Below, one piece after another: positions 1 to 64,000 of a stretch of 64,000 nucleotides of DNA. Source of the DNA: Botryllus schlosseri. Lineage: Eukaryota. The translations under genes were made by a program, and so were the position numbers. Location of the stretch: the NCBI GenBank assembly GCA_051294905.1, contig CM119371.1, positions 23,934,001 through 23,998,000 on the forward strand. The letters run 5' to 3'. Below the pieces are notes generated by a model, which searched no databases, was not told the DNA's origin, and was given only the letters and a program-made list of their open reading frames with translations. How positions within the stretch are numbered: position 1 is the first letter of the stretch; every line of letters begins with the position of its first letter.

Positions 1-272
1 TTTAAAAAAAACTAATAAAATAACAAAACATGTTTTAAACAAGAGCATTGTTTGAAACATCGTTGTTTTAATTTGATTCCTGTTTTAAATGCAACCCAAA
101 GTGCCCCTTTAACGCTTAATGAAGGTTCCGTTGCAAAACTTAGTGTCATGTTTCGCTGAGGCAAATGTTGAAATAACTACGCTATTTTCTCAGAACATTT
201 TAGGTACTTATTAACACAAGTGTTTGACATGTACTGTCGATATAATGCAACATTTATACTTGTTGACTTCAG

Positions 273-443
273 ATTCCGGCACTTTGTATTTATTGGTCAT
301 ATTCAACTGCAACTGAGGATCATATATCAGTTCTGTGCAATTTGATGGAGTTTGCTGTGGTAGAACTGGCTCTATTTAATTGGGAAATTGATGCAGAAGG
401 AAGACAAAGACTTGAAGATACACTTCATCTTGAAAACTCAAAG
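273..443 (+). CDS. Candidate internal exon (171 nt, phase 0-0), possibly an LRR-type exon of an upstream NLR paralog
   Basis: ttgacttcAG|ATT...AAG|GTgggt splice sites and an open frame IPALCIYWSYSTATEDHISVLCNLMEFAVVELALFNWEIDAEGRQRLEDTLHLENSK. 171 nt is the typical size of RI-like LRR exons. Confidence 0.4.
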
Positions 444-470
444 GTGGGTTTCTCATTGGCCAGAAGTGGA

Positions 471-3400
471 TTATTATATTCTTTATTCACAGTAAAACTG
501 GTAGATACACACATAATCCGGGGAGCAACCTGCCCCCAAAGGAAAATGGCGAGATTGGAGTAAATTTTTAAAATTTCAGTAATACATTCAAATTGTTATT
601 CCTATGCAATACACGGAGAAGTCAGATTACAGAATTGCAGCAGATGAAGAATTGGCAAGGGTTACAGAGCAGAGGTAGAGATGATTGAAGATGAAGAATG
701 GAAATTACAGAAATTATGCTGTGATTCACAAGTGTAATTTTAGTCCAGTGGAGCATTCAAGGCCTTCCGAAGAATGTGCACAGTGCCCAATAATGTGATT
801 TTCTGGATCATGTCGAATCGAACGTTACCCGGAATTTGTTGGATATGCCTCATGAGTTTTTTGCTCACGACCCCTGTAGCACCAATGACTATCGGTACAA
901 TGTTTATTTTGCATCGCCACATTTTCTCACATTCCATTTTGAGGTCTGCGTATTTGGAGTATTTTTCTGATTCTTTTTGCAATAGGTTGTGATCAGCTGG
1001 GACAGCCAGTTCGATGAATAAGCATTCTCTTTTCTTTTTTAGTTTGACGATTATATCCGGGCGGTTGCTCCTGATTTCGCGGTCAGTTATAACTGGTACA
1101 TCCCACAGAATTTTTACTTGTTCGTTTTCTGTCACTGGTGCTGGGCTGTAATCATACCAATTTTTTGTCGAAGTGGTGATGTTAAAATGTTTGCATAATT
1201 CAAGATGAATGTAGTGACCAATCCTATTGTGTCTCCATGTGTATTCGGTAGCTGCAAGTGCACCACAGCCGGACATGAGATGTGCTACAGTTTCATTTTG
1301 GTTGTGGCACATTCTGCATTTGCCGTCCGTGTTTTGCTTCAGAATTCTTTTGCGATAGTATTTTGTAGGAAGCGATTGGTCTTGTGCTGCGAAAATGAAT
1401 CCTTCGCTTGCCGGTTTCAGGCCAGAGCTGGATAGCCAGGTCCATGAAAGCTCGTCTACATGGGGCTGTGAAGTTAACTTCTTGTGCTGTCCATGAAGAG
1501 GCATCGATTCCCATATCGTTTCTCTCATTTTGAGCATTGCATTTTTGTACTGGACTCGTGCTGCTTTTGCTATTGTTGTGGGTTTGGCAACAGTGTTTTC
1601 AGCAGTGTACAGGTTAGCTGTTTCCATGTTGACTTCTCTGACGTACTTGTCGTGACGGTAGCTCAGAGATTTTGTTTTGCGCTGTTTGTCTTCCTGTGCA
1701 ATGAGTATGCAGTAAATGTTTTCGCTGTTGTTGATGTACTGTGACAAGCCGATGATTTCTGTTTTGAAAGTTTGTTCAATTTCTTGTAGTCCTCGACCAC
1801 CTTTTTTTCTGGGGATGTACAGTCTTTGTGTATCAGATTTTGGGTGATGCATGTGGTGCATTGTCATCAATTTTCTCGTCTTTGTATCCAATTTTTTAAT
1901 TTCATCTTTGCGCCAGTTCACCACACCAAAGCTATATCTCAAGACAGGCACTGCAAGACTGTTTATGGCATTGATTTTGTTTTTGGAATTGAGTTCAGTT
2001 TTGAGAATTGACTTGAGCCTGCTAATGTATTCCTTTTTCAGACTTGATTTCATTGCAGCATGTTTAATGTTGTCGCTTTCACAGATCCCTAGATATTTAT
2101 AGTGATCTTCGGCATTCAATTCTGTTATGGTTTCACCCAGTTTGAAGCTCATGTCGCCAGTGCTGGTGACTCTTCCACGTCGTATGGTAAGTTTTGAGCA
2201 TTTATCCAAGCCAAATTTCATTTTTATATCTTCCGAAAACTCATGAACAATTTTCATTTGGTTATTCAGGTCTGCATCGGATTTCGCGTACAGTTTCAGA
2301 TCATCCATGAACAAAAGGTGATGAATCTTTTGACCTTCAGAGTTTGCTGCTTTTTTCATCACGTATCCTGTTTCATTTTTTCTCAGCAACTCACTGAGTG
2401 GAGCTAAACTGAGGCAGAATAGAAGTGGTGAGAATGAGTCGCCTTGAAAGATACCATTCCGTATCTGAATTGTACAGGTTTCTGTTTCGCCTTGGTCATG
2501 TTTGATCAACAGTTTGGTATGCCAATTTTTCATTGAATCTTCAATAAATCTGATGATGATCGGATTCATTTTGTACATACGCATTGTTTTCAGTATCCAT
2601 GTGTGAGGGACTGAATCGAAAGCTTTTTTGTAGTCTATCCATGCCATGCTGAGGTTAGTGTGTCTCCTCTTGCAGTTTTCAAGAATGGTTTTGTCAAGGA
2701 GCAGGTGGTCCTTACAGCCAAGGGCACCTTCCTTGCATCCTTTCTGCTCAGGCGGAAGGAGGTTTTCTAGGTGTTTGTAGCTTCGTTTTGCCAGGATTTT
2801 GGTCAGTGTTTTGTACATGGTTGTCAGGCATGTTATCGGCCTGTAGTTCTTGGGGTCCCCGGTGTTTTCATTTTTTGGAATAAGATAGGTGATCCCTTGT
2901 GTGAACCAGGCTGGGATCTCGTGCGAGTTGGTTGAGGATAAAAGCTCATTGTAGATCGCCGCTAGGTAATTATGTGTTGCAGTTAGTTTTTTTAGCCAAA
3001 AGTTTTTGATCTGGTCAGGACCAGCTGCTTTCCAGTTCAGTGAACTTTTTAGGGCCTCCTTGATTTCTTGTTTTGTGATTTCTGACCATTGTTGTTCTGG
3101 TGTTTGTAGGTGGTCAGTGTGGAGGTCTTGTATCCAAGTTGCATTTGAGTTGTGCAATTTTTCGGTTTCCCATATTTCTTTCCAAAATGATTCCAGATCT
3201 GCAGTGGCTGGAATTTTGCTGCTGGTAATTTTGTGGTTTGACTTTTGTTTCATCATTCGGAAAAATTGGCCAGGTTTGCGAGTAAATAACAAGTTTTGGC
3301 GATATTGTGTTTCTCGTTTTTTATATCGTTTCAATCGTTGTGCTTTGGCGCATATTCTCATTTTTAATTCCTCTTGCAACATTGTCACTTTTTCTGTTGA

Positions 3401-4450
3401 CTGCAGTTTTGTTTGGTGCTCCAGTTCTATTTTTTTTACTTTATTTTTTACTTTGCGGGAAACATTTCCCTTTTTTAGTTCTGAGAGTATCGCAACATCA
3501 CACCTTAGTTTAGCGATTTTGTTTTCAATTCTGCGTTGCCAAGCTGGCGTGTGGCTTCCCCTTTTTTTGTTGACAGGTCTTGGTATTTTGCAGTGCCTTT
3601 CCGAGATAACTGCCGCAGTGCTGTAAATGAGGTTGTTGATTGTCGTTAAGGGACATTGTGGTCTTTCTCCTTTTTTGTCATTTATTGCAGGTAGTATGGT
3701 TTCTGTCAAAATTTTGTTCGCTACTGCAATATCAGTTTTCAGTTTCTTTGTAATTTGTAGGTCAGGTAAATTCACTCTGTCATTTATATCCAATGTGGAG
3801 TTCATTCGGTCGATAATTTGATTTTTGATCTCCAATTCTAATTCCGTGTCCATGTCATCAACGTTAGGTGGTGTTGGTTCATTCGAGTGCCCGACGGTGT
3901 TTTGTGATTCTACCTCTGGGATGTTCAGGTCTTCAAGTGGTTGTTGCGGATACAGGTCATCTTGGCCGAATTGAAGTTCTAGTGCCTCAGAGTTTTCTGT
4001 GTTTTTGTTACAAATTTCGCTCTCGATTTCTGCGAGTTCTTGTTCTGATAATTTTTTCATTACACAGCGTCTCATGGTTGCCAGGGTATTGGCAGTCATG
4101 GTTGGAGAGTTGTTTGTTCTCTCTTTCCATTTTTGAAAAGTTCCTTCGGTTACTCCTGCCGAGTTTTCAAGTTTGGCTAAGAAGTAACATCTCATTATTT
4201 CTTTATACTCTTCTTTACTCCATCTGTGTCTCTTCTTTTTTTCTTTTGCAGCAGAGCTTTTTTGTGAGCCACAGTTCGGTGTTGCACAGGCGCCATGTTG
4301 AGAAATATCTTCTCTTTGGTGTTCCTGTGTGGTCGGAGTTGAGGAGTCCTCTGGGGTCATCCGCTTGGTCCCACGGCGGGTACGTCCAGGTGCAATATAT
4401 CCAGATCGTTTCGCAGGCATCCACAGCAGTGGTGCGTCAGTTCAGAAGTT
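471..4450 (-). mobile_element. R4/Dong-clade non-LTR retrotransposon, copy 1 (intact ORF)
   Basis: Single RT+RLE ORF. The 3' UTR (471-739) ends AATAAAGAATATAATAA on the minus strand. The 5' boundary is approximate and lies next to an AT/TAA-rich spacer. Confidence 0.88.
740..4420 (-). CDS. Reverse transcriptase / restriction-like endonuclease polyprotein (1226 aa)
   Basis: RT motifs [33 protein letters not shown] and YKYLG; CCHC knuckle CRMC..HLMSGC; RHN; RPDII..IELAV..K..KY PD-(D/E)xK endonuclease. Confidence 0.95.
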   Translation of the reverse strand: MPAKRSGYIAPGRTRRGTKRMTPEDSSTPTTQEHQREDISQHGACATPNCGSQKSSAAKEKKKRHRWSKEEYKEIMRCYFLAKLENSAGVTEGTFQKWKERTNNSPTMTANTLATMRRCVMKKLSEQELAEIESEICNKNTENSEALELQFGQDDLYPQQPLEDLNIPEVESQNTVGHSNEPTPPNVDDMDTELELEIKNQIIDRMNSTLDINDRVNLPDLQITKKLKTDIAVANKILTETILPAINDKKGERPQCPLTTINNLIYSTAAVISERHCKIPRPVNKKRGSHTPAWQRRIENKIAKLRCDVAILSELKKGNVSRKVKNKVKKIELEHQTKLQSTEKVTMLQEELKMRICAKAQRLKRYKKRETQYRQNLLFTRKPGQFFRMMKQKSNHKITSSKIPATADLESFWKEIWETEKLHNSNATWIQDLHTDHLQTPEQQWSEITKQEIKEALKSSLNWKAAGPDQIKNFWLKKLTATHNYLAAIYNELLSSTNSHEIPAWFTQGITYLIPKNENTGDPKNYRPITCLTTMYKTLTKILAKRSYKHLENLLPPEQKGCKEGALGCKDHLLLDKTILENCKRRHTNLSMAWIDYKKAFDSVPHTWILKTMRMYKMNPIIIRFIEDSMKNWHTKLLIKHDQGETETCTIQIRNGIFQGDSFSPLLFCLSLAPLSELLRKNETGYVMKKAANSEGQKIHHLLFMDDLKLYAKSDADLNNQMKIVHEFSEDIKMKFGLDKCSKLTIRRGRVTSTGDMSFKLGETITELNAEDHYKYLGICESDNIKHAAMKSSLKKEYISRLKSILKTELNSKNKINAINSLAVPVLRYSFGVVNWRKDEIKKLDTKTRKLMTMHHMHHPKSDTQRLYIPRKKGGRGLQEIEQTFKTEIIGLSQYINNSENIYCILIAQEDKQRKTKSLSYRHDKYVREVNMETANLYTAENTVAKPTTIAKAARVQYKNAMLKMRETIWESMPLHGQHKKLTSQPHVDELSWTWLSSSGLKPASEGFIFAAQDQSLPTKYYRKRILKQNTDGKCRMCHNQNETVAHLMSGCGALAATEYTWRHNRIGHYIHLELCKHFNITTSTKNWYDYSPAPVTENEQVKILWDVPVITDREIRSNRPDIIVKLKKKRECLFIELAVPADHNLLQKESEKYSKYADLKMECEKMWRCKINIVPIVIGATGVVSKKLMRHIQQIPGNVRFDMIQKITLLGTVHILRKALNAPLD

Positions 4451-4506
4451 AGGTTAATTTAAAGTAATAATTAATTATTATTAATTAATTTCTTAATACA
4501 ACCAAA

Positions 4507-6835
4507 TTATATTCTTTATTCACAGTAAAACTGGTAGATACACACATAATCCGGGGAGCAACCTGCCCCCAAAGGAAAATGGCGAGATTGGAGTAATTTT
4601 TTTAAAATTTCAGTAATACATTCAAATTGTTATTCCTATGCAATACACGGAGAAGTCAGATTACAGAATTGCAGCAGATGAAGAATTGGCAAGGGTTACA
4701 GAGCAGAGGTAGAGATGATTGAAGATGAACAATCGAAATTACAGAAATTATGCTGTGATTCACAAGTGTAATTTTAGTCCAGTGGTGCATTCAAGGCCTT
4801 CCGAAGAATGTGCACAGTCCCCAATAATGTGATCTTTTGGATCATGTCGAATCGAACGTTACCCGGAATTTGTTGGATATGTCTCATGAGTTTTTTGCTC
4901 ACGACCCCTGTAGCGCCAATGACTATCGGTACAATGTTTATTTTGCATCGCCACATTTTCTCACATTCCATTTTGAGGTCTGCGTATTTGGAGTGTTTTT
5001 CTGATTCTTTTTGCTGTAGGTTGTGATCAGCTGGGACAGCCAGTTCAATGAATAAGCATTCTCTTTTCTTTTTTAGTTTGACGATTATATCCGGGCGGTT
5101 GCTTCTGATTTCGCGGTCAGTTATAACTGGTACATCCCACAGAATTTTTACTTGTTCGTTTTCTGTCACTGGTGCTGGGCTGTAATCGTACCAATTTTTT
5201 GTCGAAGTGGTGATGTCAAAGTGTTTGCATAATTCAAGATGAATGTAGTGACCAATCCTATTGTGTCTCCATGTGTATTCGGTAGCTGCAAGTGCACCAC
5301 AGCCGGACATGAGATGTGCTACAGTTTCATTTTGGTTGTGGCACATTCCGCATTTGCCGTCCGTGTTTTGCTTCAGAATTCTTTTGCGATAGTATTTTGT
5401 AGGAAGCGATTGGTCTTGTGCTGCGAAAATGAATCCTTCGCTTGCCGGTTTCAGGCCAGAGCTAGATAGCCAGGTCCATGAAAGCTCGTCTACATGGGGT
5501 TGTGAAGTTAACTTCTTGTGCTGTCCATGAAGAGGCATCGTCTCCCATATCGTTTCTCTCATTTTGAGCGTTGCATTTTTGTACTGGACTCGTGCTGCTT
5601 TTGCTATTGTTGTGGGTTTAGCAACAGTGTTTTCTGTGGTGTACAGGTTAGCTGTTTCCATGTTGACTTCTCTGACGTACTTGTCGTGACGATAGCTCAG
5701 AGATTTTTATTTGCGCTGTTTGTCTTCCTGTGCAATGAGTTTGCAGTAACTGTTATCGCTGTTGTTGATGTACTGTGACAAGCCGATGATTTCTGTTTTG
5801 AAAGTTTGTTCAATTTCTTGTAGTCCTCGACCACCTTTTTTTTCTGGGGATGTACAGTCTTTGTGTATCAGATTTTGGGTGATGCATGTGGTGCATTGTC
5901 ATCAGTTTTCTCGTCTTTGTGTCCAATTTTTTAATTTCATCTTTGCGCCAGTTCACCACACCAAAGCTATATCTCAAGACAGGCACTGCAAGACTGTTTA
6001 TGGCATTGATTTTGTTTTTGGAATTGAGTTCAGTTTTGAGAATTGACTTGAGCCTGCTGATGTATTCTTTTTTTAGATTTGATTTCATTGCAGCATGTTT
6101 AATGTTGTCGCTTTCACAGATCCCTAGATATTTATAGTGATCTTCGGCATTCAATTCTGTTATGGTTTCGTCCATTTTGAAGTTCATGTCGCCAGTGCTG
6201 GTGGCTCTTCCACGTCGTATGGTAAGTTTTGAGCATTTATCCAAGCCAAATTTCATTTTTATATCTTCCGAAAACTCATGAACAATTTTCATTTGGTTAT
6301 TCAGGTCCGTATCGGATTTCGCATACAGTTTCAGATCATCCATGAACAAATGGTGATGAATCTTTTGACCTTCAGAATTTGCTGCTTTTTTCATCACGTA
6401 TCCTGTTTCTTCTTTTCTCAGCAACTCACTGAGTGGAGCTAAGCTGAGGCAGAATAGAAGTGGTGAGAATGAGTCACCTTGGAAGATACCATTGCATATC
6501 TGAATTGTACAGGTTTCTGTTTCACCTTGGTCATGTTTGATCAACAGTTTTGTATGCCAATTTTTCATTGAATTTTCAATAAATCTGATGATGATCGGAT
6601 TCATTTTGTACATACGCATTGTTTTCAGTATCCACGTGTGAGGGACTGAATCGAAAGCTTTTTTGCAATCTATCCATGCCATGCTGAGGTTAGTGTGTCT
6701 CCTCTTGCAGTTTTCAAGAATGGTTTTGTCAAGGAGCAGGTGGTCCTTACAGCCAAGGGCGCCTTCCTTGCATCCTTTCTGCTCAGGCGGTAGAAGATTT
6801 TCTAGGTGTTTGTAGCTTCGTTTTGCCAGGATTTT
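4507..6835 (-). mobile_element. R4/Dong-clade retrotransposon, copy 2 (5'-truncated, frameshifted)
   Basis: Near-identical to about 474-2800 including the 3' UTR. ORFs 5810-6682 and 4774-5661 are split by an extra T in a T-run near 5835-5843. Homology stops at about 6835, next to ttattattaa. Confidence 0.9.
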
Positions 6836-7046
6836 TATTATTAATGAGGAGTTTTAAGTGCGCGTGTCGCCGTTTCCGGCCTTGTGCACCACGGGCAAAA
6901 TATGTTATCAAGGATCAAATTTTCGTGCTCTGGGACATAGGTTTATAATAAATTTCAAACTATATATACAAGCTACAAGTGGATAATATGCTTCTCACTC
7001 TAAACTTGCCTTGGTAATCATTCCATTTGTGGAGTCGACAGGGAGT

Positions 7047-8025
7047 CAGTGTTGGGATCAAGTCACTACCTTCGAATCACGAGTCATCTCGAGTCGTTTC
7101 ACATTTTGACTCGAGTCAAGTCAAGTCAATCGATTTTTGAAGGTGACTCGAGTCAAGTCAAGTCTCTCGTTTTTTGGAGGTGACTCGAGTCAAGTCAAGT
7201 CACGAGTCAAGTCACAATTCAAGTCAAATTGAATTTTCGAAGTATCAGTGACGATTTATAGTCATTACATTTTGCTAGCTGTGTGAAAACAGAACAATTG
7301 GTCATTCATCCTGAATCAAATAACAAAAATACACTTGAATATGCATGCAAGAAGGCGCTGTATCGCTCATGCATACCTAGAACTGCAAATAAAATACGTG
7401 AGTAACTGTATATAGCTACATGCTAAAGTCTGTTATTATCAGTCATGAGGATCGAATACCTAGCCTCGAGAAGTTGAAACAATTTGATTTGGTACAATAC
7501 ACTACCCATCTACGTATTCGTGAGAATATAAACGCATACACTATATTCGCTCGATTTAAATCATACAAGAGGGTTGGTAAAGCTGATCACTGCGCAATGT
7601 AAGCACTAAACCGTCTAAGAAATAGAGATACGTTACTATTAGAATAATATTAACCTACTTCTACTACGACAACGTAAGCTGTGATCATTTCGTGTGTGGT
7701 CAATTTATTTGTGTTGTAACAATAGAGGATCATTAGTGAAACGTACATGACTGGTTAGTGGTTACTTTCACAATGTGACACAGGCGTATCGCGACAATAC
7801 GAACATGCAGAAAATACAGTAATTTAATCGACACCGTTTACTTGATGACTTGAAATTGACTCGTACATTTTGCTCCGAGTCACGAGTCAATCAGCATTTT
7901 TGAAGCGCCGAGTCAAGTCAAGTCAAGTCATTTTTCCAAAGTGACTCGAGTCAAGTCAAGTCATACGAAAAAGTCGACTCGAGTCTGATTCGAGTCAAGT
8001 CATGACTCGAGTCATCCCAAAACTG
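7047..8025. mobile_element. hAT-type MITE with subterminal GACTCGAGTC / (AAGTC)n repeats
   Basis: Ends CAGTGTTGGGAT ... ATCCCAAAACTG. Flanks cagggagt / caggggagt (8-bp TSD with one indel). Confidence 0.75.
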
Positions 8026-9052
8026 CAGGGAGTTCTCTCGTTCCATTCCGCGATGTGGTCTTTTTGATCTACTAACTGGAATCTTTCAGGATTCTTCGCC
8101 TTGCTGCGTCTATGCACGCTGTTACAACATCGTTTGAAAACTCACGATACAGCGTTACTATCGTTAGTATTCATAATGACAAAATTACTGTAACTCCGTG
8201 AATTTCATGCTAGGTTTTCTTCCCTGGTGTGACACAACCGAACCGCACTTATGAGGGCAAACGGGTCACAAAACCTTCCCCATTATTTTGACCAATGGCA
8301 AATTATAGCAATTTATTTGAGCTTGCTTCCCAAGCGCAAAATTGGATAAAACCTGGGTCAGTCGAAAGATACTGCGGATATTATTCAAGAAATGTAAGCT
8401 GTCTTTGCTCATTGACCTCGAAACCACCCAAAATCGGACAAAACTTTGTCACGTAATAATGACGTTGGCTTGTTACCTGGGCCAAATCGATTAGATCGAT
8501 TTGAAGTGCAATCACGCCTCGGAGAATAATTGCGCAATTGATAACGAGTGTCGAGATATTCTATCGCTTCAATAGGCATTAGTACAAGAGCGATGCCAAT
8601 AAGGTCTTTCACGTGGAAAGCTTTCTTTACTTGACTGACAGGCAATTTCTTGAGATCATCCACTCTAGATAGACCTATCTATGAAAATATCTATGAAAAT
8701 ATCTGAATTTGGTCTTAGTATCCCAATTTTATATAGTGCGGAAAGCAAATGGATTTAAAAGTTGAATCCGGTCAGCGAGCTGAAATGTTTGCCCACCCCT
8801 GGTTTAGCTCATGGATAGTGTTTGTATCTCCAATGTCCGCGCCCTTAATGTTAAGTACTTTTTGCATAGCTCGTTGTACTGTACTCAAACTCATCATATA
8901 TTGATCATAATGCATGCACAATATTCTGTATGGTAATCGATGATACTTTGCATCCGTTACTTGTAATAGTGTTGGGAAAATATTCCCGAATCGCTTTTTT
9001 GTGGCATTATATACTTTCCTTCATGAGATTTTGTTTTCATGTATTTCTACAG

Positions 9053-9115
9053 GTCACAGGTGTCGAATTTCCGGACGGAAGTATCCTTTACAAGCGTGCG
9101 TCAATGCGGACCTAA
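9053..9115 (+). CDS. Candidate terminal coding exon (VTGVEFPDGSILYKRASMRT*)
   Basis: Strong polypyrimidine/acceptor ttgttttcatgtatttctacAG; phase 0, compatible with exon 273-443; AATAAA downstream. Speculative. Confidence 0.25.
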   Translation, partial: VTGVEFPDGSILYKRASMRT

Positions 9116-9823
9116 ATTCGCAACGTTATTGATAGCAAGAATAAATGAGGACGTAGTACAAATATTCCATCGAAACGACAACGCCAAATTAAACACATTG
9201 GACGGAATTTCCGAACTCAACATACTTTCAAAATTCGCATAACGAAATGCTGCGAAGTAATTTCGAAAATCAAGAACGGCAAATGTATTGCTGTTTGCAG
9301 CAGTTTATGTTAACCTTCAACATTTCGTAAATCTCTAATAAAGATGATCATCAATTTTAATTCCTAAAAAATCACTTCAACGGTACTCAAACTTTCCTTC
9401 CACGTCCTTATTTGCTCGTGGGGAACGTTTATGAATCAACATTGAGAGAATGTATTTGTGAGTTTGGTGCCATATGAGGTGAAGACTAATTACAATCATT
9501 ACCCCTTTACAACGTTAGAAATGCATAGTCAATCAATTACTTTACACGTGTAGAATGTATGTGAGGCATGACCAATGCTGATTTTATTAATGGAAAATTA
9601 CGAAATTGTGGGTCAGTAATACATGACGTGCCACGAAAATGACGTCGAAAACACTACAAACTAGATTATTGTGGAATCGACTCATCATCGACAAATAACT
9701 GTTTGTTTGTATTCTAATGAATGCATGATAATCTAGTAATTGTAGTGTTGTAATGTTTATTAATTTCAGTTTCCGGGGTTAATTTGAAATTTTCTCATAG
9801 AATCCGTTTGATTTTTATAGTAG

Positions 9824-10036
9824 CAGTGGTTCTCAAATTGGGGGTTGTGAAGGCATCTGAAGGGGGGCGCGAAGATGCGGTCAACTGCAATTTCATAGTT
9901 ATTGCTCCGTGTATTGTCCTAATTTCATAATTGAAAATTCTCCCATCAACATTTACAACCTTCCATGCCATCAACCTATACGTAGCGATCGCAAGCATTA
10001 AGGTTGACGTGTCTAAAAAGAATTTGAGAACCACCG
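9824..10036. mobile_element. Short hAT-type MITE (same family as 30586-30914)
   Basis: CAGTGGTTCTCAAA ... TTTGAGAACCACCG ends and shared internal sequence. TSD not conserved. Confidence 0.6.
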
Positions 10037-13000
10037 CCCTAAATTGTGATTAACATGTCTGACATCGATTCATGATCTCTTTACGTATCGTAAATTACTA
10101 AAGAAAGATGTTTATAATCACGTTATAGTGTCACTGTCGACGCTTAAGTATTCAGAGATTGATTGTCTGTTTGTGTGAGTTTTATGACTATGTCGGGCTA
10201 CTATTTTATTCGCTTTTAAGATCGCTATCTCAATATTGTAGTTCATATGAATGTGAATTTGGACCGATGCAGCTGTCGTCGCCACGGATAATAATATTAT
10301 ATAATACCGGAAGAGAATCATGTGAGTTGTATGCAGTATTACATAACGAAATGCTTAAATTATTTATTTGATGAACGATAAATACTAAAAATGGAACAAA
10401 AATATCTTTATGTGTTTACGTAGTGAGTTTACGAATCTATTTAGATGTTATCCAGTATAATCGTTTTATTAATCAGTGTGTTTTGATCAATAAATCTTTA
10501 ATCACCAACGCATTGACTTTTAAAAGTGGATGTAATAAATTGGGGTTAGGCCTACAACTATAAGGTTTAAATTTACTTTTCCCACATTATAGCATATTGC
10601 GACCCGGAATTACAGTTATACCAGGGAAAAGGAGCAGTCACAATGTGGATGTGCCGGGCTTTCTTTCAAGCATTTTAAACAGTTAAATGCAGGAGAATGT
10701 AGCGTCCTTGTCTCACACCATATATTACAGGAGTGTCAGAACTGCAGCCAGCTAAATTCACGCGGCTCATTGAGATTTTGATTACGACTATTGCGTTTGA
10801 CTACATTGTCGAGAAGTTTACCGTAATCGTAAAACAATCAATTTCATCGCGTTTTAACTTTCTGCATTTTAACTAATACAATAGATCTATATTCATTTAC
10901 ATTGTGAAGCATCACATATCTCAGTTTTTGTTTTGAGCTGCAAATAAACATAATCTACCTATGCTTGATATTTGGCGATGCAACAAACTCGACGGAATAA
11001 TCGCGATTCAGGGGCAATTTTCTTTTTCTAAACACATTCGTTCCCTGGTACTGGTAAATTACCGACTTCATCACATCATGTGGCGGGCTTTTAAGCTCGT
11101 GGGGTTCTTGGGGAGTTATCGAAGCTGCTTATTGTGGCGAAATATAACGCTAGGTACGCAGGCGTCCCGATGGTTTAATTCCGCGTCGGAGGTTCATATG
11201 GGCTCCTGTTCACCCGTGTCGACGTACGATCCAAGAAAAAAAAAAGATTAAGAATCTACTATAAATAGAAACGATTTGTAAAGAGTTGGAAAGAACATTA
11301 TTATTTACATCGAAAAACTGTGGCTTCGGGCACTAGGCCGAAATGGGTACCGGATTAAGAAACCGCAACTGGTCGCTTAAGCATCCTTCTATCTATCTCT
11401 CCGTTGCATTGCATTGTGTCTTATGTATCGCATTTTAACTTGTATCTGCCTTGATCGGATGGACAGATTTAACTCCAAGCTGCATATGATGATGCTGTTC
11501 TTATTTTACCGACTTATATTCGCCAGCGCGCGATATCAGAACGAAAGGCAATGCTTTTCACTAAAATGGGCGGTCGGAGGATTTTTATCGCAACTACTAT
11601 AAACAGGCTAGAATACCCGTTGTAGAATTGATTACACTAGCGCACCAGATTCACCTGGTAGGCTTTGCAAATCGCAGGTTGGCATAATTTCAGGCAGTGA
11701 CGATATCTACGACGTTTTCAGATGGATTAACGATGCGAGTAATATAATTTATAAAATTGCGATGCACTAATCGGCACGGGCAGGTCCGTGCGTATTTTTG
11801 AACTTACCCACTTCCCATATACTTATTCATCCACGCCGTCGGGCATTTTTGACGGTGTTTCGACCCATACCTCATACCTAGGGTTGCATTTAAAACAAAA
11901 ATCAATTTAAAACAAACATGTTTAAAGCAAGGCCCCAATTCAAAATATGTTTTTTTATTGTTTTTCGTGTATTTTTTAGTCAATATTCAATTGTGACGTC
12001 CTCTAGTGGATTGACTTTGACAATTGAAAATATAGGGTAAAAATAGCTCCTTTGATGAAATATATGTACTATTGCTGTTTTGCAGACTATTTTGAGGGTT
12101 CAAACCATCCCATATTGATATACGTCGGCTATATCGGGTGGTGATTGTCCGTAGGCTCATACAACATGTTTTTTGTAAAGTATTTCCACAATTAAGGCAT
12201 ACTTTTACAACTTAAAAAAAAAACGCAACTTTTTTTGAAAGCTTTTTTTAAAACATTGTTTAACGAAAGGATTATAATTAATAGGGGCACTGTTATCTTC
12301 ATAATCTAACGTTCGCGGTTTATGAAGAAGATAGCAGTGGAACATTCAATTACTCCTTTATCTGATCATGGCCGAGTAATTGAAGGAACAATATCATTGG
12401 AGAATCGAGGATTAAAATGAGGAGGGACTTACTAAATACGAAAATTTGTTTACAAATCCATGATGCATTGTACCCGAGTTGTTGAATTCTTTAATTTTAA
12501 TCATTTCGATCATTCATAATACAATCCAAATTTCAATCATTCAATTTCTAGTGGCGAGTTTACTCGCGAAGAATGTGTGATACATTGGGATTCGTCAATA
12601 ATGTCAGTGCTTCTATCGTGCAGTAAATCGATGTATATACAATACATATATACTAACTACCTAAGAGATTTACAATAGTTTTAACTTTACAAAATTGTAT
12701 TTTATCACAATTATCGCGCCCTAGTGATGCTACTGGAGTGGTTCTCAACCTTTTTGACATCGCGGCGCCCTTCGGAAATGAAGAATAGTTCGCGGCACAC
12801 CATAGCAGCGGTTCTGAATTTTATTGACTTACGGCACCTGTAAACTACCAGAATACTTAGTAACGCCGACTAATGGGACCACCTCTGCAGTCAATCCAAA
12901 ATGTTTCTGTTCTTCCTTTTTTTAAATAAACTGCTCCATTTTAATAATTCTAAAGCTAAACATTTGTACGTAAAGCGTCCCTCATAAAGCTTACTAAGCC

Positions 13001-14061
13001 GTGATAGAAAGTCGTCGTTTTCCTCGGGCCAGAATATCGTTCCTTCGTGAATACAACTAACAGGGCGTATTCAGACGTAAGTAAAAGGGGTCATTTTGAT
13101 ATACGACTTCACAGAAACACGGGCTGCCCTCAGACACGACTTCATAGGATTTGCTTGACAATAAATCTGCCCACTGCCGGATTGGGTCGAAGAGGTCAAG
13201 CACGATCGCCGCTAACGAATACGGAGGCGTAGAGACGTAGCGCAATGCATTTTCACGCAGATCGTGTAGCACGCGTGAGGATAGCAATACCTCAATAGTT
13301 CTACTGGCAGCCACCTGCAGTTCAATTATACTTTCAACAAACCAAGGGTACAACCTCGGCGGCCAAGCGAATAGGTTTGTTAACGGATATAATTTGATCA
13401 ACCTTACTTCTCAATACTCATACTCGTTGAAAGTATCACAACGCTGTGCTACATTTTATCGGAAATGCCGGCACGATACCTAACAATCACAATGTGAATT
13501 GCCATGTTTGAAATTCGAATTTGGAAACGCGAACGCCAATAGACACTTACGTGACCTTTGACACGAACCAATCAGGTTGCAGCAGGATGTAAACGAACAT
13601 CAAGCCCGGGCAAACTTACTATGATTTCTTATGGAAAAAGGTTGTAAAATGAAATTTTTTAGCAAAATGACATTGAATTGGGGAAAGCTGGCTTTGGTGA
13701 ATGGTAATAACGTAGATATAGTACGTGTTCTAACCTGGAGCACACATCAATGGTGGCAAGCACGCGTCAGCATAGAATGTACAAATGAATCGATTTCTGA
13801 CAACTTTTCGGATGAAGCTACTATTTTTGAATTATCCTTAGTCGTATACAAACTATAGGATTTTCGTACCGAATAGCATGTATTAGAGGAATCTTGAGAC
13901 AGGATAGGTGGGGTATTCATTATGTGTGCTCGGTGTTGTATGCGTTCTATTTATTGAATCGTATATGGTATAGTCTGTATCATTAACTAGCAAATTACTG
14001 TTACACTGGACACTTGTCCGCATATTCTATAATCAACATATAAATATAATATATGTTAGGC

Positions 14062-15260
14062 CAGAGGTGGGCAATTATTTTCCTCCGCGGGCCAAATGAG
14101 AAGTAGAAAAAACGTTGGCGGGCCGAGTGAAAATTTTTAATTATATTCGCGCGCGTATTGTAATTTTATTTCTAAATTATATTGTTAGTAAATGTTGCTC
14201 AGTGAATATGGAAACAATGTTAAACCCCTGTCCTCGTTCTTCAATTAAGATTCTAAAACAAGCTTTTTTAGGCACGCCTTCCTTTATGATAGTGGCAAAT
14301 TTCGCGTCCACCTTATCATAATATAACAAAATATTTAAAAGTCTAACGAGAATGCTACCAATCCCAACGGATATTTTGATGGCATGGAAGGTTTTGGCTG
14401 TTGATGGCATAATTCTGAAATATCAAATTCGGGGAACACACAGAGCAAAAACGAGATGATGGTGGTAAATCGCGTGGAGCGCGAAAAATTTTATCATTAA
14501 TCTTCGGCTTTACGCCACCCTTCTGATGCTTAAACGCCCCCCCCCCCCCGAGAACCACTGCACTGAAATGTGTATGCAATAGTACGAAGCTTGTTTTCTT
14601 GGTCGCTACCTTCCGAGCAGTGTGCAGTTTAAGTAGCCCGACTTTACTTAATATCCTTAATCTCGGCGACATGCTCGGCAAAAACTAAAATGACAGGTTC
14701 CCCCTGACTCCAGTATACAAATAATTAGTGCTCTAACCTAAACCTAATCCTTCTTGGAATCTCAGTTTACGGCTTTTATTTATTGCATGCTCGGTAATCC
14801 TTTATGGGTGATAGATATGACGAGTCGTATCGTAATCTCGAGCACTGATTGACTTGTTTTAGGAATCAGGGATTTGGCAACGTATCACGTAACAATTTGA
14901 AACACATGCCGTATAATGTCACTGTCATTGTCAATGTCACAGTGACAATGGCAACGAAGGTTTTAACTAAACTAAATGGAAAGAGTGATTTTTGTGACTT
15001 CAATTGCTACTCATGATTTGCCACATTGCCTTTATTTTGAATCTGGATTACGCATGCGAGGTAAGTGGGCAGCTTAATCGTGGCATATTAATGAACAGGC
15101 TCCAAAGTAAACGAATTTCCTGTTCATTTAAGACAGACTATGGTTTTAGTCATGTAAAAAGCAAGTTGTATGTTTTGAATTCGAAGCAACCTTTCGCGGG
15201 CCGCACAAAATGGCTTCGCGGGCCGCATTTGGCCCGCGGACCGCACTTTGCCCAGGTCTG
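14062..15260. mobile_element. hAT-type MITE
   Basis: CAGAGGTGGGCAA ... TTGCCCAGGTCTG ends, perfect 8-bp TSD TGTTAGGC, subterminal GCGGGCC motifs. Confidence 0.85.
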
Positions 15261-15336
15261 TGTTAGGCAATATGATCCGTTCCCGGCTGAAATCGTCATT
15301 TTTGTTCTGGCTCATGTATTGAATCAATCATGATAA

Positions 15337-15540
15337 ATGCCGCATAAACACTGTACTAATAGCCTGTGTAACTTGGAGATTGCTACCCAGACAGTTCCTG
15401 GTGTGCGCTTCTACCTTTCCCAGAGCCGATAACATGTACGGAAGAATGTAAAATCTGGATAAAGGCATGTGGACTTAGTTATAGTCATCTGAATTCTCAT
15501 TTTATTAATAAAATGACGTATGTATTATTGTACCAAAAAT
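15337..15540 (+). pseudogene. THAP-like zinc-finger remnant of a DNA transposon
   Basis: Frameshifted translation MPHKHCTNSLCN..YPD..PGVRF.FPEPITCTEECKIWIKACG...INKMTYV matches the THAP C..C..FP..W..C/H pattern. Confidence 0.55.
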
Positions 15541-15559
15541 GTTGAATCATCACATCATT

Positions 15560-15915
15560 TAGATAGAAAAATTCTGCGTTTCAAAATTTCAAAATGAGTC
15601 CAATCTGAAATGCAGTCACACTGCTTTCGTTGTGGATGCCATATTCGACTTGGTGTGTGTCTCATATTACTCCGCTCCAGTGTTTGTTGCTTGAAGGTGT
15701 GTAATGGATTGAAATTGTTGAAAGCAATATATTCAATAATGAGATAGATAGTTGATGACATTGGTATACCTACATGTATATATCTGTCCTAAAGAAATAG
15801 AATACACTAGGCCCGATTTTGACATAAATCTCCTGACTGGACATCTTCCGTTGAACGCGGTATCTAAACCACCTTGGCGTGTACGACATATTTCCTTCAT
15901 AACATCGGCCGACAA
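15560..15915 (-). pseudogene. Possible YqaJ/lambda-exonuclease-like remnant (ISL2EU/Kolobok accessory ORF)
   Basis: Fragments KSGLVYS and RKQCDCISDWTHFEILKRRIF resemble YqaJ motifs (GLV.. and CDF..WT...RI). Heavily decayed. Confidence 0.35.
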
Positions 15916-16149
15916 CTATATAAAGTTCGATCTCTGTGTGACTGCTGGAGCGTGAAACCCCTTTGGAAATTTCAATAAATTGCAGCTCCATTATGGCGGC
16001 GTTCTGAAGAAAATGGCTGCGGCCAAATATGTTTTTCGTTTTGCCCTTCAATTTGAGATCACGTCATTTTTAGAGTGCAGTGCCCCTTTAAGAAAAAAAA
16101 AACGCCGTGCTCATTGCGATTACATTCACAATATCAATCTGTCTATATC

Positions 16150-16490
16150 ACATGCAACTTTGAAAGGATTGATGGATTGTGGTGCACTAACGTTTGTGCG
16201 AGAACTATTCACATGGAGCTATGGTGCACCACGAGATGCTATCATGGCAGAAAAGGGATTCGCTTCGCCATTGAGTCTGAAATCAAGAAATTAAATCAAG
16301 ATTTTAATATTCCAGCACATGATTTGGCACAGCGTCAAATGTCGGGGCCAAACTGTTCCACAACAAGAAAGATGGCGAGGCATCGTATTCATATTAAACA
16401 ACTGATCGGTAGAATCAAGGAGAATAAAATTTTGTCCGGTGTCATACTTAGCAGCATTGTGTGTCAACTAACCAAATATAGACTAACTAG
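16150..16490 (+). pseudogene. ISL2EU/Harbinger-type DDE transposase C-terminal remnant
   Basis: TLKGL..GALTFVRELF, DAIMAEKGF, NIP...RQMS..TRKMARHRIHIKQLIGRIKENKILSG are characteristic DDE_Tnp_4 motifs, frameshifted. Confidence 0.75.
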
Positions 16491-16582
16491 CTTACTCTAA
16501 TTGAAGATTAAAAATTAAAAATGAATGACGCAACATATTCGGCTATCGTGCAAATTCAGTTCCATTGTGAATATCGTAATGC

Positions 16583-17056
16583 CTAATAGCATGCTTCGTA
16601 AAGTTGTGGTCCTGGCATTTGTTTCCAACTGAAGCGTTCAGCGAAATTCTCAATGACTTCCTCTTTGTCCGTGCGACTGTTGGGATACCATTGTATGAGG
16701 GAATCCATCATATCTCTCCAAGTGTCTCGTTCGTTGGCATTGTAGACGCGAGATAGATTAAGAGCTTGTTCTATTCTGCCCGCCTTTTCGAGTTTACTCC
16801 GTAGAGCTTGATAGAATAATTTATCTCTTGGTTCATGGCCACTGCCCGTGTTGGTGTTATTGATTTGTTTTAATATCCACGTAACTAGTGGTTTGTCTTC
16901 AGGATCGTCTAGGCGCTGTACGAGTTCTTTGAATTTATCCGTATCTGGCAACAGGTGTTGACGTCTGCCTGGTGTTAGGCATTTCAGCTGATCTCTGGTT
17001 AGCTCGTAAGATTCTTCTTCACCGAGTATTGTAAAACCAATCCAATGACGTTTACG
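16583..17056 (-). pseudogene. Putative gag/capsid N-terminal fragment of the retrovirus-like element
   Basis: Frame is open from about 17056 to 16583 with no ATG at its 5' end. The pattern LRSKL..A..TWRDMMDSLIQWYP..F..WKQMPG..LYE resembles retrotransposon gag (TW..L...Y ... Q..GE...Y). Confidence 0.45.
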
Positions 17057-17092
17057 TCACAATTACAGCACAATTACTCAACAATTAATACA

Positions 17093-17590
17093 CAATTACA
17101 TCAACAATACACAGGCTTCAGCATAAGGTATGTTCCAACCGGGTTGCATGCTTATCACTGCATATCATAGGCCCTTTACTTGACAATTACATCAATAATA
17201 TACAGAATTCAGCAAAAGGTATGTTCCAACCGGGTCGCATGCTTATTACTGCATATCATAGACTCTTTACTTCACAATTACATCAATAATATACGGCATT
17301 AAGCAAAAGGTATGTTCCAACCGGGTTCCATGCTCATTACCGCATATCATAGGCACTTTACTTTGCAACTACGGTACAATTACTTCAACAATTACATCAA
17401 TAATATACGGTGTTCAGCAAAAGGTATTTTCCAACCGGGTTACATGCTTATTACCATATATCATAGACACTTTATATCACAATCATAACATGACTACTCC
17501 AACAATATACAATATACATACTTCAGCATAAGGTGTATTCCAACCGGGTCGCATGCTTACTAATTACTGCACATTGTAGGCACATTACTT
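17093..17590. repeat. Tandem repeat, about 91-bp unit, about 5 copies
   Basis: CAATTACATCAA...TTCAGCAAAAGGTATGTTCCAACCGGGT.GCATGCTTA.. starts at 17093, 17184 and 17275; two more diverged copies follow. Confidence 0.9.
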
Positions 17591-17953
17591 ATGATTGTGT
17601 CAGAAGCAAATCGCTCTTCATTTTCACGTTTACATTCATGAATTCATTCTATACAAAGGCACATGCTACACTGGTATCAATAACCCCATTTATGTTTCGG
17701 ATACATCAAGGCAAGTATTTCCTGTTCAGTATCGTAATACATTATCATGTTATCGTGTCAAATACACACATTGTACAGTTACAATACTGACAAATTAACC
17801 GTCACAATTTTCAATTCATATCCCAAAATATTAATTCACGTTTCATTAACTCATTATACATCACAAATGTTAATTCATGTCTCATCAATGTCTGCACACA
17901 TGCTATTGTGCTGCCTCGACTCTCCAGAATGTTCGCCGGCGTTTATTTAATAA

Positions 17954-18041
17954 TTATTCACAAATTCTCGCCTTGAATTACTTTATTCACAAATTCTCGC
18001 CATGAATTACTTTATTCACAAATTCTCGCCATGAATTACTT
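17954..18041. repeat. Tandem repeat, 29 bp x 3
   Basis: TTATTCACAAATTCTCGCCATGAATTACT repeated three times (one substitution). Confidence 0.95.
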
Positions 18042-18548
18042 TTTGTCAGTATTTTTCGAACAACTTTATATTCCTTTGACCTTTTCCCCCCTTCTTAATC
18101 AAACATACATAAATATCATTTTCATTTCTGCCAAAGCGCTCTCACTACCCCCGCGCAGCATATTGATTGTTCCTAACAATTCCAGAACGTCTTCCATTTC
18201 AGTCTCAACATTTGATTACAAATATAACAGTCGTATGTAATTAGTACAAAATTCCTTATTCTTCTTTCCGAATCATGTTTGATTTTCTTAATGCCATCCA
18301 AATTATCCATTAATTTGTTTAGTACGGCAAAATTTTCCAACAAGAACCAAAATTGTTCTTTTTCTTCGATATCTTATCCATTTTTCTCTAATTTTATCTC
18401 ACCCTACTTCGCTTAGGCATATCGTCTGGGAAGCGACACAACACAGTCAACGTGTAAGCAGCTCAATCGTAATCGATCGAATAAGATTGTTACACAATAA
18501 ATTACCGACAAATGCATCAATTGACATATACCACAAAACAGCCTAAAC

Positions 18549-19674
18549 TAGGGTTACCATATTTTTGGTTCACAAATTCCGGACGCTCTTCAGCGCCCAC
18601 TAGCGGATTTCAAAATGAGGTGTGAGCGAAATGTCGATCAATATGACGTTACACCAGCATCGCTTTGTCTATCGACTGGAGGTGGTCGCGATCCGGTTCA
18701 GGAGTATGTGGTTGTGTATTGTATGTTGTAACCTGGGCCGAAGCAACATATTTTCAGCCCCATCCCGCCCAAATAAACACTGATCTTGGGCCCATCATAG
18801 GGTATTCGATGCAACTTCTGGGGTTTTACCATATGCATCTGGTGTTAAATGATTTGAATGAATTGTGTCAATAATATTGGTTCTTCCATATATTACTGTA
18901 TAATTCTAATCCTCTCTCCACCGACATAATCAGAGTCAGCGGTAGAATTGAGCTGATGTAGGATGATGACTTCGAAAATGCAAGGGGCGTGATTGTACAT
19001 CGTTAAGTCATGTTCATGTCACGTCAATAAGATTATTTATCAGCCTAATGCGGGTGTGCACTTCACCACTGAGCTACATAAACACCGCACATCCGGTGGT
19101 TTCCAACCTTTTATGGTCGCGAATCCATTTCCAATTTGAAAATGTGCCGTGGCCCAGCTCAAAATTTGATGAGCTGATTACTAATTAAAGGTCGGCACAT
19201 TTGCCCAGACTTACTCATTGCCTATTTGGAAGCTAATTACGTTCAACATCTTCGCGAACCCCAGAATAAAGGCAAACTACCATCGTTTTTGAATAAAGCA
19301 TCCAAACGACCTAAAACGACGACTCTATGAATACCGTTATCTTGTAATCGCGATTACAATTAGACTTCTTTTTGTAAATGAATGTTATTTTTATTTATTT
19401 CTTGATCGCAGTTTTTGCGAGAGCGATAGTCCCATATTAAAACCAATATATATGATACTAAATCGCGCCTAGCGCGAAGAAAAATTTCATGTAGCAAAAA
19501 TCTACGCAAAAATAGTCTTGTTTAGGTTGATTTACGAAGAAAAAAAAGATTGAGCTTACTTCAAGCCTTCGAAATTCCGGACATTTAGGCATATTTTAGA
19601 AATTCCTCCCGGACGCAGTTTTAACAGTGAAATTCCGGACATGTCCGGGAAATTCCGGACGTATGGCAACCCTA
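18549..19674. mobile_element. hAT (Tip100-like) MITE inserted in the non-coding region of the retro-element
   Basis: TAGGGTTACCATA ... TATGGCAACCCTA TIRs, perfect TSD GCCTAAAC, AAATTCCGGAC subterminal repeats. Same family as 53375-54497. Confidence 0.92.
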
Positions 19675-20249
19675 GCCTAAACCCTAATCGCCGCGATGAC
19701 CTGTTACTCTGACCCCTCATTTGCTGACTTAGACCTAGGAGGAATAAGGCTGACAGATTGATCCAAACATGGCCATAGGCCAGTCTTAATCAACGTGTCC
19801 TAAGGTGTGTCAAGTTCAAGCTTTTCTCAAGTCGTCCCATCACAGCATTCAACCCTTCATCCTTGTCTGGTTTATGTTGTCTTGACGACAACATCACCAG
19901 TCAAAATGTCGGGATACGCCGTTTAAAGACACGGAGTCCAACTCTCGCCATTCTCACCTTATTCCCCACTTCGAATTTTATCCAAACAACCAAATGTTGT
20001 TACTAATCAATTGGAGCTATCAATAGTTATTGCCCATGCATTATGCACAACCGGTTTCCAATTGAGCCCCCTTCCAGCAGGCAAAACCTTCTCCGTTGGC
20101 AATGAGATGTTCCTACCTAGTTAGTCCTATCTATATAGACCCCCCAATCCCCACAATTTATTACATATATACACTTCTCGAGCAGGTCTGTCGATGGGAA
20201 TGTCGACCGGAGGTTCATAGCAGCGTTTGGCGTGCACTAATCACCCTAA

Positions 20250-21524
20250 AAGCCGGGAAAACTAATTGAACATATTAGTTTAAATCTTTGTCTTTCGGCT
20301 TTTGATCCGTGTGCTGTTGCAGTCTATAGTCTGCTGTAATATGCAGTTTTTGTCTTCCTCGTGGCACAAGTCGCAGTGCGTTGCGGCTAAAACACAGACT
20401 CGTGTTCTCTTCAAGGCTGCTCGCAGCTCTCTTTTCGTCTTTTTACCAATGGATAGCATTTCCAGTCGTTAGGATTCTTCCGTCAGATTGCAAAGTGCCT
20501 TTCGGGATTTTCTTCCTTCCATCATCTCTTTACTAGCAAGCATAACTCCTTTGGGCAATTCTTGCTTCGTTTCTCCCTTCAATACCTTTTGTTCATTGTG
20601 TCTCATCATTCGCGTTTTTTTTGAAGAGTTGTTGGAGATTAGGCTCTATCATATGCATTAGTATTTCGCACATCCTGACATCCTGCCAATGTTCAGGATC
20701 ATTTCGTATCTTCATACGCTTGTATCTTTCGAACGCCGCCTTCGTTTCTTTGGTTATTTTGATCGACGAATTAGACTTTTCTCGAAGTATTCGATTGTAT
20801 CTTTTTCGAGCTCTCTGCGATAATTGCGATTTGTCCACAGTTTCGATAGCCTGTTCTTCTTCTGCACTTGTCGACGGCCGACTATTTACTTGTCTCGCAG
20901 GCGTTACGACTCCCTTTGGTGATGCGTTACTTGTCAAAATCCATTTCATGACTGATGGTGACTCGTTCTTTCCAACTGCTCTGGCCATACCTCTTGTCAG
21001 TACCAGATTCTGTTACCGAATATGTAGCATGTGCTATTGTATCATCAGGCGATATCTGTTCAGACACCTTCTTCCTGGAATATCCATAGATCTCATGTAC
21101 CATGGCATGTGAAACACGACAAAATCGGCGCTAATATCCTTCCTTGAATACCAATGAATATCATGTAGCGTTGTTCCAGATTTCATGTCAATTACCATGT
21201 CACACAAATTTGTTTTACATGAGTCGTCGTTATAAATTCCATTTTAAATATTGTATGTTACAATCTGTTTTACATCCCACGATTTTATTTCTCACATTCG
21301 ATATCGTCGGCCCACTTCACACCCTTTGTTGGTTTGGCTTGATATGCCGGCAGTGCTATCGCCGCCATTTTAACGGCTTCGGGTAGTATCTTTTTCCCTT
21401 CGTGAATCAAATTGCTATTCTTGATTGACCACATACGTTCTTTTTTATTACTTCCCACCTCAATGACGGATGCAATCTCTGTTTGTTTTTGTGGCACTGC
21501 GGGTGGCATTGTAATAGGATACAT
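20250..21524 (-). pseudogene. Decayed accessory ORF(s) downstream of env
   Basis: ORFs 21285-21524 and 20593-20988 are linked by protein-like sequence broken by in-frame stops and frameshifts, and it continues to about 20250. No family recognised. Confidence 0.45.
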
Positions 21525-24148
21525 ATCACTATTAGCACTGCTATACCAATGGCTGCTGGAATCAATAATGGCTTGAACAGTGATCCGAATACGCTTCCGA
21601 ATATACCTCCGACTGTTTTACCAACGCCACTCACTATCTTCTCGCCTTCATTAATGACTGTCTCCAACCCAGTTCCGACACCTTTAGCAGTTTTGACAAC
21701 TACATTTCCGAGACCTTTAGCTATTTTACCTGACGCGTCAAGCACCCGTTCAATTCCCGATCTTCGACCATACCACGTTTTTTCTTCATGTTTTATAGTC
21801 ATACTTGCATTCTTGATCTTTTTCAGTTCTCGGTGTATAGCACTATTCTCTATCTTTCTTATCGTCAGATTGCTATTGGTATCGTTGACAAATGATTCTA
21901 GCGGCTTTTCGAATTCTTCAATGTTGACATTTTCCACAGGTATTTTCATTCTTCTTGCAAGTGTTTTCAGTTGTATTATACCCTCTATAATATTCAATTC
22001 AAATTTGACATTACTGGGTACATGTATGTTCACTCGCAGCAATTCCCTGCTAACCATATCATCAGCCGCTAGATGAACTCGCGCCATTCTTTCCAGCATG
22101 TGTATTTCCGAAACTAAGTTCTTCAAAGTAATGGAACCATCTCCATTTCCCATCTGCACTAAGGTCGAAAGAGTTTTGTCATCTTTGTCTGCTAGCCGAG
22201 CTGTTTCAAATAACTTTACTTGCAAACTGGTTAACATCTTCATTAGTTCAGGCGTCATTTTGTGCATATGCCGAAGATCTACCGCAGTTCTTGCTAGATT
22301 CTTTGCATCATTACGAAACCTTTCTCTAATTTCTTTTTCCAGGCTTGCCACATGTGCATTGACGGCCGATTCTATTTTAGTGGAACCCCATTGTCCTGTA
22401 GTTGCCAATCGTATAATTCTGGAACCCACCGCTAGCACTTGCCTCTTTGACATTGTCTGATTGTTAGCAGAGTCCGATTTTCCTGTCATTGTCTTAAAAC
22501 AAAATGGCTGAACAGGATATTTTTCTTGCACATTCACATAGTAACGTGTGTCATTCCAGTACCTAAGTTTTGTAATTAGAGGAACAAAAGGATGGTCGCA
22601 CTTATATTGTCGTGCTTTCTTGGTGTTTTCCGTTTGTAACAGTATTAAATCCTCTTCCAAAACTCCGTCATAACCTCCGGATCTTGGTGGCCAATCGGTT
22701 TCGTAGTCCGACCAATATGTATCCATAATCGATGCATTGCCTTCATTAATTCCTCTTCTCGGTAGTCCCAAGCGACATAAAGGAGTTCCAGTTAAGGTCT
22801 TGTTAGGTATTCCATCTATTACTTTCAACCGTAGTCGATTATTCCAGACTCTCTCGTGGTCTCCCGTGTAAACAACCGACCCCCATCTATGTAGCATGTG
22901 AAACGTAGCGAACGGTTTAAACCTTTTACCCGTCTTTACTGCCCATGTCTTATAGTATTGTCGTGTTTCTGTCAATGTACTATTGATTTCGTCCTTTTCT
23001 ATACTGGATATATTCGGGTTTGCCCAGATATTGTTAACGTATTCTTCCATCAAAGCCAACTTTATCCTTGCCAAATCCTCAAATATAAATTCAGCACGGG
23101 TCCGTTGTATGTGTATTGCCGCACTTCCTGTAATGCATTTCATTTCTTCATGCATCCTTTTAGGGCTCGTTTTATTAAATCGCTTATCTGTTTTTCCCCA
23201 GGTCATGACTAGATACGGATCGGCCTTTAGCGTCTCGGGTCGTATTCGAGACGATTCTTTGCCATAGAACGAACAATCTATAGTCCATTCTGTCCTTATT
23301 TTCAGCGCATGGTGAGTCCATTTGTCGAAAAATCCTTGCCACAAAGGTAGTTTACTGTCATAGGAATAATTGATTGAATATGACCAACTTATTCGGCTGA
23401 GTTGCCACCTAATTCTCCTCTCTTTAAAGTGCACTAGCCTCTTGGTAAAGGCTTCTTTCTTAGTCGTACAATTAGCATGTACTTCGGCAAATTCTTGGAA
23501 TAGCAACGAAATTTGTATGCGATATGCCGTGAAGAATTCCACCAAATTGAGGACTGTAATATCTTCTTCATTCCATGACCTCACATTATTCGATTCCGGA
23601 TCCCAATTCCAATCATACCATTGGTACGGTTTATTGTTCCGAACATAAATCACGCTCCGATCAAATACTAGAGGATGCAATTCAGGCAATATCTCAGATC
23701 TTTTCCGGTATGTTGTCGAGTTGTTTGTTTTACATTCGGAGATATACTCGTCATGGGACGAGAATATTGTGGTATTAGGGAAGTATTTTTCCACATAATT
23801 CACAGATCTTGATCTTACTATTATTCCATATGTACTAGTTGTAAAATCCGAAAGAGTGTCATCCTTTTCGTCACATTCCGATGTCATGTTGTACTTGAGT
23901 CCCTCCCATCCGGCTATAGGTACCCATTCATGAGTAGCGTTATTGCCGTGTAACGATTCATCATAGACTTCAGTCTGTAGCCATTGTACCTTGTCTTCTA
24001 TGCCAACAATTGTAGATCCGAGCCCGGGATTATAGGTTGTTTTTTCATCCGTCTGGTTCGTTTTCGATCCTTCCGCGTCCAGCAGAACGCAATAAATGAC
24101 CATGATAATCCAGCAATAGACAACAGAAGCAATGCGAACGTGGCCCAT
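21407..24148 (-). CDS. Envelope-like type I membrane glycoprotein (913 aa)
   Basis: N-terminal hydrophobic signal peptide, many N-x-S/T sites, basic sites YRKRS and SKR, a helical heptad-like region, a Gly-rich amphipathic membrane-proximal segment, TM PLLIPAAIGIAVLIVICILL and a short tail. Lies downstream of pol. Confidence 0.8.
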   Translation of the reverse strand: MGHVRIASVVYCWIIMVIYCVLLDAEGSKTNQTDEKTTYNPGLGSTIVGIEDKVQWLQTEVYDESLHGNNATHEWVPIAGWEGLKYNMTSECDEKDDTLSDFTTSTYGIIVRSRSVNYVEKYFPNTTIFSSHDEYISECKTNNSTTYRKRSEILPELHPLVFDRSVIYVRNNKPYQWYDWNWDPESNNVRSWNEEDITVLNLVEFFTAYRIQISLLFQEFAEVHANCTTKKEAFTKRLVHFKERRIRWQLSRISWSYSINYSYDSKLPLWQGFFDKWTHHALKIRTEWTIDCSFYGKESSRIRPETLKADPYLVMTWGKTDKRFNKTSPKRMHEEMKCITGSAAIHIQRTRAEFIFEDLARIKLALMEEYVNNIWANPNISSIEKDEINSTLTETRQYYKTWAVKTGKRFKPFATFHMLHRWGSVVYTGDHERVWNNRLRLKVIDGIPNKTLTGTPLCRLGLPRRGINEGNASIMDTYWSDYETDWPPRSGGYDGVLEEDLILLQTENTKKARQYKCDHPFVPLITKLRYWNDTRYYVNVQEKYPVQPFCFKTMTGKSDSANNQTMSKRQVLAVGSRIIRLATTGQWGSTKIESAVNAHVASLEKEIRERFRNDAKNLARTAVDLRHMHKMTPELMKMLTSLQVKLFETARLADKDDKTLSTLVQMGNGDGSITLKNLVSEIHMLERMARVHLAADDMVSRELLRVNIHVPSNVKFELNIIEGIIQLKTLARRMKIPVENVNIEEFEKPLESFVNDTNSNLTIRKIENSAIHRELKKIKNASMTIKHEEKTWYGRRSGIERVLDASGKIAKGLGNVVVKTAKGVGTGLETVINEGEKIVSGVGKTVGGIFGSVFGSLFKPLLIPAAIGIAVLIVICILLQCHPQCHKNKQRLHPSLRWEVIKKNVCGQSRIAI

Positions 24149-24276
24149 TCTGAGTTCACATGTGGTAAATATATTTCAAATATGTTGTTCTTTTCCACCG
24201 TACTTGTTTCAGTCACACTCGATATGTTCGCTTCCGACATGGGTATTCTAACTAGTATCTGTAAAATGGATACCAT
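23998..24276 (-). CDS. Small single-TM protein overlapping the env start (92 aa)
   Basis: ATG start, hydrophobic WATFALLLLSIAGLSWSFIAFCW followed by polybasic TRKDRKRTRRMKK. Confidence 0.4.
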   Translation of the reverse strand: MVSILQILVRIPMSEANISSVTETSTVEKNNIFEIYLPHVNSEWATFALLLLSIAGLSWSFIAFCWTRKDRKRTRRMKKQPIIPGSDLQLLA

Positions 24277-24319
24277 TGTTATTATTGTATTCAGTGCTAA
24301 ATGTCCAATTGCACAAATA

Positions 24320-25021
24320 TCAGTCTATCAATATCGTAGTCCGAACGAAAACCACATTATCATCTTTCAACTCGTTAGGTATAAAGTGTTTGCTTGCCCA
24401 TAACCAGTTTTTGCTTCCATTCCATTGCCATAGATGTAATGGCTGACATTGTTCAGTATTGTTCCAATTTTTCAGGACGTCCTTACGAGGGTACTTGGAT
24501 TTACTCTGTACATTAGGCAGTGTAACAGATATTCTGTGTCTCTTTTCCCAACCTTTAGGCGCCTTCTCACAAGTAGTGAGTACACCGAATTTGTATTTAT
24601 ATCCCTGCAGATATTTTTGTTTCATTGGCAATAACCCATTGTTCAATGCTTTACGGTATTCTCCATCAGTAAGGTAAGCATATAGCTTATCCACATTAGG
24701 ATGTATCTCATAAGATCGAAACATTCTCCAAACTTCACTCAAGCTTTCTTCAAACCCCGGCCTCTTCTTTCTCCAGTCATTTCCTTGCATTTCATTGGTT
24801 ATACTTAATTGTAGTGGATTTAGCCGTGAGTTACAGGGTAAAGGCCACACAGTTATAAGCTTCATTCGGTCCACATAATTACTTCCTGAAACGGTAGGTT
24901 TCATATTCCATCCATGTCGTATAATTCCATATTCCCTCAGTCTCAGATGCATAGCAGCATTAGCCGACCTACTAGGATAATATGGTAGATTCCTATTCAT
25001 CTGAAATAGATATACAATCAT
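24320..25021 (-). CDS. Accessory ORF (233 aa) with a possible degenerate ART/Tpt1-like C-terminal fold
   Basis: Intact ORF between pol and env. LYAYLT......NGLLPMKQKYL and NWLWASKHFIPNEL echo KptA LYHGT......GL.PM.R.YVH and NGVWL...IPP. No integrase HHCC/DDE motifs. Confidence 0.5.
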   Translation of the reverse strand: MIVYLFQMNRNLPYYPSRSANAAMHLRLREYGIIRHGWNMKPTVSGSNYVDRMKLITVWPLPCNSRLNPLQLSITNEMQGNDWRKKRPGFEESLSEVWRMFRSYEIHPNVDKLYAYLTDGEYRKALNNGLLPMKQKYLQGYKYKFGVLTTCEKAPKGWEKRHRISVTLPNVQSKSKYPRKDVLKNWNNTEQCQPLHLWQWNGSKNWLWASKHFIPNELKDDNVVFVRTTILID

Positions 25022-25478
25022 GAGGAATTATGTCCGAAGATAGTACAACTTTCGACGCGTCATTCAAGGACCATAGTGATTGCGGTTTGAGTCTTTCTAT
25101 GTCAATGCAAATGCAGACTTCTCCCTTTTGCTTCGCATCTTTCTCGTCCGTGTACAGATGTACAAAACGTCTTCCCATCTTAGCTATGCCTTCCACCATA
25201 ATAGGGGATACTCGGTTCTTTCGAGTGGCATGAAACAATGATGTTAGCCCTTCCGGGTTAATCCACTGTTGCATTTGCGGATTCTGTCCTTTAGTATGTC
25301 CTTGTTTTGCCGCAATCCCATGATCTGAGATCATTATTCTGTCCTTCTCAATCCATTCCGTCGGATTATCATAGCCATATTTCATAGCACATGCAAAAGG
25401 GTGCCAACCCCTCTTCTGTAGCATACACACTGTATGCCTGAGATGTTTAATCAATTTTCTGTTAAGCTTTTCTTTCTC
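24993..25478 (-). CDS. Tpt1/KptA-like RNA 2'-phosphotransferase domain fused to RNase H
   Basis: LIKHLRH, GW, KDRI, IAAKQGHT, LFHAT, EGIAKMGRRFVHL, CIDI and VVLSSDIIPHDCI appear in Tpt1 order. Confidence 0.8.
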   Translation of the reverse strand, partial: EKEKLNRKLIKHLRHTVCMLQKRGWHPFACAMKYGYDNPTEWIEKDRIMISDHGIAAKQGHTKGQNPQMQQWINPEGLTSLFHATRKNRVSPIMVEGIAKMGRRFVHLYTDEKDAKQKGEVCICIDIERLKPQSLWSLNDASKVVLSSDIIPHDCISISDE

Positions 25479-25559
25479 ATTTTTTGTCATTCCGCCTTTC
25501 TTGATAGCTATCCAGGCCAGTGGGTCACCTTCTTCCACTGCCGTGTTTTCAACAAACAC

Positions 25560-27218
25560 TCTTGATAGCGCATCCGCAGTGAATATTTCTGACGTAGAAA
25601 TATGAACCACGTTCCTGATATTGTAGGCGCTGATCACAGCCACCCATCTCATCATTTGCGGGTCATCTGAAGCTTGTTTGTTACCCTCAGTGGCTTTCTT
25701 CAATATTCCCATTACTCCTTTGTTGTCCGTAAGTATTGATACAGGTCTATCCAGAAGTATAGAACCCCATTTTTCGAAAGCTCGTACTACCGCCAACATT
25801 TCCTTTTTACACGCGCTGTATGAACTTTTTTCATTAGGTTTCCATTTCTTTGAGTAATAAGCCACGGGTTATATCTGTTTGTGGGGAATGGGTTCTTCGT
25901 TCTCCGTTTGGTATAGGACTGCACCCATCCCGTCCAACGCCGCATCTGTTTGTATGAAGATTGGTAGCCCCATTCGTAAATGAAAGAGCGTTTTCGGTCG
26001 TAGTAGAACATCACGCATTTTCGTGTAATTATCAAACAGCGTTCGTGTCCATTTAACAGGTACTCGCCTGCTTTGTGACGCTGGTACACATCCTGTCTGA
26101 CTATCAAAACACGCCAGTATCATCGCCATATCTTCAAAGTGCGCTGCCAAATATCTCAATGCTCCAATATATCCGCGTAGTTCGAATATATTCCTGGGCG
26201 GAGGCATTTCACGCAAGGCTCTGATCCTTTCAGGTTGTACTTTGACCGTATCTTCATCCAGCAACACGCCAAGTAGATTTATTTTCTTCTTTCCCACAAA
26301 GCATTTATTGATACTGATGGTGAGTCGAAGTTCGGCGAGTTGAGCAAACACCAGATCTAGTAATACTAGATGCTGTTCATCTGTCTTTGTTATGAGTAGA
26401 ATATCGTCAATGTATGCGAATATAGGGCATGCCTTTTCTTCCTCTTCTCCCCATCCATGGGTTTTTGCAAGCTTTCTGTATTCTCGCGTCACTGGTTCTA
26501 CCAATCCTTCATTCATCGATTGCTGGAATATTGCCACGGCATTTTTGAGGCCCATAGCTAAACGTTTCCAACGTAGTTCTCTATTTGGTACCGCAATTCC
26601 CAAATATTTGCGATATTGTTCTGGCACCTGCACGTGATAATATGCCTTGGTGAGATCTATCAGCGTTTTCTTCGTCCTTCCCGATGCTTTATGTATCAAA
26701 TCAGATATCAGAGGTGGAACTACATTTGTAGCTTTAGTATTGTTGTTGAGAGGTGCGAAATCTTGAACTACTCTCATAGGTGGATCCGGTTCACCCGTTA
26801 GCCCTTGTTCGAGGTGCCGTTTCAATGCTTCCTCTTTTTGTCTGTTGTTCTGTTTTTGAGCCACTACAAAGGGTGATGTTTTCCATTCAGAGTTACCTAC
26901 TTCAATGACGCCCAATTGTAGGTATCTGTCCAGCTCTTTTTCCAATACCCTTGTATGTACGTCATTACGCAAGGTATACGCCTTTCCTACGAACGGGTCA
27001 AGTGACTCATCTTTGAGCTCAAGCGTGAACTTGTATGGTAAACCTGAATCACGTGATAGATTTTTTTCCAGGCTGCCTATTTCGTTCTTGTATTTTTCGA
27101 AGATTGGTAACCAAATCTCAGGCCTTAGCCCTTCCCATTGATTCTCAGGGTCTTCAATATCTGGTGGTTTATAATCTTCATTTGCCAGTATAAGCGCTTC
27201 AGCAGCTGCTCTTTCCAA
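25560..27218 (-). pseudogene. Ty3/gypsy-like reverse transcriptase and RNase H (one in-frame stop at 25869-25871)
   Basis: SEWKTSPFVV, RVVQDFAPLN, IDLTKAYYH, MGLKNA, YIDDILL, KCF..INLLG; RNase H QTDA..GMGAVL, AYYS, KEMLAV, TDN, ADALSR. Confidence 0.92.
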
Positions 27219-27352
27219 GTCCTGTTTAGAGTGGATTCTTCGTCTTCTGCTAGCACGAAGTGACGGACTTCCGCTCCCCAGGCCTTGCCTGTATTCTCTT
27301 GTCTCATCTTAAATTTTGCAGGTTGCTGGGTGTTTACAAGGTGATCAGTCTC

Positions 27353-27481
27353 ATAACCCAAGCCTCTTCTGCCATTATTGCCTTCAGCTCTTACAGGTAA
27401 TTTTCTACCTTGCAGGCACTTTCCAAGGCCTTTTCCTTCTTCGTAACCCATGTCTTGACACATCTTCACAGATGCTGGGCT
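27353..27481 (-). other. G-patch domain between protease and RT
   Basis: SPASVKMCQDMGYEEGKGLGKCLQGRKLPV......RRGLGY fits the G-patch consensus. Confidence 0.88.
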
Positions 27482-27929
27482 ATATATGTATAGTGGTACT
27501 TTTTCGTCGTTTGTTTCCCCTGTCGATTCTTGTAACAGATAAGATATCGGCCTTTCAGTAACAAGTTTGCTAGATTCTGGCGGCACGCGTGGCGGCGTCT
27601 TCTCTATTTGTCCTGAACACGGCATTTCGTATGTCCGTACATCGGTTCCCTCCGAGTACGACAGACTCGTTATCGGCCTTTCAACACTTTGTGCTGAACA
27701 CGGCAATTCACATGTGGGATCGTTTGCGGACTTATCTTGGTCGCTCGTCTTCCCTGAGGCTGCAGTCCTCGTATCTTCTTCAGCACTGGTTTTCCCCCCA
27801 GGCACGGAGTGTTTTTGCGTGATTTTCGACTTCACCAACCATTGATCAAGGTCTTTCTGAGGTACGTCTACCATCATCATGGCCTTGATTAAGCTGGTTT
27901 TTCCTTCTTGCGTCTTCCATCTTACGTCG

Positions 27930-28527
27930 TCTTTTGGCAAGTAGTGTTTCAACGTATTATGTCCAATTACATTTACGGGTACTTCTTCTCCCGTTAAAAA
28001 GGGGATATTTGTTCATTTCCCATATCTATCCACATCACGTATTGAGATTTCACTTCGCCTCCTACGCCTTCAATCTCAAAGGCATGTAGTAGTTTGTCGT
28101 TCCACTCACGTGGGTATGCTCTTTCGGCTGTTTTCTGCGTAATCATATTGGGCGTCGCTCCTGTGTCTGCCAAAAATGTGGCTTTCTTGCGTACATCACG
28201 TATATACGTCATTTTATCCCAAAATAGCGATTTGAAAGTCAATTTCAGTTTCCGCGGATGAGCTACATACGATAGCCCTTCCATCCCATGCGGTTCTAGC
28301 TTATCTTCCAGCCCTACGTGTCGTACCTTATGTATTCCGTTTTGTCTTCGTACAGTAGGCAGTTGTGATTTATGTACAGTTGAAATGTCATGTCTTTTAT
28401 CAGAAATGCACTTATTATTTACAAATGATTTTTGTGCAGGTTTTGCATTCTCTGTCCGGCTTTCGTAAGCAGGAAACCCTTGCGCCGGCTCTAACGGTTT
28501 CCGATTCCTTCCCCCTGACGTCGCCAT
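27930..28527 (-). pseudogene. Retropepsin-type aspartic protease (frameshifted)
   Basis: FLADTGA active site and IEGVGG flap; the C-terminal VIG..L motif continues in another frame after 27994. Confidence 0.85.
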
Positions 28528-29035
28528 GCTGGAGCATTAGGGTTCAGACCCCCAGTCGGACTGGGTTGTGTCGGAGGACGAACTTTGGGCACAATTTCCT
28601 TTCGGTTGTATATGCGTGGTAATGGCTGGCGTCCTGCTTGCGGAAAGGTGGCGTCTCTCGGACCGTTATAAGCTAGCTCTAGCATTTTGCGTTCTTCTGC
28701 CGTAGGTACTCCCATGTCAAGGAAATATTGATTGAGCTTGTTCATGGTGGTGAGGTCTAACCCCAAGTTGTTTCCGCCTTCTAGTATTGGAGCCCAGTGT
28801 GTTCTGTTATTTTCGATTTTCGTTGCCAGTTCCTCGTCCATTGCTCTAGCTCTAGGCCCGAGTTAATATCCCACTACCTGGTCTCTGTCATTTTTCCTTA
28901 CTTTCCAAGTTTCACCGTTTCTCCATCTTATAGCCTGCATTATGCAATTGCGTGACATGTGACCAGGGCTCTGACATTCACGGCATATTACGTTCTGTGC
29001 ATCAGGTCCAGTATATAACCCCAATGGTTCAAATA
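28491..29035 (-). pseudogene. gag C-terminal fragment with CCHC zinc knuckle
   Basis: CRECQSPGHMSRNC. Same frame as ORF 28491-28841 across one TAA. Truncated at the right TIR. Confidence 0.8.
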
Positions 29036-30406
29036 TGTTAGGTAATACCAGCTCTACGCTATTACTATTCATCAGGCCAGCCATCACCAATTCAATATAA
29101 TTTTGCTAAAAACCTTCATTTTACAACCCTTTTCCATAAGAGCTGATAGTAAGCTTGCCCGGCCTTGATGTTTGTTTACATCCTTCTGCAACCCGATTGG
29201 TTCGTGTCAAAGGTCACGTAAGTGTCTATTCCAAAGGTGTTTATTTCTCGCTGGTGATTGGTGAGACAATGAGGATTAGAAAACTGGATTGTGGTACAGG
29301 CGCCGCTATGTCTGCTTTTCTCTGCGTGCGATTAATCAACGTATTGTGCTAATCTGAATTCAGCCTTCAAGGCACGCGATCTGCCCGGTAAAGCGAATCC
29401 GAAGGGGATATTGATTGCGGGCTTAATATCAATATTGATTTGTCAAATGTACAAACTGCACATCAAGCTCAATTTAGATTATTGATCATTTGCAATAGAC
29501 TAGTATTACGTTGCGCCTAACTTCAAAATTCCGAAGAAATCGCTCGCGGCACACTTGCGAGACGCAAATGGCACACCGCGGCACACCGGTTGAGAACAAC
29601 TGAATTAATGTTAATCTTTTACTATTATTATGGTAAACCTGTTTCATACATTATCCGGTCGTCGGTTGCGTTTGCCATGGGTAATATAAGGAATCTCCAT
29701 TTGAATGTGTTCACTCAAAAGCTTTATTTTCCTTTTCGCAAATGATGACAAATGACTAGGATTTCTTCTTGATGTAATTAGCTCGCCTGTATCCTATTCG
29801 TTATCAGCAGTATCCCCCTTGACGCGGTTGGTATAGATGTATTATAAATCGAATCGAATTCGAAATTTAGAACATCACATCATCTGCTCTCATGTAAAAG
29901 CTGTTGAGTGTTGACACAATAATAAAACAGACATGTATGAACTCATTTCCATTCGGACATTTGCTATTGAATTTTTTATTTGATCATAGCGATCATAGTT
30001 TATTTCAAAAACATTCCGCTAAATTTGGTATTGGAAAATAATGAACTATTACATTGGCCACAAATTGCATCAAGGTCGCCAATTGTAAACCTGGACTATA
30101 CATCCGCTACTGATAATTATATACTTTCACTACCCTTCTTATAGTTGAAAATATTGAGACTGAATTGGGCGTTGCTTCCAATGTATTCATTTGTTTCCAT
30201 CTTAGATCCAAGGAAATAACCGTATCATGCTTCAATCTTTTCCCTTTCATTACACCATAAAGACACGAATAAAGGTCGTAAAACTTGACCCATGAAGCAA
30301 TTATGAAACAGCAGATTCAATACCAACCTATGTTTGTTAATGTTAGAAATGGAAAATACTGAACTATTGCATTGACCATCAATTGTTTCGACGCAACACT
30401 CTAATC

Positions 30407-31535
30407 CAGAGGTGGGCAAACTACGGCCCGCGGGCCGCATGCAGCTCGCAACACCGTGCTGTGCGGCCCGCGAGCGTCCAAAGAAACTTTTTTAGAAATA
30501 TTGATAAAATGCGTACTAAAATTCGAATTAATCCAGGGACTTGATTAAATTTTTCTAAATATATTTCATCATGGTAATTCTAAGACAGTGGTTCCCAAAC
30601 TGGTGGGCGCACCCCCCGTGAGGGCGTGAAAGCATCTGAAGAGGTGCGCGAAGCTGAGCTCAACTGAAAAAATTTTTCGCGATCCGCGCGATTTACATTC
30701 AATTCAAAGTTATTGCTCTGTATTTAGTCTGAATTGCATATATAAAAATCTGTCATCCACAGTCGTACCTTCCATACCATCAAACTACCCGTTAGGCTTG
30801 CTAGCATCCTGGTTGCGTTTTGTGATATGGCGATAAGGGGGCGCGAAACCTTTCACCATCATACGGGGGGGGGGGGCGGTCGTGTCCTAAAAAGTTAAAG
30901 TCTGAGAACCACTGATCTAAGGTAAATACTTGATATCACGGCGGGATAGCTGCAACGACATATTTACTGAATTTGGATCACGAGTGGGATTTCAGATTGG
31001 CCACTCCGTTTTTAATTATTTCAGTGTTGTGCTTATAATCAACGATTCGGGCGTGTCTTAGGTAGATTCGTTGTCTGTATGCGTAGAATTGGGGTATTTA
31101 TATTTTATCTAGACATAGTAGAAGCGTGTTTGATGCTAACATGGTTATGATGCTGTCAGCATTGTGTGTCCTGCAACTGAACCAAAAGTGGAATTAGTAA
31201 ATCTATGAACAGATCGCTGGTCACAGATTTAAATCTCAATCCTGTTCTAAGAATCGGGCCAACCGACTTTCATCTCTATAGTTTTGACAAATTGGTTATT
31301 GAGGTCCGCAAGCCTATGAGATCTCGCCACTATATGTTTCTGACGCGTGTACGATATCATCAAAGCAATGTTTGACTTGTTTTAAATAAGAACATATATT
31401 ATCTCCATGTCCTCACTACACAAGCAAATATCAATATTGCGTTTTGATTTATATTCCCAATTTTATATAGTGCGGCCCGCGAATGGATTCAGATGTTGAA
31501 TGCGGCCCGCGAGCTCAAAAGTTTGCCCACCCCTG
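30407..31535. mobile_element. hAT-type MITE with a nested MITE (30586-30914)
   Basis: CAGAGGTGGGCAAAC ... GTTTGCCCACCCCTG with perfect TSD CTCTAATC. Nested CAGTGGTTCCCA...GAGAACCACTG has an imperfect TSD. Confidence 0.88.
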
Positions 31536-32148
31536 CTCTAATCGTAATGAGTGCCGATTTCCCAGGAGTCGAATCCTGTCTGCACAGCTAAAATCTGCTT
31601 TATTCTGGACTCGACAAACCTTGCGTATCAGTCGCGCATTCAACTACAATCAAGCAATCAAATCAGATGATAATATAGACTTAGATTCGCTTCGTAAATA
31701 CGAAGATGCTGTTAGCCAGAGTTTCGCAATGATGCTTCCTCGTGCGAGGCTAGATGGAATGTAGCATGAAACAACAGCAACAAGTAAAATACATAGGCAA
31801 GCGAAGAGTCAATCATACAGTGATCAAACAATAATTAAGTCGACAAAAATCAGACAATTAGATATAATAATGCAGGACAGCAGTAGAACTGCTACATGTT
31901 TCCTTAAAACAGGAGTCGCATCATCGAAGAAAGTCTATCAAATAATGTGGTGATCCGCAATTAGGCGATAATTACTTTCATCTGATTAGTTACGTTGTAC
32001 AGTACAGTGTCGCCTTATCGTTACCGTGTCATTCTATTCTCCTCTGTTCTGCTGTCGGTTGTGTGCTATGTTGCTTAAAGCCACATTGGTTACCTTTGCT
32101 TTAATAAAGCTTCAGTCAGTTATTCAAAGCAATAGTCGGTTTACGACA

Positions 32149-35100
32149 ATTTACGTCCGCCACATGCTAGTTACTCGTATTCAGAAGCCCGAAGAGACGA
32201 TCGAGGAATTTTCCCGCGCCTTGGCAGATCTAGCGAAAGATTGCACATTCAAGACTCTCTCGGCGGAAGATCATCGCAAGAAGTCCATCCGCGACACTTT
32301 CGTTACTGGTCTTCGATCAAACGTTATCAGACAGAGATTATTAGAAAGTGACGGGGCTGTAACCCTCGAAATGGCGATCTCAAAAGCCCGCTCATTAGAA
32401 TTCGCCCAGCGAAGCTCTAGTATCTATTGCAGCACTCCATGTTCATATGTCGCCGTCGAACCGCTGGAAAAATCTTTGAATCCTGAAGTCGAACGATCAT
32501 CCGCAGAAACTCACACTCAACTCAAAGTAATAAGCAAAACAATCAAACGTGATCGAAAGTGCTTTTTTGCGGTCAGTCATTCCACTCCCGATATAAATGT
32601 CAAGCGAAACGGAGCGAGTGTGGCTATTGTGGAGTCCTAGGTCATTATGAAGTGGTTTGCATGAGAAAGGCCACTGACAACAGGAAAACAGTAACTGCAA
32701 TGATCTCATACTTCAGCGCCATCGGAGTCCCCAAATGTCTCACAAAAGCAAGAATCGTGGTTAAGATCGGCTGCCACATAAAATTTGCTTTAATCGACTC
32801 CGGTTCAGCGGAAAGCTTCATAAGCACTGGATACGCCAATGAAATTGACCTGAAATCCACCCAGTACTCCTCTACGGTTACATTTGCTTCTACGGCCCAT
32901 TCCCGAAAGATTGAAGAACTCTACAGACCGGACATTCTTGTAAACGAATCAAAATATACGGAATTCCCTCTTAAAGTAATGGAAGATTTATGCTCTGATG
33001 TGGTGCTTGGTCTCGATTTCATGAACTTGCATAAACGAGTCATTTTCAATATGGACGGAGATAAAGATACCTTGGAACGCCCTCGAGATCAGAAGTACAG
33101 TTTATGAGGAGTTGCTCAAGGGTGTGTCGAAGCACCGCAAACTTTCAAGTTTATGACACCGAATTGCAAACCGATTGCCACCAAATTCAGAAGATACAGC
33201 GAAGCCGATCTACATTTCATCAAAGCGGAAGTTGCGAAACTCGAGAAGGAAGGAATCATCGAGCCTTTCTCATCGCCTTGGCGAGTACAGGTTCTTGTTG
33301 TAAATGACGGTCGACACAAGAAGCGCATGGTCATCGACTTCTCTTAGACGGTCAACAGGTATACCTTACTAGACGCCTATCCTTTACCAAGGATCGATGA
33401 TCAAGTCAACAACATCGCCCGTTTCAAAGTTTTCAGTACGTTAGATCTGAAGTCCGCGTATTATCAAGTGGCATCATCACCTGATGATCGTCCGTATACG
33501 GCATTCGAAGCCGCTGGAAATCTTTACCAATACCGTCGATTGCCATTTGGAGTCACCAACGGAGTTTCGGCATTTGAAAGAATAATAGACAACATCATAA
33601 AAGACAACAAGCTCACCTGCACCTTCGCTTATCTGGATAATATTTCTGTTTGCGGTATGGATAAGGACGACCACGATAGAAATCTCGACGCGTTTCTCAA
33701 TGCTGCGCAGCGATTCAGCCTCACTTTCAATCATTCAAAGTCGATCATCGGTTCGTGTCGCACGGCGTGATCAAACCGGACCGAGAAAGACTAAAGCCGT
33801 TAATCGATTTATTGCCGCCACGCAACAATCCAGAACTAAAACGAGTGTGTGACATGTTTGCCTACTATGTCAAATGGTTGCCAAACTTTTCCGACAAAAT
33901 CCGTCCTTTGTATTCAGTCGAAAAATGTCCGCTTCTCAAAAATGCATCTATCGCCTTCAACGATTTAAAACGCGAGTTAGTTGACGCGTCTCTTGGTAGG
34001 ATCGACGAGACAAGTCCGTTCACAATAGAGTACGATGCTTCTAATGCAGCCATTGCAGCTATCCTTAGTCAAAACGGTCGACCGGTCGCGTTCATGTCTT
34101 AAACACTATCGCCAAGTGAAATACGCTACTCCTCTGTTGAGAAAGAAGCGGCCTCGATCGTCGCGGCAGTTCGTAAATGGGCTCATTTTTTACGTGGCAG
34201 ACATTTCACTTTTGTGACTGACCAGAGATCTGTCGCGTTCATGTTTGACGGCAAATCTAAAGGTGAAATCAAAAATACCAAAATCCAGCTGTGGCGTGTC
34301 GAACTTGGTCAATTCTCGTACGATATCGTACACAAACCGGAGGCACTGAATGTTGCGGCTGGTATGTTTTCGCGGACCACATCTTCGTATTGCGCATCGA
34401 TTTCACCCGGTGAGTTGGGTTCTAATCTAAATCGCATACACGACACTCTGGGTCATCCAGGAGTCACAAGGCTGCATCATTTCGTTCGTTCGAAAGATCT
34501 CTCGTTCTCCCTAAATGACGTCCGAGAGACCTGCGCTCGTTGCCGCATTTGTGCTCAAATCAAACCAAATTTCTACAAATGCAATCCGCAAGTGCTTGTG
34601 AAAGCAACGAAGCCTTGGGAAAGAATCAACGTAGATTTCAAAGGGCCTTTGAAATCCAACAAATCCCCTTTCATGTTTGTTGTCATAGACGAATATATTC
34701 GTTTTCCGTTCGCCTTTCCATGTCGCGACACTTCCGCGCTAACCGTCGTTTCGTGTCTGTCGACACTATTCGCTGTTTATGGACTTCCGGGATACGTTCA
34801 CAGTGACCGAGGCACCGCTTTCGTGTCCAAGGAAGTCAAAGATTATGTACATTCTCGCGGGGTTGCAACTAGCTTAACTACGCCTTACCATCCAACAGGA
34901 AATTAGCAGTGCGAACGCCTCAATCAAACATAATGGCGAACTGTCAAACTCATTTTGAAATCAACCGGAGTCTCAGAATCATGTTGGCCTGACGCCCTTC
35001 CTCGTGCACTACATTCAGTTCGATCGCTGTTTTGAACGTCAACTAATTCAACACCGCATGACCGATTTTGTCCTTTCCAAGAAAAAAATGGTGGGGAATA

Positions 35101-35161
35101 GCGTGCCATCCTAGCTATTGACACCGGGGCCTGTTTTCTTACGCAAATTCGTCAGAAACAA
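32149..35161 (+). pseudogene. gypsy gag-pol remnant (integrase C-terminus continues at about 42361-42710)
   Basis: Q.PEETIEEF gag, CGYCGVLGHYEVVC, IDSGS protease, SSPW/YLDN RT, DAS RNase H, H..LGHPG..C..C..C, VDFKGP and HSDRG integrase. Many stops and frameshifts. Confidence 0.92.
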
Positions 35162-36336
35162 CCCCGCAAACAAGATTACGCGCCTGTCACGTTACGATTA
35201 CGTTAACTATGGAACGTTGAACGTTTGGCGCTCACGTTACCATTGCGACATTCTGTGAACAAAAGGTAGCGATAAGCTGACGTTTCTGATGACGTAATTG
35301 AAACGACAACTTTAACCACGTTGGTCCTGACCACGTTGCTAAATGCTGCCTATCAAACTAGAGCTCTTAATGCAATAATACCGAGTCACAATACTTCAGG
35401 AACAATGAGTTTATTGCCAATAAAAGATAACAAGTCGTTAGGCCCAGCTCTACACACAGTCATAAATGGCGCAAAGAGTGGAAGGCAAGCATTGTGCAAA
35501 ATATTCCAACACCAATATTGCAATTTTGTATAATTGAGGTACTGAGCTCAGAGGTATAATTAATATTACAGAATACATGCAATCAAACAAAAATCACAGG
35601 ACGAACATATCAAGGTATAACCAACATAGCAATATACTACGACATCAATAATTCAAATATCAGACACACTTTCATATTAACCAGAGGTGTTAAACTAAGT
35701 ACTGTTGATTTTAGTACTCAGGTTTGGCTAATTGCACTACTTACTCTAGAGGTGATGTTATGTTTAAATTAGTTTTGTGAAATATGGTTGTCGTTCTCAC
35801 AATGACTTATTGTTACAATTTAATCAGTATAACAACAATAATGTCAGCAACTGAATTTACATATTCTCGAAAAATCGAAGTAGCATCATATTAGTCACTA
35901 ACACGAAAGCAACAATTTCAAAAGTGGCTACCACTTAACAACTGCTAAAAGAATGCGACACCTGGTCCGAATCGAAGTTTTCAAACTACCAGCTTAAGTA
36001 CTTTCAATGCCTTCATTTTCAACTACTAGTTTCAAGTACCAAGTAAATTTAACATGCCTTGGATATTGCTAGTTCTACTTTTGCAACAACGCTTTACCCC
36101 CTTAGACAGCATAGCTACGACAAATTTGACTAGCAATTATTGTTAGATTTTACCTAGATTTGTCTAGATAGACAGGACACTAGTAATGGAGAAGCAGGGA
36201 TACTTGAAGAAACACTTGGCAGCAAGCTAATGGCAAGATATTGATACATAAAAAATGAAGAAACTGCGTAGCCGGTGTTAGCACCATCACAAGTAAAATC
36301 TTCAAACACTTTACCGTAAGCCAATTTACGATACTG

Positions 36337-36706
36337 TAGGGTTACCACATTTTGGGAATCTGAAAAGAGGACACTTAATAAAAATTTCCGGACTTACAAT
36401 ACAGCAGTAACATCCGGTAAAATTGGTAAACATTTTGCGAGTTTGTAGTTTGTTGACTGTAAGAAGGTCATCTTTTCGACTCGACTTCCGAATTATCTCA
36501 TTTAGATGACTAAAACAAAAGGTCGTTTTTCTGGCACAACTCCTGCAAGACCCACCTAACCGGTACTTGAGCTTGCTTTATCGCAGTTAAATTTAACATA
36601 CATCTACGCAAAATTTTTAAAACGTGGACAATGACATTTGGGCGTCCTGCTAGAACACTTTAAAAAAGGACAAATCCTCTTTCAAAGAGGACATATGGTA
36701 ACCCTA
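36337..36706. mobile_element. hAT MITE
   Basis: TAGGGTTACCA ... TGGTAACCCTA, perfect TSD CGATACTG. Confidence 0.9.
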
Positions 36707-37330
36707 CGATACTGACAAATAAAGAAATGCAAAACTGCGTAGCCGAAGTCAGCGAAATCACTTATTTACAGGTTTCCTAAGTACAAATATACATGAGCAA
36801 AGGTAGCAGGAATGTCATTCTTGGTTAAATGCAGGCAATTACACCAGTACCTGGTGCCTGGATGTACGCTGTTCACCTTATAAGGTGGAACGTGGATGCA
36901 AGAACTGTATGACGTCTTCTTTGAGGTTACTAAACGTAACTTTCAAGCTCACTGGTCCACCTCTTTCTTCTCAAATGGGCAGCAGCTCATCAAAGCACAC
37001 CATTTATCATTCCTGAAATCAAGAAGTCACAGTTGGTAAGTCAGAAATAGATGACTAGCTAGCACTATATCACATCAATTTAATGTACAAGAGCTGTGTT
37101 GGAACAGCTAAGCACAAGAAACATAATCCCATCCTGAGAATATGCAAGAAATGGTGTTACGGGATCAACACTGTAAAATTTCCCACTATTTCATTCTGGA
37201 TGATTTCACAAGTCCCATTAAAACCAAGTTAGAAAAATGCATGCCTCATCCACGGCTAATTCTTCACTAGTTGTGCGTCCATTCTGCGGTCTTGATGATT
37301 TCTGCAAGAAGTTCATTGTTATATTCTAGG

Positions 37331-38646
37331 CAGCACCGTAACTGCCGCACCCCAAACCCCCCAATTGGGGGGGGGGCCCGAGCTCGAAGGGGGCCCCAAA
37401 TTATTTCGTGAATTAGCATAAATTATAGAGTATTTTTTGAAAATTTATGCAATATTTTCCGAAATTTTTCGCGCTGCGCGCGATTTAAAGTTGCCAAATA
37501 TCTTGATTATTTGGTACTCTTCCCCCAAGAAAAAACACGCAAGATTTATAGAAATGGACATATCGGCGTTGGCCATTAATACGCCACTACGCACCAAGAT
37601 ATATAACGATTTAGGACTTATTACATGCGACTCCAAGAAGTGTGCCAGAACGATCGGCAGCACGAAAAGCTTGGCCGAAACTGACTGCCCTTACGCAGAC
37701 CGAAAACTTCGTTATATATACAAAATAATAGGTTTAATTGTCCATAGGCGCCTAAATGACTGGCGCCATATGTTGCTTCCTGTCTTGGCAATCTGAACCT
37801 CAGAAGACAAATACCATCCAGCAGGAAAAAAATATATGCCTGTGAGGAAATACCAATTTGAAATCGTGTGCGTCTTTTAGTTTAGTACGTTTGAGCGATT
37901 CTATATTTTTGATATAGCAGACAGGAGGTCACGAAATAAAATCATGTAACGAAGTCATACCAACGGGTCCGTCCGAAGATGTTTAATTAATATTTACGGG
38001 CCCTACAGTTTCAGGTAAATCTGATGACGTGAGCAGAGAGGACAAGATATTGATAGCAATATATTAGCAATTCCCGATCTTATTGACCGATTGTATCATG
38101 AATTATCGAAAATTTTCGCGCTTCGAGCTGGCTCACTAAGCAGTGCAGCTAATTTCGTGGCAAAAGCGAACACTGTCATGAGGGGGTCGGTTTATCACCC
38201 TATGAGACCCCCAAACCCAAGTTTTTGTGGGGGGGCTAGGCTGACGAAGTGCTGTTTCGTTCCTGCCAATGGGTATACGCCCGAAGTTGTCTAATTATTA
38301 TTGGGCGGTCCTACGTTTTAAAACACACCTCGCTCAGCTCTACCGGTAAATCTGATTACGTGAGCAGGGAGAGGATCAAAATTGATAGCAATATATATGT
38401 AATTCCCGATCATATTGCCTGATTCAATCATGATTTACTGAAATTTTTCGCGCTTCGCGCGTCTAGGCGGGAAAAGCTGGTTCACCCAACGGCCCCCCAA
38501 TGCAGATGTGAAATAGCGTCAAAAAGCGGACAGGCAAAGGGGGGTCTGGGGGGCGAAGCCCCCCAGAAGTTAGGTTTATCACCCTATGGGGGGCCCACGG
38601 CCAACGTTTTGGGGGGGGGGCCTGACGAAGTGCTGTTACGGCCCTG
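37331..38646. mobile_element. hAT MITE
   Basis: CAGCACCGTAAC ... GTTACGGCCCTG imperfect TIRs, perfect TSD ATTCTAGG. Confidence 0.8.
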
Positions 38647-40015
38647 ATTCTAGGTCATGGTAGGACAGTAAACCTATACGACGAGCTTCTAATGAGAATC
38701 CAATGTATTTAATCCTGTTCAGCAGATAAACAAAGGAGAGAGTAGATCACAGAACACATGGTATAAATACAAAGCAAGGCACACGCGAAAATAATGATTG
38801 GCAGTAATCACTAAATAAGATATGACACCAACATGAATGCGCGATCATAACATTATTGTAATTTAATGCACTAACTTCTATAACTGATATTTTTATAGCC
38901 GAGGGATATCAGGATGAATAAACAACAGCCAACTGTACCTTCTTGATATAATGAGGGTGGGACTTCAAGACTGCACTGATGTCCGTCTCGATATCTTTCT
39001 CCGTTACTCTGCTGTGGGTCTTTCTGCAAATAGCTACAAGAAGATACGGTTGGAGCTAGTTTATTACACCTTGTACTGTCTGGGAGCATTGCTCTGTAAC
39101 TCCAATACTCACATATCAGAAGGCTATAGATCATTTCATGGTCTTTGAAGCGATGCTTTCCTTTTTGTCCGTCTTTGGAGTACTGAGCCAGTAGAAACTT
39201 GGTTGCAATTTTATCCAACACGCCTCGAATTGTAGCAGTCACAGTTTGCCCACCAACCAGCGACAAATACGATACCTGGAAAACCAAGAAATCCAGGAAA
39301 AATCTTGAAAACAGGTGGCAACAGCACTCAGTCAAATTATATCCATGTTAACAGTTGTATATCGAAAATCAATGGGTTTGGTAATTATAACAGCTACTTA
39401 CTGCAGCATTTTTTGCTCCTTCCTCCTCAAGTTTCTGATCTATGCCTTTCAATTCATCCACAGTAGTTGCAGGTTTCTTGATTTTAAGTACTCAAAATTC
39501 TGCGTGCTTGACTGCGATTGCTTACGCTTTCCAACATCTTGTCGAACGAGATACGCTTGATTTTCACCTACGATCTCCAAGATAGTTCGCACACAAATCA
39601 AGATTTTCTTCATGATTTCTAAATGAAAGTGAAAGTCATCTATAGCGCACATTTGACAAACGTACATTAAAATCATCAATTATTGTGTAATGACATTGTC
39701 ATGAATGTCTTGAAGATCGACACCATATAATATAAATTTGAGTTCTGGGAAGCGTAATACGTAAAAGGGAATTAATTGCCACTTCCTATTAAAATATGAA
39801 TCTCAGAACATACTGTCATCCGAATAGCCGTTTCGCCTGTGGGATACACTGTCGGTAGACATTTCAAACGAAGAGCAACCTAAAATAAATTAATCATAGA
39901 TAATATAAATATTTAATAATTTTACGAAGCAACAAGGCTGTAACCAAGTCACAAAGCTACGAGTCACAAGTCAATCTCACTTTGGAGTAAATGACTCGAG
40001 TCAATACAACCCTTC

Positions 40016-40575
40016 AAAGCAAGTAAACATCTCAGGAGTGGAAAATGTTGAACAAACCTTTCAAAATCGTCTGTACTTGGTGCCTCTCGGGACGTCGTGG
40101 TGTTGAGGTGACTAAAGAGAGAAATACAAAGTCACATATCGCATTATTTTACAAATTGTAATAAACAGACCTCCCCGCTTTTTCTTGGATAGGAACTGTG
40201 AAATTCGCTTCGAAGTTGAGGCTGACACTGGTTGAGAATGAATTGACGTATCAGCAGGAACTGCTTCATTGTCAGAAGCATCGATATCTCCAGAAAATAG
40301 ATGTCGGAATGACACCATCACTATGGAAATGGCTAAACAATGGATAATAAATATTTAATAATTTTACAAAGCAAGTGAACATCTCAGGAGTGGAAAATGT
40401 TGAACAAACCTTCCAATCTCGTCTGTACTTGGTGCCTCTCGAGACGTCGTGGTGTTGAGCTGACTAAAGAGAGAAATACATAGTCACATATCGCATTATT
40501 TTACAAATTGTAATAAACAGACCTCCCCGCTTTTTCTTGGATAGGAACTGTGAAGTTCGCTTCGAAGTTGAGGCT
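40016..40575. repeat. About 210-bp direct duplication inside the EnSpm element
   Basis: ~40016-40224 matches ~40368-40575 (aaagcaagt.aacatctcaggagtgg...gaagttgaggctg). Confidence 0.85.
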
Positions 40576-43393
40576 GGGAACGCAGGCCAATATATACATA
40601 GTCAAGAGATGATTTGGTTTCTATAGTGCTTATTACACTGCTTTGATCAGGTCGTCTCAGAAGTGTAGCTGCCGTTAAAGGGAGATAATCGAAACCATGT
40701 TTGTTCCAAATTTTTAGCATTGCAGTGACAGTTGCATGAGGTACATGACATTGTATTGTCCAATTACGCAGGTCGTCTTCTGGAGTCCCAGATTGATCAA
40801 CCGACAATGAAACATCAGATAACATTGTTGGGTCATCATCCGTGTCCGAGCTCTCATAGAGAGTTGAATCAGAAAGAGTGGCAATAGGAACAGCCGTTTC
40901 TGCATGCAATCGAGTGATATCTTGAAATTGACCCAACATTGGAGTGATACTGGCACCTGTTGATAAAGTAATGCAGGCATTCAAGCAGGTATGTATAAGA
41001 ATGATGAAATGTTTACATGGACTGGGAGCTATTGTAAGAATGAGCAGAAGATTCCATCTATTGGCTGTGAGAAAACAGCTTGATTCGAAAATTGACACAA
41101 GTAGCCTAATTTCACACGGCCAACATGATCACAAACATTGTGATGCCAGCCAGCAATACCACGTGATTCATGAAACCATACCATGTGATTCATGAAATTC
41201 AAATAATATAAAACTGAATAACACTTACTTGATACTGGTCTATTAATATCTTCAAACTGGGAAATTTCATTGTTTTTGTTAGCTAAAGTCTGCTTGATTA
41301 ACCTGGTCGCGGCAGTCCATCTCCTTCTGTAAGCTAATCGGTGTCTTTTTCGACATTTAGGCATACTGAACTGTAGCTATGTCAATATAGTAGAAAATTA
41401 ATGAACCTATAAGAGTCCACAAGATTAGCTGTATGCATGTCACGATCACGACCTCAATAGAAATCTGCTTTACTAAAGACGAAGTTATATCACGAAGCTA
41501 CAAGGCTTGCACTTGCACAGAAGTTTTAACAAAGAAAGCGCAAGTTAATAGTATGCTAACACATAACGATGCAAACAGGTATAACTTTCGGTATATGTAA
41601 CTACGGTCGATGATATTGTGATCGACAGTAAACTACGGTCAATATCAATCGTATGCCTCAACTATTGTTTTATACGAAGCATATATAAATTAGCATGCAA
41701 AGTTCAGTTTTCGGTACTCCGCTATAGCTATAAGTTCTTGCTTCAACATCAATTAACCGCGATTAATCCGTGAACTCAACTCCGCCGAAACCTCCACTAC
41801 GATTACAATCGCCATTATCAGACCTCGCGCTGTACGCTGTTTTCTGGCGGCATCTCACGTGCGCGCCAAAACTGATGTGAACGTGGGGAAAAATGGCCTA
41901 CGTCACTCGGCGACAAATCGTGAAATCGGTAAAGTTGCCGCGGTTGCTGTATTCCAACGACCCCCGCGCCTGCGTGTATAATACGATATGAAGTGTCGGG
42001 TATGTGAGAATGTAGTATTTTCTTTGTCGGTAACCAGTTAACTTGGTATGAATGCTACAATTGCAATAAAATGACACGATGATGCGTGTATCGTCAAGAT
42101 GAGAATCTTGCATGCGTCATCGCAGTCGGGCAGCGTAGCGATGGAATCACATATCTGGACACTTCCGGAAGATAAGCGATGATACGACATAATAACACTC
42201 GCTCTGCAGGATAGTTCGTGTTAATTCAAGTCCCCATGCCTCACAGCTTAAATTGATCATGGAAATACATAACCCAATTTATACTAGTTATTTTTAACAT
42301 CTTTTTGAAACTTTTGTAAACGTTTGAAAGCTGTGTCAAACGTTTACTGTTTGCGGGGAAGGGCGACGAACTATGTTATGAGGTCGAAATTCTTGAAGCC
42401 AGCTACTTACGCACGTGTTCGTTTTCCTAACGGTCGCGAGTGCAGCGTCTCATTCAACGATTTGGCCCTTTTACTAATGGAGAAGAAACACCGCCGACTA
42501 ATCCTGAAACGGAACAAGCTTAACCTTGTCCTGTTGATGTCGATGGCCACGAGCTAAGTCGCGAAGTTTCTAACGTTGAATTGAAGTCATCTGATGAAGA
42601 GCCTCAAGAAACTAACCATTCAGAGGATGTACCAGATCATTCGAGTAGAAATCTAGACGTCGAGCTTAGGCGTTCAACTAGAGTTAGGCGCCGGCCTGAT
42701 CGGTTGCCGGTGTCGACTTATCGTTACCGTGTCATTCTATTCTCTTCTGTTCTGCTGTCGGTTGTGTTCTATGTTGCTTAAAGCCACATTGGTTAGCTTT
42801 GCTTTAATAAAGCTTCAGTCAGTTATTCAACGCAATAGTCAGTTTACGCCAAATAACATGCACAATCGCTAACACCAATTGCACCAATTTAAATACTTGT
42901 TTTAAGAATCCCATCAGCAACTGCTAATAGCACTATATCAATATAATTGAAAAGTTGGTTTGTGCTTGCAACAAATCATGCTTTTAATCTACAGATGCAT
43001 GGCAATTACGAGCTTGCCATATCCTATGGATTAAATCTGCTATCCTTTTCCATTAATTTTGTCGTAAAACAAGGTCGAAAAACATCCCAGATTCATCAGT
43101 TTATGCAGCAAAAGATTTTCTTATTCGATAAGAAACTACAATATTGCGATGGAAGTCGCCAATCGCTCAATATATGTAAATTAAAATAAGGATATGGAAG
43201 ATGAGGATTTCTTGGAATTCGTCACACTTTCACTCATTCAATCAATGCGCGCATATCTGAAAACTAATTCATACTTTTTAAAATCCAAACACTAAAAAAG
43301 AAATAGTTGGCGTGGAGTGAAATAGCCGGCCGATCGATATGAGGTAAGCACAATCAAACAGCTTTAAATGTAAAGCGACGTGACAATGTAAAG

Positions 43394-44262
43394 CAAGGGT
43401 GTCAAACTCAAGTTGCGTCGCGGTCCGGATTCAGACCTTCACATCGCTCGCGGGCCGGACTAGGTATATTATTCTAAAATTGTACCTCAAAATCCATGCC
43501 CGCGTTGTCCCCTTGAATACTCAATTATACCGCCTATATGAACCATAAGGTTCTATTCTATCAACACCTTTATTCGCAAGTAATGGAATTGGAAAAATGA
43601 CGATGATTGTAATATATGACAGTTGGATAAATTACTAAAACATTGACTTTAACGACGATATATGTTGGTATATTGCTATGATGGATTTGTTTTAGTCGTA
43701 ATCTGGCAATTGTCATGTCTATGCGTTGTGAGGTATGCACGACATTTGAATCTCAAACGCAGACGTTGAAATCTGATACAATAATATTATATGACAGTTC
43801 GTTTTTTTGCAAGCAGAGGAGCTTAAGTCAATAGCGAAAATGAAGTGTGATCACAGATATTTTGAATAAATTTTGTGTGACAATTATGTTCTTCGTATAG
43901 CCTGCATATATTGGTTTTTATCTGGGATTTTCACGGCAGTGAATAACTACGTTTCGGTTCATTTTTTACAAAACTCTGAGATAAGTGTGCACTTTTCCGT
44001 TCTCAAAATTCGGTGTCATTGGCAGCGACTTGTTGCTGTTGGGCACTACAGGGAAACCGTAACACCAGTGTCGGATGGTTATAATGTGACCTTTGACCAT
44101 ACTCTACATCTGCTGTCGTGAGGGATTATTTTGCGAAAGTAATCTTAATATTTGTCAGAAATGTGCTGGATAATACAGCCATTTTTCAGAATCGCTTCGC
44201 GTGCCGAATGAAATCGTATCGTGGGCCGCATGCGGCCCGTGGGTCGTATGTTTGACACCCTG
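43394..44262. mobile_element. hAT-type MITE
   Basis: CAAGGGTGTCAAAC ... GTTTGACACCCTG; TSD ATGTAAAG/ATGTAAAA. Confidence 0.75.
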
Positions 44263-46360
44263 ATGTAAAAAGAAATCCCTGTACCTTGGTGCCGCATGGT
44301 GTCGCCACAACATAATAATATTGAATCTTTTTAGCGACAACAACGAAAATTATGTCAGGTAGCCTACATGTCATTCGAAATATTATAGTATTGGTGAACC
44401 AAAACTATTTCGTAGCGCTTTAAGGCCATTGCGAAGGATGATGATTACCTGCGAGGAATGACATCCCATGAATATTTGCGTCCATGTCGGGTTACTGTCA
44501 ACCGATGTTTCGAGACCCATACAAAGGGAATAAACAAAGAATTCTCAAGTACATTTGACAAAGGGCAGTAATATAAGATTAAAATTTGCTTAGGTCCGTT
44601 ATACCGCTCATAAAAATATAGTACCACATACGAAATCTAATAAAGCGGTGTCATCAAAAGCAATAACCGAGATGTATTTGCAATTCTATTAATCGCAGCC
44701 ACTGAGAGACTTGGTTTCTTTTTTGTTACTACTAGTTCACTAATTCCTTGTTCAAAAGTGACGAGAGTGAGTCGAAGGCAATTGTTAATATTTTCACAGG
44801 TCATACAGATGCGAAATCTATTCTTCATAAGGTTAATGTTGGAAAAAGGGGACAGAAAAGCCGAACAGAAAAGGATAAAAATCATGCAACACGTTTTTGC
44901 AGTTTACCATAACATATTTGATTGCGTTAGAAATACTGTGTTACTATACTGAGAAAGATGATGTCCTGATTCATCACAAAGCGCACGCATTAGGACCGCT
45001 GTACTCTAGTTGAGTATCAAGGCGAAACAAAATATTGTAAAGATATTCTTTGCTCGGTAATATTATTCCGAATACAGAGAGAAATATATTCTCGTTACCG
45101 TGCAAACCATCACACTCTACTTGCACTCGAACCCGCACCCATTGGTGTTGCAGCCGCGGATTATACCACTGCGCTATCTCGCCACACCTACCCAGATGTC
45201 AGTGAAACCAATACATCAGTTCGACTTATATTTATTTATTTCAGATGTGGCCGCATCCCACTATCATATTTGTATTCAAACAGACTAAGGTTGTTTGAAT
45301 AGACCGGTGTTTACTGTATTCAAACAATACAACGCACAATTCACACAATAATGCAGAATATACGGTGCCTTATGCCCGTACGGTTACAAATTCACTAAAG
45401 CAATACAGGTGTAACGCAGCCATTACTACGTGGTAATTATCATACCTGTTACCTGTTATCATGGCTGAGTCAGTTGTCCTTGACACAATATATCAGCAGG
45501 CATGTTTGTTTCGCAGTGCTTATGATAGTTTTGTTATGAACTCAGAAGATTGCTTTCGTAGTTTATTGTTCTGTTTTTTTTTTTCAATCAGGTGTCAGAG
45601 ATTATAATACGAGGTTTTGGGCCTGTTGAGTGAATTGACTGAAAATAATTGACAGTCAGGCAACATTTCAACTCATGTTAAGCGCAGTTCATCATTGTAT
45701 AAATAATTGCAATTATCAGATCTCTCTCAAGGCACGGAACGGTTCGGATGATGTTCAACTAAACCCTTATGTACTGATATATATTAATGGATGGCGAAAC
45801 TAAATACTATTTTCTTTGAATCGGATCACATCATTATAGACGGCACTAAAATAATCATACGTCATGAAATCGAAGTATATACAAACAAATGGTTTCCGAA
45901 TTGTTTGACTCATCACCCCATCCGTATATTGGCACCTAAAAAAAACTAATGGTTATAGTCGTCGAAGTACTTTTTCCGTAGTACTCAATTATGTACCAAT
46001 AATACGAACCGAATACTAGAGGTAGTGATATTTATGGTCGCATTTTCTATTGAATTTAGTCATTATGTTTTTACAAACTGTATTCACCAAATTGATATGC
46101 CTGATGTCACTGACCAGCTATTAGCTTGTTGGAGTGCAAACAATATATCTAAAACGACTACTATAGATGAGACAGTCGCCTTTTACTGCAACATAAAATT
46201 TCCAGTGCATCGATATGCCATGGAATTCTCTGATAGTTTAATAGCAAGCCATGCTACCTGTCTCTACGACACGTTTGTGACGCCGATATTGGTGATCCAC
46301 AGTTTCAATGTGTTTTTGTGAACAACGCGCTATAAAATTGTCGACGTATACAGTCTAGAG

Positions 46361-48250
46361 CAGTGGTTCTCAACCTTTTTCATCTCGCGGACCGGTAAAA
46401 TTCGAAAATATATTTTGCGGACCAGTGGACCTTAAAAAAATTGAAATAGCCCAAAATGTAATGTATGCAGCCGTATTTCCGCAAGTATGGTACTAGAGCA
46501 GGGGTGGCAAACCGTTGTGCTATTCGCGGCTGCATTTCGATGACTTATATACGGCGTACGGGCGCATTTCAGAAAATAGTCGTAACGAACTAACTGAACT
46601 CAAAATTCCCACGTTAGACTGAAAATGTCCATTTCTGGAGAATCCCGGGCTAATCTACCATTTTATATCACTTCACCAAAATCGCTTCATAGGGGTCATG
46701 GTCATGTTAAAACTAATGACTGGGAACGGTAATAGTCGCGCGAAGCGCGAAAAATTTTTCCGATTCACGAATGAATTCCTTCATTAATATTCCTAGTTTT
46801 TCATATTACTATCACATATTTCGTCGCAGTGGAATCAAATTGACTTATGTACAGTTTTCAAATATCAAATGACAATTTTTATAACTTGAAGAAATCAAGT
46901 TTTTGCATAATTTTCAATGGTTTTCGGCAATATCTTGGCCATGGTTATATCTGTTTTATTAATTCAAGGTCAATCAGGGCCAATATATATGGCTGAAAGA
47001 AGATGAAAACTTTATGTAAAAACAATTTTCTCAAAATGTGTAAAATGGTCATAAGTCACTTTGATTCCACTGCTATACGATTTATCCTTTCTCAGCCAAT
47101 GCGATCAGATCAGAGTTGATGGGGGGGGGGGTGTTTTCGGAAATTAGGGGCAAGTTATAAATGATGATGCATCTTTGGGTGGGCAAATTGTTATTATAGC
47201 CACTTCGTTGCGTGTTCTTTTTTATTGACCAGCTCCCATCAGGATTGTCGGTATAGTGGAAAGATATGGGAATCTCCCAAACGTACCAGAAACAAATTTC
47301 TTTCGTGAGGTATTTCTATGAGGGCGGCGCATCATTTCCTCCGCTGTTCGCACCAGTATTGTGGGGCTCATATTGCAAGTGGGACTACGACTTTAATAAA
47401 ATCGAAAAATGATGTCTCATTGAACCGCGACTTGGCGCAAAGAAAATTTCGAGAATGAATAAAATATATCAAAAATTCGGGAGTCAATTCGCATATTGAA
47501 TTTTCTTGTCTGCTGCCGCCAACAGAAAGTCATTGAATTACTTGTCCACGGCCGCAAAAACTTCCTTCTACGACCGCAGGTTGGCCACCCCTGTACTAGA
47601 GGGTGAGGGTTTTGTTCGGAATTAAATATGTTTAAGATGGTATTCATGTAATTTTACGGTAGTGTCTGCTGAGTGCTGAGTGGAGATAAAATTGACTTGC
47701 CCAGATAAACATGTATAGGCTATAATTTCACGCCGAAGGCCGTGGATTAACCGACTGCGACAACACTAATGATTTTCTTTCTCTTCCACATTATCCAAAG
47801 ATGAAGCGTTTTGGAGTAGGACCAAGCACCTTGTCGAGCTATCTTACTCATTTCCCACTACTACCAGACGTATAGCCCGGTTACGAGTACAACGCGCCGC
47901 ACGAAAACACCTGGCAACGCCGATACCTGGCTATCCACAAAATTATTGAATGGAAAACCAATGATCGTACGAATTGCGCGGTTTAGCGAGTCAGGTCATA
48001 CTTTGCGAGTCACTCGTATGTCGTCACCGGAGACAGCTTGAACTTCAAGTCAAATCGAACATGTTTCCTAGTCTAATCTTACCTCACGAAGTTATGCATC
48101 AGTTTAAAATTTGACGTTTTATATATTTTACCAATGGACAAGCAGCCTTCTTACGTCTTGAAATTGAGGTATAAAATCCTAATGTACCGCGCGGCAGAAA
48201 AGTCGTCGTGGACCGGCACCGGTCCGCGGACCGGCGGTTGAGAACCACTG
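46361..48250. mobile_element. hAT MITE containing a nested MITE
   Basis: Perfect TIR CAGTGGTTCTCAACC, TSD GTCTAGAG. Confidence 0.92.
46499..47593. mobile_element. Nested hAT MITE
   Basis: CAGGGGTGGCAAACC ... GGTTGGCCACCCCTG, TSD TACTAGAG. Confidence 0.9.
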
Positions 48251-49417
48251 GTCTAGAGTACTGGACGTGTAACTGTAATGGAAGTGCTGCGCTTCGGATA
48301 ACCAAGATCGAGGCAAATGTTTGAATGCGACAGGTAACTAGAAAAACTAGTTGTTGTTTATCAAGCGAATTACTACAATCAGTGAAGATACCAAACTGCT
48401 GCAATGGCAGAAGGAGGTCACGACCCCCGTCCTCCAGATATCAACCCGTCGTCGGAACATACTATCGCGAGTGAGTTCTTATTTTCACAACCTTGTCGTA
48501 AAAGGAAATAACATCCAATTGCGAATATTTGCAGAGGATGCAGTCGGTACTAAGTAATTAAATAGAGTCCACAGCATACTTCTTTGTATAGAAGAGCACT
48601 TCATGACCGCTTCTATAATTCCACCGCTGCTATCAGCTCTACATGTGAATCTTATAATGATGTATATACAATATGAAAAAAGCAATATTGTTGACCAATT
48701 TCATTCAATCGCCCTTTAAGCGAATATGAGGATACTCGGCTTTTCCATAAAATTAATATCATAACGTAACAATATGTCATTAGGCGGAATATATGTATAC
48801 TGGATATCCCTTCAGAAGTTGTCTCAATCATCTAATATGGACCCAAGGCCATTTTCACTATTATCTCCATATCTTTAAAGCGGGTGTCTTTGACGTCATA
48901 AAATCCCCCTTGGAGGGTATTCATCGTGGTATATTTTGTTTGGTATGTCGATTTCGCCGATTTCATCAATGAATTCTCCAGATTCTTTTCCCTAAGGGTG
49001 GATTGCACAGATGTCGATTAATACGTAATCGCCGATTAAACGTCAGTAATCGGCTGGCTTCCCTTGCACAGATGACGATTAGGCACTAATCGATGAATTT
49101 TAATCGGCCAAATGTTATCCGCCGAGCGAGGTGTCTAGAAAGTTAATCGGCTGTGTGCTTCGCGGCGACTGCTGTCGGGGCTGGCTACAGGTACATTGGT
49201 ATTTCGTATGGAGATGGTGTTAAGTGGATGTTCTGACGTGCAGTTGCGGTATTAGCTGAATATATTGTTCTCTGACACTACTACAACAACTGTTGGACTG
49301 TTTGTGCATATTATAAGCGTGGGCCTACCACAGCCGATAGTACCTTATGCTGTGATTACCGGTATGGTATTTTTTACAGACTGTACAGAATTCGATAGTA
49401 TACTTTGTCAGTAAAAT

Positions 49418-52131
49418 ATGAGGACGGAAAATTTCAACAGACAAGAAAAGTTTATAATAATTGAATTAATAGAATAATATATTGAAACCATGGAAAACAA
49501 AAAGACAGATGGCAAAACAACAAAACAAAAGATGTTGCCTGGGATGTAATCAGTAGGGCCATTTTTATATGACCTTAAAAAATCAATTATATGACTTTAT
49601 TTTTGGGAAAATATGACTTTATATGACTTTATGCGAAAATCGTGTATTTTTTTATGTAACCAATGTCACTCATGAAACTGACGAGTAAAACATGAACAAC
49701 ATAACAGTAATACACATCTATTTTTAGTTTAAACCACTTTTGTAGTACAGTTTCGTGTAGTGTGGAATGTTGGAGTCTTTAAAGTTACGATTTGGACGTA
49801 AAAATGACTTTAGTAAGGAAAATGAGCGCTCCACAGACGCTGATGTTGGTTGACACTTCTGCAGTTTTGCATACAGCGCTGGTGAAATGTCTTGTCTTTG
49901 TAGCTCCATAATTTGTTTCACATCGTTTTTGTCCAGTCGGTTCTTAAAGTAATTTTTGAGCTCAAGCGGATCTTTTCCGAAATCGAGGGCATTTAGATCA
50001 GCATGAGTGTCTTTAATAGTGTACGTACAACTTTTTATTTTCAGTATCAAGTTTGAAATATTGTTATAGTGGAGGCATATTTCTGTTAACTGACTCGTCG
50101 ACTTTGGATCGTTCACTGAATCTTTGACGCTCTTTACAATAACTCCTTCAGCTTCCCATGCGTTGACTATTTCTTTCACTTGTGTAAGTCTCTGAACTTC
50201 AAATGACGTCCCACTTCAGTGCACAGAAGTAAAACAGATTGTGTAGCAACACAATGGAATGTGTGACCTCATAATGCAATGTGTGACCTCATAGGTCTGC
50301 GACTGTAATGTTATGTAGGCTAACCTTACAGTTTGCCTTCGTTCAATCAGAAATTGCCTTACTTTCTTAGTGCGTAATTGCTTCAATTGGCACTTTTTAT
50401 TTAAAGTATACAACAATATGACTTTATAACTCAAATATGACCTAACCAGGAAAATATGACTTTATAACTTTCTTAATATACCCCATATGGATGCGATTTT
50501 TGCGGTAAAATTGATTTCACGACTTACTAATGCATAGAAAAAAATATGACTTTAATGACTTTAAATGGCCCTAGTAATCAGTAAGAAAAATTGGCCAAAT
50601 CCAGAATGTATGGAAAAGTTTGGAAACAAAAAGCAAAAAAGATATACGCATCACGACGCGTCGAACGAGCAAAAGCTGGCGGCGGCCCACCGCTACCTTC
50701 AGTTGATGACCTTTATGGAAAAAAGTTTCGGTAGGTAACATTACAAGCAATTCTTTAAAATTTGCAGTTGGTGATGTATTGTTTCCATCTGTGTTTATCG
50801 TGACTCTCGGCGTGCTTCATATTCGCATTTCAACGCTCGTTTCGAACTGAATAGACAAATTTTGATGACTATGGACAACATGAATTCATTGTCTTTTTGT
50901 AATTCCCAACGAACTAATCATATCCAGAGTCTGCTGCACATTAGCTATACGAAAATGACACATGGGGAACACTGCTCGGCATATTCGACTGTGAACCGCT
51001 CCTTGATTAATCTGCAATTGTTTTTCATAACACTGGTATATTTATTATCACTTTTCAGACCATATTCCATCTCAAATTGAATGTCTGAAACATCCGTATG
51101 ACGACGATACCGTATTGGATCTACAAAAACAACGGTGAGTACATTTAGGACATCAACTTTTTTAATATGTTGCAACCAACGGCAGAGGAACTTGCATCCT
51201 ATTTTAATTTGAAACAGTATGGCTTTGCTATGCTACTGTGCAGGCACCTGAGCCATATCATTTACCATATTATTGTTAGGCTTGCAACTTGAATTGGAAA
51301 TTTGAATTTGAGTCAGGATTTCTCATATATCACATTGAAGAAGTGACTGGAGTCAAATCAATTCATCCCATTCGAAACAGGTAATTTTGACCCGAGTCAA
51401 GTCATGATTTTAGTCATTCATCCTTCCTCGCGAGGTTAAGAAGAAAAAATAATTTGAAAGTAACTTTTCTAATGTATGTCTAACTAAAATTTTTATTCAG
51501 ATGCATATTCCAAAGACTCAGTTTGCACCTTCATCATCGACGAGGATGTGAGCGCAGAGGCTGGTTCTTCATGTCACAACAGCGATGGTAAGTTGAGGTA
51601 CTAATTTGAAATCCATATGAATCGTGTTGGTACTAACATAGCCACACGAATACTTCAAATAGAACATTGCGGGTTGTTTTGATTGACATTAACATTGCTC
51701 TATTGAATTTGAACTCTATTGAATCAATACAACTATTGTTAACCATAGTTTTATTGCAGCAAATGAAATTGCTGCCCTTTTCGTTGTTGATGGCGATGTG
51801 ACGCTTCCTTCAGTTCCCTCGACAGACCGGTAAGTGTTAGCATACAATGATGGTGATGCAACCCACAGTTTATTCATTACTACATTCAGATATGCAAGAT
51901 GAAACAGAGAACACAAAAAGCTCAACGCCAATTGTCTCGAAAATGAGAGCCAGGTGTGTTGATGAAAAAAATCATATTTTAACTATAATGTTGGTGATCA
52001 AAATGTGGTGTTCAGAAATGAGCGTCCTGGAAATGGCAAAGGAGCAGCATGATATCAGAATGAAATATTTTGAATTACAGATGCATGTCAAGTACCAGAA
52101 ACTGAAAATGGAAAAAGAACTGCAAAATTGA
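49418..52131 (+). pseudogene. Harbinger Myb/SANT-like DNA-binding protein remnant (split by a hAT insertion)
   Basis: MRTENFNRQEKFIIIELIE*YIETMENKKTD...AWDVI | ...IQNVWKSL...RRVERAKAGGGP, plus a C-terminal coiled-coil exon (EQHDIRMK). Confidence 0.75.
49554..50573 (-). mobile_element. hAT deletion derivative with a transposase C-terminal (dimerisation) fragment at 49724-50179
   Basis: TAGGGCCATTT ... AAATGGCCCTA, TSD GTAATCAG, ATATGACTTT subterminal repeats, PTSASVERSFS motif. Confidence 0.9.
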
Positions 52132-53374
52132 GAAAATACAGCAACGAATCGAAATAGCACAAAAACCAGACTTGGACAACTAGTAAATTGGCTGTATAAT
52201 TAGAATAGTAAGTGCGAAATGCCAGTAATATAATTCTAACTTAATTTCTGGTTTTGCTGAAAATTCTACAGTAGAACTCTACAATACTAAGCGAGTTGTG
52301 CAGATTCAATTTCCAAATTTTCACATATGCAGTAATCCCTATTCTAATTCAATTGAAAAATAACTACTGTCTATAATTCTATTCTAATTTGGGAAAATAT
52401 GCAGCCATAATTATCATTATAGTCTAATTTTGAAAAGCTGAATTTCTAGTTGTCCAATTCTGACTACAGCATAGGCTACTGGATCTCGTAATAAAAATAA
52501 TTGACGAGCAATGGAATGTGTGGTTATTGGTCTTCAAACACGAGCTAAATACTCAAGACATTCCAGAGAAGTGATTTTGAACAATCTGTCTGCGCTGAAG
52601 TCGTGCTCGGTTGTGCCGTCACGTTATCGGTGTCGCTAACCTCCAGGGTATATTCCAATGGATTTGCTCTGCCTTTGACCAATCTTCTTGGCACTCTCTC
52701 TTCCGCTAGGCTCTTTAACATATTGAGGGTAGCAAGAACATTGAGGTATGGATGCATTGTTATTCTCAGTCGATATTGCACTATATTAATGTAGCTCTCT
52801 ATAAAACAGGTTGTATTGAATTTTATGGTTGACCAAATTCTTGATAAACTGAAGTGAGGTTTGGCTGTCAACAAACAAGATTACTCAACTAGGTAACAGC
52901 AGATAAGTTTGCATTGCAAAATTGTAACATAAATGCATTGCTGTTTGTACAGCACTTGAGCACATTGCACAACAGTTAGATCCTTGCAATGGCTGAAATT
53001 TACTTCTACACTCCTGCAGAGCCAATTGTCATTGGTATGGAGAAATCAAAATCGTATGCAAATGTGTGTGTATGAACTCAATTTGTATATCTTCACATTG
53101 GTGAAGCGGCTAATGCACCAATAAACGGAAAATAAAATTCTCTGAAAAGTATCTATCTAGTTCTAGATATCCCAGAGTAATGAGATAAATGTCTTGCAAT
53201 ATACGAAATTTGTAGTAGAGTTTCTGGCATAGCAATACCGGTATAAGACGATGATTTTGGTACGCTATTCCTATAATACCTCTTTTCATGACCTCAAAAC
53301 GTTTGTTCTGACGCGTTCTGGCGTTCATAACCTTACACTGTGAAGTAGCAACAGTCTAGTTAGCTGCTATACGC

Positions 53375-54497
53375 TAGGGTTACCATATTTTTGTGAAGCA
53401 AATTCCGGACACTCTATAGCGCCCACTAGCCCATTTACAAATGAGGTATTACACATTGTCGGTCAATATGACGTCACACTAGCAAAGCATTGCCCATCGA
53501 CAGTATACAAGAATAGAGTGAAACATAGGTCATGAATTATGTCATCTGTAATGTGAGCTCTTGTGATTGCTACTTGCAATGGTCTGGAATGGATTTCCTC
53601 ACGGGCCGGATGAAATCGTCTGGCGGACCGTGTCTGGCCAGTCGGGATTGAGTTTGACAGCCCTGCTATACTGTTAGGTCGGTGCGGCTATCTAGTTGTG
53701 TTCTTTAACCAGGTCCGAAACAACATTTTCCAGCCCCCTTCTACCCTCCAAAAAAGCACCGATCTTGGGCCTACCATTGGGTAATCGCTGTAACGTCTTG
53801 GACACGTATACTATATCATTTGGTTGTTCAATTTTATGAATGAATTCTGTCAATAATGTTGAATCTTCCATATATTAGGCTACTATAAAATTCACCAGCA
53901 GGTTGCCTATCTGATGATTTCCAACCTTTTATGGTCGCGACCTCATTTCCAACTTGAAATGTTCCGTGGCCCAGCGAAAACTTGATTAGCTGATTACTAA
54001 AAAAAATCAGCTTGCCCAAACTTACTCACTTCCTATTTTGGAAGCTGATTACGTCCAACATCTTCACGATCCCCAGATGGAGGCAACCGACCCCAAGATT
54101 TGGAACCACTGTCTGTGACTGAAGCATCCAATCGGCCTTTACAAACTCTAGGAATATGCCGTGAGCTTATAATTGCGATTACAATTAGAATTATTTCAGT
54201 AAATGATGGTGATTTATATTTATGTTTGATTGCATTTTTTGCGAGGGCCGTGCCTGGTTCCCATACTCATATCAATATGCGTTGCATTAACCCGCGCGTA
54301 GCGCGAAGAAAAATTTCTAATAGCATAAATCTGCTTGAAAAGAATATTGTGTAAGCTGATTTACGAAAACTTTTCAGCTTTCTTCAAGCCTTCAAAATTC
54401 CGGACATTTAGGCATTTTTTACAATTTCCTCCCGGACGCAATTTTTCCAGTGAAATTCCGGACATGTCCGGGAAATTCCGGACGTATGGCAACCCTA
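53375..54497. mobile_element. hAT (Tip100-like) MITE
   Basis: TAGGGTTACCATA ... TATGGCAACCCTA, perfect TSD CTATACGC. Confidence 0.92.
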
Positions 54498-55053
54498 CTA
54501 TACGCACATGACATCGACTAAACATACATATCTATGAAGAGCGCATCTCTCCCTTATGACGACACAGTTCATATCGCCACCGACCGAAAACAGCTGATTG
54601 CTACCTTACGTCATTTGCGTCGATTTGCGTCAGTAATCCGCGATAAGATAACTCACAGGCGAATCCGTATCTGTACCACAGAGTCACCAGGTGACCTTGC
54701 TCGCTGATTAAATTATCGCCGATTAAGGCAATCGGTGATTACTTTTTAATCGACATCTGTGCAATCCACCCTAAGCAAAGTTCGATTCAGTTTTATCAGT
54801 AAGTTATGCGAATTCTGATTGCTAGCTGGTCTTTCCAAATGCACAGTGACCAGACGAGGGCCAAGACAATGATCAAAACCAGACAAAACCAATCACGCCA
54901 ATTGTCTCGTTTCATAGACCTTTTAAATAGTATCACCGGATCTTCTTCAATAGACCCCGGGATCGAAACAGTGTTTCACATGGCACCAGAAAGTGTTTCC
55001 CATGAACATAACACAATTTTATAAACGTCAAAATAAATTGTGTTTTTTGCCTT

Positions 55054-55754
55054 TGGAGAGACGGAAAATAGGGTCGGATGTGGGATAGGATCAAAGTTGG
55101 GGTTAGGGTTTCCCAAGATTACGGTTGGGGGAAGGGGATATTAGAGTTGGAGGAGAGGGAAATATTAGGGTTAGGGGAGAGGGGGATATTAGGGTTGGGG
55201 GAGGGGGATATTAGGGTTGGACGTGGGTTAGGGAATCCCTAGATTACGGTTGGGGGATATTATGGTCGACAGAGGGTGGGATATTTGGGTTGGATATCGT
55301 GTCCCTCACCCCAAACCCTTAGGATACCCTAACCCACCTCCAACTCTAATATTGCCCTCCCCTAACCCTAATATCCCCCTCTTCCCCCAACCCTAATATC
55401 CCCTCTTCCCCAACCCTAATATCCCCTTCTTCTCCAACCCCAATATCCCAATTCCCCAACCCTAACTTTGGGATATCCTACCGTCGAATTTGACCCTAAC
55501 CATCACTCACATCCAACCCTAATACCCCTCTTCCAACCCTAATATCTCCCTCTCCACAACCCTAATCTTGGAATACCCTAACCCCAACCCACATCCAACG
55601 TCCCTCCTTCCTCTACCCTAATACCGTCCTCTCATCCAAGCCTAAGATCCCTCTCCCCCAACCGTAATCTTGCGATACTCTAACTCCTACTTTGACCCTA
55701 GACCACATCAAACCCTAATATCTCCATCCCCCAACCCTAATATCCGTCTCTTCA
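55054..55754. repeat. Foldback element made of inverted arrays of telomere-like units (GATATTAGGGTTGG / CCAACCCTAATATC)
   Basis: G-rich arm to about 55295, C-rich arm after it. Ends TGGAGAGACGGA / TCCGTCTCTTCA are inverted. Confidence 0.75.
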
Positions 55755-57044
55755 GATGCTTTAACAAACAATTTATTTTGACGTTAATGAAATGTTATCG
55801 TGTTCATGAGAAATACTTGCCGGTGTCATCGGGAGCACTGTTTCGATCTCGGGCGTATATCAAAGAAGCGCCATTCACCGCCACAATCCACCACAATACC
55901 AGTATTGCGAGCAGCCATAATGTCAAAGAAGATTTATGCCCGCAACTGTTACATTATTATCATTTGAAATAAAAATCGTCATTCTTTATTGGGTCGGAAT
56001 AAAGTTTGAAATCATCAATCGGCATTAAGTTCTTCTGCTAAATTGCACTTTGTCATCAAATGAGGAAACTTGTTATGTTACAGATGAACTAAAATTGGGG
56101 TGAATATTACTGACACTACATATCATACACCTTCAAATAGCGTTTACTGCCTGAAAACTAGCTGCAAATGTCTACATTTGTTCACGACATTGCAACCCAA
56201 CGTGGCTCCTTCCAAGTAAGATCCATGACAAGCCATTGTCACCCGTGCAACTAGCAAATGCTTCCCATGAACACGATAGACATGTTTTGAAGAGGAAAAC
56301 GGAGATAAATATGACATTAATAAGACAACATTTAAGTACAATTTTTAAAACAAATATATTACCTAGCAATTTCTCATTTCTGCACAACGGCTTTCAACTG
56401 GTAACGTCACAAAAGCTGCAAAATGGCTACACGGTCAAAACTACATCAACGTAAACACTCTGGTGTATCAGCTAGTGAGCGGAAATGGCCTCAGGATCTT
56501 TGGGGGCTTTGAGGGAAAAAACATCACGTTCAAGATAACCGAAATTGCTCATAAAAGTGCTTTTATGTACTAAACCATCTTTTGGGTCACAATGGCCGAA
56601 GTTTCCTGACAATTTTTCAAATCTTAAAACGCTAGTGTGCATGTTAGTGATTAGTTTAGAATAACAGAATACAATACATGAAAATTTTTATTCAAATAAC
56701 AACTTCGCAAAATTTCGTTAATGCCGAAATGGTTTCAATTTCTATAAGCGATCATGATATCAACGCATCTAACGGGCGTTGCATTACAAGTGAGTAGTCA
56801 TGATTACCACAACACAATATAAACAACGTCACCCTCGGCCCGAAATTGATTCCTGTTGTTCATTCTTCATTCATAGTATTAACTGTCATGTATAATTGCT
56901 ATTGTTATCCAAGATCTGCTGTGGATGTTGGATTAATGTTGTTTTATCTTTATTACAGTCAATCATTCCTAAATTCACGTAATTCTTGGCATAGAAGGAA
57001 ATACAAATCGAAATCCCTTGACACGACGTTTTGTTTCATTATAG

Positions 57045-57152
57045 GACATGCAATATTGGCTGAAGGTGATAACGTCATTCAAGATTTCCGAAATGCCAGA
57101 GTGAATGTTGTTGCAGGAGATAAGTACACTCAGTACACGAAGGTGATTAATG
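57045..57152 (+). CDS. Candidate NLR N-terminal exon (108 nt, phase 1-1)
   Basis: ttcattatAG|GAC...ATG|GTAAG. Encodes HAILAEGDNVIQDFRNARVNVVAGDKYTQYTKVIN. Confidence 0.45.
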
Positions 57153-59793
57153 GTAAGCAAATGTGGTCAGTAACAACGTAGTTCTACTTTTGCCGAGAAC
57201 TCGAGTAGGTTTTTTCCTCATTGCATTAAGCACACTTAGTAAGGATATTATGATTGTCATGTTACACTACTTACTCTTACAGTATCGGTTTACTTTTCAT
57301 GCTGTTAAAGACATGTTGGCGTCACTTGCACTAGTAAAATTGTCTTAACAAGTGGCGGACGAAGTAGCCCCTTCATCACGTTGACTGAATGCAGTTTCGA
57401 AAGTTGCACCAATTTGTAGGGCCTTTCCAGAATAATACGTTTGTCTCGAAGATGAAGTCAATATTTCAAAATTGTCCACCTCCGAATAAATACAAAATAA
57501 ACGTGATCTCAAGTCTAAGTTACTTTTTCAAGCTAGTTAATTGCGTAGCCTACTCTTCAGTTCAATTATGTTACCCGTCCACTGGAAGCATTTTATTCAT
57601 AATTCAACGGAACGCTGCGGTGCATCTACTTCTACTTAGTAGTAGTGTTGCTGCTGTGATAATCACTGATAAAGGGCTGGACTTCGGTATAATTGTTAGG
57701 ATATTTACTCAAGGAACCTGTGAAGTAGGACCTGAACATTTTAGGCTACATTTCGACTTCTCAAATGAGGGTACGCGAGATCATTTCCGGGAGACCGCGA
57801 GCAATTACATTTTTCCAGCACTGCAACGATCTTCCACAACATTGTTTTAATTCTCTTGTAACAAGCGTGAAGACACATCAAGCTTACCAAATGCAGCGAT
57901 TATTTAGGCATAAACCCGCATTATTTGACTTTGCCGTGTAACATTACTTTCCTTATCTATATTTACGGTAGGGAAACCTGTTTCTCTACTGTCTCGATGA
58001 TGGGAGTTACTCTACATTCCTCACTGCAGATCTTGAATAAGTTCTAATAGAAATATGGTAATCTTATATTTATGAAGGCTACATGATATTGTAATCTTCA
58101 GCGTTTTTTTATCGGTCTTTTATATATGAGACTCGACTAATATGGTGAAGTCGTGTCAATCAGTGTGTGGTAAGTGGTGTTGCCTCCGCTACCACTTCCT
58201 GTTGTGACGTGTAAGCAAGGTTTTCAATCATGTGCATGACATGTGCAAGCTAATTCATCAATGTGAATGGTATAGGCTATTTGAAAGCGTAAATACGCAT
58301 TTTTTCGTGTTTTTCTTTACACTTGCGTACACTTTATGCCATATTAAGTAATTCATATACATGCACAATCGCGCATAAACCGAGTTGATTGCAATATCCA
58401 AAGAATTTTCATTTCTCGCTTATCTACAATTACCGACACAATAGCAGGCATATATACAGAGGTACAAATGATAAATTAATTGTAAAATTGCTCATACGGT
58501 AGCAACGATACGAAATTAAATTATACACTGCACGGAAGACATTAAAAGAAATCCTGACTGTGTGCTAATGTCGGAATTATATTTAATTTAATAATCCTTC
58601 GCTCCAATAAAGAACATGAAGACATATTTTCATTAGGAAATCACATTGAACAGTATCATTGTAATTAATGACACAAACCGGATGAGAGGCTTGCCGTGAG
58701 TTTCATTGTTTGCGAGACACTGAGCCATAGGGAATCAGATTTACATTCGGCTATACAGATTCAGGTTCGTTAATGTATGAAATCGAACTGGTTAGATCAG
58801 TGGTTCCCAAAGTTTGCGCCAGGGGGCGCGGACCATGAAATTGGCGATTAGGGGACGATGACTATCAGATTGGACGGTGGGGGAGCGCTAAGAGCATATG
58901 GGGACGGCGTAGGTTTAGAATACAACGTAGTGTTGAAACGATTGATGAATAAAACAGCTTTATACGCACTAAAAATACAGGATCGATTCAGTCAGGGCCA
59001 TTTAGGGTCTTGCGTCTATTTAGTAAGCTATACCGGGTAAGTCCATTGTTACTAGACAATAACGATCCTGCCCATCAATGGACTTATTTAGCAGTCGGCT
59101 GAATCCTTAGGAAGAATGGTTCATTTTGTGCGGCGAGAACTACGAAGTACTTGAGAAGTTACTGCTCACTGCGAGGTGCGATGGCTTTTTAAGATAAACT
59201 ATCTTATGTGATTTTAAGCCGTGGCCATCGACACGGCGTACTTGATTGCGAGAAACGATATTGCATCTACTTGACGGGCATATAATAGAAAATTTATTAG
59301 TAGAATATATCCGTGATGAAATCCGAGCAAAGTGGAAATCGCATAGTTATCATTCAGTTATGAGCTAGTGATAGGAGTGGGAAACGATATTTCGACACAT
59401 AGTAGCCCAATGATGACGGGTCGATTACACACTCATCCGCAATGTCATGATTTTTTCGAATTAATTGGTTGTATGTGCTTATTTATCAGTTGCGAAGCAG
59501 TGTCCCATATAGTTATTTCCCCTCATCCGCGCGAGTGGTGTCTTACTAAAAGCCAAGAATTGGATCGTGTTATAAGTCAGCAGTTACGGAATAAAAGTGA
59601 AGAATATCGGCCTGCTGTAAATGACCATAGTAGCAGACTGACCAAATAAATACCTCAAAACAAACAAACTATAGTTCTTCGCAAAATTCCCAAATGATTC
59701 GCGGCACCCCTGACAATATTTGGTGGCACGTCAATGATACTGTCTACATGACCAGTATCAGCCTACATATAAAGACAAGCACATTTATTACAG

Positions 59794-59868
59794 AGCTCAC
59801 TGTGGTTAATCTATCGGGCAGTACTGAAATTAAAAGGAGAGTGGATTCGCAGATAAGTTTAGGAGCTG
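59794..59868 (+). CDS. Candidate NLR linker exon (75 nt, phase 1-1)
   Basis: ttattacAG|AGC...CTG|GTGAGT; phase compatible with the NACHT exon. Confidence 0.45.
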
Positions 59869-60674
59869 GTGAGTTTTTATAAAACATCTGAATGGTTTGT
59901 TTGACCTACATGATAGTGATGAAATATACTCTTACTGCAAGCTTATTCTAACTTATTTCACTACTTTCTAGACCGGTTATATTTTAAGTTACTTCTACTT
60001 GATAGATTTAGGAATGCCTAGTTATTTACATATTTGTGAATCTCAACTTTTACTTCTTCTTGAGTAGTAACTGCAAGCTACGAACAACCATGACTATTTT
60101 GACTACCTCTGGCCCATGCATAAATTTTATCCTTCGGTGACTTCCCACTTACTTCTAGCCATGGGAGGTGGATAGCTATTGGCTGCGGGCTAATCAAGTA
60201 AAAGGGTAGATCCAAGTAGCTTTGAATCCCGATATGCCTTTGCTATACCGATTTTACCTGCCAATCTCAATCCGTAGTCGACAGTCCCTGTCATCAAGTA
60301 AAACGTTAAAAAGTAACTGGACGCGATGTACCCAAACCAATTAGTCAACTCGGAATCCAGTCACCTCCTTGAATTCCCTCACTCACGAAATTCGAGTATA
60401 TAGTATTTCGACTATAGGATCAAGAAATGGCAATACCGTATCGACGAAATAACTATTAGAGTGCATGTTGTTTTTCTTCTGAGTCGATTTCGGAATTAAT
60501 CATATTGACGCATGCATTGCGAAAGTGCGGGTACTATACCTGAACGACCAACTACCAAACCCAATACTTTTCTGTCAATGACTATACTAATAAGATCATA
60601 GCTGTGTTGTGGATATAGCACATAAATGAATATATCGAATCTGCACGATCATCTTATTTCCGACTATTTTTTAG

Positions 60675-61813
60675 AAATGTCATTTCTAGCAAAGACTAGG
60701 CTACATCTGCGAAACGAAGTTGGGGAAATCAAAATGCCTGCTCGTCCCACAACAATGGTGATAGATATGCAAAACTCTACTGACGGCAATCCGAAAAATG
60801 GAAGTCACGGTACTAGCAAAACTGTGTTTGGTCGCGACGTTGAAGAAATATCTCATGTCCAATTTCACGATCCCTTGAAGGACGAAGCTCCCAGACATGT
60901 TATGATTCTCGGAGAAGCGGGGGCTGGAAAATCGACCATTTCAGCAATGTATTGTTTGGCTGTAGCCGATGGAAATGTTGAGACGCTTCGTAGTGTACAA
61001 CTTGTTCATTACGTCCAGGCAGCCCACCTTTACAACAATAGTACCGCAAATGCCTTTGATCTCTTATTCACCGAACAAATGACTTGCGATCCTATGACTG
61101 AGCTAACGGAAAACGAGAGACGTGCTGGAGCAAAGTGGTTAAATCAGAATTCTGACAAGCTATTATTGACAATTGACGGCCTTGATCAGTGCTTAGATAA
61201 CTTTGCTGTGAATAGTCTACCGAAAACCGGTCAACAAAATAATTCTAGACTCAGTAAAACAATTGCTAGAATCATGGGTGGTAACATATGGCGTGGTGCA
61301 TACATATTGACTACGTCGCGGTGGAATATTTACTGGAACTTTACTAACGATCAGAAACCCAATAAAGTGATCGGCATGAGAGGACTTGACGACGAAAATC
61401 TGAGATTGGCGGCATCAGGACACTCTGTTGATGGTGATCTGATGATTGATCAACTCGTAGATACTTCGCCGAAATTATTGAATTTGTGTCGAATTCCCAT
61501 GTTTCTTAAGTACGCAACGAATGTTTTTAAAACGAATTCGGAAAACTTGCCTGATTGCATTTCTGGCCTCATGTCGGCCTTTTTTCGTAATTTCTTCCGC
61601 TTGTCCTCTGAAAAGTATGGTGAAATCACAAGACTGGCCTACCATGGAATGTTGGAAAATTTATTCGTTTTCTCCCGCTGTTACTTGGAAAACTTGGGAA
61701 TCAATCCAAAAGACCTGAATGACTTCTTGTCTGCTGGAGCAAATCCGGAAAAAGATCAAGATATCGCCAATTCATTTGACGATATTTTTGCGTTCTCCCA
61801 TCAGACGATGCAG
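60675..61813 (+). CDS. NACHT-domain exon of an NLR-family protein
   Basis: Walker A GEAGAGKST, Walker B LLLTIDGLDQ, sensor ILTTSR, LCRIPMF and winged-helix FSHQTMQ. Acceptor tttttAG at 60674 and donor CAG|GT at 61814. Confidence 0.9.
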
Positions 61814-62671
61814 GTCAGCGACGTTTATGTAACCAAAATGTGCCAATTCGATAATTGCAAAGCTCCGTTCCAAACACTATGCACTTGGTATCAAATAACC
61901 CAGGGTAGGCATTTCTGGAGCATCGTTGTGTTGTCATCATGGGGATTGACCCAGCAAGAAGTAAGGCTGACCATGAAATTGTTATTTGTCTTTGGTTAAA
62001 TTAATATTAATCACCCCTCTGTGCACACGTTGATGTGTCTTCTGAAAGCAGTAGAAACCAACATCACTGTACATTAGGGCTCTTCAAAAATGACTTTTTT
62101 TCTCAAATCGTATTGGCTACTTGATAAAATTGTTAGGTTACCTAATTTAAGCCTACACACAAAATTTGATTCAATTCCAGCCAGTAAACCGCTTTGCTAC
62201 AGGAGAAGAAAGTTTCTATTATTATATAAAAATAAATAATAAAAAATTTGAAATTTTTCTGTTCACCCCATGAAAGTGTTAGGCTGTCTATAGAAACTAT
62301 GCTCACCAAATTTAGTTCAATTCCAACCAGTGGAAGCGGAGTTATTGCGGTCGAAAAATTTGGATTCGAATAAAATAGTATAACGATGACCGATTCTTTG
62401 TTTATTTATTATCGTTCTGCTCACCGTAAATACTATTTTATTCGAATCCCAATTTTTCGACGGCAATCACGTTTTAATGTGATGGGGAGTTGGTGCAATT
62501 TATTGCGATAGTCGCGATTTTCAAGTCCAGGATTGAATTTTATCTACATTAATGGTATTTGTACAAATCATCGTCTCTAAGCTCACATCATCAGATTTAT
62601 CGTTAGAGCTGCTGGAGGTTTGTTTGTTTTGTTTGTATTCACGCATATACCGTAGCGCTTATCGCCTACAC

Positions 62672-63471
62672 CAGAGGTGTCAAACACGCGGCCCTCAAGT
62701 CCATTTTGTGCGGCCCGCGACGGTATTTTGGATTTCGAGGTATTCGACAATATTTAACTATCAAATATCCTTTGGTTTAAATTTGAAAACTGGAAATTCG
62801 CCCAAAACTACTCCAGAAGCCTGAAACTACTCATCAATCTTCACTATTACATCACTATAAAAAGTTACCACGCAGTGGAAGATCAAATATACTTGGGCGA
62901 TTGGAAATTTCCATTGCTATGGCACAGTAACCATTATATTCAAGTTGTTTTTGATATGTTCCAATATTCTAAGGTAAATGATTTAATTTGACTTAGACAA
63001 TGGACATGATCAATAGACTTGCTTTCAGGAGTATGCCTGAAACCCGGATTAAGCGGTACTGCTTCAATGCTCAGATATCAGGCAAATCTTTGCAAAATTC
63101 TAAAATATTCTACCTATAATTGTGTCACGTCAAATGTTCGCTAGCTACAAAATCATAACGCGACAGCTTTTACTATGTCCTGAAGCATTTGTAGCCTACT
63201 CTCGGATGGTGCCCATAACTAAATATACAGCAACTATGCCAAGTACAGCAACAATTTTATTCAAATATTTTAAAATGTAATTTTTTTTGGCGTGGATTCA
63301 CAATAATAAATGACATTTTCAAGATGCGTGTGGAATATCAATCTGCAAGGTCCCATCAAATAAGGCATACTCGGAAATACATTGAATTCCCCCATTATTG
63401 GTGATGCGGCCCGCGGCGCCATCAAAAAGTGGGGAATTGGCCCGCGGGCACATTTGAGTTTGAGACCTCTG
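62672..63471. mobile_element. hAT-type MITE
   Basis: CAGAGGTGTCAAAC ... GTTTGAGACCTCTG; TSD GCCTACAC/GCGTACAC. Confidence 0.8.
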
Positions 63472-64000
63472 GCGTACACGTTCATTTGCGCCACGACATT
63501 ATTTAAGTAATTTCAGTCCGTCACCGTTTGTAATGTTTCGGACCACTTACAGTTCTCGCTCTGTCTCATCATCGGCCACCCTCGTTTTTCATGCGTTCAT
63601 AGCTTGAACCTTGCTACCGACTTTTGGCTTGGCCTACTTTAACTCCGGGCTTTCGGAACACTGCTACGGCAGTTAGGTCCGCGATGTGGCGTCCAGGGAA
63701 ACCTCGGACACATATAAACTTGGTAGAGCCGAGACTCGTACCAACGCAACAGCCCCTCGCTTCCCTAGCTGAGGGAGGTGGTGACTTCAAAAATATATGG
63801 GATATCAAATTATCCTCTGGTGGCCTGTTAGTTATTACTTTGTTTTATGTTTTTTTTTTTGCGACCTCCCGTCTCCTATATAGTCAAAATATATTGGAAT
63901 CGTCCGAACGTACCATATTAAACCAAAAGTAAAACTGCATACGCTATTAGAAATTGGCATTTCTGCACGGGGCGCGTCATTTTCCTCTGTGGACCTTCGG

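Follow-up and report, generated by a model that had tools for sequence, protein, structure and literature searches.

Positions 16594-29051 of the window (the whole 64,000-nt stretch of Botryllus schlosseri DNA that was analysed) hold, on the minus strand, a degraded set of retrovirus-like genes. Read along that strand, the set includes a gag fragment with a CCHC zinc knuckle (28866-29105; Pfam zf-CCHC, E 7e-5) and the C-terminal part of gag (28494-28862), taken from the list of open reading frames (ORFs) and matching residues 767-880 of the gag of a sister family, family B. An aspartic protease (PR) with a DTG motif overlaps gag by about 45 nt and is in the -1 frame with respect to it (27997-28536; weak matches to Pfam Asp_protease_2/RVP, E 1.5e-3 to 4.5e-3). 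It is followed by a linker with a G-patch domain (27128-28012; G-patch, E 3e-13), by the reverse transcriptase (RT, with a YIDD motif) and the start of RNase H (RH) (25872-27308; RVT_1, E 4e-20), and by the end of pol (24996-25868), where RNase H (RT_RNaseH, E 4.5e-15) runs into a full-length Tpt1/KptA-like NAD-dependent 2'-phosphotransferase (PTS_2-RNA, E 2.4e-9). ORF235 (24323-25027) overlaps the end of pol. The next ORF (24001-24324), of 108 aa, is translated into one hydrophobic, transmembrane (TM) segment and a basic tail; it is also present in the copy at another locus, C3. An env-like glycoprotein ORF of 922 aa (21410-24175) was recognized by its sequence features and by a weak similarity to the env of family B. 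Beyond it lies ORF139 (20596-21012), which comparison of ORFs identifies as a shortened version of a 244-aa ORF open in the C3 copy; a Pfam search with ORF139 found no notable family match. Pfam and the ORFs thus bear out the order given in the initial annotation, CCHC gag-PR-G-patch-RT-RNase H-Tpt1-ORF235-small TM ORF-env on the minus strand.

Two other parts of that description, a terminal accessory ORF and tight packing of the genes, did not hold. The "accessory" ORF (16586-17056, 157 aa) is the middle piece of gag: in the C3 copy it is part of the open 1147-aa gag frame, and the piece at 16594-17039, the most conserved gag domain in the alignment, matches residues 360-490 of family B gag (tblastn, E 4e-13). 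Consequently, the layout is circularly permuted rather than linear, and the order is gag 3' part, pol, env, non-coding region, and gag middle part. The packing is not tight, since 17.0-20.6 kb is non-coding. This region and leader (17040-20595), delimited through its repeats and by comparison with other copies, contains tandem repeats of 91-114 nt (17092-17562) and a nested repeat of ~1.1 kb (18549-19674) that is unrelated to the element. ORF200 and ORF151, which occupy the non-coding region of other copies, are mostly deleted here.

The window copy is, by sequence comparison, one circularly permuted, degraded unit of a ~15.3-kb element that we call family A. It falls short of one unit by 620 bp, 2.2 kb, and about 1.1 kb, so about 4 kb is missing in total; the 2.2-kb piece, with the gag N-terminus, is absent at 17039/17041. 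In-frame stops fall at 28863-28865, between the CCHC and C-terminal parts of gag where the frame of the C3 copy is unbroken, and at 25869-25871, where a TAA closes the RT ORF. Compared with a copy whose 1195-aa pol frame is open, the reading frame is broken near 28005 and 27225. The G-patch linker, which has frame breaks at both ends, also carries a 96-nt tandem duplication (27614-27709) that is additional relative to the C3 copy. Homology to the other copies begins at 29051 with another repeat beyond, and the flanking repeat on this gag-CCHC side extends to 29053. Both ends of the window copy adjoin other repeats and may be secondary truncations; thus, its near-unit length is perhaps coincidental (two random breaks would give it in about 8% of cases).

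The absence of an integrase, a tyrosine recombinase, and a pair of long terminal repeats (LTRs), as initially annotated, is upheld by a six-frame Pfam scan of 16000-29600 and a repeat search. The 12 minus-strand ORFs of the element gave no match to rve, Integrase_H2C2, phage_integrase, or any other recombinase in Pfam, and the same families are absent from the remaining 87 ORFs (50 aa or longer) in the six frames of 16000-29600. The sole match in the latter set, a weak DDE_Tnp_4 (16057-16497), is in flanking sequence beyond the copy. The window element is not bracketed by a pair of direct repeats. Among the ORFs of the C3 copy, in which the gag frame (1147 aa, including the 157-aa ORF of the window) is open, Pfam likewise found neither an integrase nor a recombinase. 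In a copy whose 1195-aa pol frame is open, pol ends in Tpt1 and overlaps ORF235, so there is no room for an integrase.

The genome contains five copies of family A. All five lack integrase, so its absence is not the deletion of one copy. In each, env is joined to gag through the non-coding region, and gag runs into PR in the window copy and at the C3 locus. These junctions show a circular genetic map: pol, env, non-coding leader, gag, pol. In the only five copies that support this pattern, the breakpoints fall at a different position each time, within gag, PR, or RT, and the non-coding region touches flanking DNA in none of the five. The main C3 copy is 15,374 bp, one unit plus 62 bp shared by both ends, and has inverted partial copies on either side. 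One locus is a scramble of head-to-head and tail-to-tail pieces. Flanks are not shared among the copies. Synonymous differences between copies reach 0.18, and most differences are synonymous, with a pN/pS of 0.04-0.3: 0.04-0.14 in RT, 0.20-0.31 in env, and from 0 (one pair, no non-synonymous change) to 0.28 in RH-Tpt1. In ORF235 the ratio is 0.16-0.68. The copies diverged under purifying selection, and because the differences fall mainly at synonymous sites, the copies derive from a replicating agent. Together, the features of family A point to a replicating agent with a circular map, without LTRs or integrase, that was inserted repeatedly and irregularly.

The coding set of family A consists of a large gag with CCHC, pol expressed via a -1 frameshift, ORF235, a small membrane protein, the env-like glycoprotein, and three small ORFs. 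The env-like ORF has a hydrophobic, signal-like N-terminal segment, 18 N-X-S/T sequons, a C-terminal half that is helical, and a TM segment at the C-terminus; an RSKR site is present in the C3 env and absent in the window env. From these features the element would be enveloped. Its similarity to family B env is weak and collinear (E 2e-4). ORF235 has no detectable relatives beyond the five family A copies and could hide an unrecognised integration activity.

Among solved structures, the best match of the RT-RH is 8r0s, an "Enzymatic polyprotein" that we take to be a caulimovirus polymerase (E 5e-42), followed by Ty3 (E 1e-35). Family A is related to both Ty3/gypsy and caulimovirid reverse transcriptases. 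In the RT-RH tree, which includes no named caulimovirids, the Tpt1-bearing sequences (9 rows) form one group (SH-aLRT 99) with family A as sister to the rest. The sister of this lineage is an integrase-less gag-pol-env contig from a metagenome (support 95), with no LTR pair within its 13.9 kb. The lineage and this contig are set apart from the next-nearest relatives, which have integrase domains in 31 of the 35 cases examined; the lineage forms one clade beside integrase-bearing, gypsy-like elements.

The RT-RH-Tpt1 end is common to sequences from this genome and from metagenomes at 36-47% identity. The Tpt1 profile aligns end to end with solved Tpt1 chains (E 9e-15). Arg16, His17, Arg64, and Arg119, described as the four essential residues of Runella Tpt1 (PMC6097658), align to columns that are invariant in 7 of 7 Tpt1-domain sequences. 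The domain, predicted to be catalytically complete, is joined to RT-RH throughout the lineage. Unlike other Tpt1/KptA enzymes, it forms the C-terminus of a retroelement polyprotein; a literature search found no paper reporting such a fusion and no description of the Tpt1-bearing lineage.

Family B, in the same genome, is about 42% identical to family A and retains RT-RH-Tpt1; gag, pol-Tpt1, env, and a small ORF upstream of gag are common to both families. Family B also has an A AAA AAC slip site ahead of the gag stop, encodes a furin-site glycoprotein and a mucin-like glycoprotein, and gives stop-free RT-Tpt1 matches in 46 of 51 cases. At one end it carries an IS1595/Merlin-type DDE transposase (Pfam DDE_Tnp_IS1595, E down to 1.6e-17) with an N-terminal zinc ribbon; two Asp columns are invariant and the third (Glu) column is conserved in most rows. 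The termini are short, imperfect inverted ends (30 paired ends), and 8-bp target duplications flank 6 of 6 copies, five of which are 34-40 kb. Duplications of 8-9 bp are typical of the IS1595/Merlin superfamily. Unlike these transposons, family B carries gag-pol (RT-RH-Tpt1) and glycoproteins and is mostly 34-41 kb long. The one long copy that was read upstream of gag has a second transposase-like gene there, along with genes for an E2 ubiquitin-conjugating enzyme and an LRR protein. We infer that in family B the transposase substitutes for the missing integrase, and the conservation of gag-pol suggests that transposition may use reverse transcription; alternatively, family B may be a cut-and-paste DNA transposon carrying gag-pol-Tpt1/env genes. 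The initial interpretation, an integrase-less RT lineage, is therefore supported by the five copies and the tree, but not its extension to a lineage with no integration enzyme at all. A conceptual parallel to family B is Teratorn, a piggyBac transposon fused with a herpesvirus (PMC10175614), in which a DDE transposase from a DNA-transposon superfamily likewise moves a virus-like gene set. However, Teratorn is a dsDNA, herpes-like virus that uses a piggyBac transposase and is about 180 kb long, whereas in family B the virus-like part is reverse-transcribing and the transposase is of the IS1595 type.

Family A resembles Metaviridae (Ty3/gypsy, including env-bearing, errantivirus-like members) in its CCHC gag, PR, RT, RNase H order, its pol in the -1 frame, its Ty3-like RT-RH, and the env-like gene after pol. 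Unlike them, it has Tpt1 at the integrase position, no LTRs, a G-patch, a 1147-aa gag, five extra ORFs, a circular map, and irregular chromosomal ends. An ordinary Ty3/gypsy LTR retrotransposon or endogenous retrovirus whose integrase and LTRs were deleted from a visibly degraded window copy would be in keeping with the gypsy-like RT-RH and the integrases of its next-nearest relatives. This explanation is largely refuted, and its probability is close to nil, given five copies without integrase, an open pol that leaves no integrase space, a closed circular map that contains none, a non-coding region that is never at a copy boundary, and an RT-RH-Tpt1 end conserved in distant sequences. The genes shared with family B, which is abundant in the same genome, could also mean that family A is a non-autonomous offshoot of the family B type that has no transposase and is moved in trans by the IS1595-type enzyme. 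This is very unlikely, since neither family B termini nor a transposase remnant is present in the window or at the family A loci, the ends of family A are irregular, ORF235 is unrelated to the transposase, and the tree places family A as sister to all other Tpt1-bearing sequences rather than inside family B.

A circular map would also fit tandem arrays. If one ancient array had been broken up and spread by segmental duplication and rearrangement, it would yield the identical map, and the permuted copies would say nothing about replication; the repeats at both ends of the window copy and the rearranged C3 locus are consistent with this. However, neutral decay after duplication does not predict the pN/pS observed between copies, and the copies have no common flanks, so we regard such an origin as improbable.

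We favor, at a probability of about 0.6, the explanation that 16594-29051 (minus strand) is a degraded endogenous copy of an LTR-less, integrase-less, ~15.3-kb retrovirus-like family with a circular map and pararetrovirus-like replication, of which family B is a transposase-borne sister. The pararetrovirus-like plan of the initial annotation is supported by the circular map and by irregular copy ends, as in endogenous pararetroviruses. Like Caulimoviridae, family A has RT-RH without integrase, a circular map, and 8r0s as its best structural match, and like endogenous plant pararetroviruses, rearranged forms of which have been described (PMC9868043), its endogenous copies are permuted, fragmented, and inverted. 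It differs from Caulimoviridae in its env-like glycoprotein, small TM protein, and Tpt1 fused to pol, in that neither a movement protein nor a tRNA-Met primer site was found, in a host not known to be a plant, and in a position beside gypsy-like sequences in the tree.

In the favored scheme, the agent would be reverse-transcribed into circular or concatemeric DNA, which would enter the chromosome solely via host end joining. The Tpt1 domain would act on the element's own nucleic acid, either taking off a 2'-phosphate that would otherwise stop the reverse transcriptase or ADP-ribosylating a 5'-phosphate end. In a variant of this scheme, an enzyme of the tRNA ligase type circularises the genomic RNA, Tpt1 removes the 2'-phosphate from the junction, and concatemeric DNA is then produced by rolling-circle reverse transcription, so that LTRs are not required. 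The fusion of a putatively complete Tpt1 to RT-RH throughout the lineage, the known role of Tpt1 in removing the 2'-phosphate that fungal-type tRNA ligase leaves at the junction (PMC6333775), and copies that are permuted or slightly above unit length are in line with this variant. It is nevertheless doubtful: no hammerhead, other ribozyme, or other Rfam match was found in the element, and the ability of Tpt1 enzymes to ADP-ribosylate 5'-phosphate ends (PMC12678800) would suggest a different role.

Two RNA-seq runs have almost no reads on the coding part of the element. Contigs from runs labelled as two other organisms hold family A, and in one such run the gag junction is unbroken.

The genes of the window copy (16594-29051, minus strand) were read as stop-to-stop ORFs on the minus strand from 29.1 to 16.6 kb, with domains assigned by Pfam. 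All on this strand are a zf-CCHC motif (28866-29105), a weakly matched aspartic protease (PR) with DTG (27997-28536), a G-patch (27128-28012, E 3e-13), RVT_1 (25872-27308, E 4e-20), and RT_RNaseH followed by PTS_2-RNA, the domain of the NAD-dependent RNA 2'-phosphotransferase Tpt1/KptA (24996-25868). Downstream of Tpt1, again on the minus strand, come ORF235, an ORF of 108 aa containing a single hydrophobic segment, and an env-like ORF of 922 aa. In this copy the env-like ORF shows a signal-like N-terminus, bears 18 sequons and has a transmembrane (TM) segment at its C-terminus. The window coordinates and the sequence of the overlap place PR in the -1 frame relative to gag, with which it overlaps. 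The order of gag CCHC, aspartic PR and gypsy-type RT-RNase H (RT-RH), as assigned by Pfam, is that of the Metaviridae and LTR retrotransposons, and the best solved-structure matches are 8r0s, an "Enzymatic polyprotein" (E 5e-42), and Ty3 (E 1e-35). Unlike those elements, however, the window element lacks paired LTRs and an rve-type integrase (H2C2 plus DDE core), and the RNase H is followed by Tpt1 instead.

The initial annotation had seen neither an integrase or tyrosine recombinase nor an LTR pair, and both absences were borne out by a six-frame Pfam scan and a repeat search. No integrase, tyrosine recombinase or other recombinase was found by Pfam in the 12 minus-strand ORFs or in a further 87 ORFs of at least 50 aa from the six frames of 16000-29600, and the window holds no direct-repeat pair bracketing the element. 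The lack of a tyrosine recombinase (phage_integrase, six frames) also sets it apart from DIRS-like retroelements. The sole DDE match in the scan, a weak DDE_Tnp_4 (16057-16497), lies in the flank outside the copy. The flanks (15300-16593 and 29052-29602) are common repeats, the left one with a DDE_Tnp_4 (PIF/Harbinger-type) remnant; the first 179 bp of the right one recur inverted at 13538-13716.

When the 495-Mb assembly was searched with the RT-RH-Tpt1 protein, 58 of 1382 candidates were scored, and these fall into two families. Family A, to which the window copy belongs, accounts for 7 rows at five loci that are 93-100% identical; the other 51 rows, 40-44% identical over nearly the whole query, constitute its sister, family B. 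A genome search confines ORF235 to the five family-A loci, and this ORF has no Pfam, PHROGs or atlas match and no similarity to the family-B transposase (see below).

Comparison of the window with the four other family-A loci yields a circular gene order, in which gene adjacencies close as gag, PR-G-patch-RT-RH-Tpt1, ORF235, TM108, env, ORF244, a non-coding region, ORF200, ORF151, a leader, and gag again. The same comparison assigns to gag a 157-aa ORF (16586-17056) that had been taken for an accessory gene. At the locus on contig C3, a single open frame of 1147 aa takes in the 2.2 kb missing from the window, the 157-aa piece, 620 bp more and the CCHC region. The 157-aa piece aligns with residues 360-490, and the CCHC part with residues 767-880, of the family-B gag. 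The main C3 copy is 15,374 bp long with 62 bp common to both ends, which puts the unit at about 15.3 kb. The window copy spans 12,458 bp, counting in an unrelated ~1.1-kb repeat (18549-19674) that is nested in this copy but in none of the four other loci. Three pieces are absent from it, namely 2.2 kb at 17039/17041, roughly 1.1 kb near 17352-17554 and 620 bp of gag; with these added, it sums to the ~15.3-kb unit. The pol frame of the C3 copy stays open over 1195 aa. By comparison, the copy in the window is interrupted by in-frame stops in pol (25869-25871) and gag (28863-28865), and minor differences in length disrupt its frame near 27225 and 28005; it also carries a 96-nt duplication that leaves the frame intact. 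An RSKR site in the C3 env is missing from the window copy.

Two of the deduced proteins were examined as folds. An AlphaFold2 model of env, built on a 4-row alignment, was unusable (pLDDT 28), and a language-model atlas gave a weak pointer to class III fusogens, namely gB and rhabdovirus G, at a score of 0.91 but with sub-threshold recognition; at the level of sequence, env is laid out as a furin site, a helical region and a TM segment. The conserved gag domain was modeled at pLDDT 55, and a Foldseek search of the PDB gave no match at E <= 0.001; the Ty1 CA-CTD chain ranked 24th (E 3.1) does not count as evidence.

The ends of the family-A copies bear on how they entered the chromosome. An LTR element inserted by an integrase is expected to end at its LTRs. 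In all five copies, env, the non-coding region and gag are contiguous, and in none does the non-coding region lie at a copy boundary or adjoin flanking DNA; gag is joined to PR at the C3 locus as well as in the window. Breaks fall instead at differing positions in gag, PR or RT. Since the ends never lie in the non-coding region and the breaks are irregular, the model of an integrase-inserted LTR element does not fit, and Pfam detects no integrase or recombinase in the ORFs of the C3 copy. Positions 16594 and 29051 only seemed to recur as family-A termini because the window had served as the query: the C3 and C1 copies continue past 16594, and the C12 copy stops about 12 bp beyond it. The ends of the window copy itself may be secondary, because both adjoin other repeats and the absent gag pieces occur nowhere else within the window. 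The C3 locus is scrambled: its unit-length copy is flanked on one side by a 365-bp leader fragment and an inverted partial copy that runs from gag to where PR begins, and on the other by a gag N-terminal fragment, also inverted. Within RT, the C2 copy (L019-L020, 22035310-22048762) carries a 13.4-kb insertion that has seven element bases (window 26072-26078) on both sides. Sequence related to a satellite array on C4 (L026, 25167-29438 of the 30-kb set; about 4 kb of 159-bp units that are 97% identical) adjoins the end of the C12 copy.

Decay following segmental duplication would be expected to give pN/pS near 1. Pairwise codon differences among the five family-A copies, with synonymous differences of up to 0.18, give pN/pS values of 0.04-0.14 for RT, 0.00-0.28 for RH-Tpt1, 0.20-0.31 for env and 0.16-0.68 for ORF235. 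These values indicate that the copies are separate endogenisations of a replicating agent whose RT, Tpt1 and env were under selection, as ORF235 probably was too. Family A is also present, at low depth, in Logan contigs from two runs labelled as two other organisms. Both runs have forms without the nested repeat, and in one of them a contig links 29051 to 16594 through 605 letters that make an unbroken gag. There were no RNA runs among the listed runs containing the stretch, and two RNA-seq runs, of which about 6% and 12% of the reads were sampled, gave almost no reads over the coding part.

The gene content of family B was read from three copies (on contigs C4, C13 and C1) and, for the 40-kb copies, in the parts to either side of the middle ~17-25 kb. 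Each of the three has a DDE_Tnp_IS1595 ORF (Pfam E 8e-10 to 1.6e-17) and, at the other end, gag and pol-Tpt1. In the C4 and C13 copies the transposase ORF lies upstream of an env homologue, which in C13 carries a furin site, and a mucin-like glycoprotein; the C1 order is an LRR ORF, the transposase ORF, an E2 ubiquitin-conjugating enzyme gene, two small ORFs, gag and pol. A 34-kb copy (L030) has three genes upstream of gag: an LRR protein (2-997; LRR_8, E 1e-42), a second IS1595-like transposase gene (1671-2621; E 1.6e-17) and an E2 enzyme (3089-3607; UQ_con, E 5e-47). In the transposase alignment the Asp columns of both Asp motifs are invariant and the Glu column is mostly conserved, and proteins 73-75% identical to this transposase are found in other public assemblies. 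The RT-Tpt1 region is stop-free in 46 of the 51 family-B matches. An A AAA AAC heptamer stands 15 nt before the end of the gag frame, and pol is read in the -1 frame.

Many family-B copies share a sharp 5' boundary, and the 3' boundary lies about 290 bp past the pol stop. In all six copies for which both ends were read, the element starts with GGTACTTG..., ends with ...TAGTTCC, and is flanked by a perfect 8-bp target duplication; as inverted repeats, the ends match at 11 of 17 positions. Five of these six duplication-verified copies are 34-40 kb long. When end coordinates were paired for 30 elements, 18 measured 34-41 kb, three 47-52 kb, one 23 kb and eight 8-15 kb. One example extends from L036:8087 to L025:2823 on C4, and there are about 30 other places; a 14.7-kb copy derives by internal deletion from a 37.7-kb one, the two being 99% identical. 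A search of the assembly for a head-to-tail junction of the family-B ends gave 0 matches. Neither the family-B termini nor a remnant of the transposase was found in the window or at the family-A loci. The features of an IS1595/Merlin transposon (transposase, inverted ends and 8-bp target duplications) occur in family B only. The initial annotation would take relatives that lack integrase and LTRs as support. All five family-A loci are of this kind; the sister family has its own transposase, inverted ends and target duplications. We suggest that DNA made by reverse transcription is integrated by this transposase, at a fixed point lying between the transposase gene and pol. Alternatively, family B may be a cut-and-paste transposon that merely carries gag-pol-env.

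A word-index protein search with the 1195-aa pol returned distant gypsy-like proteins only. Among the protein searches, relatives surfaced only in an exhaustive HMMER search, which listed 150 proteins. The five top candidates scanned all come from ENA or Logan contigs; four of them (P0013, P0014, P0015 and P0079) contain RT, RNase H and Tpt1, and the fifth, P0017, aligns into the Tpt1 region without a Pfam Tpt1 match. P0015 (967 aa, from a 361-kb ENA contig) has an Exo_endo_phos (AP-endonuclease-like) segment after Tpt1, which may be a real fusion or a gene-model chimera. Integrase-related domains are present in 31 of the 35 next-nearest proteins scanned. A scan of IMG/VR found no relative, and one of JGI/ENA metagenomes found 22 loci. 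Two of these, on marine contigs, have gag-CCHC and then pol, one extending into Tpt1 (L047) and the other cut within RNase H (L045). A 13.9-kb metagenome contig encodes gag, PR-RT-RH and a 1338-aa signal-bearing ORF, and on it no integrase and no LTR pair was found. The phylogeny called for in the initial annotation was run as a quick maximum-likelihood tree of 46 RT-RH segments, midpoint-rooted and without the named reference families. In this tree the Tpt1 lineage, with nine sequences, is a single group (SH-aLRT 99). Family A branches within it as sister to the rest (support 98), and the sister of the group as a whole is the metagenome contig without integrase (support 95).

A profile built from the C-terminal 200 residues of family A, family B and a relative from a metagenome aligns along the whole length of solved Tpt1 chains (7kw8, E 9e-15), with profile positions 37-197 falling on chain residues 6-176. 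Arg16, His17, Arg64 and Arg119 are essential in Runella Tpt1 (PMC6097658), Tpt1 removes the 2'-phosphate from tRNA splice junctions (PMC6333775), and members of the family can ADP-ribosylate the 5' ends of nucleic acids (PMC12678800). Counted along the alignment, the columns opposite these four residues hold R, H, R and R and are invariant (5/5 and 7/7 sequences). By this full-length homology and the four essential residues, the C-terminal domain of pol is assigned to the Tpt1/KptA family. That it is fused to RT-RNase H, with these residues invariant, suggests a hitherto undescribed step at which viral nucleic acid must have a 2'-phosphate or a 5'-phosphate end processed, and we favor the idea that the domain would act on the element's own template or cDNA ends. 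Rfam detected no ribozyme or other RNA family at the gathering threshold in 144 kb, and gave two sub-threshold chance matches on the element.

Family A is, then, a gypsy-related element with env and Tpt1 and without integrase or LTRs, which has a circular genetic map and irregular ends. Like a caulimovirus-type pararetrovirus, it combines RT-RNase H without integrase with a circular genome map, given here by genetic adjacencies. Unlike those viruses, which have a movement protein and a non-enveloped particle, it has an env-like glycoprotein gene, and Pfam found no movement-protein family in the window and C3 ORFs. A 12-nt initiator tRNA-Met primer motif was absent from the window even with 1 mismatch allowed, and none of 66 loci had an exact match to it; no tRNA genes were found in the window or in 24 loci. 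Family A would have made circular or concatemeric cDNA and entered the chromosome through host end joining. Our most far-reaching reading, put tentatively at a probability of roughly 0.4, is that these elements constitute an undescribed family-level lineage of RT viruses, a non-plant counterpart of the caulimovirids, that is enveloped, lacks integrase and LTRs, encodes Tpt1 and replicates via circular or concatemeric DNA. One branch would have added an IS1595/Merlin transposase for the missing integration step and so become a high-copy element, reaching 40 kb in length and ending in inverted repeats, which joins retrovirus-like replication to the insertion module of a DNA transposon.

Reverse-transcribing elements are classed by how they enter the chromosome: by an rve integrase, a tyrosine recombinase, an endonuclease, or none of these. 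This lineage displays two states for which no printed account turned up in the library searched. One is a gypsy-related, env-bearing element with no integration enzyme, whose endogenous copies are pararetrovirus-like; the other is the sister family, where the role of integrase appears to fall to a transposase from a superfamily of DNA transposons. If this is correct, integration modules would be swappable in retrovirus-like elements, and one genome would offer a natural comparison for the contribution of integrase to copy number, with five irregular copies versus dozens of clean insertions. A full-text search of the same library found neither an RT-Tpt1 fusion nor a retrovirus-like element with an IS1595/Merlin transposase, and a term search of a giant-transposon review (PMC6431247) found neither "Merlin" nor "IS1595".

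The window contains other elements as well. Within 740-6853, a non-LTR retrotransposon ORF of 1233 aa is found on the minus strand, and a second, partial copy lies about 4 kb further, giving direct repeats that are 97-98% identical at a spacing of 4033-4035. On the plus strand, a separate LTR-type element (31990-34906) has, by eye, a CCHC-like gag, a protease-like ORF and an ORF resembling RNase H and then integrase. Finally, a 457-aa ORF with a P-loop (GEAGAGKS) at 60626-61999, which has one homologue that is 48% identical and contains a NACHT domain (PF05729), is probably a host gene.

Follow-up and report, generated by a model that had tools for sequence, protein, structure and literature searches.

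A circularly permuted, retrovirus-like element in Botryllus schlosseri with no detected integrase, possibly a captured circular DNA

Plant caulimovirids are described, in the parts of the literature cited here, as lacking an integrase and as being fixed in host DNA in the form of linearised circles (PMC7660458; PMC13658181; PMC10377300). For almond, the cited part of one survey reports that in 77% of the complete endogenous caulimovirids the opening lies near the primer site and not inside a gene (PMC13658181), and DIRS-type elements are characterised, in the section of PMC12440569 used here, by a tyrosine recombinase and no protease. These non-enveloped plant caulimovirids are the only integrase-less Ortervirales named in the literature that we cite, and no animal element of the kind described below was found in published literature. 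In a 64-kb window of the Botryllus schlosseri genome (64,000 nucleotides of contig CM119371.1, assembly GCA_051294905.1, within which all positions are counted), we found a decayed copy of a retrovirus-like element spanning 16586-29051 on the minus strand, with the order gag(end)-pro-pol-env-noncoding-gag(capsid) (Table 1). The gene order of the locus is thus circularly permuted, and we give about an even chance to the following origin: a single circular DNA, from an enveloped element that reverse-transcribes but has no integrase, was opened within gag and became captured passively, in the manner of plant pararetroviruses.

Table 1. Features of the element and its flanks, in window positions
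Feature	Position	Strand	Basis
Left flank, outside element: high-copy Harbinger-like transposon remnant	16057..16575	+	Pfam DDE_Tnp_4 E 3e-4, below cut-off; depth >1,000 in X1 at 16544-16547
Capsid part of gag: N-terminal domain and first helix of C-terminal domain, cut at ~16590	16583..17056	-	Protein matches; predicted fold of relative P0042
Single non-coding control/leader region, about 1.95 kb without the MITE	17057..20139	-	T-rich, unlike coding parts; covered in other copies
MITE, a later non-autonomous DNA transposon	18549..19674	.	14-bp inverted ends, 8-bp target duplication; second copy 53374-54497; very high depth
G-rich tract GTGGGGATTGGGGGG (PPT of the preliminary description)	20140..20154	-	Sequence; 20154-20140 on minus strand
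Two small accessory-type frames after env (139 codons; broken Cys-rich frame)	20280..21012	-	Translations; coding-like A-rich composition
Env-like glycoprotein, open 922 codons	21407..24175	-	ESM Atlas features
Small predicted membrane protein frame overlapping env start	23998..24324	-	Hydrophobic stretch, then basic residues; no significant Pfam match
Frame of unknown kind between pol and env, 235 codons	24320..25027	-	No Pfam or PDB match
Remaining RNase H, then Tpt1/KptA-like domain	24993..25868	-	Pfam RT_RNaseH E 5e-15, PTS_2-RNA E 2e-9
Reverse transcriptase (YIDD) and RNase H start, ending at a stop	25869..27308	-	Pfam RVT_1 E 4e-20; nearest solved chains 8r0s, 4ol8
Protease end, repeat-rich linker, G-patch domain	27125..28012	-	Pfam G-patch E 3e-13
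Retropepsin-type protease frame (LADTGA), broken at its end	27994..28536	-	Pfam Asp_protease_2 E 0.0015, below cut-off; 38% identical to P0001
C-terminal part of gag: NIF-x2-LGLY motif, CCHC zinc knuckle, following block	28491..29051	-	Pfam zf-CCHC E 4e-5; cut at 29051
Right flank, outside element: high-copy dispersed repeat	29053..29230	.	88% identical inverted copy at 13538-13716; depth 2,000-19,000 in X1

The preliminary description of this DNA had proposed a circular permutation in which a gag-like N-part, cut at 16583, lies downstream of env, and the permutation itself is borne out: the capsid frame stands 3′ of env, and relatives join capsid and CCHC block in one ORF. The frame (157 codons, stop to stop) had six matches among 1.84 billion proteins, the best at E 6e-11, and three of these six relatives also matched the knuckle block at 29042-28653 (tblastn E 4e-13, 2e-14 and 6e-13), their CCHC knuckle following the capsid within a single ORF; the remaining three end before that point. 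A frame unrelated to gag is excluded by these matches. The N-part label was not upheld, as the capsid begins only at residue 183-396 in the three long relatives and no in-frame ATG lies ahead of the capsid match; judged by protein matches, the frame is the capsid half of Gag and not its N-terminus. The 180-400 residues that precede the capsid in the long relatives have no counterpart at the locus. At the opposite end, the C-terminal part of gag is broken by a stop at 28863-28865 and matches residues 791-904 of P0039, 662-802 of P0043 and 520-650 of P0044.

For the fold of the capsid we relied on the predicted model of the relative P0042 (pLDDT about 80-88 over residues 1-180), to which the frame aligns at residues 2-107. 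Compared with 48,161 chains, the 10 best matches of this model were retroviral, retrotransposon or Gag-derived capsids, as were 17 of the 23 rows at Z >= 5.0, with modest capsid scores (Z 5.6-6.4), and its top three rows in BFVD were retroviral Gags (E 0.09-0.17). A Foldseek search of the PDB with the model returned nothing at E <= 0.001, and a PDB sequence search with the Gag alignment returned no capsid. ESM Atlas offered unrelated helical repeats for the capsid frame, at low recognition, and these were set aside. The two-lobed helical fold predicted for the relative thus best resembles capsids of retroviral type, at modest scores, in agreement with the gag assignment.

When a profile of five database Gags was run over the whole 64 kb, three non-overlapping segments were its only matches, and each of them lies at one or the other end of the element. 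We estimate a unit length of 12.0-12.1 kb, of which the locus holds 93.5-94.5%, once, with 668-788 nt of gag (223-263 codons) missing between the two ends; the join of the gag parts is not clean. The element does begin within gag, just before the CCHC knuckle, as had been proposed, at about 29051 and not 29035, because the matching of two contigs from other copies stops at the former position. The reported lack of paired LTRs also held, as no long repeat pairs the two ends and no terminal repeats were found, and no target duplication was found at the ends of the element. TATTA, a 5-bp word present near both ends, does not qualify as a target duplication, since its right-hand occurrence sits within the element, and a 17-bp inverted match at the left end does not stand out from other chance pairs. 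High-copy repeats adjoin the element on both sides; because of these repeats and the missing target duplication, the ends may be later cuts.

The Tpt1-like domain sits where an integrase normally would, in the same order as in P0001/P0038. Neither an integrase nor a recombinase or Merlin-type transposase was detected among the long frames of the element and 140 further frames of 14000-31500, in agreement with the absence of integrase proposed earlier, and no integrase was found in P0038. Pfam rve occurs only in a separate Gypsy element at 34103-34906. In a quick RT tree of 41 rows (P0007 dropped for want of a usable RT stretch, P0001 omitted as a duplicate of P0038, and no named caulimovirid row included), the nearest relative, at 35% identity, formed a clade with the element at 100% SH-aLRT and has RT-RH-Tpt1 without integrase in that ORF; the clade stands on a long separate stem, and its placement is not given by this tree. 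Against solved structures, the RT scored 114.5 bits with 8r0s and 97 bits with Ty3, and 54 against 52.8 in another comparison. Most RT matches in the protein search were Gypsy-type polyproteins.

Downstream of pol, ESM Atlas features of the Env-like frame (herpesvirus gB 0.90, mononegavirus/rhabdovirus G 0.89, taken as a lead only) suggest that it is likely a class III fusogen; the frame had no Pfam match, no homologue among 5,223 candidates and none in the PDB. The frame between pol and env had a single-sequence predicted fold of pLDDT 29, and its likeness to the Tpt1-like part of P0038 was non-significant (E 0.43); a two-row Tpt1 profile did not match it, and we do not claim a second Tpt1. 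No family rose above cut-off for the accessory-type frames.

The non-coding region between the G-rich tract and the capsid frame measures 1,956 nt with the MITE discounted, close to the 1.9 kb given previously, and its tandem repeats were recovered as arrays at 17091-17559 (five units of 91-114 bp) and 17954-18042 (29 bp x 3.1), together with TATAAA (18070) and AATAAA words. The purine-rich tract is where the preliminary description had put it, following AATAAA at 20162, and a role as a PPT was not supported: GTGGGGATTGGGGGG is G-rich but interrupted by T, and its 11 G in 15 are not beyond chance, 9.5% of 2,000 shuffles of the bases in the non-coding stretch having reached as many. A pure run of 17 purines at 18096-18080, reached in 7.5% of shuffles, is an equal candidate. 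Our motif scan of the element gave four weak TGG candidates and neither a primer-binding site nor a convincing PPT. Folding of the leader repeats did not surpass that of shuffled sequences (z -1.36), and in an Rfam scan of the leader no family came near its gathering score.

Public runs contain further copies of the element, with no clear sign of LTR-like doubling. Read depth in X1, X5 and X6 does not equal copy number. Depth 213 nt after the G-tract (place 19927) and in env (place 21473) was 34.6 and 40.2 in X1, 3.9 and 4.7 in X5, and 394 and 240 in X6. Doubling of the control region is therefore absent from two of the three DNA runs (X1, X5). In X6, its depth exceeds that of most env places by a factor of 1.4-1.6; for the RT/protease side, X1 and X5 give about half the env depth. 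Depth suggests few copies of the element in the genome, not dozens. Record 22 of X6 extends 401 letters beyond 29051, and gag therefore likely continues there in another copy. No contig among the pieces listed joins both gag parts at the DNA level, and scans of viral contigs, metagenome contigs and prokaryote genomes gave no relatives with flanking DNA. The RNA run X24 (about 6% read) had almost no reads on the element and is uninformative on expression.

If the locus is a captured circle, replication would have resembled that of pararetroviruses: in the nucleus, the one control region of the circle would drive transcription of a terminally redundant RNA, this RNA would be reverse-transcribed inside Gag particles, and integration would be accidental, a circle opened within gag having been captured by host break repair. 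Gag would then be split between the two ends because circular DNA was likely opened inside it, and the absence of 0.7-0.8 kb would date either from the capture itself or from subsequent trimming by the transposons on the two sides. Neither a circle nor an empty target site was seen in the material covered, namely the genomic copy and short contigs. Such an opened and captured circle of viral DNA would imply that animals have, or had, viruses of an undescribed kind for which integration is dispensable. If true, an enveloped animal counterpart of the caulimovirids would represent an independent loss of integrase, and a retrovirus-like cycle could persist in animals without a provirus. More tentatively, and with some doubt on our part, the locus may be a fossil of a third pararetrovirus lineage, an enveloped invertebrate virus with a circular DNA of ~12 kb, whose capsid would be of retroviral type, whose fusogen would be of class III and in which a Tpt1-like enzyme would replace integrase; Merlin-bounded forms would then be circles with a later-captured DNA transposase, and the transposase-free copy would represent the ancestral condition.

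Two head-to-tail copies trimmed at both ends would leave the same gene order; they could be a concatemer, or a pair of proviruses with one LTR in common that the integrase of another element had moved. The preliminary description had named a remnant of two tandem proviruses as refuting its own reading, and we consider this origin unlikely. According to the cited portions of PMC11899658 and PMC10377300, respectively, plants commonly carry tandems in which an internal LTR is shared, and caulimovirids frequently form arrays; transposons at both ends without a target duplication would suit such a pair. However, two independent cuts would have had to fall within 0.8 kb on a 12-kb map without overlap, for which a rough model gives 7-13% (6.6% for a random second end on the upstream copy within the 0.8-kb gap, 13% within 0.8 kb either way). 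The control region is not doubled in X1 or X5, no TG follows the G-tract, no primer site was found, and the lack of an integrase in both the element and P0038 likewise speaks against a pair. A locus close to one unit in length, with no overlap, and other copies in which LTRs are not clearly doubled make the head-to-tail remnant less likely.

It is improbable, in our judgement, that the locus derives from an integrase-less element with a Merlin transposase and was never the genome of a freely replicating virus; in that case a circle formed by recombination, or a product of deletion, would have inserted anew after losing the transposase and the inverted ends. No Merlin/IS1595 transposase or terminal inverted repeat was found in the window, pol runs straight into env both here and in X5 (record 12, an independent sample, contains the join at 23771-24583), and the low copy number suggested by depth also argues against it. 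Comparison with other windows brought up no similar sequence, so the element likely forms a subfamily of its own. We regard as very improbable that a normally ordered element was rearranged in place, or that the capsid and leader belong to a related second insertion alongside, even though a second subfamily at about 87-90% identity exists (records 3, 16, 17, 20 and 21), the region is dense with transposons, and no listed contig covers the entire stretch from env through the capsid frame. Against this, strand composition is unchanged through to 16586, the MITE is the only foreign DNA between env and the capsid frame, with no junction or duplication there, and each of the three DNA runs covers the leader to a depth like that of env.

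We return to the captured circle in comparing the element with known systems. Hepadnaviridae, nackednaviruses and HEART are likewise animal reverse-transcribing elements without integrase, in the parts cited (PMC12440569; PMC10377300), whereas the element has a retropepsin and a retroviral-type capsid and, by the same partial account, hepadnaviruses and nackednaviruses lack a protease (PMC12440569). Troyka/Kuafuorterviruses are, as far as the cited section goes, also a deep animal Ortervirales-like lineage present in ascidians (PMC12440569); identity with them was rejected, since the parts cited give them LTRs, an integrase and no envelope (PMC12440569; PMC11673190). A DIRS-type identity was also rejected, as the element has a protease and no recombinase family match. 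With Caulimoviridae and endogenous caulimovirids it shares an Ortervirales-type capsid, zinc knuckle, protease, RT and RNase H (PMC7660458) and, in the sections cited, the lack of integrase, one control region and, if the captured circle is right, linearised circles in host DNA (PMC7660458, PMC13658181, PMC10377300). Among solved structures its RT is best matched by 8r0s, an entry that the paper on the RT structure of cauliflower mosaic virus names, with Ty3 RT scoring about equally. Caulimoviridae are, however, non-enveloped with a movement protein and have genomes of 7.1-9.8 kbp, whereas the element has a 922-codon env-like frame, no movement-protein family found and an estimated 12.0-12.1 kb; they also use a tRNA-Met primer site and a PPT-primed plus strand, and carry circular dsDNA in particles with an episomal cycle in plants. 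In the element, the motif scan gave four weak TGG candidates and two non-significant purine tracts, and no tRNA-Met site was found. G-patch and Tpt1-like domains and a likely animal host also set the element apart from them. Metaviridae with env (errantiviruses and other Ty3/Gypsy) have the order gag, PR-RT-RH and env (PMC7879559), which is also that of the element on its circular map; compared with them, the element has a permuted order without paired LTRs or a target duplication, an RT on a long separate stem, an env with class III features, and a Tpt1-like domain in place of integrase after RNase H.

The gene order of the element is circularly permuted, as the preliminary description had proposed: the capsid frame follows env, and the knuckle block, the CCHC-bearing end of gag, lies at the opposite end. 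The purine-rich tract, the non-coding stretch, the tandem arrays and the 157-codon frame were all found where that description had placed them, and sequence comparison identifies the frame as real gag. A phmmer search with it against 1.84 billion representatives returned six matches (best E 6e-11), which alone would be a circular argument because these relatives were found using the frame itself. The independent evidence, also drawn from sequence, is that half of them (P0039, P0043 and P0044) carry the frame and the CCHC region in one ORF and match the element's knuckle block, both against the window (E 4e-13, 2e-14 and 6e-13) and pairwise; the other three stop before the knuckle region and come from contigs of 1.1–2.3 kb. 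Run on all six reading frames of the window, a Gag profile built on five of the six relatives, with no window row included, matched only three segments (see table).

A capsid fold is likewise indicated by the predicted model of a relative (P0042; 7 sequences), confident over residues 1–180, to whose residues 2–107 (the N-terminal lobe and first helix of the second lobe) the window frame aligns. The best 10 of 48,161 chains in a full structural search were retroviral, retrotransposon or Gag-derived capsids, and capsids made up 17 of the 23 rows with Z of at least 5.0, although the modest top scores (Z 5.6–6.4) are of a size that can by itself reflect a common helical arrangement. Foldseek of this model on PDB gave no significant match; a BFVD search placed three retroviral Gags on top (E 0.09–0.17).

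Features of the window, in window positions
Feature	Position	Strand	Basis or remark
LINE-type (non-LTR) RT element	473-6853	-	tandem duplicate, ~4,034-bp spacing, 97-98% identical
Gag end with CCHC knuckle	29051-28491	-	translation and Pfam
Protease, G-patch, RT, RNase H, Tpt1/KptA-like domain (in this order)	downstream of gag end, to 24993	-	
235-codon frame, no family assigned	24320-25027	-	after Tpt1/KptA-like domain
Small membrane-type frame	23998-24324	-	overlaps env start
Env-like frame, 922 codons	after small membrane-type frame	-	translation
Two small frames	20280-21012	-	after env; one Cys-rich, broken
Non-coding region, MITE-interrupted	between small post-env frames and capsid frame	-	
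Capsid frame	17056-16583	-	last part of element
Gag profile match 1	17056-16586	-	profile 301-409
Gag profile match 2	29105-28866	-	profile 631-679
Gag profile match 3	28862-28494	-	profile 691-755
Separate decayed Gypsy-type element	31990-34906	+	protease, RT, RNase H, integrase
Large imperfect palindrome	54956-55853		telomere-like 22-24-bp units in both arms
NACHT NTPase frame, 457 codons	60626-61999	+	likely a host NLR-type gene

Stops and frame changes break gag and pol, and the translation of env, which we take from its feature result to be a likely class III fusogen, stays open. The small frames overlapping and following env give a layout resembling complex retroviruses. In the 235-codon frame, Tpt1 motifs are echoed by eye, with no test significant. 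The transposon landscape and the NACHT frame point to a probable animal host.

Projection on three long Gags showed that 223–263 codons (668–788 nt) are missing between the two gag ends and that nothing is present twice; minus the MITE, the locus measures 11.3 kb, or 93.5–94.5% of a 12.0–12.1-kb unit. The 180–400 residues preceding the capsid in long Gags matched no counterpart in the window, and T-rich repeat DNA stands upstream of the capsid frame instead; in this lineage, therefore, the start of Gag lies near the capsid or on a different exon, or is no longer present. A beginning inside gag had been placed at about 29035; the start in gag holds, and the position moves to 29051, since one X1 DNA contig (record 7) stops exactly there and one from X6 (record 22) matches up to it. 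The latter runs on for 401 further letters, which suggests that gag continues in other copies. No direct word longer than 10 bases or inverted word longer than 9 links the two ends, no target duplication was found at them, and high-copy repeats adjoin both, the left one presumably Harbinger-like, judging by its below-cut-off Pfam match.

The tract at 20154–20140 (minus strand) exists, but its proposed role as a polypurine tract (PPT) was not sustained: it does not exceed chance (9.5% of 2,000 shuffles reach it) and has AATAAA before it and TC rather than TG after it. As good a PPT candidate is a pure 17-purine run (18096–18080; 7.5% of shuffles), followed by TATAAA, three 29-bp repeats and AATAAA words; the meaning given to these AATAAA and TATAAA words is our assumption. 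A motif scan yielded no assignable primer site. Directly before the capsid frame lie five 91–114-bp repeats (17091–17562, minus strand), each with a short palindromic core; these leader repeats fold no better than shuffles and are a possible packaging or protein-binding array.

Searches for integrase, tyrosine recombinase and Merlin-type transposase were negative for the element's long frames, for 140 of the 168 shorter ones in 14000–31500 and for 9 more tested separately (the other 19 are short and lie antisense within env and pol). Among 95 flank frames (87 plus 8 covered elsewhere), the sole exception was an integrase at 34103–34906, which belongs to the separate Gypsy element. The only close RT relative (P0001/P0038, 33–35% identity) has the order protease–RT–RNase H–Tpt1–AP endonuclease in an ORF that contains no integrase, and by its sequence a DNA-repair enzyme occupies the integrase position. 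The AP-endonuclease (ExoIII-like) domain after the Tpt1-like one is complete in this protein, from a 361-kb contig. In a quick tree the two RTs form a long-stemmed pair; the nearest solved RTs, nearly tied, are Ty3 and 8r0s, the latter named in a cauliflower mosaic virus RT paper.

Other copies were sought in contigs of X1, X5 and X6 and in raw reads of an RNA run (X24). X5 and X6 hold such copies, because the element is covered while the unique right flank (29768–30351) has near-zero depth. The pieces listed differ by about 0–3% from the window, with a second subfamily at about 87–90%; X5 record 12 bridges the pol–env join, and X1, X5 and X6 all cover the leader. If the tract at 20154–20140 were a PPT, an LTR would begin at place 19927, and paired or solo LTRs should give a depth of at least 2 relative to env place 21473; the ratios were 0.86 (X1), 0.83 (X5) and 1.6 (X6). 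The picture is less tidy on the RT/protease side, where depth falls below that of env in each of the three runs and is close to zero across 26264–26847 in X6; depth in a contig comparison is not copy number. Within 25680–27431, X6 coverage nearly vanishes across part of RT, whereas it is deep on env and Tpt1; that sample may contain mainly copies that are divergent or have lost RT. A 72-bp stretch (27614–27685) occurs twice in X5 and X6 contigs, which makes the protease/G-patch linker of other copies polymorphic in length. Among the listed pieces and joints, dominated by repeats, none joins env to the capsid frame, gag part to gag part, or flank to flank.

The permuted order, the single control region and the absence of any integrating enzyme in the frames tested are direct observations, for which circle capture is the leading but unproven cause of the permutation. 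A unit-length DNA circle would have been opened inside gag and then captured at a chromosome break, with MITE insertion and point damage following, a history that we rate at about an even chance. Integrase-less plant caulimovirids have been fixed likewise, as opened circles in host DNA (PMC7660458, PMC13658181, PMC10377300), although in almond 77% of complete copies were opened near the primer site (PMC13658181).

A trimmed head-to-tail pair would leave an identical map, and tandems with a shared internal LTR are common in plants (PMC11899658); yet two cuts would have to meet within 0.8 kb, which a rough model puts at 7–13%, and we consider this origin unlikely. Descent from a Merlin-bounded giant element is rather improbable, and local rearrangement or a chimera highly so.

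Our search of the open-access literature found no published description of such an animal element. If the circle reading holds, it works like a pararetrovirus. Unlike Caulimoviridae, however, it has an env-like gene, no movement protein found and a different size, and unlike Metaviridae it is without integrase and LTRs, so it is neither a caulimovirid nor a metavirid. The gag is real and really permuted, in an unusual integrase-less, enveloped element.
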